37,918 nt of DNA from a virus (lineage: Duplodnaviria; Caudoviricetes), in the IMG/VR virus record IMGVR_UViG_3300010148_000038, positions 1-37,918 of that record; one strand, 5' to 3'. Positions 1-37,918 of this stretch are shown piece after piece; within the stretch, counting starts at the first letter, position 1, and each line of letters opens with the position of its first letter. A model generated the notes under the pieces. That model had not been told where the DNA came from. It saw only the letters and a program-made list of their open reading frames with translations, and did not search any database. Made by a program: the position numbers and the translations under genes.

Positions 1-117
1 ACAAATTTTGACAGGCTCGTATTCAAGACAAGAACCGACTTAAGCGACAGAAGTAAGCAACTTTTCCGAATGACATTCCAAATAGAAGTAGTAATATTAG
101 CAGAACTAATACCGTGA
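1..117 (+). CDS. 3' end of a gene cut by the window edge; probable tail terminator/completion protein
   Basis: Frame 1 is open from base 1 to TGA at 115-117 (TNFDRLVFKTRTDLSDRSKQLFRMTFQIEVVILAELIP*). It lies directly before the tail tube gene and ends in a beta-strand-like segment. The function is inferred from gene order. Confidence 0.5.
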   Translation, partial: TNFDRLVFKTRTDLSDRSKQLFRMTFQIEVVILAELIP

Positions 118-127
118 GATGATTTAA

Positions 128-2026
128 ATGCCAAGTACAGTATACAAAGGAGATATAGCAGAAGTATCTTTTGCACCCGAAACAGGTCTTGTGATTAGAG
201 GCACAGATGTGACAATGACACTTGCTACAAGTGATGATATTACTACAATTACTTTTTCAAGTAAAAATAATGATGATTTATTTGATACAAATCATAAATT
301 AAGATTTCCCGATAATATGCTTGTGGGTTCACAGGTAATATGGGAAAAGGGAACTACGGGAACTGTAGTGGCCGATGCTGACTTACCTAACTCCGGTACA
401 GGTGGTAAAACATTTACTATTGTAGAAAATAAGGGTGTTGAATTAAAAATTACTCCGGCTATGATAAGTAGTGGTGCTTTACATTCAAGTAATGCTTTAC
501 ATATTCTTCCTTACAAAACACCACCAATAGATTATCTTAGTGAACAATCTTCTACAGGTGCAGGTAATGGTGGTAAAGAGCGATGTGTAATAGACCAATT
601 TTTAGGTATTGCATCGGCTATCACACTACCGGAAACTAAAGTAGATTTGAAAAGATTTCATGTAGTTGGATTGGGTAGAGATACTTCAATACAAGTACCG
701 GGTAAGATGATTACCGAAGGTGGTTCTTTTGAAGTAAATATGCACACGGCAAGATGGCTTAAGTATTGTCTTGGTAATGAATTAATTTATTCACCCGATG
801 GAGGTTCTGTTGCTACAACTTTATCTGCGGCTACCGCAGTAGGTCAAAGTCATATTGATGTAGCAAGTGTAACCGGAATAAATGTTTATGATTATATTGA
901 GATAAGAGATGATGTATATGAAACATCTATTGTTAGTGACCATGAACCCGATGCCGGTAGATGGGATAATACTTTTACTCTAGCAAAATTCGATAAAGCA
1001 TATCCTCATGAGTGTAGAAGAGTAATTGGTATGTATGGTACAAGACTTTATCTTGATGAACCTTTGAATTTTCATCATACTACAGGTAGACCTGTAGAAG
1101 TAAGAGACTTAAGTGAAGATGGTACAAATCCTGTAAAAATTGTCAATGGTACTATAACTAATCCAAAAATGCACTTATTATATTCTAAATCTACTTTACC
1201 GTCTTTTTGTATTGAAGTTTCTCAAAGAAGAAGAGATATTGATTCCGATGACTCTACTACAGACGGTGGAGTAGGAGATACTAAAGAACTAACTCGTGTT
1301 TACAGGGGTTGTAAAGTAAGTGACTTTTCTATGACAGTAGATAATGATGCCGCACTTAAATTATCAGTTAATTTTAATTCAGCACTTTGTTATACAGATA
1401 CAGGTCGTTTAGAAGGAACACCACTAACACGATACGGCGCACACCGTATGTTTGATGATACGGCTTCTACTAATGAAGGGCGAATCAATTCCGGTATAGG
1501 AGTAGGAACTCAAAAACCATTTATGTTTTACAATGGTAGTGTACAACTTGGCGGTGTACAAGTTGCTCAAGTATTTACTTTTACTCTTACAGGAACTACA
1601 GGAGTAGTTTCTCATCACACTATCGCAGGTTCATCTCAAGCCGCAGGTAGCGGTTTAACAGACCAAGTACCATTTGCCGGTTCTCGTAATGCTAACCTAA
1701 TGGTAGAAGGCCAAACCACTTATGAAATGACTATGGAGATAGCAGTTGATGACCCTATATTCTTCCACAAAATGAGGACAGGTGCAGAATTTAGCACTAA
1801 TTTAGATGGTACAGGTGCTAATAGAGTTCTTATTGAATTTGAAAAGAACCGTATTGGTAGTACTGCGGCAGGTGCAAGTGAAAAGATGTTGTTAATTATT
1901 GACGACTTTTACATCACAGAAGCACCTATACAGATACCGGAAGACAAAGGTGTAGTAAAATCCGCTATGAAAATCATGGCTAAAGCAGTAAAGGTTATTG
2001 CTCGTGATACTTTGCATAAATATTGA
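128..2026 (+). CDS. Major tail tube protein with inserted domains (632 aa)
   Basis: Tail-tube-like segments: EVSFAPET, GGSFEVNMHTARWLKYCLG, LPSFCIEVSQ, RVYRGCKVSDFSMTV..LKLSVNF, PFMFYNGSVQLGG, YEMTMEI. It sits upstream of the chaperone pair and tape measure gene. SD-like GAGATGA precedes the ATG. Confidence 0.7.
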   Translation: MPSTVYKGDIAEVSFAPETGLVIRGTDVTMTLATSDDITTITFSSKNNDDLFDTNHKLRFPDNMLVGSQVIWEKGTTGTVVADADLPNSGTGGKTFTIVENKGVELKITPAMISSGALHSSNALHILPYKTPPIDYLSEQSSTGAGNGGKERCVIDQFLGIASAITLPETKVDLKRFHVVGLGRDTSIQVPGKMITEGGSFEVNMHTARWLKYCLGNELIYSPDGGSVATTLSAATAVGQSHIDVASVTGINVYDYIEIRDDVYETSIVSDHEPDAGRWDNTFTLAKFDKAYPHECRRVIGMYGTRLYLDEPLNFHHTTGRPVEVRDLSEDGTNPVKIVNGTITNPKMHLLYSKSTLPSFCIEVSQRRRDIDSDDSTTDGGVGDTKELTRVYRGCKVSDFSMTVDNDAALKLSVNFNSALCYTDTGRLEGTPLTRYGAHRMFDDTASTNEGRINSGIGVGTQKPFMFYNGSVQLGGVQVAQVFTFTLTGTTGVVSHHTIAGSSQAAGSGLTDQVPFAGSRNANLMVEGQTTYEMTMEIAVDDPIFFHKMRTGAEFSTNLDGTGANRVLIEFEKNRIGSTAAGASEKMLLIIDDFYITEAPIQIPEDKGVVKSAMKIMAKAVKVIARDTLHKY

Positions 2027-2031
2027 GGTGA
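2025..2031 (+). promoter_or_regulatory. Archaeal-type Shine-Dalgarno GAGGTGA
   Basis: GAGGTGA lies 4 nt before ATG 2036 and overlaps the upstream stop. It is complementary to the 16S rRNA 3' end (AUCACCUC). Confidence 0.8.
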
Positions 2032-2035
2032 AAGT

Positions 2036-2542
2036 ATGAGAACATCAGTAATAAAATTTAGTAAATTAGGACCGTTAAATTATGCCCGTTGGGTATGTGA
2101 AATGAATGGTGTAAAGTTTAGTGAAGAAATGATTTCTCTTATGGAAAAATATGACATAGAATCCTATGTCCAAGATAAGTTAGACAACCCACCTGTAGAA
2201 ACTACAGAAGAAGAAATAAACCCTCTTGTACAAGAAGAGGTAGTAAACCCATTCCCTGCTGATATTCAGCAATATGATTCCCTTAAAGTTATTGAATTAA
2301 AAGAACTATGCAAAGAGAGAAACCTCCCTGTGTATGGAACTAAAGCAGAACTCATTTTGCGATTGAAGCAAGATGATGAAGGGATAACAACCGAGACAGG
2401 TGAAACTGACGGCCTCGCAGAAGCGACCCCCGATGTAGAGCCGGAAGCCCCTACCGAAGAGGTAGCCGCATCCAATGGAAGTGAAATAGATGAAGAAACC
2501 ACAGATAGTGAACAACAAGAGCCTATTATTGAAGAAGAATGA
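2036..2542 (+). CDS. SAP-domain protein with acidic disordered tail (168 aa)
   Basis: YDSLKVIELKELCKERNLPVYGTKAELILRLKQ matches the SAP consensus (LxVxELKxxLxxRGLxxxGxKxxLIxRL). It has a strong SD and an E/T-rich C-terminus. Confidence 0.85.
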   Translation: MRTSVIKFSKLGPLNYARWVCEMNGVKFSEEMISLMEKYDIESYVQDKLDNPPVETTEEEINPLVQEEVVNPFPADIQQYDSLKVIELKELCKERNLPVYGTKAELILRLKQDDEGITTETGETDGLAEATPDVEPEAPTEEVAASNGSEIDEETTDSEQQEPIIEEE

Positions 2543-2864
2543 TATAACTAAACATCAAATAGGGATAGACCCTAAAGATGAAAGTTTAGTTATGGAAGTG
2601 TGTATTAGGGATATATCTTTCCTTGACATACAAGCCGCCGCCCAAGAAATGTTTATGATAGACAAGGGCGATGTGACTATGAATTTGAAAGGCTATTGGA
2701 AGTTCGCTTTTTCCAATTGGATAACAGAAACAAACCCGTCTTTAACGACAGATGAATTACTTTCCCTAAGTGGGTATGTAGGAGAACAAATATCTAAAAT
2801 TCTCCCTCAACCTAACGAAATTGCGGAGGCTTTGCAGGGGGGGTTTACAAAGCCGAATCAGTGA
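2490..2864 (+). CDS. Tail assembly chaperone, gpG-like (124 aa)
   Basis: It lies between tail tube and tape measure genes, has a typical size, has SD-like GGAAGTGA upstream and ends just after a G7 slippery run. Confidence 0.65.
   Translation: MKKPQIVNNKSLLLKKNDITKHQIGIDPKDESLVMEVCIRDISFLDIQAAAQEMFMIDKGDVTMNLKGYWKFAFSNWITETNPSLTTDELLSLSGYVGEQISKILPQPNEIAEALQGGFTKPNQ
2837..2846 (+). other. Candidate programmed -1 ribosomal frameshift site (G GGG GGG TTT)
   Basis: An in-frame X XXY YYZ heptamer is at 2837-2843. The -1 frame is open from 2816 to 3136 and is the frame of the next ORF. An internal GGAGG sits at 2825-2829. Confidence 0.65.
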
Positions 2865-3136
2865 ATGTTCAAAAATTTCTAAATAAAAAATCCTTTGAGG
2901 AATTAGAAGATATTGAACTTCAAGCGGAGTACTTCGCATACACGGTGGCAAGACATTATAACATATCACTTCATGATGTGTATAAGATGCCTTTACCTAT
3001 TTTCAAACAATCACTAAAATGGGCGATGGCGATAGCCGAAGAGAAAGAAAAAGAAGAGAAAAAACAAGAACAACAATCAAAAGCAGGGGATAGAGAAGTG
3101 GTAGGATTAGATTATTCATTTTTAGATTGGGAGTGA
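2861..3136 (+). CDS. Tail assembly chaperone, gpT-like part (probably made as a ~215-aa G-T fusion)
   Basis: It is in the -1 frame relative to the upstream ORF and has a GTG start with no clear SD. The helical VARHYNISLHDVYKMP segment and charged tail are typical of gpT-like segments. It directly precedes the tape measure gene. Confidence 0.6.
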   Translation: MNVQKFLNKKSFEELEDIELQAEYFAYTVARHYNISLHDVYKMPLPIFKQSLKWAMAIAEEKEKEEKKQEQQSKAGDREVVGLDYSFLDWE

Positions 3137-3140
3137 TTAG

Positions 3141-4172
3141 ATGGCACTATTAGCAACACTATCCTCTATGTCCTCTATCGTAAGCGGTATAGGTCCGGCA
3201 TTCCAAATGATAGGTCAAGTAGTAGGTAAGGTATTTGGGGCAATAAAAGATTTCATTGTAAAGTATTTAGTAGACCCCATAAAAGATTTCTTTGAAGGTT
3301 TTAAGGGATTCTTGGGTGATGTTAAAGAAAAATTTGGTGATTTGTTAGGTTGGATTGCAGAAAAGTTTGATGCTTGGATAATACAACCTATTGCCGGTTT
3401 CTTTGAATGGTTAGGTGGTGCTTTAGGAACTGCTAAAGATAAATTCGGTGATATGTTAAGTTGGATTGCAGAAAAAATAGATTCTTGGGTTGTACAACCT
3501 ATTGCGGGTTTCTTTAGTATGGTTGGTAATGGTCTAAGTATTATGAAAGAAAAATTTGGTGATGCTTTAGGATGGGTTAAAGATAAAATCTTTAATGCGT
3601 TAGAAAAACCTATTAGGGCAATTGTTGATACAGTCACAGAAGTAAAAGATGCCATTACGGGTGTTTTTGATGGATTTAAAATTAGTGATGTATTTACTTT
3701 AAAATGGTGGAAGAAATTATTTGGTGGAATACTAGACATTGGTAAATCAATAATTGGTGGTCTTGTAGATATAATAAAAATGCCTTTTAATTTTCTAATT
3801 GCCGTTATTAATAAAATACTAAGTAAAATTAAATTTAAAATTAAAATACCTAGTTGGATTCCTAAAATTGGTGGTAAAAAATTCGGTATTGATTTAAGCG
3901 ATAAACAAATTCCTATGTTAGCAAAAGGTGGTATAGTAAACAAACCAACTCTTGCTATGATTGGTGAGGATGGACCGGAGGCCGTTATACCTCTAAATAA
4001 GAAGAATAATCCAAGTGGTGTAGGTATGGGAGGAACTTACAACATTACAGTTAATGCAGGTGGTATTACAGATAGAACTGATAAAAGAGCATTGGCTCGT
4101 GAAATTGGTAATATGATTCAGCAAGAACTTGCCCGTTCTATGGGTGGCTCAACACATAGGGGGAGATTCTAA
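3141..4172 (+). CDS. Short tape measure-like protein (343 aa)
   Basis: It has W/F-periodic amphipathic helical repeats and the C-terminal motif LAKGGIVNKPTLAMIGEDGPEAVIPL, common in tape measure proteins. It follows the chaperone pair. Confidence 0.75.
   Translation: MALLATLSSMSSIVSGIGPAFQMIGQVVGKVFGAIKDFIVKYLVDPIKDFFEGFKGFLGDVKEKFGDLLGWIAEKFDAWIIQPIAGFFEWLGGALGTAKDKFGDMLSWIAEKIDSWVVQPIAGFFSMVGNGLSIMKEKFGDALGWVKDKIFNALEKPIRAIVDTVTEVKDAITGVFDGFKISDVFTLKWWKKLFGGILDIGKSIIGGLVDIIKMPFNFLIAVINKILSKIKFKIKIPSWIPKIGGKKFGIDLSDKQIPMLAKGGIVNKPTLAMIGEDGPEAVIPLNKKNNPSGVGMGGTYNITVNAGGITDRTDKRALAREIGNMIQQELARSMGGSTHRGRF
3324..3656 (+). repeat. Three degenerate 111-bp (37-aa) tandem repeats inside the tape measure gene
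   Basis: Units start at 3324, 3435 and 3546: KEKFGDLLGWIAEKFDAWIIQPIAGFF / KDKFGDMLSWIAEKIDSWVVQPIAGFF / KEKFGDALGWVKDKIFNALEKPI. A more diverged unit precedes them at about 3213-3323. Confidence 0.85.
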
Positions 4173-5578
4173 TGACTAATGTTCCTGTTAGGTTTGTTAG
4201 AGCCGATGGTCAAACTATTCAATTACCCGTCACAACACTCACTTTAGATGTTGATAGGGGTACTATGGCTATGCCTTTACCTCTTCTTGGTAGTACTAGA
4301 CTTGGTGTAGATTTAAATTTATCTAAAGCGGTTATACTTATGGAAGGTGTATTTACTGATGATGATTTATTTAATATAGGTACTCCCACGGCTTCAAGTT
4401 CAATTATAGATTTTTCAAGAGCAGAAGAAGAAACGGGAAGTAGTATAAATGAAAACACAAGATTTGACAATGATAATGAAATAGAGATTATTTTACAGGA
4501 TAGAACTGTTGATGATTTGACAGGTGTAAGTACAGGTATAATGCTACAAAGCACCGATGGAACGGTTAAAACGCTATATGGTACTAAAAGTAGTGAATCA
4601 CATAGTCAATCTACATCTTTTGGTGTAGAAGTATATCAATTTTCTATAGGCACTACATTTGGTATTCAAGGTGCTAATTTAGCGGCAGGTGGTAGCGGGT
4701 ATTCTATAGGAAATAATATTGCTACTTCCGGTGGTGCAGGTTCAAATTGTAAAGTAAACATTACAGGTGTAAATAGTGGTGCGGTGACAAGTTTTACGAT
4801 TGCTCACCCCGGTAAAAACTTTGCAGTTGGAAACACAATCACCATTAGCGGGGGTGGTGGAGATGCTACTTTTACTGTATCTCAAGTAGGTACTGCTTTA
4901 ACTGCTACTCAAATGGCTAAAAATTTAGTTGCACTAATTAATGATGGTACACTAAGTAATCCTATCAATGAATACTCCGCATCTTTAGTGCCTTCTCCGA
5001 GTAGCGGAGAAAGTGATGTAGCAGTAAGAATAACACAAACTGTAGTAGGACCGGATGGTGATACTAACACACCTAAATTTACAGGTAATGCTTCCGGTTG
5101 GCCGTGGGTGTTTAAGCCAAGATTTAATACATTTGATGGAGGGTCTAATGCAGAAGGTGTATTTCATGGTATGAGTGCGGGGGATAAAGTAATGTCTTTG
5201 TATGCTACACTTAACAATTCAATACCTATGGGCTTGAGTGCAGGAGTAGCGTTGATAGGAGGTGCTGCTTCTGCGGCACTTAAACTAGGTGATTATATTA
5301 CAGGTATACAAATACCATTTAATTCTTCTATAAATGCCGAAGATGGTCAAAAATATAAACCTGTAAATTTCTTTATGCCTACGGGTGTGTCTGAAAATGT
5401 AAATACTAAGAGTGTGGAAAATGCAGTATCGGCTTCTACTAAAGTAGATAGTCCTTTTGATGGTGATGATAGGGCTTTTATTAAAGGATTTGTCACTAAG
5501 GCAACATTTGTTCAAATAGCCGGTGAACCTGTATATACATTCAACATACAGTTTACACCTGCAAATATAATTTTATGA
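4172..5578 (+). CDS. Distal tail / tail-tip protein with inserted beta-rich modules (468 aa)
   Basis: It is coupled to the tape measure gene by TAATG. The termini are Dit-like beta segments (VDLNLSKAVILMEGVF; FIKGFVTKATF..YTFNIQF) and the centre carries a Gly-rich GSGY-type module at 4661-4888. Confidence 0.5.
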   Translation: MTNVPVRFVRADGQTIQLPVTTLTLDVDRGTMAMPLPLLGSTRLGVDLNLSKAVILMEGVFTDDDLFNIGTPTASSSIIDFSRAEEETGSSINENTRFDNDNEIEIILQDRTVDDLTGVSTGIMLQSTDGTVKTLYGTKSSESHSQSTSFGVEVYQFSIGTTFGIQGANLAAGGSGYSIGNNIATSGGAGSNCKVNITGVNSGAVTSFTIAHPGKNFAVGNTITISGGGGDATFTVSQVGTALTATQMAKNLVALINDGTLSNPINEYSASLVPSPSSGESDVAVRITQTVVGPDGDTNTPKFTGNASGWPWVFKPRFNTFDGGSNAEGVFHGMSAGDKVMSLYATLNNSIPMGLSAGVALIGGAASAALKLGDYITGIQIPFNSSINAEDGQKYKPVNFFMPTGVSENVNTKSVENAVSASTKVDSPFDGDDRAFIKGFVTKATFVQIAGEPVYTFNIQFTPANIIL

Positions 5579-5583
5579 GGTGA
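5577..5583 (+). promoter_or_regulatory. Shine-Dalgarno GAGGTGA of the giant gene
   Basis: GAGGTGA lies 4 nt before GTG 5588, which supports that start. Confidence 0.8.
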
Positions 5584-5587
5584 TTAA

Positions 5588-8500
5588 GTGGTAGCAATAG
5601 GTAGGTCAAGCCACGCTTTCTTTTTTGATGGTGTAAGTGATTCTATACTTATACCTCAAGGTCGTTTTACTAAACTTGGTGATAATCATTCTATTGGTGC
5701 AGGTATGAATATAGTTAATAAAACATCACCATCGGATATTTTAAGTAAAACAGGAAAAGGTAAAGATGAAACTACTTTAATTAATAGTAAATTTGATAAT
5801 GAGTTTGCTATAGAAGCATGGGTTATTCCCGATTGTGGAGGGATAATTGTTGAAAGGGAAAGACAGTTTAAATTAGAAATTGGTACTGTAGATACACCCG
5901 GACCTGCTAAATTTACAGTATATTTAGACACTAAAAACGGTACAAAACCATTTGTACTTTCTACTGCTACTGATGTAAATACTAGATGGGATGGAATAGT
6001 TTTTCCCGAACAAGAATTTAGCGGTATACACGATTCATATAACCGATACGACTTAACTAACTATAACGACGCTACAAATTTAAACTTTAATCACAGACCT
6101 CTTTATCATGTTGTGGGTGCAGTAAGTAATAAAAATATTAGTTTATTTGTAAATGGAAAACTTCTCGTATCACAAACAAAACCTACAGATGCTAAGATGA
6201 CAGATTCTACTGCTCATGTATATGTAGGGGGTAAAGGTGGTGATTATAGAGGGGTAGTAGAATCTATTCACTTTGCTAATCGTTTTGATGAACAAATTAT
6301 AACTCCTAATGTACCTATGGATAATGGTACTACTACTACGGCTTTATATCGTTTTGAAGAACCTATAGATGTAATTGAAGAAACATATACAATTACTGCT
6401 TTGGGTAGTGATTCTGCTTCTCCTTATGCCGCCGCTACAGACGGTACAACTACTACTCTTACTATATCGGCTACAGATGCTCAAGCATTGATTGAAAGAC
6501 TTACAGGTAAACAATACGATTCTACAAACACTACAATAAATTTCACAGAATCACCTTATAGTATGGGTAATTATGCTACATATAATAATTATAACAATCC
6601 TAATACACCTACTGTGAATCCTATTCCTCATACACCATATAACATAATAATCAATCCGGGTGCTATAAATAGAAATACGCATAAACCAAACAATAGTCCA
6701 CCCGAAAGACTTCGTATACTTTCTATTAATGGTGCTACAGGAGTAATCACAGTAAATAGTATACATCTCGATTTCACTCTTGCTACTACAGGTTTACGAG
6801 GTATTTTACATTCAAGAACTAAAGATGTAGATGATTACTTTGTAGTTGTACCTGCTGATTTATTAATAGATTTAGTGACAGGTAAACCATATCAACCTCC
6901 ACATTTTAATACTCAAATTATAGATAAAACTGGTCAAATGATTTTAGATGAAACTATAAATGCTCAACATGGTATAGTATATTCTTCCCAAATGGCAACT
7001 TCAATATCACACCCTTTAAACCCATTTGCCGTCACATGGCCTACTACTCTTAATGAAAAATATCAAGTTGGACACAGTGGTAGGCATAAATTTTCTCATA
7101 TTGAAGGACATGAATATATGAGAAGATACCCAAGACCTACTTCAATGAAAATAGACCAAAAAATATCGGGTTCAGCAGATATAATAGAAATGGATTATGC
7201 TAACATTGCTAAAGGGATAGATAAATTATTTATTAAAAATCAACTTGCAGACTTTTATAATGAAAATTCTCAAGCCCCTATCACGAGTATAATAAATAAC
7301 GCTAACGCAGGTACAGTATTTACAAACGGTTTAATACCATCTAAAGAAGAAATAATCGCTATTACTGTTGATGACCATAAACCATTTATGTTAAAAGGTC
7401 CAATTCCTCAAGTATTAGATAGAAGTAGTTTAAATCAAAGTGAAAGATATTATCATCTAAAACCGGAAACTGAAAGTAGAGTAGCACTTCTCCATGTTCC
7501 AACTTTAAAATCTACACATAATCTCGCACCTTATGTAGAAATTCATTACAATGCTATAGATTTAACGGGTGACTCTATGCAAGCACAATCTACTAATCCT
7601 ACTCCTATGTTGATGGTAGAAAAAACTGTACCAAAAGGTAGTTTAACACTTACTGGTACAACTACAGTATTAGATGTAATTAAAGCAGATATAGCAGATG
7701 CAAACAAAGATACTACAATATATTCACCCGGAGGTTATATTGAACTCGCAAATCCTGTATCTAATATGGGTGAATATTTTACAGAAACTAACAGTTTAAT
7801 TGGTGATAATACTGGTGGTGCTGAATATGACATTGAATTAAATTTTGATTTTACACCAAGAAAAGAAGATTTTACTGCTGGATATACACCATCTAGTGAT
7901 TCAAATGCTCAACCTGCAACAACACCACAAGTTATTACAAGTTCTCACAATAAAAGTACTCATCCGTCTGTGTATCATAAGTTATGTATCGAACCTACTT
8001 CTGTAGATTCTATTACAACATTAACAGATTTAGGGAATACACAATTCAAAATGGGCGCTGAAACAATAAACACCGCTACTGCTACTTTTGATAAAGGCGG
8101 TGTTAATCAAGGTAGCCCGATATTTGAAATGTTCGATATTATAGATAATGTATATGTTAATACTTCTAGTGTATCAGCAAGAATTTATATTCAACCATCT
8201 AAGAAAACTAGAACTAATCAATTAGCAAAACTTCGTAATGGGATAGAAAAAGGTAAAACACCTAATTTAATATCTTTATATTTCTTAGCAAGTAGAACAA
8301 GAATACGCTCGGTTAAACAAATAAATGACAGTGAAAGTAATAGTGTAATTACTCAAGTCACTGCTACAGGAATTGTAGAAGAAGCGATAAATGAAACAGT
8401 TTCATTGATGGGTAGCGGTTCACCTAACTCTCATGTAGTACAAGAAATAGAACCTAATGCTCCTGTAGTTTCAATTACATTAGGTGGTCCGGGTCAAGGT

Positions 8501-11500
8501 GCTATAAACACTAAACCTACTTATGACCCAAGCCCGTTAATGCGTTTACCGGGTTCTACAAGGAGGAATTGTGTAGTAAGGGCTATATCAGTATGTACAC
8601 TCGATACAGTAAAAAATATGTCTGTACAACCTTTAAACAATGACTCGGAAGACATACGCTCATGGGGTACATATGCTTTCCCGAAAAAAGGTAGGATTTT
8701 TCTTAACGATGGGGCTAATGCTGAATACTCCGGTAAAGTAGCCGCAGGTTTCTTTTTTGATGATGCAAACGCTATTGCAGAAAGAAAATATATTTCTAGT
8801 AGTGGTGATATATTTTCATCTTTTAATGATTGGTGTTTAGGTGTAGATTTAATTTCTAATCAAACTAAAGGTACACATAGTGTTAATGAGCACATCTTTA
8901 ATGATATTGATTTTAGTTATGAGAATTTATGTGATGATGGGAGTACAGTAAATGATAGATTATTTCAAAGTATAGATGATGTAGTACATGATTATCAACT
9001 AAGCACTCAATATGCAAGCACTCGTGCGATGGTAGAAATACCCGTTTTCCCTCAACAATTTTTTGACCAACAAGCAGACGGTATATTCCCCGGACCGGAT
9101 AACAGTATGAAAGTGCATTTAGATGCTACATATACTGCTCATACATGGAATCCTACACCTGTAGGTAGAAGAGTTGAAGAAATTCAACCTAATGATAGAG
9201 AGGCTAATTCTGCTTATAGTGAAAATGTAGAAGGCAAAAAATACTTTACAAGTACATCTATTACCCAAATAGTTGAAAGTGGAAATGATTTAAAAATATA
9301 TGTTGAGAATATAAATGTCTTTCCTAATACTTTAGGACCATTAGATATGAATAATTTTAAGAATGTAGTTTCAAATCATAGATTCTTTATTGATGATGAT
9401 TGGGCTTATTACACTAATGACCCTATTACAGATGGATATGTAAAAATATACAACAAGCCTTCTACAATTGGTAATGGTGGCTATCATGGTTTTAATACAG
9501 AAGAATTATTTGAAAAATTAGTAGTAGGTTGTAAAGTTTCAGTAGGTGTATCTAATCCTTCACTTAAGTCAATTAACTCCGATATTACTACTCAATCATC
9601 CGATTATGAAAATAGGTCGCCATATTATCATGACACTGCAAATGTACAAACTCAAGGTGGTAATCTTGATTATGGACTACGACAATATGTAAGTGCAGTA
9701 GAGTTCAAAGCCGGTCCACTTTCTAATCCTCATACACCGAGAACTAAAACAAAAAGAGCAAGTGCGAAAATCATTCAAGGTACTCAATTAGCCGGTCAAA
9801 TATATGCTTTAGAATTAGATGATGTAAAGCATTTCATTGATACTAACTACACTTTAGATGTTAGCGGCAACCCTGTAGTTGGTACAGGAGACTTGCTAAT
9901 TATAGGTAAAGTATTTTCTGCAACGCCTATAGAAGTTCTGTATTTAGGAACACAATTTAATGGTGAATTTTCTTTAAACACTACTAATAATAATACCATA
10001 ATAGTGCAATTTGGTACGGGTGTCACAGTACCTAATCTTCAAGATGTAGAATTTAAATTAGAAAAAGTAGGCAGAAGCCATCTTGCTCTATCTAATATAG
10101 CGCAAATTACATCTAATGAAGGTATAGTGAGTACATTTAGACCTACTACTACTAATGAAATATGGAATTTTGTAGGAACTACATCTGCTACTTCTACTAC
10201 AACATTAACTATAAGTTGTGCTAGTGCTACTCGCTCCGCTATTGCTAATACTATAGGACTTAATTTAAGACCCGGTGATATGTTATACAAAGAAAGCGGA
10301 AGCACTATCGCTTATGTAGGTACAGTTGCTTATGTACATTCGAGATTCCATACAGGTCACGCAACTAACACCACTGTAGAGTTAGCCGCCAACAATGCCG
10401 TAGCATTAGCCGCTACTGATAAAGTAAGAATTGGAATAAATTCTGTTATGGCTAATGATGCCGATGCTATACTCAATAAATCATGGTGTAATCCATATGC
10501 GGCAGGTGGATTAAGAAATGGTGATACTGTTTGGATGAATATGACTATGAATAATGCTCACGCAGTAGAGGGATTATTTGCTAAAAGCCGTGGTGTATTT
10601 AATGAGGCACAGGTATACAAAGCATTCAATGGTGGCGAAGGACAATTAACAAACAGACCTCGTGACTCTATACCTCTTGAAAACTTTTTAATTGGTGATT
10701 CTTGTTTAGAAACGGCTATCAATTTTGTTCAACATGTCAATAAAACAATTGAATTAAATTATGAAGCGATGGGGTTATCAGCATCACAAGCACCTACTAT
10801 AGCCTATATTGACCCTTATCTCGCTTCGGATGGACATACTCGTGTTTTGTTATACGATGTAGCGCACGATAGAGAATTTATTTCATTTCATGATATTCAC
10901 ATGCAAGTTCAAACAAGCCCTTCTACACCCGTAATTGGACACACAAGAAACCTCGCTACTAAAGATGGTTATTATCAATTAGATAATGTACTTACTCAAA
11001 TTAACGGTGGTGCGCCTCATTATCTTACAACTCAAATAGATGTAGCCAACGGTTTCCCTTCGGAAAATAGATACATAAGAAGTACCCAACAATCTAAATT
11101 TATTGAAAGTGCTTATTCACATAATATAGCAAATCAAACTTCTAACGATTTATACCCTATTGGTAGTGTAGTGAATGGTGTTATTACAGGAAACCCTGTT
11201 AATGATTTCATTATGGAAAACCCATTGAAAGGATTTAGTAGTTCTCCGATTACTAATATAGAAAATGAACATTACATGGGTAAAGGACACGGACATGTAG
11301 TACACAGTGGTCTTTACCATGAATCAGTAGGTACTAATTTCCATATCGCAGATAGCGTTTTACCTCGTATTGAACCTGCTACTCATTCATCTTTTTACGC
11401 TAATAAAAAACATAATGAATTAAGAGTGAATAAAGGTGATACGAGAATACTTCCTATGGTAAGAGTACTCAAAGCACATAGAAGGGCGCAGGGGTATAGT

Positions 11501-14500
11501 ACTTTCACATTCAAAGATAATAGCACCTTCTTTGATACACCCGATGGTACAAGAGTTATTTCCGCTTTCTTATGCCTAAAGGGTATTCGTGGTGAAGAAT
11601 TGAATTTGATAAATCATGAAGAAAGTAGATTACAACATTTACCCCAATGGTCAAAAATGGATTATATACGCCGTCAAACTATTGACTTTGGTGAAGTAGG
11701 AGTTAAAGAAGGTGTCACAGATATTGAGGCGGCGGCAAGAGAAATTGTCCGTATGGTGAATCAAGGTGCGGCTAAGAACGGTAGAACTCATGCTCGTAGA
11801 CCTTCTCATCAATATCCCGGTGAAAGTGAAAGAATGGACCTTACAAGAATCGGTGTTAGGGAAGATGTAAATAATCCTAACAAAGACCCTGCAAGCGCAC
11901 ATGTAAATGCTGATTTTGCGGCCACAGGTTCTACCCACGACCCTGCGCCGTTTTGGTCACTTGAACACGCTACTGCCACTCAAGATAGAGGTAGTCATAT
12001 GGGTTATCTTAGAGCGCATATAGGAAGGGTTATCGAAGATATAAACGGAGTTGAAGGATTTACTGTAGTTATTCATTCGACAGTACCGGGTGCAAGTGGT
12101 CGTAATTTCTGTGCTTGGTTAGACAATAGTAAAGGTCAATCACCTTATCAACCGCAATTTTTAGTAGGTCATGGTGGCCGATTTAGAAACTTTTGGTGTC
12201 AGCAAGATGAAACTATGGGTGAAAATATGCACCCTGCGCCTATGCCGTTAAACAAACATGGTAGGCCATTTGCACCTATTACCACACTAAGAGAAATGAT
12301 TAATTCGGAAAATAGTATAGATGATGTAAAAAGCAATCATGATTATATTTCAAGATTAAATGATGATGAAAAAGCAAGAGTATTATCATCACATGTAGGT
12401 AGTGGTGCTTTTAGTAATACTATTTTTGATGAATCATTTGAATCTCAAAGTCAGTCATTGACACTTGTAGAGGGATTAAGAATTGGTACTAAACCTGTTG
12501 GAAGAATAAATTTTGGTGGTTTAGTAGCGACAGGTGTACCCGGCTTCTCCCCAATTGTAGGTAAATTTGGTTGTGGAGTTAAAGGAGATAACACATTTGA
12601 TAGTTTATACGGTAGCCTTACTCATACTTATGGTGGTTATATTGATGGGGCGCAAATTAAATCCGGTAAGATAGGAACAGATGATTTATACGGTTTTAGA
12701 TTTACAGACCATAGAGGTAAATCATACGGTATTAGATTTGTCTATAAGAAATTAGGGGATAACTTTACCAATGATAATACTTTAATTCCTAATTCTTTAG
12801 ATAATGAGATAGGTGTCTTCTTTAATGATAGAGATGTTTCACAAGGTGGATTTTCATTAGGAAACCACATAGTAGGTAAAGGAGATGCTACAGGACAAAT
12901 CACAGATACATCGGTATTGTCTAAAGTAAATTACAAAGGCAACCGTTGGAGAGGTGTATATGCGCCCGATTCTTTGATTAACGCATCTGTAAAGTGGGAG
13001 TCTACAACAGATACTTTAACTGTTAAGTTTTACAGTAGTAGTATTTATGAAAGTGCTTATTCCGGCAAAGGATTAGAAAGTGTTGAAGATATACTAGGGT
13101 ATTTAGGATTTCCAAAAGAAAACGGAATTATACAAATTAATGATACATTTACCGGCACTACTGCTAAAGGTAGTTTAGGTAATACATTATCATATACAAC
13201 TCGTACACAAGAAAATGGGCATTTATCAAGAACGCATGTATTCTATGGAATTAAAGGTAGTGCTTTTACTGCTTCTCATACAGTAGCGGGTACGGGTACA
13301 GTATCTACAAGTACAGGTATAACCGATACTGTTAATGCACACCCTAACAGTACAGGTGAATGGGCTTATGTTTTGATTTCATCTCGTATGAATTGGACTA
13401 CATTACTCACTGATGAAGTAATGGCGGCGGCTACAGAAGCGGCAATAAATTTAGTTGATGTAAACATAGAAGAAGGAGTATCATTTGATTGTACAAGTAT
13501 GCTCGCCGCCGATGGGCGTACATTAGGGGAATGGGGAGTAAGCCCCGATGCAATTAAATTAAGAGCGTTTAATCCAAATAACGATAAATTAATTCCACCT
13601 TCTACAATGTTTAGTGCTACAAGACACGAAGATAAAGGAATTGAATCTGCACATGCTGAATACGGTTTATACAGTTCATTTAATCAAGGTGGTACTATAA
13701 CCGGATTATCAATTAAAACTACAGGTGGCTCGTATTTTATAAGTACGGGTGGTGGTGAAAATGTTGTAGCGAGCATGGGTGCTGGAAGTAGTGGATTTTT
13801 TGGTAGTAGTAGTACTGATGATATAGGCGCAATAGATATTTCATCAGTAGACGGTGGTGGTGGTGTCACAGGTGTTGTAATAGTAAATGGTGGTCAAGGT
13901 TTCCGTGTAGGAGATGAAATAGATTTAGTACAACAACCTTTCGGTAGTAATGGTAATGATGGTTGTACTTTAGTTGTGACAAGCGTTAGTGGGTCTTTAG
14001 GTGGACAAATTTTCAGCACTAATGCTGATAATAAACCACTTAGTGATGCCGATTTATTACTTAATAAACAAGTATTCTGTGGTTATGTACCTAAGACTGT
14101 ATTACAGATAGAGTCTAAAGGTCGTGGATTCCATGCCAATACTCCTACTCCTGTGCTTGTAGATTCTACTAATTCACCTATTGATACTTCTGTTTGGGCT
14201 AAGAATTTGAAGGGAGTAGATTATACTAGAAGTAGAGGCGACCACATTATACCTTGTATAAATGAATTGAGTTTTGGTGCTAATACTGATATTAGAAGAA
14301 AAGGTAGTATAGCCACTATTCAAGAATTTCTTACAGGTTCACCTAGTGGTAATAATTCAGTAGCAGGTACAGGATTTGCTAAAAATACTATTTATTCTAC
14401 AGGTAAAAAAGGTGCAGTACTAAGTGCTAATAATGCTACTCAAGCAGGTAGTGGATTTACAACTGCCGGTGTTTATACCGTGTTTGGTGGTTCGGGTAAG

Positions 14501-17500
14501 GGTATGAAATTAAATCTCCCTAGTAATAATGTACCCGCAGAAATTGGTACTGCTTCTAATTTTACTGCATATAAATTAGACTTTGGAGAGGGGTATGTAG
14601 TGGGTGATGCTTTACATATAGAAAACAATAATACACTTGATGTAGGTAATCCTACGGGTAGTGGTACTGCTATGAAATTTACTGTAGCGAGTGTAAGTTC
14701 CGGTGAAGGGGCAAAAATTATGCCTACTTCTATTACACCATTAGGTGGTATAACTGCCGCTACTATAATTGATAGAGGTAAAAACTTTGTAGATGAAGAC
14801 TACATAAGAGTATTACCTGTTGAAGATGGTAAAGAAGTAGCGATGATACGAGTTAGTAATATATCTAATGCTTCTATTTCTACAGATTTTGTATTTACCC
14901 ACGACCAAAGATTACATGCTACATTAGTACCTCAATCTCTTGATGATAAAACACAATTTGCTCGTTTCAAATCTGTAGGGGAAAGAGGTACTTTTTACAT
15001 TGGTAAAGATAAATCGGCAGTATTTAGAAGTGATGGTACAAATCTTTTACCGATAGTACAAAATGAAGAGTTTATAAAATTGTTTGATGAAAAATCTTTT
15101 GCTGATACAAAAGTTATGATGACAAGAAACCCTAATCACCAAATTAACGGAAGAAGATTCCACGGTAGCGTAGACTCCGAGCCTATAGTTTACTTTAGAG
15201 GTGCTAAAGATAGCGTAGACCATAGCGTACCACTTTACTTCGGTGGTGGTTTTACAGGTGTGACAGTAGATATTAACGATGGTACTAAAAATGATTACTC
15301 AACATTCTATACTCATCCTTATTCAAATGGACCTACGGGTACGGCAGGTATTCAAAATGCAAATGAAATAAGTACATCATTTGCTACATTAGATTGTAAT
15401 GCGCTCTTTGCTTTCTTCCCCGGTGCAGCGTTAGTAAATCAAAATAGAGGGTCATTAAACTCCCCTGTTTTCAATAAGAATAATATTCTAAGCCCCGATG
15501 TACACGCTGGAATGTTAGAAGCAAATACTAATAACGCTTCTTGGGTGAATAGTAAATATTCAGCAGGTGTTGTAAGACAAAAACCTACACCATTAGTATT
15601 ACAATTTGCTCATCCTACTGCAAGATATGAAGACTATCAAAACGCAGGTGCAACTACTCATACAGGTAAACCTAATGTAGAAAATAAAACTATGTATTTA
15701 ATATATGGTCCGGGTCAATCAATACCATTTTCGGAAAGTACTTCAAATATCGGTGGTGGAACATTCCCTACTACAACACAAGAACCCCATCCGGGTACTG
15801 TGGTGACTGTAGGTAATACATGGAGTAAAGTTCCTTATAATATGAATTTACCTAATGCTTTAACTAATGATGCAAATGTATTTGCTCCACCTACTAAAGC
15901 ATTCCAAGCGGCAAGAAACGCATATCATTACGCCGTACCTTCTACACAAGCCATGAATTGGTCACCACCTGCGGGTGTACCCAACAAAGGTAAGTTAGAA
16001 CAAAGACCCGAACATGGTTATCATTATGGTGAGCATTTTAATAACCCAAGAAGTGGTAAAATAATTGAGGAAAATTCAAGTGAATATCTCAAAGCGCACC
16101 CATACAAACATTCCGCTATGACATACTTTGGTATTGCTATGTCTGCTGATATGACATGGCACATGGATGGGGGTTATCATCCGGGTGGACATTGGTTAGA
16201 TAATCAAGTAGCAGCAAATCCTAAAAATCACACTTCAAATACTTTTGTCACTAAATGGGGAAGTACACCTGTACACCCTACTGCTTTCCGTGTATCATCT
16301 AAAATAGTAATTGGAGTAAGTGATAGGGGTAGACTTACATATACATATAATGAAGTAAATGGTAATACTCCTACAGTCAATGAAGATTGTATAATTGTTG
16401 ATGCTACAAGGTGTCAAAATGGAGAAGAGTTAGCGACTATCATCGGTCAAGCAATTAATGAGAATCCGGGTAAAGGCGCACTAAAGGCTCTTGGTGGTAC
16501 ATTTATGCCATCTATGGGTAATGCAAATCGTCAAGATAGGTACGGTTGGGCTGAATTAACATTCCAATCTTATGAAATAGATGGTGATGATATTCTTGAT
16601 GGTTTCGGAATTGGTAATTTCCCATTCAATCACGGAGAATATTTCGGAGATGGTACTCATTCCCATATTAATGCCGGTGATTTAATAGTTTCAGTCACGG
16701 CATCAATAAGTGGAAATGCTCAAAGTGTGTTAGAACAATTACCTGCTTGTGGTTGGATAAGAACAGACGCAGGTGGTAGGGATTTCTTTGCAGCAGGTGG
16801 AGGTACTATGGGTCAAGTACCCGCCTTTGCACCTTATCATTCTCGTGAAGTATATCTTCATTCAGCAGGTAATTATAGAGTAAGATTTTATCTTGCACCA
16901 AATAGAATAAGTGGTTTACCTTTCTTTGAAGATGGGTATTCTTTTTATAATAAATGTCAAAGCGCATCGGGAATATCATTCCCTCCTATTACCACCGCAG
17001 CAAAAATTAGTTTGGTAGGTAATGTAGCAGTTACAGTAAATGGTTCGGGTACTAAAAATATAGTACACACTGAAAAGATATTTGTATGGAGTAAAGCCGG
17101 TGTACATCGTTTCAACAATGAAAATGAGGCAACTCGTGACCACATGACACAGGTACACTTTAGCGGTCTTGTAGATGCAATAGACAGAACAAGACCTGTA
17201 GGTGCAGTAGGTTGGGCGGGAGAAAGATATTCATATCTAAATTCTTTAGAAGTTGAAACTGTAAGTGGAACTAAATTATACGCCGCAGGTTTAGGTGCTT
17301 GGTATCAAAAGTTAGGTTTCTCACCATACGGTTCATCTAACTCTTGTATGGGTGGATTAGGACATTTCCCACATATACGCCCAATGCCTCATAGCCCCGA
17401 AGCAAGCCCAAGAATTAACGGTAGGGCTAATAATGCGAGTACTTCTATTCAAGTACCTTATGAATGGAATATGGGGTTAGGTACTAATGATAGTTGGTAT

Positions 17501-20500
17501 ACAAATTACATTTACAACAATACAGAAGGAAGTCCATATGGTAGATTTTTAAATCAAGATAGTACTTCACTTATAACAGAAAAAGCAGAAAGTGACGATA
17601 ATACATTAGATGCTCTTAATTCGTTTGAGGGTGTTTACAGTCGTGCTTTCCTTGTTGTTAGTTATGAAAGTGAATTACCTTTAGTAGCAAAGTATGACAG
17701 GGATGGTATTACAGGTACAGGAGATTGGTTATCAGTAGTATCTGCAACTAAAGCCGGTACTGCCGCCGCTACTGCCATTACTTATGCCGGTACTACAAGA
17801 TGGGATGAAAGAATACATGGGTATGATAGATTTACCGCACCCGCAAACGCCGGTCCACATGTAGAAGCATTAATTACACCGCATCTAAAGATACCACTTG
17901 AAACAGATTCATTTCCTACATACGGTGTCCATGATGAATTACCCGCATTAGCACAAACATGGAGTGACAGTGTGACAGGTTCATTACAAAATAATAGTGT
18001 TGAAGTACTAATTGATAGAGCAAATCAAGGGATAATTTTTGCAGGTATGTATGTCATACATGCAAATTTACCCGCAGATACAAAAGTAGTTAGAGTAGAT
18101 GCAGATGATGAAATTGTGTATATATCTAATCAAGCCACTGCAACTGTAAATAATACACAAATCACTTTTATGGTACTTGGTGATAATAGAGTTTCAAATG
18201 CTACACCTTGTCTAAATCCTACAGGTGATTTAATCCAAGATATTGATATAAGCCCCGCATCTTTAAATTTAGACTTATTAGAAGGATTAAAAAATCACAC
18301 TAAAAGTAAGTTTTCAACAAATCATAGGGAAACAAGTTTCGATATATACGCTCAAGACGACAGTTGGGTTGGAGATACTAACGCTTTTGCTATGGCTAGA
18401 AATTCTCCTTCTAAAAATTTCACAGTAGAAAATATTGTTTGGAAAAGAATGGATGGAGGAAATTTAAGTTTACCTTCTGTAAATAAAAGAGGCTTAGGTG
18501 CAGTTCCTACAATTACTCGTGTTAAAAACAATGTACCGTATACAACAGGAGAAACAATATTTGGTAATAATCGTTTTACCTTTGAAACTACAAATAGTGC
18601 TATGTTTCCTATTATACAAGCACAAGAACTTATGCACCCTCAAATGGCTACTAAAAATCCCGATGAATTGAGAAATGTTTTAATTATTCCTAATGAAGAA
18701 ATACAATTTAAATCTATTAGTGTAGAAGACGATACAGGACAAATACACACTGTAGAAGGCGGTTCACCGTTTGGAACTATCATAAGAGGATTTAGAAAAA
18801 TCTCCGATAGAATAAGTGAAGGTTTAGCACCTGCGGTAGCGGCTAATGATGGACATGACGATACTCCTACACAAGATATGAAATACTACGGTGTAGAACC
18901 TAATTTAGAAATTCAATTACCCGATGCTAATTCTATACCCGGAAATATATTAGTTAGGTCGGGCTTTGATAGAATACAGGCATATCAACATGAGACTCTT
19001 GGAAGTGGTGGTATTACAAGACCTTCTTATCAAGGTCATAATGGTGCAGGTGAATTATTTGATGAAAATTTTGCTAAGTTAGGCGGTCTTTCAAATAATA
19101 TCAATGAAGGACCAAAACTCGGACCTACATATGATGATTACGGATGGGAACATATTAGTCAAGATTTACACGGTGATATTAAATTCCCCGATAGTACTAA
19201 ATCGGGATGGGTCAATAATACAAAAAATAACCCTATAAATACTTCATACAAACCTCACGATAGAAGTTTATATTTCCACATTACAAAAAATAATTTAGGT
19301 AGTAGTGAAAGACTACCTATTCAGTATACTCATACTAATGGTGTAGTAGAAAACAACTTAACAATAGCCATGTCGGATGGATTTAACTTAATATTAAATT
19401 CTGCATTGAATTACAAAGTATGGAAGGGTGTCACATATGATATAACTGATACACCTACTAATATTCAAAAACTACATAATTCACCATTTGAAACTCATTC
19501 TACTAACTTTTATGTTAATATTAAAAATTCTAATTTAAATAAATCTGCTTTATTACTCATAAAACCGGCATCTACAACAGTATTTACTATACAAGAATAT
19601 GATGATAAAATTTCTGCTTTACAAATTCTTTTTGATTTGACTGATGATGAAGTTATAGGTCTTACTGTAAATGAAGTCATTCAAATTACTCAAGCAAAAA
19701 TGAATGTTAGTGGACCTGCTTACGATTCTCCAAACACTATAACTATTAATCCGGCATATCCTATACCGGCAGGTACTACAAGAATATTCGCCGCAAGAAG
19801 AATCCGTGACCATGCCGAAGTTAGCGGTAATAGCCCCGATGCTAACAATCAACTTTTATCACATAGATTAGTTCCATATGGAACAACTGCTAGTGTAGGA
19901 ACGAGATTACCATACTATGAACAATTTGCTCATAATAATTTATCACCTATGGCTATGCCTAGAATGGGTCATCACTTTGTAAATGCTACTATGGCCGTAA
20001 TGCCGGGTCATTGGGCGCACCCTGCTTATCAAGGATTATATCATAAACACAAAGCATGTACTTCTGCTACTTTAACAATTAAAGAAAAAGCATTATTAGA
20101 AGATATAATTTTAAATCCCGGAGATACTTTATCTGCAAGCATAAAAGACCAATTAGCAGTATATGACCCGTTGCTAGTTATTAGTAGTATGACCGCTACT
20201 CCTAGTGGACCAAGTGACATACACGGTGGAGCATTTACACTTATGTTTGAAAGTAAAATTAAACATGACGGATATGGAGTATTAGCATCTCATGGAGAGG
20301 CAGGTGCAATTAATAAAGCAGGTGGACATACTATTGTTCTAAGAGCAAACGCTAGATACACCTTTAACAATCATTTCCCCGACCCAAGTATAGTAGGTGC
20401 ATATCAAATAATAATTCAACCTAATGTATTTTCAAGCCAACTTATGGGTTATCATGAAAATGGTCCGGCTAACAATATGCCGGATGGAAGTAATGTAGGT

Positions 20501-23500
20501 TTCACAAGCCAACAAACTGCTACAGTTGTAGGTATTCGTGAATTAGATACTACTACAGGTGGTATGGCACTCATACTTGCTAATGCTACTATGGCAGATG
20601 TAAGAGGTTGTGAAATTATGATTAATGAAGTTATGTTAGACCATGACCCCGATGCAGGTAGTCAATTTACTAACATACCTCCTTTGATGACATTTAATCC
20701 ATTTGGAGTACAGGGTACAGAAGCACCCGCATTTACTCGCCAATCATTACCATATCATCCTCAAATGTTTGTAGACTCCACACCGGGTATGACTACTAAC
20801 ATACCGTGGTGGTCTATAGTACACCCATCTAAACCTACTACAATTACAGGTAGTACAAGTGCAAGAGGTTTCCGATTTTTAACCCATCATAGATTAGATA
20901 ATTATTACTTATTCATAAGAGCAAATGCGGGTAGCATAGGCGCACAACTTACACTCGCAGGTTATCCAAGTCTACACCCTAACATCTATGATTCAGTATT
21001 GAGAAACATTAGTCTAAATCCTCATTGTACATTAGTAAGTAATACTTCAACTGTACTGACAGTAGATGATGCAAGCGGATTCCCAATAGAACCATTGTAC
21101 GGTGAGGTATTATATTTCATTGATGCTGACGGCGTAAGGCGTACTGCTACTTGGACTTCAAGAAGTGGTTTTGACGCTACCAATATGAACAAACCTAAAC
21201 TCATCACACTTACGGGCGCACAGGCAGATTTTACAAATAATTTAGTTGCCGGTACAGTTATCCGTTTATCAAAACAAAATGATATAAATAGAGATGCGGT
21301 TGAAATTTTCACCGATTCGGAAAGAAGTATGATTACAAGAACTTTACCACAAACACTTCAAGGTAGTAGAGATACAAACAGTCTTCATGTACCCGATGCG
21401 TATATTTGTCTTTGGTCGCCTAATTTGGGTAGACCAAATGCTAAAGCATATGAAGGGGATGAGTATGCTAATACAGGTTCATCTACATCTACTACACCTG
21501 TAAATCATATGCCGGAGCATTATGAAACAATACATTATCATGACAGTACATACTATGCAAGTCTTGGTCCTTTTGCACTACACATAGAAACTCCTATGCC
21601 GCCGGATTCTACTAACGCTACCGAGCGTAAAGTAGCAAGTCATGGCACTAATACTATTGTGACAAATGCTAGTTTTACTATAGCCGGTGGAACTAAGATA
21701 AGTGTAGATGGAAGAATATATACAGTAGATACTACCGGAACTACGAGTAATGGAACTACTATAACAGTATTTGAAAATACTCCTACTACAATAAAAGTAG
21801 GAAGCACAGTAATGGTTGGCGGAGATGGTTCACCTGCCTCTTCTGCTACAGTAGCAACTAAGAGAGATGCAGAAGGAAATCCATATGTGCCCCAAGCAGG
21901 TACTCCGGGTAGTTTTGCTAATAGAACAAGTATTGTTTCTGCTATGTTAAACAACTTTTGGCCTAGTGGTAGCAAAGGTGGACCATTAGTAAGTAGACTT
22001 GACGGATATGGTTATGTGAGTGCTTCGTGGCATTTACCTACGCAATATGGATATTCTATATCGAGTAATAACAATGGGATTCTTTGGCAAGATTTAGGAG
22101 ATGATGGCTCTTATGATGCTACTACAGGTGTAAGTAATACTGATTACGATACAGTTATGGCGACTTGGGATAGTTATACTGCCGGTAATCAAGCCTTCCC
22201 TAATGTAAGACCAAGACCATTCGGATATAGATTTGGACTACGACAACCATACAACAAACCTCAATGGGCTATGTATGGTATGAGAGCGTACATTGAGGCC
22301 GGTGTGACCGCTACAAACGCTTTATCCGAATATCAACACGGACCATTAGTACAAATTGATAGAAATAACAACACTTGGACATATGCCGGTGGAAAGTCTT
22401 CACCTACAAGTGGTAATATAAGTGATGTATATACAGGTATATTAGAAAGACAAACTAATTTTCAAGGTATGCTTAACGATGAAATATTTGGTACTCAAAC
22501 AAGATATGCAGACGGTATGCGTATGACAAGACCATTTGGTTGTCCTGTAAGAACACTAAGAAATGTATCTCATATGGCAGAAGATGAACTAATTAATAAA
22601 TTATTAAATCCAACCGTAAGAAGAGAATGGTGGGGAGATAGTTTCGGTAAGGGTATATACGATGTGGCAACTGCTTCACAATACTATCTTGTAGATTGGT
22701 GGGGTAATACTCGTGGTGAAGATGTTAGGAGGATGCCTGTTCGTGGATTTGGTATAAGACCTGCGTGGGATGCTCAAGATGCTTATGAGCATTTCCCTAA
22801 CTCAAATTTAGACGGAAGTAATAGACCATATACTCCTTTTTATCATGGTTATAAATACTATAATACTAAAAATGTAATAGACTTTGACACTACAAATATG
22901 GGCTATTTAGTATCATCAAGTACATCTACCGCTTTAGCAGGTCCACAATCATATCAAAAAGTACCATCACAAGTAGGTAATTATGACCCATTAGGCGAAA
23001 ATAGAAAAAACATGCTTGTGGATTTCTTTTTCCCGTATCACGCAAATAGAGTAGGGAGTGCTGGTAATGGAAGAGGTGTAAGATACCCAACATCATTTAG
23101 TGATGGTAGTTTTAGTAAATTAGATTTATTTAACACTCAAAATAATAAAGGTTTAGTGTTATCTCATAATACGGCAGAACCTAATTTGGGTGAAGGGTAT
23201 ATTAGAGCGAACAATAATATCATGGGTACAGATGAAGTTCCAAGAGGAATTAGTAATAGACTAAACATAAGTGAAGACGGTTTATTAAAACCGGAGGCTA
23301 CAGTAAGTGATAGAGACATTGGTGGTGTAGAAGCAGATTATACAGTATACGATATGATAAGTAGGAGTAGTCCAAAAATAGGTTTAGATGGTGAAAATAT
23401 TCACGGTATAGATAAGAATAATATTGTTATAAATTCAGTGGCATATAGTTTACATACTGATAGAAATGTAGGACAAAGAGGTATACTAAGTCATACAAGT

Positions 23501-25021
23501 AGAATAGGTTCATTTGTGCATGACCCTGCGGGTATTATGTATAATTTCCGTAATACATCTATGTTTTCACCTTATGGTGGTTCTTACATAATGGAAATGA
23601 GAAATTATATGTCATTTATTACATTAGGAGATTGGGGTTCATTAGTACCGACTCACGGATTAGCACTTTGGCTTAGAGCCGATAGTTTAGATTTAAATGA
23701 CGGTGATAGTATTGCAGAATGGGAAGACCAAAGCGGCGGAGGAAGAGATTTTACACAATCTACTGCTTCAAAGAAACCAACATTTGTAGCCTCCGATGCA
23801 ACATTCAATAGTAGACCATGTTTAAGTTTTGATGGTGGCGACCAACTAACTCTTAATTTTGATGCTAATTTAAACACTAATGAATTTACTCAATTTATAG
23901 TCATGTCTGTGACTAATGACAATGATGATTTCCAAGTAGGTTTTGAAAGTAGAGGTTCTACTCCTGTAGCAAGGTCGGGATATAACATATTTGCTGATAT
24001 GACAGGCGACGGTAGTTCTGCGGGTCATCAATGGGAGTTTTGGGCAGGGCAAGATGGAAGTTATGGTCAAGCAATATCAGCAGTAGGAAGTGCAACTTTA
24101 AATCAACCTAATTTAATAACTATGTTTATTGATGGTGGTAATGGTGCAGGTGGAACTGTGACCGCACAGACATTAAGAATTGATGGTACACAAGTAGCAA
24201 CACTAACTCCTAATTATTACAAATCTACTGCTAATCAACAATGCATAGGTACGATAGGTGCATCTTCTTCACCATTGTTAGGTAAGATTGCTGAAATAAT
24301 ACAATATGGTAGGCATCTTAGTGATAAAGAAATAACTATGGTAGAAGGTTATCTTGCTAATAAATATAACATAACTGTGCCAATTCAAGTAAAATCATCT
24401 AATCCCTATTTCACAGGTTCTTTTAATACAGATGCGAATAAAATAGATGAATCTATATCATTCTTAGTTAGACCAATTAGAGTACTTAATAAACATCAAG
24501 TTAAAATCGGTGAAAGAATGACTTTAAGTTCCTCATCACCTCAATACAGTTCTATTAATGGTAATTATTTTTCTCAAAGTATTGGTGGTAAGTATGGTGT
24601 ATTTGCATACAATATGCCTAATGCGAGAGCATCCGAAGGATATTATATTAGAGCAACTAACCCCGATACTAACCCACCTTATGCACCTATAACTTATAAT
24701 GCAACTGTTGATGGTGTACACCAACAAATATATTCTAGTACTAATGATACATTAACTATATTTAATCCTACAGAAATAAAATATACAGATTCAACATATA
24801 AACTTCCATCATTAAACAATAAAGTAAACAGAATACTAATTAGTGAAAATACTTTACAACACTATAGAGCAGATGCTAACAGAAGAAGAAGTGAAGTTGA
24901 AGGGGAAAATAAAATTACAAGAAAAGACTTTACAGTACAACCAAGATTTAGCCAATCATTACACCCGAAGGGTCATAAAAACGATGTATCTTATAATAAA
25001 GGCGACCATACAGGAGAGTGA
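5588..25021 (+). CDS. Giant virion structural/adhesion protein (6,477 aa) with N- and C-proximal LamG/concanavalin A-like domains
   Basis: An uninterrupted 19,434-nt ORF inside the tail module. N-terminal LamG-like motifs: FAIEAWV, YHVVGAV..ISLFVNGKL, VYVGG..YRGVVESIH, ALYRFEE. Second LamG-like domain at 23642-24373: LALWLRAD..WEDQSG..KPTF..LSFDG..GKIAEIIQY..VEGYLANKY. It is T/S/G/N-rich. Confidence 0.8.
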   Translation: MVAIGRSSHAFFFDGVSDSILIPQGRFTKLGDNHSIGAGMNIVNKTSPSDILSKTGKGKDETTLINSKFDNEFAIEAWVIPDCGGIIVERERQFKLEIGTVDTPGPAKFTVYLDTKNGTKPFVLSTATDVNTRWDGIVFPEQEFSGIHDSYNRYDLTNYNDATNLNFNHRPLYHVVGAVSNKNISLFVNGKLLVSQTKPTDAKMTDSTAHVYVGGKGGDYRGVVESIHFANRFDEQIITPNVPMDNGTTTTALYRFEEPIDVIEETYTITALGSDSASPYAAATDGTTTTLTISATDAQALIERLTGKQYDSTNTTINFTESPYSMGNYATYNNYNNPNTPTVNPIPHTPYNIIINPGAINRNTHKPNNSPPERLRILSINGATGVITVNSIHLDFTLATTGLRGILHSRTKDVDDYFVVVPADLLIDLVTGKPYQPPHFNTQIIDKTGQMILDETINAQHGIVYSSQMATSISHPLNPFAVTWPTTLNEKYQVGHSGRHKFSHIEGHEYMRRYPRPTSMKIDQKISGSADIIEMDYANIAKGIDKLFIKNQLADFYNENSQAPITSIINNANAGTVFTNGLIPSKEEIIAITVDDHKPFMLKGPIPQVLDRSSLNQSERYYHLKPETESRVALLHVPTLKSTHNLAPYVEIHYNAIDLTGDSMQAQSTNPTPMLMVEKTVPKGSLTLTGTTTVLDVIKADIADANKDTTIYSPGGYIELANPVSNMGEYFTETNSLIGDNTGGAEYDIELNFDFTPRKEDFTAGYTPSSDSNAQPATTPQVITSSHNKSTHPSVYHKLCIEPTSVDSITTLTDLGNTQFKMGAETINTATATFDKGGVNQGSPIFEMFDIIDNVYVNTSSVSARIYIQPSKKTRTNQLAKLRNGIEKGKTPNLISLYFLASRTRIRSVKQINDSESNSVITQVTATGIVEEAINETVSLMGSGSPNSHVVQEIEPNAPVVSITLGGPGQGAINTKPTYDPSPLMRLPGSTRRNCVVRAISVCTLDTVKNMSVQPLNNDSEDIRSWGTYAFPKKGRIFLNDGANAEYSGKVAAGFFFDDANAIAERKYISSSGDIFSSFNDWCLGVDLISNQTKGTHSVNEHIFNDIDFSYENLCDDGSTVNDRLFQSIDDVVHDYQLSTQYASTRAMVEIPVFPQQFFDQQADGIFPGPDNSMKVHLDATYTAHTWNPTPVGRRVEEIQPNDREANSAYSENVEGKKYFTSTSITQIVESGNDLKIYVENINVFPNTLGPLDMNNFKNVVSNHRFFIDDDWAYYTNDPITDGYVKIYNKPSTIGNGGYHGFNTEELFEKLVVGCKVSVGVSNPSLKSINSDITTQSSDYENRSPYYHDTANVQTQGGNLDYGLRQYVSAVEFKAGPLSNPHTPRTKTKRASAKIIQGTQLAGQIYALELDDVKHFIDTNYTLDVSGNPVVGTGDLLIIGKVFSATPIEVLYLGTQFNGEFSLNTTNNNTIIVQFGTGVTVPNLQDVEFKLEKVGRSHLALSNIAQITSNEGIVSTFRPTTTNEIWNFVGTTSATSTTTLTISCASATRSAIANTIGLNLRPGDMLYKESGSTIAYVGTVAYVHSRFHTGHATNTTVELAANNAVALAATDKVRIGINSVMANDADAILNKSWCNPYAAGGLRNGDTVWMNMTMNNAHAVEGLFAKSRGVFNEAQVYKAFNGGEGQLTNRPRDSIPLENFLIGDSCLETAINFVQHVNKTIELNYEAMGLSASQAPTIAYIDPYLASDGHTRVLLYDVAHDREFISFHDIHMQVQTSPSTPVIGHTRNLATKDGYYQLDNVLTQINGGAPHYLTTQIDVANGFPSENRYIRSTQQSKFIESAYSHNIANQTSNDLYPIGSVVNGVITGNPVNDFIMENPLKGFSSSPITNIENEHYMGKGHGHVVHSGLYHESVGTNFHIADSVLPRIEPATHSSFYANKKHNELRVNKGDTRILPMVRVLKAHRRAQGYSTFTFKDNSTFFDTPDGTRVISAFLCLKGIRGEELNLINHEESRLQHLPQWSKMDYIRRQTIDFGEVGVKEGVTDIEAAAREIVRMVNQGAAKNGRTHARRPSHQYPGESERMDLTRIGVREDVNNPNKDPASAHVNADFAATGSTHDPAPFWSLEHATATQDRGSHMGYLRAHIGRVIEDINGVEGFTVVIHSTVPGASGRNFCAWLDNSKGQSPYQPQFLVGHGGRFRNFWCQQDETMGENMHPAPMPLNKHGRPFAPITTLREMINSENSIDDVKSNHDYISRLNDDEKARVLSSHVGSGAFSNTIFDESFESQSQSLTLVEGLRIGTKPVGRINFGGLVATGVPGFSPIVGKFGCGVKGDNTFDSLYGSLTHTYGGYIDGAQIKSGKIGTDDLYGFRFTDHRGKSYGIRFVYKKLGDNFTNDNTLIPNSLDNEIGVFFNDRDVSQGGFSLGNHIVGKGDATGQITDTSVLSKVNYKGNRWRGVYAPDSLINASVKWESTTDTLTVKFYSSSIYESAYSGKGLESVEDILGYLGFPKENGIIQINDTFTGTTAKGSLGNTLSYTTRTQENGHLSRTHVFYGIKGSAFTASHTVAGTGTVSTSTGITDTVNAHPNSTGEWAYVLISSRMNWTTLLTDEVMAAATEAAINLVDVNIEEGVSFDCTSMLAADGRTLGEWGVSPDAIKLRAFNPNNDKLIPPSTMFSATRHEDKGIESAHAEYGLYSSFNQGGTITGLSIKTTGGSYFISTGGGENVVASMGAGSSGFFGSSSTDDIGAIDISSVDGGGGVTGVVIVNGGQGFRVGDEIDLVQQPFGSNGNDGCTLVVTSVSGSLGGQIFSTNADNKPLSDADLLLNKQVFCGYVPKTVLQIESKGRGFHANTPTPVLVDSTNSPIDTSVWAKNLKGVDYTRSRGDHIIPCINELSFGANTDIRRKGSIATIQEFLTGSPSGNNSVAGTGFAKNTIYSTGKKGAVLSANNATQAGSGFTTAGVYTVFGGSGKGMKLNLPSNNVPAEIGTASNFTAYKLDFGEGYVVGDALHIENNNTLDVGNPTGSGTAMKFTVASVSSGEGAKIMPTSITPLGGITAATIIDRGKNFVDEDYIRVLPVEDGKEVAMIRVSNISNASISTDFVFTHDQRLHATLVPQSLDDKTQFARFKSVGERGTFYIGKDKSAVFRSDGTNLLPIVQNEEFIKLFDEKSFADTKVMMTRNPNHQINGRRFHGSVDSEPIVYFRGAKDSVDHSVPLYFGGGFTGVTVDINDGTKNDYSTFYTHPYSNGPTGTAGIQNANEISTSFATLDCNALFAFFPGAALVNQNRGSLNSPVFNKNNILSPDVHAGMLEANTNNASWVNSKYSAGVVRQKPTPLVLQFAHPTARYEDYQNAGATTHTGKPNVENKTMYLIYGPGQSIPFSESTSNIGGGTFPTTTQEPHPGTVVTVGNTWSKVPYNMNLPNALTNDANVFAPPTKAFQAARNAYHYAVPSTQAMNWSPPAGVPNKGKLEQRPEHGYHYGEHFNNPRSGKIIEENSSEYLKAHPYKHSAMTYFGIAMSADMTWHMDGGYHPGGHWLDNQVAANPKNHTSNTFVTKWGSTPVHPTAFRVSSKIVIGVSDRGRLTYTYNEVNGNTPTVNEDCIIVDATRCQNGEELATIIGQAINENPGKGALKALGGTFMPSMGNANRQDRYGWAELTFQSYEIDGDDILDGFGIGNFPFNHGEYFGDGTHSHINAGDLIVSVTASISGNAQSVLEQLPACGWIRTDAGGRDFFAAGGGTMGQVPAFAPYHSREVYLHSAGNYRVRFYLAPNRISGLPFFEDGYSFYNKCQSASGISFPPITTAAKISLVGNVAVTVNGSGTKNIVHTEKIFVWSKAGVHRFNNENEATRDHMTQVHFSGLVDAIDRTRPVGAVGWAGERYSYLNSLEVETVSGTKLYAAGLGAWYQKLGFSPYGSSNSCMGGLGHFPHIRPMPHSPEASPRINGRANNASTSIQVPYEWNMGLGTNDSWYTNYIYNNTEGSPYGRFLNQDSTSLITEKAESDDNTLDALNSFEGVYSRAFLVVSYESELPLVAKYDRDGITGTGDWLSVVSATKAGTAAATAITYAGTTRWDERIHGYDRFTAPANAGPHVEALITPHLKIPLETDSFPTYGVHDELPALAQTWSDSVTGSLQNNSVEVLIDRANQGIIFAGMYVIHANLPADTKVVRVDADDEIVYISNQATATVNNTQITFMVLGDNRVSNATPCLNPTGDLIQDIDISPASLNLDLLEGLKNHTKSKFSTNHRETSFDIYAQDDSWVGDTNAFAMARNSPSKNFTVENIVWKRMDGGNLSLPSVNKRGLGAVPTITRVKNNVPYTTGETIFGNNRFTFETTNSAMFPIIQAQELMHPQMATKNPDELRNVLIIPNEEIQFKSISVEDDTGQIHTVEGGSPFGTIIRGFRKISDRISEGLAPAVAANDGHDDTPTQDMKYYGVEPNLEIQLPDANSIPGNILVRSGFDRIQAYQHETLGSGGITRPSYQGHNGAGELFDENFAKLGGLSNNINEGPKLGPTYDDYGWEHISQDLHGDIKFPDSTKSGWVNNTKNNPINTSYKPHDRSLYFHITKNNLGSSERLPIQYTHTNGVVENNLTIAMSDGFNLILNSALNYKVWKGVTYDITDTPTNIQKLHNSPFETHSTNFYVNIKNSNLNKSALLLIKPASTTVFTIQEYDDKISALQILFDLTDDEVIGLTVNEVIQITQAKMNVSGPAYDSPNTITINPAYPIPAGTTRIFAARRIRDHAEVSGNSPDANNQLLSHRLVPYGTTASVGTRLPYYEQFAHNNLSPMAMPRMGHHFVNATMAVMPGHWAHPAYQGLYHKHKACTSATLTIKEKALLEDIILNPGDTLSASIKDQLAVYDPLLVISSMTATPSGPSDIHGGAFTLMFESKIKHDGYGVLASHGEAGAINKAGGHTIVLRANARYTFNNHFPDPSIVGAYQIIIQPNVFSSQLMGYHENGPANNMPDGSNVGFTSQQTATVVGIRELDTTTGGMALILANATMADVRGCEIMINEVMLDHDPDAGSQFTNIPPLMTFNPFGVQGTEAPAFTRQSLPYHPQMFVDSTPGMTTNIPWWSIVHPSKPTTITGSTSARGFRFLTHHRLDNYYLFIRANAGSIGAQLTLAGYPSLHPNIYDSVLRNISLNPHCTLVSNTSTVLTVDDASGFPIEPLYGEVLYFIDADGVRRTATWTSRSGFDATNMNKPKLITLTGAQADFTNNLVAGTVIRLSKQNDINRDAVEIFTDSERSMITRTLPQTLQGSRDTNSLHVPDAYICLWSPNLGRPNAKAYEGDEYANTGSSTSTTPVNHMPEHYETIHYHDSTYYASLGPFALHIETPMPPDSTNATERKVASHGTNTIVTNASFTIAGGTKISVDGRIYTVDTTGTTSNGTTITVFENTPTTIKVGSTVMVGGDGSPASSATVATKRDAEGNPYVPQAGTPGSFANRTSIVSAMLNNFWPSGSKGGPLVSRLDGYGYVSASWHLPTQYGYSISSNNNGILWQDLGDDGSYDATTGVSNTDYDTVMATWDSYTAGNQAFPNVRPRPFGYRFGLRQPYNKPQWAMYGMRAYIEAGVTATNALSEYQHGPLVQIDRNNNTWTYAGGKSSPTSGNISDVYTGILERQTNFQGMLNDEIFGTQTRYADGMRMTRPFGCPVRTLRNVSHMAEDELINKLLNPTVRREWWGDSFGKGIYDVATASQYYLVDWWGNTRGEDVRRMPVRGFGIRPAWDAQDAYEHFPNSNLDGSNRPYTPFYHGYKYYNTKNVIDFDTTNMGYLVSSSTSTALAGPQSYQKVPSQVGNYDPLGENRKNMLVDFFFPYHANRVGSAGNGRGVRYPTSFSDGSFSKLDLFNTQNNKGLVLSHNTAEPNLGEGYIRANNNIMGTDEVPRGISNRLNISEDGLLKPEATVSDRDIGGVEADYTVYDMISRSSPKIGLDGENIHGIDKNNIVINSVAYSLHTDRNVGQRGILSHTSRIGSFVHDPAGIMYNFRNTSMFSPYGGSYIMEMRNYMSFITLGDWGSLVPTHGLALWLRADSLDLNDGDSIAEWEDQSGGGRDFTQSTASKKPTFVASDATFNSRPCLSFDGGDQLTLNFDANLNTNEFTQFIVMSVTNDNDDFQVGFESRGSTPVARSGYNIFADMTGDGSSAGHQWEFWAGQDGSYGQAISAVGSATLNQPNLITMFIDGGNGAGGTVTAQTLRIDGTQVATLTPNYYKSTANQQCIGTIGASSSPLLGKIAEIIQYGRHLSDKEITMVEGYLANKYNITVPIQVKSSNPYFTGSFNTDANKIDESISFLVRPIRVLNKHQVKIGERMTLSSSSPQYSSINGNYFSQSIGGKYGVFAYNMPNARASEGYYIRATNPDTNPPYAPITYNATVDGVHQQIYSSTNDTLTIFNPTEIKYTDSTYKLPSLNNKVNRILISENTLQHYRADANRRRSEVEGENKITRKDFTVQPRFSQSLHPKGHKNDVSYNKGDHTGE

Positions 25022-25025
25022 TTAG

Positions 25026-26420
25026 ATGGGGCGTTTAATTAAAAATACTAATGATGGTAGAGCCGAAACATTCTCTACTATTTTGAATCGTGTACGCAAA
25101 CCGTCATTCGTAGATAACGGAGTATATATTGGACAAGTGAGTAAAAATAATGATAATCAAGTCATACCTTTCAAAATAGAGTATGAAGGGAATTTTTCAT
25201 TTCAAATTATGCCGGACACTACATATTCAATAATTGAAGGAGAATCATATTTACAAATAAATCACAAAAGTACAGATGGACATACAAGTACTTTAGTACC
25301 ATTCTTTAACGATGAAATTATTTCTAACTCTAATAAACCTAAATTATTGTACAATGCTAACAATCCATCACAAAGATTAATCCCTTCAACTATAGATGGT
25401 AATATAATTAATTTACCAAACATGAAAAATAAATCTTTAACAGACATTGGATTCACAGATAAAGAAATTAGATTAGGGCAAATGATAGATGTAGGACTTA
25501 GAACTACTGATACGGCTATTAGAATAGGAGAGAGTATTACTAATAGCAGTTTGACAAGTGTAAATATATCTAAAAATAACATTAAAAATAAAACAGATAG
25601 AAAACATTCTATGCGTTTTGTTGCTAAAGATTTTAACAATGTAAATATCATGACGGCATTAAGATTTTTAGGTAGACATGATACTCGTATGGTTATGCTA
25701 GATAGATTCGGTAATATGTTATATGTACCAATATCATTTAGTGAATCTAATAAAGTGATAGACCCTAATTTAAAAACAGGTTTAAACTCAACTGATAAAA
25801 TAGAAAATATCCCAAACAGAATAACTATCAAAGGTATACCTATCGCACTTAATGATTCTGTAATAGTGACTTTAAATGACACTGAAAGACAAAGCGGTAC
25901 TAATGGTGAAGTTATAGAAGGTGAAACTATATTAGATGCTACTGTAAATAATTCTAATGCAGCAAGAAGAGTTGGTAGACAAATACTCCGTTCTAATAAT
26001 TTAGAAAGCGGTACTATAGTTAGTGAAGGACAAATCAATGTGACAGAATTAAGACCCGGTATGACAGTAGATTACGGGGGTACTCAACATGTCATTACAG
26101 AAATTACTCATTATCCTATAGAAAAGAAATCCGATATAGTATTATTAACTGTTGATACAGGTCTTGAAGGAGTACTACAAGGGATTAATGAAAGTATGAC
26201 TATGGAAGATAATCAAACAAATCCTTCTACTTTTATACAGAATATTAAAGAAAATATATCTATGTTCGGTAGATTACAAGTTAGAACAATAGTAAGAGTC
26301 ACACAAAGAGGGGTTGATACTACGGCTTTTCTTATAGGAGGTGTTAAAGGAAATAACACTAGAGGACTAATAGGGAAGAGTGGTTTACCTATAGGTATGA
26401 ATAAATCACAAGAAGTTTAA
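25026..26420 (+). CDS. Baseplate hub / Tal-like tail-tip protein (464 aa)
   Basis: The pattern ALRFLG..VMLDRFGNMLY..PNRITIKG..AARRVGRQIL..ELRPGMTV..HVITEITH resembles gp27/gpD-like hub proteins. Its position in the tail module fits. Confidence 0.55.
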   Translation: MGRLIKNTNDGRAETFSTILNRVRKPSFVDNGVYIGQVSKNNDNQVIPFKIEYEGNFSFQIMPDTTYSIIEGESYLQINHKSTDGHTSTLVPFFNDEIISNSNKPKLLYNANNPSQRLIPSTIDGNIINLPNMKNKSLTDIGFTDKEIRLGQMIDVGLRTTDTAIRIGESITNSSLTSVNISKNNIKNKTDRKHSMRFVAKDFNNVNIMTALRFLGRHDTRMVMLDRFGNMLYVPISFSESNKVIDPNLKTGLNSTDKIENIPNRITIKGIPIALNDSVIVTLNDTERQSGTNGEVIEGETILDATVNNSNAARRVGRQILRSNNLESGTIVSEGQINVTELRPGMTVDYGGTQHVITEITHYPIEKKSDIVLLTVDTGLEGVLQGINESMTMEDNQTNPSTFIQNIKENISMFGRLQVRTIVRVTQRGVDTTAFLIGGVKGNNTRGLIGKSGLPIGMNKSQEV

Positions 26421-26431
26421 GAGGAATACAC

Positions 26432-26779
26432 ATGGCTATCTCAAATGCTTTAAAAAATACTTTGTTAAATACTATTAAAACAAGTATTACTTCTATGGTA
26501 CTCGGTTTTGATGGTACACCTGCTACAAATGATGACGGTAGTGCTGGTAGACCTGCAATTACTTTAACTCCTATAGTAACCCAAATAGATGAAACAACAC
26601 TACTGATAGAAGCATCGCTACCTATCAATGAAAGTTTTACAGATACGATAAAAGAAGTAGTATTATTAGGTACTAATGCAGTAGGACAGTTTTATTTAAT
26701 AGGTAGATATAATACTAGACCCATAGTAAAAACTACACAGAATGAAGTTAAAGTAGAAATTAGCATAGAGGTGGTATAA
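26432..26779 (+). CDS. Small tail-tip / fibre-attachment protein (115 aa)
   Basis: MVLGFDGT..TIKEVVL..GRYNTRPIVKT..VKVEISIEV resembles tail-collar or fibre-attachment domains. GAGGA lies upstream. Confidence 0.45.
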   Translation: MAISNALKNTLLNTIKTSITSMVLGFDGTPATNDDGSAGRPAITLTPIVTQIDETTLLIEASLPINESFTDTIKEVVLLGTNAVGQFYLIGRYNTRPIVKTTQNEVKVEISIEVV

Positions 26780-27933
26780 TGACAGGAAATCCAATATCGG
26801 GGCATACAAATCATAACATGACACTTAGTGGAACGGCACAACCTGTAGATGGTTTAACCGATGGTGACCATATCACATCTGCCACTCTTACAAATCTCCT
26901 TGAAGGGGTACATGGTAATGGTATCATCTTAGAAGAAGATACCGCTAAAGGTGCGGGTACAAGATTGCAACCGGAGAATTTACCGGGTATATGTGAAAGA
27001 ACAGGTGCTAATACTTTTACTGTTGCAGGTGGTACTGCGATATTAGATGGATTAGTATACACCTTTGCAGGTGGTTTCGGTAATAGTACAACATATACTA
27101 TTACTGCGGCAGATACAGAAGGAAGCAACACCGCTTTAACATCGGGTCAAGAAGCCGTAGTAGTAGTATACTTAGCGGCTGATTCATCAGTAAATCATGT
27201 AAAAATGGAAGTAGGTTCTGCTATTACTACTGGTACTAACAACTACCCTGTGACACCAAGTGCTTTTTTGAACAATCCTTCTTCTACAGATAACGAGCAA
27301 AGTATTGTATTATGTGTTTTAAGAGTAGTATATGACGCAGGTGGTGGAGACTTAAAGGTAAACATATCGGAGATAAATGACAAGCGAGTATTCGTAAGAC
27401 CTACACCTATTTACTTCACTCCTGTAGTAGATGGTGCGGTAGGTGCTACAGATGCCGTGGCTTCCCATGCTGACTTAGATGCTTTCCATTCGGGTAATGC
27501 CGGAGGTAATTTTACCGCATCGAGACTAGGTGGTATGTGGATGGGTCGTGGTAGTCAAATAGGTAGTACTGTAGCGGGAGATAGTACAAAAGATGTACTA
27601 TACTTTAGCGGTACTCATGCGGCGAGATATAGCCGTTCAGTATTCGATAGAGTACTTACAAGTACTGCTACTTCGATAGACCTTACATCTACAGATGCTA
27701 ATGTACTTGTGCTTACACCCGGAGGTACATTTACTATCACTACAAGCGGTTCATTCCCTGCGGGGTATATAATCGAGATAAAGAATACTCATGGTTCTAA
27801 TACAGGTACATTCGCTCTAACTAACTCTACTACATCAGCGATAGGTGATACTGCTGACGCTGACGGTGGGTATGCGAGATTTGTATGTACGGTGAGCCAT
27901 GCCACCGACCCAACCTTTGTTCGTTTACTGTGA
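26779..27933 (+). CDS. Tail fibre-like virion protein (384 aa)
   Basis: FTVAGGTAILDGLVY and IVLCVLRV..ISEINDKRVF resemble fibre N-terminal anchor domains, followed by a T/G/S-rich C-terminal part. It is coupled by TAATG and has SD GAGGTGG. Confidence 0.5.
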   Translation: MTGNPISGHTNHNMTLSGTAQPVDGLTDGDHITSATLTNLLEGVHGNGIILEEDTAKGAGTRLQPENLPGICERTGANTFTVAGGTAILDGLVYTFAGGFGNSTTYTITAADTEGSNTALTSGQEAVVVVYLAADSSVNHVKMEVGSAITTGTNNYPVTPSAFLNNPSSTDNEQSIVLCVLRVVYDAGGGDLKVNISEINDKRVFVRPTPIYFTPVVDGAVGATDAVASHADLDAFHSGNAGGNFTASRLGGMWMGRGSQIGSTVAGDSTKDVLYFSGTHAARYSRSVFDRVLTSTATSIDLTSTDANVLVLTPGGTFTITTSGSFPAGYIIEIKNTHGSNTGTFALTNSTTSAIGDTADADGGYARFVCTVSHATDPTFVRLL

Positions 27934-27991
27934 ATAGGGCTAATCAAAAAATAGTAGTAAAAATTATTCTCATAATACTTTCACTGTTATT
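27934..27991. terminator. Convergent intergenic gap with oligo-T tracts; candidate archaeal intrinsic terminator(s)
   Basis: A 58-nt AT-rich gap between converging gene blocks. The - strand reads T5 (27959-27963) and T6 (27946-27951). The + strand has TTATTTTATTT near 27987-27997. Confidence 0.4.
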
Positions 27992-28156
27992 TTATTTCAT
28001 AGCCGAGTCTTGCCAAAAGTGACCGCATTCTTTACATTGAAGTAAAGTGAAACGCTCACGCTCACCATCAAGATAACGAGCAGTGATTCTTCTTGCTATG
28101 TGTTTATGGCTACAAGCCCTACACTTCACTTTAAGCCTATCAATCAAGCGACCCAT
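27992..28156 (-). CDS. 54-aa zinc-ribbon protein resembling the TFIIS/TFS C-terminal domain (missing from the ORF track)
   Basis: My translation: MGRLIDRLKVKCRACSHKHIARRITARYLDGERERFTLLQCKECGHFWQDSAMK*, giving CxxC-x25-CxxC-GHxW. It starts 2 nt after the chaperonin stop, with GGAG upstream. Confidence 0.75.
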   Translation of the reverse strand: MGRLIDRLKVKCRACSHKHIARRITARYLDGERERFTLLQCKECGHFWQDSAMK

Positions 28157-28158
28157 GC

Positions 28159-29661
28159 TTACTCCAACGGTCTTCTTGCTACTATGTCGTCTATCCTTAG
28201 AATAGAGTTAGTGACTTCACTTGCACTCAATACTGCTTGACGGACAAGTTCAGTAGGCTCAAAGACACCCATAGATGCTAAGTCCTTTACTCCGCCATCT
28301 TCTACATTCGGTCCAAAATTGACATTACCTCTAAGTATCTCATGTCTCATAGCGAGTATGGTATCTAATGGGTCATGTCCGGCATTCTCGGATATAGTGG
28401 CAGGTATGACTTCTAATGCGTCTGCAAAGGCTTCTATAGCCATCTGCGCTCTACCACCTATCTGTGCGGCGTGTTGCCTCAAATGAGATGCCATACGAGC
28501 ATATGCTATTCCACCACCGATAACGAAGTTCTTGTTCTTTAACACTAAAGATACTACACCGAGTGCATCATCGAATCCTCTCTCTACTTCTTCAAGTGTA
28601 TGACTTGTTGCACCACGAAGAATTAGTGTTGCTTCATTATGTACATTATCACTTTCAACAAACAGATACCATACATCATTATGCTTTTCACGCTTAATTG
28701 ATGCTATGGAAGATTCATCTATTTCATCCGGTGTTTGATATATACTCGCACCTGTAATTCTCGCTAATGCTCTAAGAGATGATTCGGGTACACGGCGTAC
28801 TACCATAATACCATTCTTCTTTAGATACGCACATACATGGTCGTTTACTGCGTCACGAACAAACACTACACCACCTTTAGGTAATGCTTCAACAATGTTC
28901 TTTGCGAGTGAAATTAATGTTGTTTTACCCGACGCTTTGTAAGACTGAAATGACTTTGCATCAAGTTGAACTTGAATATTATCTTCATTCTTTTCATTCT
29001 CAAGACCTGTGTTAATGAGTAGTAGATTACTGTAGGTATCTTCACCATCCAATACATAATCCTTGTTTACAATACTTCCATTGTAAAGGTATGAGTCTTC
29101 AAGTGAGCCACCGGGGAATGATACTACTTTTACGCTTTCTGCATCACCCGCTTTCTCTACTGCTGATACGCATAGTTCTGCTACGGTATCAATAGCATTC
29201 TCTAATGTCTTACCTGTAATAGCCGTTTTAGCAACTGATACCAATGTATTTCTTTTCTTATTAGATAAAGAAATTTCATCGTTAAGGTAATTTATAGCCA
29301 TTTGAGTAGCCTCATGATAACCACGACATATTACATTCGGGTGTAAACCACGCTCAAACAATGCTTCGCTATTAGCCAACAATTGCCCTGCAAGAATAAC
29401 AGTACTTGTAGTACCGTCATAGCATAGGCTTTCTTGGGTCTTAGCGACCTCAACAATCATCTTACCACCGGGATGCGATACATCAAGTTCACGCAATATA
29501 GTAGCACCGTCATTGGTGACTATTACATTTCCGTGTCCATCTAACATTAGTTTATCCATACCCATAGGACCAAGCGTAGATTTTACCGTTTCCGATACTG
29601 TTTTAGCCGCCCTTATGTTATGTATCTGTGCTTTACTTTTCTTACTCTCTATTTCTGTCAT
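28159..29661 (-). CDS. ths: Group II chaperonin (thermosome subunit), about 500 aa
   Basis: Motifs TLGPMGMDKLM, VTNDGATIL, DGTTS, LILRGAT..LEEVERGFDDAL, GGG, FADALEVIP..ENAG, ILRIDDIV. A group II lid segment is present. The start is placed at ATG 29661 (TGATG overlap with the upstream stop). Confidence 0.95.
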   Translation of the reverse strand: MTEIESKKSKAQIHNIRAAKTVSETVKSTLGPMGMDKLMLDGHGNVIVTNDGATILRELDVSHPGGKMIVEVAKTQESLCYDGTTSTVILAGQLLANSEALFERGLHPNVICRGYHEATQMAINYLNDEISLSNKKRNTLVSVAKTAITGKTLENAIDTVAELCVSAVEKAGDAESVKVVSFPGGSLEDSYLYNGSIVNKDYVLDGEDTYSNLLLINTGLENEKNEDNIQVQLDAKSFQSYKASGKTTLISLAKNIVEALPKGGVVFVRDAVNDHVCAYLKKNGIMVVRRVPESSLRALARITGASIYQTPDEIDESSIASIKREKHNDVWYLFVESDNVHNEATLILRGATSHTLEEVERGFDDALGVVSLVLKNKNFVIGGGIAYARMASHLRQHAAQIGGRAQMAIEAFADALEVIPATISENAGHDPLDTILAMRHEILRGNVNFGPNVEDGGVKDLASMGVFEPTELVRQAVLSASEVTNSILRIDDIVARRPLE

Positions 29662-30266
29662 CACCAATCAACCTCTATTGTATTTATTTCTCCTGTTTCT
29701 AAATTCCTCGATTTGATATAACCCTCACTTTTACCAAAATTATACAAATCAAATGTAAGTTGTGCATCACTTAGACAATACTTCGCTACATCGTCGTACT
29801 GCCCTGCCCTCCATGCTATAGGGGCATCCTCACTGTTCATTAACTTATTGTCCTCTAAAGTGGTCTTTGTAAGTATTCCTAATGATGTATCTATCTTACC
29901 GACACTTGATGCGGCCTTTTGAACAAGATGCTTAGTATCAATAATACTTTCAGCCTTACCTAATAAGTCACCCGCAGTATAACAATCAAGAGAATCACGA
30001 AGTACGGGTAAATCAAATCCTTTTATGTTATGACCTATGATTTTACCACCCTTCTCTACATGGTCTGCTAAGTCTTCTCCGAGTGTACGGGGGTGTAATG
30101 CCTTTACTGTGGCATCTATATCTAAACTTTTATTACAATATATAGTACCATTATCGCCATCCCAAGTAGCAACTACCGAAGGGTCAAATGAAGCGGTTTT
30201 ATCCCAACCACCTATCTCCCAAGAATAATTACTTGTTTCAATATCTAATGCTAATATATCACTCAT
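29661..30266 (-). CDS. DEDDy 3'-5' exonuclease, RNase H-like (YprB/RNase_H_2 type), 201 aa
   Basis: ExoI LDIET, ExoII IIGHNIKGFDLPVL, ExoIII YCLSD. The start is placed at ATG 30266, overlapping the upstream stop. Confidence 0.85.
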   Translation of the reverse strand: MSDILALDIETSNYSWEIGGWDKTASFDPSVVATWDGDNGTIYCNKSLDIDATVKALHPRTLGEDLADHVEKGGKIIGHNIKGFDLPVLRDSLDCYTAGDLLGKAESIIDTKHLVQKAASSVGKIDTSLGILTKTTLEDNKLMNSEDAPIAWRAGQYDDVAKYCLSDAQLTFDLYNFGKSEGYIKSRNLETGEINTIEVDW

Positions 30267-31662
30267 GTTTCTTCGCACCCTTTCTACGGAGATAAACTCT
30301 TCCACCACTCATTTTCCGATTGAATAGTTTACTTGAATGGTCTTTAAAGTGCCTTTCTACTGTACTTTTAGAGACACCCACATTATCCATATACATTCGC
30401 CACATGGATGCTTGCCTTCTCCAACCATCACCTTGACCGTCAATTTCATAGCCTGTGCATTCATTGTATACCTTGAGCATATCTTCATGGATTTTACTTT
30501 CTTTACCTTTATTACCACCAATCTCAACTGAATCTTCCAACCAAGATATAAGATTCTTGAATAAGTCAAGAAGTATATCAAAAGCCATATCTACATGTTT
30601 AGCAGTTATCTTCCATTTGTTATCTAATACCGCCATATGGAGGGAGATAATACCGAGATAATTTTCTACCGCCGGAGTAAAGGATGCTACAATCTCGGAC
30701 ATACCGGCTGACATGTTTCTTAGCAAATCAAATATCTCATCGGATGCTTGATAGAGAGCAGTTTCATAGTCATCATCAGCACTAAACATTTCCCACATAT
30801 GCGCCTGTGCTATCTCTTCTTGTTCATCACGACTCATTTCTGTCCATACTGTAAATGATATTTCTGCAAAGTTAAGTAGTCTATCTCTTACTCTCTTTTC
30901 TGTACTTTTAAAATAATCGTATATATCATCCTTAGTCAAATCAGTTTCAATAGGTTTCTTCCAAAAAGTTCCAAGTCTTGTATTACTTACATCTTGCCTC
31001 ATATCCATATCCCAATGTGACCAATAAAGTAATACACGCTGAAAAATACCTTTAGTGAGTACATATTCTTTAACACCCTTTGGTGGGTATGTAGTAATCC
31101 AAAGTGAAACCAAAGATTCACATTTAACTATATCTCCCTTCATAGGTTTAGTTAATACATTTCCACCACTACCTACTGAATTGCATGCGGTTTGAAGATA
31201 AAGTACTGTTTCTTGAGAGTGTTTACCCGGATTAAGAATGATTGACCCTTCATCCACATTCAATCCTTTTCGCCCTTCTAATAAACCTTTGACCTTTTCA
31301 GTACCGACTTGTTGTTTAGTTTTTTCATCATATACGGGTTTATTAGAACCTATCAAACCTGCATCTGTACCTGTAGAATAAAATTCATAATCAAGTTCTG
31401 CATTCTTCATTACATCTCCAATGAAGTTCCATGCAACAGATTTACCTGTTCTTGACGGTTGAATCCAAAATACATGCACTCTTGGGTCAAGGTGTGAATC
31501 CCCCGTAGGTATTCTTACATATGGGAGTAATGCTTGTCCTTGTATGTAAAAGAAAGAAAGTAAACCCGGTATCTCATTCTTCATTGAAGTTTGAGAAAAA
31601 TGGTGTAAGTATGCCTCTAATGTATCAAATCTTTTTAACGCCTCATAATTCTTGTAATTCAT
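30259..31662 (-). CDS. MCM-like AAA+ ATPase/helicase with C-terminal winged-helix-like region (467 aa)
   Basis: HVFWIQPSRTGKS (Walker A), STGTDAGLIGS (MCM-type S/TxAGL), GLNVDEG (Walker B), SLWITTYP (sensor 1), IFQRVLL (Arg finger region), ITAKHVDMA, then VGVSKSTVERHF (HTH-like). Confidence 0.7.
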   Translation of the reverse strand: MNYKNYEALKRFDTLEAYLHHFSQTSMKNEIPGLLSFFYIQGQALLPYVRIPTGDSHLDPRVHVFWIQPSRTGKSVAWNFIGDVMKNAELDYEFYSTGTDAGLIGSNKPVYDEKTKQQVGTEKVKGLLEGRKGLNVDEGSIILNPGKHSQETVLYLQTACNSVGSGGNVLTKPMKGDIVKCESLVSLWITTYPPKGVKEYVLTKGIFQRVLLYWSHWDMDMRQDVSNTRLGTFWKKPIETDLTKDDIYDYFKSTEKRVRDRLLNFAEISFTVWTEMSRDEQEEIAQAHMWEMFSADDDYETALYQASDEIFDLLRNMSAGMSEIVASFTPAVENYLGIISLHMAVLDNKWKITAKHVDMAFDILLDLFKNLISWLEDSVEIGGNKGKESKIHEDMLKVYNECTGYEIDGQGDGWRRQASMWRMYMDNVGVSKSTVERHFKDHSSKLFNRKMSGGRVYLRRKGAKKHE

Positions 31663-31688
31663 ATTATCATCTTCCCTTTCTTTAACAG

Positions 31689-31696
31689 TTTATATA
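31689..31696 (-). promoter_or_regulatory. Candidate archaeal TATA box for the ATPase-exonuclease-chaperonin genes
   Basis: TATATAAA on the - strand lies 27-34 nt upstream of ATG 31662, in one of the few intergenic gaps. The AT-rich background lowers certainty. Confidence 0.45.
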
Positions 31697-31703
31697 TTAA
31701 ATA

Positions 31704-32405
31704 TTATTTTCTAACCCTTCTTTCCTGTCGAACTTCCTCTTCACTCGTTAATACTTTAATTATTAATTTTCTTCGCACTTCGCCAAGTCCTTTAATTTTC
31801 TTTAGTGATTCGGGAAAGCACATCTCTTCTATGCTACCGCACTTCTCAAGTATTCTTTCTGCTATTTCAAGTCCTATACCCGGTATTGTCATTATCATAT
31901 CTAAGCGTAAATCATTACTTCCAACCCTGCGTATAGTTTGCGCCCCATGCCTACTTGCGGGTTTGTGTAGTTTATCGTGCAACTTTACAATGAACTGTGC
32001 GGCCTCACTTGTGTTTGTTGTAAAGAATACTTGGCAATCAAAATCAGCCATGATTCTCGCCATGTACCCTGTGAATGTTTCTTGTAATTGTGATATAGGA
32101 ATGTTAGAGTTAAATTGGTTTCTCATAAAAGTCGCATGTTTTGAAAGTGTACCATGTACTACAAGGAAGAATCTTTCTACATTAGCATCCATATTATCTA
32201 ATTGTTTTTGTAGGTGTCCACTAAACATTGATTGGAAAAAATCAGTGACACTCTTAGCCTCTACAAGCGCACCACCTAATTTGTAGTCACCTACTACCAA
32301 AGCCTGTCTAACTACTGTTAGCCCTGCACTCTTGGCTCGCCTATTAATGGCTTCACAAAGTACGCCTCTTTCATTACTGTCTATTATTAAATCAATTTTC
32401 GCCAT
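31704..32405 (-). CDS. XPF/ERCC4-family structure-specific nuclease with tandem HhH (233 aa)
   Basis: IIDSNE, GDY, VEAKSVTDFFQS, HLQKQL, then IPGIG and IKGLG HhH motifs. The start is placed at ATG 32405, 5 nt after SD AAGGTGA. Confidence 0.85.
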   Translation of the reverse strand: MAKIDLIIDSNERGVLCEAINRRAKSAGLTVVRQALVVGDYKLGGALVEAKSVTDFFQSMFSGHLQKQLDNMDANVERFFLVVHGTLSKHATFMRNQFNSNIPISQLQETFTGYMARIMADFDCQVFFTTNTSEAAQFIVKLHDKLHKPASRHGAQTIRRVGSNDLRLDMIMTIPGIGLEIAERILEKCGSIEEMCFPESLKKIKGLGEVRRKLIIKVLTSEEEVRQERRVRK

Positions 32406-32664
32406 TACTTTCACCTTGAATTTTATGATGAGAACAATAACCATCTATAACAATCACTCTACATCTTTTACCTTTACTGTTTATACCTTTACAAAAAAAC
32501 TTTTCCGGTAAATTATCTCTATCATTCACACAAGCATGACATAAATCAGTTTTACTTTCTCTCCCGTTTATAGGAGGTCGCATCCCCTTACCACAATGTA
32601 TACATTTTCTTGCGTTTATTGTGTGTTTCTTTTCTTCAAAATATTTATCAAATATATTACTCAT
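32392..32664 (-). CDS. Double zinc-finger protein (90 aa)
   Basis: CIHC..CHAC plus CKGINSKGKRC-x7-CSHH. The start is placed at ATG 32664, directly after the primase stop. Confidence 0.65.
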   Translation of the reverse strand: MSNIFDKYFEEKKHTINARKCIHCGKGMRPPINGRESKTDLCHACVNDRDNLPEKFFCKGINSKGKRCRVIVIDGYCSHHKIQGESNGEN

Positions 32665-32665
32665 A

Positions 32666-33760
32666 TTATTTTCCCCAATCTCCACTTCCGTCATAAAATT
32701 GACACTTACCTATACAAAATCCTTCATCATATAGGGTAGTACATGTAGCGTGTGGATAACCCGCCATGACTATGCTCGCAACCTGTTGTTCAGTCACCTC
32801 TTTATTATAATCTACCCAATTTTGCCCTGCACAAAATTTAGATATAATCTTTGAATGTTTCTTTTTATCTTCATTGGATATTTGCCAAGCAGGGAAAAAC
32901 ATACGAAACCTATCTGCTAAGTACGAGGCGAGATGGAATCTCGCTCTATGTGTAGGGTTTCCCCCTCCCAACGCTGCCTGTGATAAGCAGGGTAATATAA
33001 TCACATCATCTAAAAATACTGTAGGTATCTCAATAGGTTTTACATCAGCCATATTCATAATACGGCTCTTAATTATTTTCAGTTCTAATTTATTCTCTCC
33101 GAGTTCAATATACCCCGAATGGCTTTCTTGTGCTTTATCCATATAGTAATCAAAATCACCATTTAAAATATCCTCACTTGAAAGTGGTATACTCCAACAT
33201 TCTCTTCTCGCATTATACGAGTTAGGTATGCGTATCATACCGCTTGTATCGAATGCTACTGTAGGGTCATTACATCTTAGTGTACCTATCTTCTTCTCCC
33301 AAGAGTTAATCAATACCCTACCCGAATGTTTTATCCTTGATAATTCATTTCCACTCTTAGGGCTTAAGGTTTCTTTAAGTGGAATCCATACATGGAAACC
33401 ACCACCACTAAACCATATGAAATGAGATGTATTATCATTCATTAACATTCTATGGAGTCGTTTTACTTCTGTATGAGGTTTTTCAAACTCCACATCTTCT
33501 CCCCCATTCTTGAAATCTTTACAATCAAAATCCATTACAAAGTGATGGATAAGCGGAGTGTTATATTCCACTCTATGGTGCTTAGGTGCTTTAGTTTCAG
33601 TATAACCATAAGCGGTAAAATATACATTACCACTCCCACTCTTACCCTTCCAATAAGATTCTAATTCCTTACTATTCTTAACAAGCCTTCTCCACCCACC
33701 TACTCCCGAACTCGGTAGTTCTAATACTTCACGAGGGAAGTCAATAGGTACAAAGGGCAT
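32666..33760 (-). CDS. Archaeo-eukaryotic primase, PriS catalytic domain fused to a PriL Fe-S domain (364 aa)
   Basis: MDFD (DxD), FSGGGFHVW, D..MIRIPNSYN. The C-terminal LPCL..HRARFHLASYL..TC..GFCIGKC has four Cys like the PriL C-terminal domain. The start is placed at ATG 33760 after SD GGTGA. Confidence 0.9.
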   Translation of the reverse strand: MPFVPIDFPREVLELPSSGVGGWRRLVKNSKELESYWKGKSGSGNVYFTAYGYTETKAPKHHRVEYNTPLIHHFVMDFDCKDFKNGGEDVEFEKPHTEVKRLHRMLMNDNTSHFIWFSGGGFHVWIPLKETLSPKSGNELSRIKHSGRVLINSWEKKIGTLRCNDPTVAFDTSGMIRIPNSYNARRECWSIPLSSEDILNGDFDYYMDKAQESHSGYIELGENKLELKIIKSRIMNMADVKPIEIPTVFLDDVIILPCLSQAALGGGNPTHRARFHLASYLADRFRMFFPAWQISNEDKKKHSKIISKFCAGQNWVDYNKEVTEQQVASIVMAGYPHATCTTLYDEGFCIGKCQFYDGSGDWGK

Positions 33761-33765
33761 AGTAA

Positions 33766-34059
33766 TCACCGTAGCGAAAACAATTTATTATCAAGATGTT
33801 TTTTTATCTCATTATATGTATTAATTATATTTTCTGTTTTAAGTAAAACAGGGTGTATACTGTATACAAACTCATTAGGATGAATTATATGTTTTGTACC
33901 TAAGTCAAAACCGTATTCATCTAATGTGGTTTGTCGCATTACTTTCATATTCCACTTTCTACTTCTAATGCTTTTAGAAACATGTACTCTAACGAGTAAA
34001 TTATCTCTATCCACAAAATCATTCAATACCCTTTCCATTAATGTTGCTACTTCTTGCAT
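33766..34059 (-). CDS. Hypothetical protein with a PIP-box-like motif (97 aa)
   Basis: It abuts both neighbours and has GGAGGA upstream. It contains QTTLDEYGF. Confidence 0.6.
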   Translation of the reverse strand: MQEVATLMERVLNDFVDRDNLLVRVHVSKSIRSRKWNMKVMRQTTLDEYGFDLGTKHIIHPNEFVYSIHPVLLKTENIINTYNEIKKHLDNKLFSLR

Positions 34060-35076
34060 TTATTCTTCCTCCATTCTATCTAAATATTCATCTGTTATTG
34101 TCCAAAACTCACAATGGTCTTCAAAACTACACCATCGGCACTTTAGGTTCTGTTCTTCCATTGGTAATCCCTCTTTGAATCTACCAAGAAAGGGCATAGG
34201 TGGGAAGTCCATATCCATGTGTGCTTTGATAAGTTTAACTAAACTATTCTCTACACTTCTCATAGCATACTTACCCCCGCCCTTTGCGTCTTCATAATGT
34301 ATTGTTGGACCATCACCACCGTTTATGCCTCCACCCGGAAACTCCCACCCCCAATGGGTTATAGGTAAAAATTCTTGATGTGGGCTATGCTCTAACATCA
34401 TTTTGTAAAACGCCATTTCCTTCCTCATTGAACTTGGTTTATTCTTATTGTATTTACCCGTCTTCAATTCCATGAGAGCAAAACCATCATCGTCAGCAAA
34501 GAGTGTATCAATAAATCCGTTCATATGTATAGGTATCTGCTCACCATCAACCTCAACAAACCTTGTTGCTTGTATGTTAGCCTCTACACCTACAGGTCGC
34601 CATTGTTCACCTTCTGTAGAAATCAATCTTGTAAACTGCCAATTCATCCATTGTTCTATTTGTTCATCTTCACCGAACTCATAAGGTGAAGGTGGCGCAG
34701 GTATGACACTAAAGAATAGTTTTCTTGCTTCTGTAGTATCACCTTCATTAATTAACTTTAACACTGATTTTTCTTGTTCGTCGGTGAAATTAGCCCAAAA
34801 CCATTCCATCATATCGTGAACATTGAGTCCTCTAATGTGATGGTCTACTTGTTCTCCACGCATACCTTTGAACTTCTCTATGTAATATTGTTGTGGACAC
34901 CAAGCAAAAGTTCCTATGCTTGACTTTGTGATTCTTATAATACTCCCATCCTGTAGATTAGGATTCCATGCGTATGTGCTACGCTTGTAGGATTCAGCCT
35001 CAAGTTCATTACCTGTTTCTTTTAGGTAATCTTCTATCTTAGGGCGACTATCATCACCATTGGGGTTGAATCTCAT
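34060..35076 (-). CDS. Cas4-like PD-(D/E)xK nuclease with Fe-S cluster (338 aa), not CRISPR-associated
   Basis: CPQQYY, RGLNVH, VEAN, GFIDTL, ELKTG, EMAFY, and C-terminal CRWC-x5-C give the 1+3 Cys pattern. Confidence 0.85.
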   Translation of the reverse strand: MRFNPNGDDSRPKIEDYLKETGNELEAESYKRSTYAWNPNLQDGSIIRITKSSIGTFAWCPQQYYIEKFKGMRGEQVDHHIRGLNVHDMMEWFWANFTDEQEKSVLKLINEGDTTEARKLFFSVIPAPPSPYEFGEDEQIEQWMNWQFTRLISTEGEQWRPVGVEANIQATRFVEVDGEQIPIHMNGFIDTLFADDDGFALMELKTGKYNKNKPSSMRKEMAFYKMMLEHSPHQEFLPITHWGWEFPGGGINGGDGPTIHYEDAKGGGKYAMRSVENSLVKLIKAHMDMDFPPMPFLGRFKEGLPMEEQNLKCRWCSFEDHCEFWTITDEYLDRMEEE

Positions 35077-35116
35077 TCTAACATTCCTCTTATTATATCA
35101 ATCAAGATTCTAATTA

Positions 35117-35479
35117 TCAAATCTTCAACTCCAAATTATTCTGTTTGATTATCTTTACAAGTTTATTATTCAATGATAATATTTTATTTTCTAAGTTGTC
35201 AATATTTTTATTATCATGCTTATATTTATTTAAGACTGAAAGTAATTTAGTATTGATAGTAGTTTCAATTAAATCTTCCATAATAGAATTTACCTTTTCT
35301 AATTTCTCCATCCTATCTTCTAATGCCATTACCTGTGCTTCAAATCTTTTCTTCATATCTAACATAGCCTTAGTATCAGTCTTATGCCCGAAGCATGAAG
35401 GACAGTATTTTTCAACACCGTTTAGACTTTTACATGCAAATTCCACATTACATATAACGCATTTCTTAGTGACGCTCAT
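35117..35479 (-). CDS. Zinc-finger plus coiled-coil protein (120 aa)
   Basis: CVIC..CPSC followed by heptad-like helices. It is coupled to the upstream gene by ATGA. Confidence 0.65.
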   Translation of the reverse strand: MSVTKKCVICNVEFACKSLNGVEKYCPSCFGHKTDTKAMLDMKKRFEAQVMALEDRMEKLEKVNSIMEDLIETTINTKLLSVLNKYKHDNKNIDNLENKILSLNNKLVKIIKQNNLELKI

Positions 35480-35709
35480 TCATTCAACTCCTTTAATAAA
35501 TTTAGAATCTCATTACTTGATGTGACTTTCTTATAGTCCTCAATTAGTCTTTCAACATATACCGCCGCATCCATTAGTTCTTCCTGTAAATGTGTAAGCC
35601 AACCCACTATATCTAAATCGGTTCTTTCCATAGTCACACCATACTTGGCTTTACCTACTTTCGCTCTCGCTTGAATCTTCTTACAAACTTCATCTTCATG
35701 TTTACTCAT
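35476..35709 (-). CDS. Small all-alpha NTP pyrophosphatase-like (MazG-like) protein (77 aa)
   Basis: GKAKYG..WLTHLQEELMDAAVY carries an EExxD motif seen in a common small phage protein family. The function is uncertain. Confidence 0.5.
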   Translation of the reverse strand: MSKHEDEVCKKIQARAKVGKAKYGVTMERTDLDIVGWLTHLQEELMDAAVYVERLIEDYKKVTSSNEILNLLKELNE

Positions 35710-35936
35710 TCTTCATCATCCTCGTAATTCACATACCTTTGCTTTTCAGCATCCCAATATCTACTTGAACGCCCCGTTCTTGATTCTTGAATCCATCTAA
35801 AAGGAACTCTTTTATCTATAAAATCTAAGAATGATTCAGCCTCAATTCTTGCTTCTTCTGCACATCTTTTACAGTGAAACTTACCTTCAAACTCCGGCCT
35901 GTGTACTAACGGCTTTTTACATATAACTCTCTTCAT
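35706..35936 (-). CDS. Hypothetical protein, possible Zn binder (76 aa)
   Basis: C..H..HCKRC motif. The start is placed at ATG 35936 after SD GGTGA. It overlaps the downstream gene by ATGA. Confidence 0.55.
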   Translation of the reverse strand: MKRVICKKPLVHRPEFEGKFHCKRCAEEARIEAESFLDFIDKRVPFRWIQESRTGRSSRYWDAEKQRYVNYEDDEE

Positions 35937-35941
35937 TTTAA

Positions 35942-37918
35942 TCACCAATATGTTTTAGGAATACGCCTATCCGTTAATCTATTTAAATCCCAATCTAATG
36001 TTTCATAGACAAGTTTCAGTTTCTTAGTAATTGACTTGTCTACGATGGTACTCCAATCTATTTCATAACCTTCAAGTTGAGATTCATCATCATAGGCTAT
36101 TACATTACATGGTGGTTGTCCTTCCGGTACACCATCTATGTGTACCCACTTGATACCCTCACCCTTACCATAATTGGTATCAAGGTGTGCATTAGAATAC
36201 ATGGCCGCCTTAGCGGTCATAGGAGTATGACTTGGTTTGTATTCATGTAAGTGCTTAGACAAACGCCCATATGCGCTTACATCTTCGATAGATACATCAC
36301 CATTGTAAACTGATTTTACTATCGGTCTTACAATTTCCCATACATCATTTTCACCTTTACCTGTAGCGATAACATTGAATGCTAACCCAAGAACTTTTCT
36401 ACATATAGGTGAAGAACTCGATGCTTTGATTGAGAAACCCGTCACTTTTAATTGACCTGCTTCTTCTTCCGGCCATACTTTAACTCCGAAGTTTCTATTC
36501 TTTACGGAAGCAGTAAGCCAATAGTCGAAGTAAGCCTCAAGTTCTACATCAAGATGTTTCAAATTCATTTCGGTTTGCGCTATGTCAGTTAGATACTTAG
36601 CAATCTCTTCTGCTTTATCGAATGGAACTTTGATGTATGCTGAATCAGTATGACCTGCTAATGGTATAAATCCCTTTTCAGCACTCTTCTCCGTAAGCAT
36701 GGTAATAGACTCTCTACCTAAGTGAGTAATACATTGAGCGATAGGATAACTACCCCATTGACCTGCTACTGCCTTACTTCCCGTCATGCCGTAAATTGCA
36801 TTGACCGCAACCTTAACCGCCATCTGTAGCATGTTATACCCAAGTTTAGTATCAGCGTCATCAGCCTCGTACATGAGCGACTTGTACTTCTTCCTCAAGT
36901 CTAGCATATCTTTGACTACAGAAGGCAACAAGCCCATCCTGTCTTGTCGCCAATGGAATGTACCACCTGTACCCGGAATCGCAGTACCCGTCTTACTGTC
37001 GTATTTAGGCGGTACTTTAATTGTTAAAATATTCTCGCCCGGCGAATCTACCAATGTCGTATAACATAAATTAGCGGAGAGTATGATATTAGGATATAGA
37101 GAAGCAAAGTCTACCAATGCCACTCCTTCGTGCCTACCCGCTACAGGAGGCATAACCCATGCGGCCTGTAGTTCGGGTCTTTGTTCCATGTAGGAGGAAG
37201 GTGCTTTCAAATCTGTACGCCTTCCCATAAGCCCTCTAAAGTATCGTGTGACTTTATGTGTACTACCGAATGATACTCCGGCTAATTGTTGCATGGCTAT
37301 GTGATATGAAATGCAATTAAGTTTCTCATCACAGTCACGGAGTAGTGTAGTATCTACTAAACAGTAATCTACAAACTCATCATAGTATTCTTTCCAACCA
37401 TTGAAAACAGTCATACCTTCAATGTCATTTGTGAGTTTACCACCAAAGCCAAGTTCAGTAGCAAACCAATCTAACTTACGAGATTGAGCCTGTCCTCTAC
37501 CGGACTTCTGCCATATACCCTCAAAGCCACTACCGTCTGTCCACTGCGCCGCAGTATCAAATATCAGTCTACCCTTGATAGGTTGTGCCGTAGTTCTGTA
37601 TGCGCCTGTCTTTTTGTTAGGTGCAATAACCCTGTTTACAGGAGAAAGTCTTTCTCTTAGTTCTCCTAACTGATTGAATAGATGAGGTAAGTCAGCCCAA
37701 GCAATAGCATGTGCAACTAACATATCGGGATTACATTCATCGAGATAGTCAAGGAAGCCTTCGTGCATCTTGTGTACATTAGGATATGTCCTAAGTTCAT
37801 ACCCTTCGTACCTGTCAATCCATTCAGTCTTAGTAATAGTATCACGGATAGATTCTTCACTCCATGCGAAGACTACAGGATGCTCACTAAAGTTATCCGA
37901 TACCGCCATGACTGTAGT
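35942..37918 (-). CDS. polB: Family B DNA polymerase, N-terminus cut by the window edge
   Basis: DFASLYPNII (motif A), KVAVNAIYG (motif B), AGHTDS (motif C), KNRNFG, ExoIII YCLVD. The frame stays open past ATG 37909 to the window edge and the ExoI motif is not yet reached. Confidence 0.95.
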   Translation of the reverse strand, partial: TTVMAVSDNFSEHPVVFAWSEESIRDTITKTEWIDRYEGYELRTYPNVHKMHEGFLDYLDECNPDMLVAHAIAWADLPHLFNQLGELRERLSPVNRVIAPNKKTGAYRTTAQPIKGRLIFDTAAQWTDGSGFEGIWQKSGRGQAQSRKLDWFATELGFGGKLTNDIEGMTVFNGWKEYYDEFVDYCLVDTTLLRDCDEKLNCISYHIAMQQLAGVSFGSTHKVTRYFRGLMGRRTDLKAPSSYMEQRPELQAAWVMPPVAGRHEGVALVDFASLYPNIILSANLCYTTLVDSPGENILTIKVPPKYDSKTGTAIPGTGGTFHWRQDRMGLLPSVVKDMLDLRKKYKSLMYEADDADTKLGYNMLQMAVKVAVNAIYGMTGSKAVAGQWGSYPIAQCITHLGRESITMLTEKSAEKGFIPLAGHTDSAYIKVPFDKAEEIAKYLTDIAQTEMNLKHLDVELEAYFDYWLTASVKNRNFGVKVWPEEEAGQLKVTGFSIKASSSSPICRKVLGLAFNVIATGKGENDVWEIVRPIVKSVYNGDVSIEDVSAYGRLSKHLHEYKPSHTPMTAKAAMYSNAHLDTNYGKGEGIKWVHIDGVPEGQPPCNVIAYDDESQLEGYEIDWSTIVDKSITKKLKLVYETLDWDLNRLTDRRIPKTYW

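Follow-up and report, generated by a model that had tools for sequence, protein, structure and literature searches.

Split hubs have been described in lambda (gpL and gpJ) and in RcGTA (gp13 and gp15), in both of which the break lies inside the HDII-insertion (PMC10721106). In the archaeal siphovirus HFTV1, a tape measure protein of 341 aa corresponds to 11 rings and a non-contractile tail of 560 Å, and the hub is shed on ejection (PMC12494034; PDB 9h4p). A "large 6 kb" LamG protein without an assigned function belongs to the morphogenesis module of group A magroviruses (PMC11706807), and ORFs of 3,048-3,779 aa are present in the cyanomyovirus S-PM2d (PMC9910659).

Here we describe a locus of a marine archaeal tailed virus (IMG/VR record IMGVR_UViG_3300010148_000038) in which one gene of 6,477 aa, hereafter the giant, lies between a putative distal tail protein (Dit) and a predicted hub gene. 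The whole stretch of DNA analysed, 37,918 nucleotides in length, is referred to as the window.

The giant gene and its surroundings

The genes of the window are arranged in the order tube, SAP protein, two small genes, tape measure, 468-aa gene, giant, 464-aa gene, 115-aa gene, and 384-aa gene. The following features were assigned.

128..2026, + strand: decorated tail tube protein, 632 aa (Phage_tube_2, E 1.7e-5, below the cut-off)
3141..4172, + strand: tape measure protein, 343 aa (PHROG, E 1e-23)
4172..5578, + strand: putative distal tail protein, 468 aa (by position and synteny only)
5588..25021, + strand: giant ORF, 6,477 aa, 706 kDa, predicted HDI-bearing split-hub subunit with an insertion of ~5,500 aa
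25026..26420, + strand: 464-aa hub subunit, predicted to hold the later hub domains (profile against the HFTV1 hub)
26432..27933, + strand: conserved 115-aa gene and 384-aa gene, probable fibre anchor and fibre

The giant ORF starts with GTG, preceded by a GAGGTGA box, and contains no N. It occupies 51.3% of the window, in agreement with the preliminary description of this DNA, and the probability of a stop-free frame of this length by chance is about 1e-205. Contigs from four runs covered 30, 30, 29, and 30 of 30 bins evenly, and many of them were free of mismatches; no single contig in this set, which comprised no long reads, spanned the whole ORF. Short skips in the coverage are explained by diverged strains. 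Among the IMG/VR loci, the core motif of the giant was found in an unbroken frame in 79 of 80 and the C-terminal motif in 78 of 79; the frame breaks in the two exceptions (L034, near aa 3870, and L197, respectively) could stem from the assembly or represent splits that occur naturally. Misassembly, which had been named beforehand as a finding that would refute the proposal, was ruled out by the coverage in four runs, the homolog family, and the unbroken frames. The rough dN/dS against two relatives was 0.15-0.18 in the core and 0.41-0.42 in the variable parts. The giant ORF is a genuine gene that is conserved and subject to purifying selection. No match was obtained when an annotated phage collection was searched with the giant, the hub gene, and a compact homolog; PDB sequence searches with the giant gave nothing significant, and the similarity of a giant segment in the ESM Atlas was under 0.85.

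The virus resembles the group A magroviruses (Apasviridae-like), and the literature on this group points to Poseidoniales as the host. On the opposite strand, Pfam identified a thermosome (Cpn60_TCP1, E 1e-126), PolB, ERCC4, and PD-(D/E)XK, which constitute a marker of group A; the thermosome is carried by magrovirus groups A and D (PMC5434244), and descriptions of group A that match the module are given in PMC5434244 and PMC12999244. The thermosome gene (28159-29667, - strand) faces the tail module directly and might help the folding of the giant. Two relatives (G002 and G003; 101-105 kb, 98% complete) encode a portal, a large ligase-bearing gene, a protease, and a capsid protein, and a further group A marker, a ligase in the structural module together with a genome of ~100 kb, was found in these two relatives only, outside the window. 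A gene of ~1,900 aa with a weak match to ATP-dependent ligase is found immediately before the prohead protease gene (L245:12901-18585, L246:10615-16344); in G003, this gene is located between portal and protease. No sheath gene was recognised between the capsid and tube genes of the two 98% complete relatives.

The tape measure protein had been regarded as exceptionally small in the preliminary description. This view did not hold, as the 341-aa protein of HFTV1 serves a non-contractile tail of 560 Å; by this comparison the tail here would be about 55 nm long, short and not unprecedented. The length of the tape measure ranged from 153 to 573 aa in 46 relatives. In four of them (L028, L053, L066, and L086), a tape measure of 153-156 aa was accompanied by two Dit-like genes in tandem, suggesting a siphovirus with about 4-5 rings and almost no tail. 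The tape measure gene of the window contains a 111-nt (37-aa) imperfect tandem repeat at 3268-3563, and an acidic protein with a SAP DNA-binding domain is encoded between the tube and tape measure genes (2036-2542) in this lineage as well as in the sister lineage described below.

The 468-aa Dit-like protein gave no significant match in family, PDB sequence, and structure searches. Tandem paralogs of this gene were seen in 14 of 61 loci (e.g. L018, L021, L033, and L042), some with LamG inserts, and recall the two-domain pseudo-hexameric connector of HFTV1. At the other end of the module, the 384-aa gene varied from about 380 to 1,030 aa in the relatives, with C1q and DUF5907 in the long forms, and the best hit of the 115-aa gene in a PDB sequence search had an E of 0.065. 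The 115-aa gene is likely to encode a fibre anchor and the 384-aa gene the fibre.

Predicted hub-like domains in two genes

Residues 485-1290 of the giant were modelled with AlphaFold using 80 sequences of both lineages (mean pLDDT 73). The model contained the following feature.

7112..8395, + strand: discontinuous HDI-like domain (aa ~509-537 and ~894-936) with a nested beta-barrel (aa ~557-901)

In VIA comparisons, this domain was matched to the Bxb1 tip (Z 7.0, 2.6 Å over 80 residues), phi812 (Z 6.9, 2.0 Å over 76), and residues 33-121 of the HFTV1 hub (Z 6.2, 2.1 Å over 82). The N-terminal hub domains of Bxb1, phi812, pyocin R2, MuSo2, Listeria gp18, HFTV1, AFP, and Mu were aligned within model residues 25-452, with Z 5.5-7.0, which is middling by the scale of the tool, and 1.9-3.0 Å. 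Hub N-termini accounted for six of the best 15 rows (Z 6.2-7.0, 2.0-3.0 Å over 67-82 residues). A galactosidase domain tied with the best hub match at Z 7.0, and tube and Dit folds, which have the barrel in common, reached Z 5.3-6.6, mostly at higher rmsd. Foldseek returned nothing at E 1e-3 for this model or for the second one (residues 4196-5340), and sequence profiles gave no link between the HDI of the giant and that of HFTV1. The HDI reading nevertheless carries weight, because the low-rmsd matches concern one domain of one family at the expected gene position. On the basis of the model, the giant is predicted to carry the N-terminal HDI barrel of baseplate hubs.

The 464-aa gene is predicted from its sequence to encode the later hub domains. 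A profile of its family from both lineages matched residues 266-385 of the HFTV1 hub with E 1.4e-4 (hhalign, 83%); the match appeared only with this widened profile, narrower searches being negative. YQBQ matches were obtained for 24 of 54 family members, with E up to 0.5 and 1.6e-6 at best. In the ESM Atlas, the similarity was 0.95; the features in common were few and included a Sipho_Gp37 row, which is a lead only. The N-terminal ~155 residues are long enough for an HDI, so that the protein may have one of its own; hhalign gave probabilities under 1% either way, in what is a weak test.

The preliminary description had placed the giant between Dit-like and hub-like genes. The location at the tail tip and the hub identity of the downstream gene were supported; the Dit identity of the upstream gene was confirmed by no search. 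It had also treated the separation of these genes, described there as usually adjacent, as an anomaly. This point was not supported: HFTV1 has gp42 and gp43 between connector and hub and lambda has a half-hub with HDI after Dit. In many loci (e.g. L133, L136, and L164), an optional gene of ~114 aa and one or two variable genes of 140-380 aa lie between the giant and the hub gene; the window has none of these.

The gene order of tape measure, Dit-like protein, HDI subunit, and rest of the hub equals lambda H-M-L..J. As in a lambda split hub, the HDI gene follows directly after Dit, the latter being assigned by position, and the rest of the hub is found downstream. No conserved four-Cys cluster, as expected for the four-Cys Fe-S domain after HDI, was present in the giant after aa 936; the giant would work like gpL without being a gpL. 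Taken together, we consider it probable that the locus encodes a lambda-type split hub, in which the HDI subunit with its insertion of ~5,500 residues would form a trimeric tail-tip platform with swappable lectins.

Architecture of the giant and its relatives

A search with residues 1900-2400 of the giant as the query and an allowed length of 3.5-11.3 k aa yielded 277 homologous clusters. Among the 120 clusters listed, 109 had both ends; these were 5,091-6,618 aa long and colinear with the giant. About 5,000 residues of the giant are common to the family, and optional inserts were located at about 1400-1620, 2700-2805, 2890-3185, 4110-4200, 5340-5450, and 6018-6268. The following regions were distinguished.

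5588..6367, + strand: N-terminal LamG-like lectin region, aa 1-260 (Pfam, E 3e-4, below the cut-off)
13685..15142, + strand: central variable region, aa 2700-2805 and 2890-3185, Gly/Thr-rich, around a conserved block at 2805-2890
21011..21277, + strand: small accessory beta-barrel, aa 5142-5230 (VIA on the model)
23639..24391, + strand: optional C-terminal LamG lectin insert, aa ~6018-6268 (Pfam, E 1.7e-6)

The conserved scaffold with inserts that had been noticed earlier was supported. Alignment with the related giant ORFs separated a conserved scaffold from variable inserts, and the three motifs quoted at that time fall in conserved blocks with invariant residues; the contrast between H/P/W/G-rich and T/S/N-rich parts was modest. 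The cores of the central Gly/Thr-rich inserts were aligned in 2-16% of 101 divergent homologs, most relatives being without them. The expectation that the giant is not a simple tandem repeat was borne out: no tandem repeat and no blastp self-match was found, and the giant does not have the internal tandem repeats in a linear chain that characterise a repeat-built fibre or adhesin. Among 286 segment pairs compared in a profile self-scan, the best probability was 25%, and these comparisons gave no support to the idea that a helix motif recurs at ~1700, 2046, 2610, and 3610.

Pfam located LamG domains near both ends, as previously proposed, although the N-terminal one stayed below the cut-off. 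The C-terminal LamG was aligned in 31 of 109 homologs and is missing from two loci with 96-98% DNA identity (L004 and L005), where the gap corresponds to 23696-24280. The PHROG matches of the giant were confined to this insert. An adhesion role of the giant is proposed from these Pfam labels.

The structure-modelled part of the giant amounts to 1,951 of 6,477 residues (485-1290 and 4196-5340). The model of 4196-5340 had a mean pLDDT of 48, with the barrel at 5142-5230 as its confidently modelled module. This barrel was matched to a Mystique tail-tube domain (VIA Z 8.1, 2.0 Å over 72) and to lambda gpJ 490-564 (Z 7.6, 2.5 Å over 72). Similar motifs were noted by eye near aa 1010, 1235, 1410, 2477, and 4600, with weak self-matches. 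The most conserved motifs, with invariant H/W/R/G, were unfolded in this model, as would be expected if they are packed on distant parts of the chain.

A sister lineage with homologs of 1,600-2,200 aa was found by profile search (68 loci). These loci have the same neighbours as the giant and carry its content in two to three genes. Gene A corresponds to giant residues 1-480, gene B, which includes the HDI part, to the blocks from 495 to 3270, and gene C to the blocks from 4280 to 6463, followed by the 464-aa homolog. B and C were separate genes in all 62 sister loci in which both were seen; A was fused to B in 24 loci and separate in 37. Gene C was fused to the hub gene in 53 loci, the other nine being truncated or without a hub gene, and in 43 C-hub proteins the last block of the giant was located 109-206 residues before the hub part. 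A search for longer hub fusions, restricted to 1,027-2,930 aa, found two. No sister counterpart was detectable for giant residues 1230-2020, 2240-3210, 3270-4280, and 4800-5850, which make up most of the scaffold. The chain breakpoints differ between the lineages. The split genes and the fusion with the hub gene suggest that all parts are components of a single assembly, in which the chain breaks can shift. The preliminary description had proposed a single-chain device, to be refuted by relatives encoding the same sequence as many ordinary genes; the sister lineage goes part of the way towards this and speaks against a single chain being essential, although its two to three genes are large rather than many ordinary ones.

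Mutual information was calculated over 172 near-full homologs, and the top two pairs in the giant were Cys-Cys. Three pairs of cysteines were recorded.

8930..8932, + strand: Cys1115, co-varies with Cys4824
20057..20059, + strand: Cys4824, partner of Cys1115
12197..12199, + strand: Cys2204, co-varies with Cys3920
17345..17347, + strand: Cys3920, partner of Cys2204
18209..18211, + strand: Cys4208, co-varies with Cys5652
22541..22543, + strand: Cys5652, partner of Cys4208

Cysteines were counted over 200 aligned sequences with both sites occupied. Cys1115 and Cys4824 were both present in 107 sequences and both missing in 72, with 0 + 0 single cases and 4/4 tree changes shared. The corresponding values were 153, 39, and 0 + 0 for Cys2204 and Cys3920 (3/3 changes shared) and 150, 16, and 0 + 0 for Cys4208 and Cys5652, for which only 2/2 changes were shared. 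The partners are 1,444-3,709 residues apart. Among 46.7 million residue-state pairs, nine were perfect with at least three tree changes, and three of these nine were Cys-Cys, compared with an expected share of 0.004%. The three cysteine pairs listed above rest on 2-4 independent events, an approximate tree, and a segment-wise alignment. Long-range pairs other than Cys were treated as noise, the enrichment being clear at short range only. In the sister lineage, no co-varying pair was seen among 32 Cys columns in 51 loci. Invariant cysteines at aa 1706 and 5008 (10703-10705 and 20609-20611) are a possible further pair, whose co-variation would be hidden by invariance. As distant cysteines were gained and lost together, the chain of the giant likely folds back on itself. 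We infer that the pairs are disulfides; alternatively, they could connect subunits or bind metal.

Interpretation and comparison with known systems

In the arrangement that we propose, the final ring of the tail, beneath that of Dit, would be closed by three giants together with three 464-aa subunits, the part played by gpL and gpJ in lambda. The giant would have its insertion at the site of the small "HDII-insertion" of lambda, T5, and RcGTA, and its ~5,500 further residues would fold back into a compact, Cys-cross-linked body ringing the tip of the short non-contractile tail. Three copies would amount to ~2.1 MDa and, taken as a sphere, have a diameter of at least 17 nm, compared with a tail length of ~55 nm. 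Oxidation of the Cys pairs after release may staple the body. LamG domains and small barrels on the surface would attach weakly to glycans of the host and keep the short tail in an upright position on the Poseidoniales cell, the receptor probably being sensed by the separate fibre (384-aa gene). The tip would then open or detach, as in HFTV1, and the tape measure and DNA would be released. More tentatively, and with somewhat greater doubt than attaches to the split hub itself, the whole multi-megadalton baseplate may be contained in one hub subunit in this abundant lineage of marine archaeal viruses: an uncut chain of 5,000-6,600 residues running out and back, with nested domains mostly without known fold, held by disulfides that span up to 3,700 residues, and serving as a plug-and-play lectin platform that goes with tape measures down to about 155 residues.

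Other explanations were weighed against this one. It is unlikely that the 464-aa protein is a complete hub and the giant a separate scaffold, with its tube fold forming an extra ring between Dit and hub in three or six copies (up to 4.2 MDa). In its favour, the ~155 N-terminal residues of the 464-aa protein are colinear in length with the HFTV1 HDI, the domain of the giant is also matched by tube and Dit folds (Z 5.3-6.6), and Dit-like genes do duplicate (14/61 loci); however, the best matches at low rmsd are to hub N-termini and take in the helix that follows, the 464-aa N-terminus gave no HDI signal in the weak test described above, and the sister fusion puts the giant C-terminus and the hub in one continuous chain. 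Somewhat less likely again is a polyprotein that is cut during or after assembly into pieces like genes A, B, and C, all staying in one tip. Pfam and PHROG searches of the ORF gave no protease or intein family, the stretch at the A/B boundary (aa 450-510) is conserved and not linker-like, and the breakpoints vary by lineage, whereas the functioning of the sister lineage with two to three chains, the prohead protease encoded by relatives, and the demand of folding 6,477 residues as a single chain would fit such processing; the architecture would be unchanged by cleavage.

A part of the giant acting as a delivery device, which refolds or is shed, breaches the host envelope, and extends the short tail, seems quite improbable. 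The tape measures of 153-156 aa in 4/46 relatives, the invariant H/W/R/G motifs left unfolded in the 4196-5340 model, and the shedding of the HFTV1 hub on ejection are compatible with it, but Pfam, PHROG, and PDB sequence searches gave no match of the giant to an enzyme family and the cross-links suggest a rigid body. The preliminary description had offered a baseplate or an antenna, and it is the huge baseplate-like body that emerges as the best reading. A long flexible antenna or fibre, with beads on a string fishing for host cells, is the least probable alternative: it would account for the lectin domains, the many small barrels, and the higher dN/dS in the variable inserts, but it conflicts with the lack of repeats, the nested domains, and the long-range co-varying Cys pairs, thousands of residues apart, and a separate fibre-like gene of variable length is present downstream.

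The split-hub reading would assign a defined position in the virion to a gene that takes up 15-19% of a ~105 kb genome, and the giant supplies several thousand conserved residues without a recognised fold. If it is true, hub insertions, known at sizes up to a few hundred residues, would reach more than 5,000. The two lineages show that chain breaks move freely through one assembly. The split-hub reading predicts three copies, the cross-links named above, and a bulky tip on a short tail. The lectin cassette, which differs between near-identical strains, may set the host range.

In the parts of the literature that were available, including PMC5434244, PMC10160649, PMC5332604, PMC11706807, and PMC5628999, no account was found of this architecture, that is, of the link to the hub, of a chain folded back on itself, or of the division into several genes. 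For the LamG gene of group A magroviruses, neither a hub nor an architecture is described in the available text (PMC11706807); its 6 kb would fit the A+B gene of the sister lineage (about 2,070-2,400 aa) better than the 19.4 kb giant. Large cyanomyovirus proteins are likewise encoded by multi-thousand-residue genes of marine tailed viruses, but no homology to the core of the giant was found. Still larger wedge proteins occur in T4-like cyanophages.

HFTV1 is also an archaeal siphovirus with a short tape measure; its hub matches the HDI of the giant by fold and the 464-aa gene by profile, and it has extra genes (gp42 and gp43) between connector and hub (PMC12494034). Its hub differs in being one chain of 954 aa, in which the additional mass follows the hub domains (PMC12494034). 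Lambda and RcGTA resemble the present locus in that HDI is encoded by the gene following Dit, with the remaining hub domains in a later gene (PMC10721106). However, the resolved domains of lambda gpL, including the Fe-S domain, end near residue 232 (PMC10721106), whereas in the giant the HDI is interrupted by a nested insert of ~360 aa, with ~500 aa before it and ~5,540 aa after it. In the best reading of these comparisons, the giant is an extreme-size form of the lambda-like split hub rather than a repeat-built fibre.

What the first reader, a model, noticed from the sequence alone, without database searches (positions are those of the whole stretch)
27992..28156. Unannotated TFS/TFIIS-like mini-protein: possible viral effector of host RNA polymerase
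This 54-aa ORF is below the track cutoff. CRAC-x25-CKECGHFWQD parallels the TFS/TFIIS C-terminal ribbon (CxxC-x24-CxxCGxxW). The catalytic hairpin QTRxxDE appears as TARYLDGE, with the acidic pair split by Gly, and the protein is very basic and lacks the N-terminal TFS domain. Cleavage-inactive paralogues such as Sulfolobus TFS4 inhibit RNA polymerase through the secondary channel. A virus-encoded version could shut off or redirect host transcription. It is the last gene of the - strand block, coupled to the chaperonin.
Basis: partly seen in the sequence, partly recalled or inferred. Interest (0 to 1): 0.7.

Follow-up and report, generated by a model that had tools for sequence, protein, structure and literature searches.

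The report
Core magrovirus zinc-ribbon microprotein
A real, strongly conserved 54-residue gene of marine archaeal viruses encodes a protein predicted to fold as a zinc ribbon resembling transcription factor TFS, but it lacks that factor's catalytic motif and likely serves as a small nucleic-acid-binding helper of the virus's DNA-processing genes rather than as a blocker of host RNA polymerase.

Summary
The ORF is real: window 27992-28156 (-), 54 aa, CxxC-x25-CxxC-xxx-W, under strong purifying selection (pN 0.004 at pS 0.11). It is a single-copy gene in 23 of 24 polymerase-selected magrovirus contigs. A 43-aa form occurs in a second, GroEL-type magrovirus group. TFS C-ribbon is the best match in a small profile panel and tops Foldseek, but never significantly. 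Pfam prefers DUF7479, and most of the TFS score comes from the Cys/Trp skeleton. The proposed catalytic parallel fails: Q[TM]RxxDE occurs in 0 of 111 family sequences, and conservation lies in the hairpin stem (R-h-x-G-x-Y, h-W-E), not the tip. Chaperonin coupling is incidental. The short form ends the same ERCC4 / P-loop / exonuclease block with no thermosome (88 of 88 loci), and 26 of 126 long-form loci lie on the strand opposite the thermosome. A viral TFB is adjacent in 5 loci. Best reading (about 0.4): a nucleic-acid-binding accessory of the DNA-processing block. A TFS4-like RNA polymerase effector is possible (about 0.2) but unsupported. The scan noted this family before on other DNA (e1-6008293).

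The parts
27992..28156 (-). 54-aa C4 zinc-ribbon microprotein: predicted N-helix 2-8, knuckles C12/C15 and C41/C44, long beta-hairpin 22-40, W48
   Evidence: AF2 pLDDT 83.1, pTM 0.55; conservation; selection
28159..29667 (-). thermosome (Cpn60/TCP-1) gene; sits between exonuclease and zinc ribbon in this virus group only
   Evidence: PF00118 E 1e-126; absent from the short-form loci
29661..30308 (-). 3'-5' exonuclease-like gene (215 aa); its homologue precedes the short-form ribbon gene
   Evidence: phrog_403 / phrog_17 E about 4e-10; synteny 88 of 88
30259..31662 (-). 467-aa protein with Walker A- and B-like motifs read from the sequence (P-loop NTPase inferred; no library match)
   Evidence: sequence; no Pfam hit; no PDB hit; homologue in short-form loci
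31704..32444 (-). ERCC4 nuclease with HhH motifs; first gene of the conserved ERCC4 / P-loop / exonuclease / (thermosome) / ribbon run
   Evidence: PF02732 E 2.7e-16; same family in L362 E 1.5e-18
26779..27933 (+). last gene of the convergent structural block (384 aa; tail-fibre-like by position only, no Pfam match); marks the junction where the ribbon gene sits

Best explanation
This is a conserved magrovirus gene for a small protein predicted to form a TFIIS-type zinc ribbon, which likely binds nucleic acid through its basic, aromatic hairpin stem and likely serves as an accessory of the ERCC4 nuclease / P-loop protein / exonuclease block that processes viral DNA late in replication. Shown: gene, selection, near-universal single copy in the contigs tested, two subfamilies, synteny, loss of the TFS motif. 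Predicted: fold (AF2); zinc binding (four invariant Cys). Inferred: R23 and W39/L39 form one binding face, while I24, G/A26, Y28 and I/F36 form the packing face; the ligand is nucleic acid; the partner is the DNA-processing block.
For: Four Cys and W48 are invariant in 59 of 59 long-set sequences. Over 111 sequences the stem is what is kept: R at +8 in 108, G/A at +11 in 111, Y at +13 in 104, W at -2 in 98; tip length and acids vary. The inter-knuckle segment has net positive charge in 50 of 59, with +2 or more in 43 of 59; none of 25 TFS ribbons exceeds +1. The gene closes the ERCC4 / P-loop / exonuclease run in both virus groups: 93 of 126 long-form loci lie downstream of the thermosome on the same strand, and 88 of 88 short-form loci with upstream DNA lie within 400 nt of the exonuclease (9 more were too short). 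It is present once in 23 of 24 contigs chosen by PolB, not by this gene; the miss is 66% complete and also lacks the thermosome.
Against: No binding data of any kind; the function rests on gene order and surface chemistry. 26 of 126 long-form loci carry the gene on the strand opposite the thermosome, 0.7-4.3 kb away, so it can leave the operon. A basic ribbon surface is also how the TFS4 C-ribbon docks in the RNA polymerase funnel (PMC8448823, passages). The family is closer to TFS C-ribbon (HH score 39.6-41.2) than YgiT, NrdR, Ogr or TFS N-ribbons are (17.6-24.6). A viral TFB is adjacent in 5 loci. The face assignment comes from DSSP strand limits, not from model coordinates.
Confidence: 0.4

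Rival explanations
1. A TFS-derived, cleavage-inactive single ribbon that would dock in the funnel or jaw of host RNA polymerase and inhibit or redirect transcription, like TFS4.
For: Same 24-residue spacing as TFS in 69 of 111 sequences and a gapless 41-column alignment of the short form. TFS C-ribbon is best in the HH panel and by family HMM (median 14.5 bits against 3.9-9.6 for the other five sets). TFIIS-type chains are the top six Foldseek rows and 5 of 7 weak phmmer rows. A two-domain archaeal TFS paralogue (P0060) scored E 6.8e-4 in the whole-library search. TFS4 docks through a basic ribbon. TFB is adjacent in 5 loci.
Against: With knuckles, flanks and Trp fixed, shuffles already score 29-33 of 39.9 and reach it in 3, 2 and 1 of 60 runs, so the hairpin signal is marginal. 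Pfam gives DUF7479 29 of 38 against TFIIS 3 of 38 at E <= 0.05. VIA-align ties TFIIS (Z 3.2) and TFS4 (3.0) with NrdR (3.6, 3.5) and a RAZR-complex chain (3.8). No ZR-N or linker, which position TFS4. The tip decides function in TFS1/TFS4 (PMC5715097, passages), yet here it varies: a three-residue K/R run is in 3 of 111. In a poorly resolved tree the family does not nest in TFS.
Confidence: 0.2
2. A DNA-binding or TFB-associated switch that would turn on late (structural) transcription, analogous in position to P2 Ogr.
For: It stays at the junction of replication and structural blocks and can lie on either strand. P2 ogr likewise follows the last tail gene. Four contigs read thermosome-ribbon-TFB with overlapping or abutting ends, and a fifth has TFB convergent with it.
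Against: No sequence kinship to Ogr (score 21.3, 10 columns; 2, 0 and 7 of 40 shuffles reach it). TFB is missing from 4 of 5 near-complete ribbon-bearing genomes. Four incomplete TFB-bearing genomes of another group show no ribbon. The junction collects many accessory genes.
Confidence: 0.17
3. A late-acting assembly, packaging or lysis accessory whose ribbon is a protein-binding module.
For: It lies on the strand opposite the thermosome in 26 of 126 loci; in 9 loci a homologue of the last structural gene lies upstream on the same strand. In the short-form group a ~50-aa hydrophobic ORF lies directly upstream in 11 of 11 loci inspected.
Against: In most loci it is on the replication strand; no match to structural proteins.
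Confidence: 0.12
4. A dedicated cofactor of the viral thermosome.
For: 2 nt from the thermosome stop here; co-occurs with it in 23 of 24 contigs.
Against: No thermosome hit in any of 97 short-form loci (many are short). Their genomes carry a distant GroEL-type chaperonin elsewhere (4 of 5) or none (G250, 96% complete). Three thermosome-bearing viruses have no ribbon ORF within 1.5 kb.
Confidence: 0.03

Closest known systems
Archaeal TFS C-terminal ribbon / TFIIS, Rpb9, A12.2, C11 (PF01096, TIGR01384; PDB 1qyp, 1tfi)
   Same: C4 ribbon with 24-25 residues between knuckles, long hairpin, aromatic two residues before Cys3, Trp after the second knuckle; best HH-panel and Foldseek neighbour
   Different: No QTRxxDE (0 of 111, against 23 of 25 TFS controls), no N-ribbon or linker, far below curated cut-offs (11.4 vs 21 bits; 16.2 vs 64.75), own stem motif R-h-x-G-x-Y
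Sulfolobus TFS4 (PDB 7oqy)
   Same: Basic ribbon without catalytic acids; VIA Z 3.0
   Different: TFS4 is host-encoded, two-domain, with a short Lys-rich tip; this protein is viral, single-domain, with a full-length, variable tip
DUF7479 / DVU_1557 family (PF24292, NF045645) and YgiT-type fingers (TIGR03831)
   Same: Stand-alone ~60-aa long-hairpin C4 ribbon with a Tyr-x-Gly-like element before the tip; best Pfam match for all subfamilies
   Different: Below cut-off in my scans (24.5 vs 27 bits; 20.7 vs 60); bacterial by Atlas taxa; my single fetched member scored only 8.7 bits on the family HMM
P2 Ogr / Delta late activators (PF04606)
   Same: Small C4 gene at the end of a tail block (some loci)
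   Different: No sequence signal; different knuckle spacing

Membership tests
TFS/TFIIS cleavage factor | Q-T/M-R-x-x-D-E hairpin with adjacent catalytic Asp-Glu | tested here: not met
   0 of 111 sequences; 23 of 25 TFS controls. Adjacent DE occurs in 9 of 111, and in 11 of 43 close proteins counted by eye, but is not conserved.
TFS/TFIIS cleavage factor | Two-domain build (N-ribbon plus linker, or TFIIS domain II) | tested here: not met
   43-~90 aa single-ribbon proteins; the profile search over 23-251 aa and the whole-library search found no family member with a second ribbon
TFS/TFIIS cleavage factor | Score above curated cut-off of PF01096 / TIGR01384 | tested here: not met
   11.4 vs 21 bits; 16.2 vs 64.75 bits
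TFIIS-type zinc-ribbon fold | C4 knuckles 24-25 apart, three-stranded ribbon, Trp after knuckle 2 | tested here: met
   sequence; AF2 model
TFIIS-type zinc-ribbon fold | Structural match clearly above other ribbons | tested here: inconclusive
   Foldseek top six but E >= 0.13; VIA Z 2.9-3.8, all tied
TFS4-like RNA polymerase inhibitor | Short tip with two to three consecutive Lys | tested here: not met
   three-residue K/R run between knuckles in 3 of 111; full TFS spacing kept; feature from PMC5715097 passages
TFS4-like RNA polymerase inhibitor | Binds the RNA polymerase funnel and inhibits transcription | not testable with these tools
   needs biochemistry with a Poseidoniales-type polymerase
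DUF7479 / DVU_1557 | Score above curated cut-off | tested here: not met
   window 24.5 vs 27 bits; five short forms 18.5-25.2; NF045645 20.7 vs 60. The database's precomputed column does list PF24292 for some members.
DUF7479 / DVU_1557 | Profile-profile similarity beyond the Cys skeleton | tested here: inconclusive
   only one member could be fetched; score 19.9-20.3
Ogr/Delta | Ogr sequence profile (CxxC-x22-CxxxxC) | tested here: not met
   score 17-21 over 9-10 columns; not among the Pfam rows shown

The most novel reading that the evidence does not exclude
Magroviruses carry, as a core gene, a minimal stand-alone ribbon derived from TFS that enters the host RNA polymerase funnel and, with a viral TFB in some lineages, reprogrammes host transcription: a virus-encoded secondary-channel effector in archaea.
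Probability: 0.18. Interest if true: 0.75.

Novelty: new member of a known kind. Interest (0 to 1): 0.33.

Why it matters
It adds an unnamed small core gene, conserved across two Magrovirales groups, to the gene set of very abundant marine archaeal viruses, and gives a motif for annotating it. If it proved to act on RNA polymerase, it would be a virus-encoded counterpart of the host inhibitor TFS4. The papers read describe RIP as the viral and TFS4 as the host inhibitor (PMC9501531, PMC8448823). As a generic nucleic-acid-binding ribbon it is of modest interest.

Tried and rejected
Co-folding with stand-in Thermoplasma acidophilum Rpo1N 445-872 plus Rpo1C and Zn gave no answer (score 0.00 twice, partner fold uncertain, controls not folded); it is not used for or against. 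No Poseidoniales polymerase could be fetched: the thermosome scan of genome contigs found nothing, and no archaeal genome handle was reachable. RNA runs (4 of 19 laid) are low-depth contigs covering both strands' genes and only parts of the ORF, so they say nothing on expression. Host origin: the one successful scan of 185,579 genomes, with exact patterns of the distant long clade only, gave L089, a contig with magrovirus structural-gene homologues inside a bacterial MAG, and an 11-aa match without a family ORF. This is not a sensitive test for host homologues. INPHARED phages: no relative for either form. YSH_150918 is not held. No canonical TFS in 4 virus records; the only row (E 0.465) is this gene itself. 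ESM Atlas gave unnamed archaeal clusters at 0.92 and mixed ribbon families. BFVD had nothing at E <= 0.001. P0127 and P0137 looked like fusions but are unrelated proteins mis-clustered. The first shuffle control (0 of 40) also moved flank and gapped columns and overstates the TFS signal; one search is the fairer one. A 44-row tree on 52 columns is mostly unresolved. The sigma-70 promoter scan is not relevant to an archaeal virus. The 467-aa protein could not be named.

Full report
Observation. The - strand ORF 27992-28156 encodes 54 aa with C12-x2-C15-x25-C41-x2-C44 and W48. It starts 2 nt after the stop of a 502-aa thermosome gene and faces a convergent + strand block. The window looks like a magrovirus: PolB, PD-(D/E)XK, ERCC4, an exonuclease and a thermosome on one strand, a tail-tube-like gene and a 6477-aa ORF on the other. 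Philosof et al. place thermosome genes in groups A and D and GroEL in B, B1 and C (PMC5434244, passages). Assignment of the window to group A is my inference from this.

It is a real gene. Two scans gave 88 IMG/VR loci (the second kept the best 80 of 108) and 43 distinct full-length proteins. Among 63 distinct nucleotide sequences, pairs with pS 0.02-0.2 averaged pS 0.110 and pN 0.004. Of 27 PolB-selected contigs over 60 kb, 24 were held. 23 of 24 carry one copy and a thermosome; the miss, G222 (66% complete), lacks both.

The family is wider. A profile search of 1.84 billion representatives returned distant long forms, 43-aa forms without the N-helix, and, at E 6.8e-4, one two-domain archaeal TFS paralogue. 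A distant long clade gave 37 viral loci. The short form gave 72 metagenome and 27 viral loci, partly the same contigs. Long and short profiles match at HH score 109. Short-form genomes are 86-92 kb, carry a distant chaperonin that I read as GroEL-type in 4 of 5, and in L362 have an HMG-CoA-lyase-like neighbour. This fits the Aoguangviridae description (PMC10768690, whole text); I did not map them to the type genome, which was not held.

Context. Of 126 long-set loci, 93 lie downstream of the thermosome on the same strand, 26 lie on the opposite strand 0.7-4.3 kb away, and 7 have no thermosome in the fetched DNA. Of 99 short-form loci, 97 were located. All 88 with at least 400 nt upstream have the exonuclease homologue ending within 400 nt on the same strand, and none has a thermosome hit. 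The 18 loci listed show ERCC4, P-loop-like protein, exonuclease, a ~50-aa hydrophobic ORF, then the ribbon. The simplest reading is that the thermosome was inserted into an older ERCC4 / P-loop / exonuclease / ribbon run. Of 79 loci fetched with a viral TFB profile (13 close, the rest distant TFIIB-like), 5 have the ribbon beside TFB (Pfam). TFB is absent from 4 of 5 near-complete ribbon-bearing genomes and weak, below cut-off, in 2 of 5 short-form genomes. Viral TFB in magroviruses is already in print.

What it resembles. Pfam's best match is DUF7479 (E 2.9e-5, below cut-off); TFIIS ranks 14th of 15 (E 0.29). Over 38 members at E <= 0.05, DUF7479 hits 29 and TFIIS 3. NCBIfam at E <= 0.1 gives DVU_1557 23 and TFS_arch 15. 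Five of five short forms again prefer DUF7479. AF2 gives a confident ribbon (pLDDT 83.1; helix 2-8; strands 22-27, 35-40, 47-49). Foldseek's first six rows are Rpb9/TFS/C11/TFIIS/A12 chains at E 0.13-0.35 (chain names partly, partly recalled). VIA-align ties everything at Z <= 3.8. In an HH panel built from fetched sequences, the 59-sequence long set scores TFS C-ribbon 39.6, YgiT 32.2, TFS N-ribbon 24.9, NrdR 22.4, Ogr 21.3, and one DUF7479 sequence 19.9. The short set aligns to TFS without gaps (39.9), whereas other real ribbons score 17.6-24.6 against TFS. But with knuckles, flanks and Trp fixed, shuffles average 29-33 and reach the observed score in 3, 2 and 1 of 60 runs. The TFS panel is narrow (25 relatives of one protein), and DUF7479 is under-sampled. 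Conclusion: TFIIS-type fold; descent from TFS is plausible and unproven.

The hairpin. In 111 distinct sequences, Q[TM]RxxDE occurs 0 times, RxxDE twice, adjacent DE 9 times and a three-residue K/R run 3 times. R-h-x-G/A-x-Y/F occurs in 106 and W[EQ] before Cys3 in 96. TFS controls have the motif in 23 of 25. The 111 include only part of the 43 close proteins, of which 11 have DE at the tip by eye, so adjacent acids do occur in one clade. In register, TFS Arg faces the family's Tyr, and TFS Asp-Glu faces a variable turn (G-S-x in the short form, D-G-E here). In TFS1 and TFS4 the tip decides function (PMC5715097, passages). TFS4 is placed by its N-ribbon and linker and docks by a basic C-ribbon (PMC8448823 and PMC9501531, passages). 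This family conserves the stem, lacks the anchor, and lets the tip vary.

Mechanism. Shown: gene, selection, distribution, synteny, loss of the TFS motif. Predicted: fold and Zn binding. Inferred: alternating stem positions put R23 and W/L39 with further basic residues on one face, a typical nucleic-acid-binding surface, and I24, G/A26, Y28, I/F36 on the packing face. With its place at the end of the nuclease run in both virus groups, I commit to a nucleic-acid-binding accessory of late DNA processing (0.40). Rivals: TFS4-like RNA polymerase effector (0.20), late-transcription or TFB-linked switch (0.17), assembly or lysis accessory (0.12), thermosome cofactor (0.03).

Novelty. I found no description of this gene. 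Searches were magrovirus + thermosome (3 papers), magrovirus + zinc (2 papers, listing only), Poseidoniales + virus + TFB (1), Magrovirales + TFS (0), and archaeal viruses + TFIIS + zinc ribbon + Caudoviricetes (0). 'Zinc' does not occur in the main texts of PMC5434244, PMC11706807 or PMC10160649 (passages). I did not read their supplementary annotation tables, which may list it as a Zn-finger protein; JGI names some members 'uncharacterized Zn finger protein'. Zhou et al. 2023 was seen only as a reference. An earlier agent of this scan reached a similar view on another genome; this is not independent support. Verdict: a new, well-conserved family of a known kind of small viral zinc ribbon; interest 0.33.

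Noticed in passing
L119:6180-7094, L123:6167-7081, L122:6170-7090, L124:6170-7108, L278:8001-8903: Full-length viral TFB (Pfam TFIIB E 3e-41 for L119; 53-60% identity among four copies) at the replication/structural junction next to the ribbon gene in one thermosome-bearing clade; in L282/L289 TFB sits in the replication block instead.
   Followed up: partly
G242-G245 (L284-L288, L357-L359): A different virus group with TFB directly before a divergent PolB (25% to the window's), a thermosome in 3 of 4 contigs, and no ribbon-family match in 24-51% complete contigs.
   Followed up: partly
short-form loci, e.g. L362:5855-5998: Conserved ~50-aa ORF with one hydrophobic stretch ending in an LFFAAFG-like motif and an acidic tail, between exonuclease and ribbon gene; possible small membrane protein.
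   Followed up: no
window 30259-31662 (-): 467-aa protein with Walker A/B-like motifs, conserved in both groups (21-26% identity to short-form homologues), with no Pfam, PHROG or PDB match; may be the MCM-like helicase of published maps, not tested.
   Followed up: partly
L122:4531-6201: Thermosome reads in frame into the ribbon gene (556 aa); the sequence suggests a short deletion near the thermosome 3' end or an assembly error.
   Followed up: partly
L025:5360-5995, L026: A 211-aa protein with a weak C-terminal HTH match is inserted between thermosome and ribbon gene.
   Followed up: partly
window 5588-25021 (+): A 6477-aa ORF in the structural block, not examined.
   Followed up: no
L089 (NZQM01000134.1): A contig with magrovirus structural-gene homologues and the ribbon gene inside a Parvibaculum MAG; probably a mis-binned viral contig.
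   Followed up: partly
window 32392-32694 (-): A second small Cys-rich ORF (100 aa, DUF5763 at cut-off) just upstream of ERCC4.
   Followed up: no
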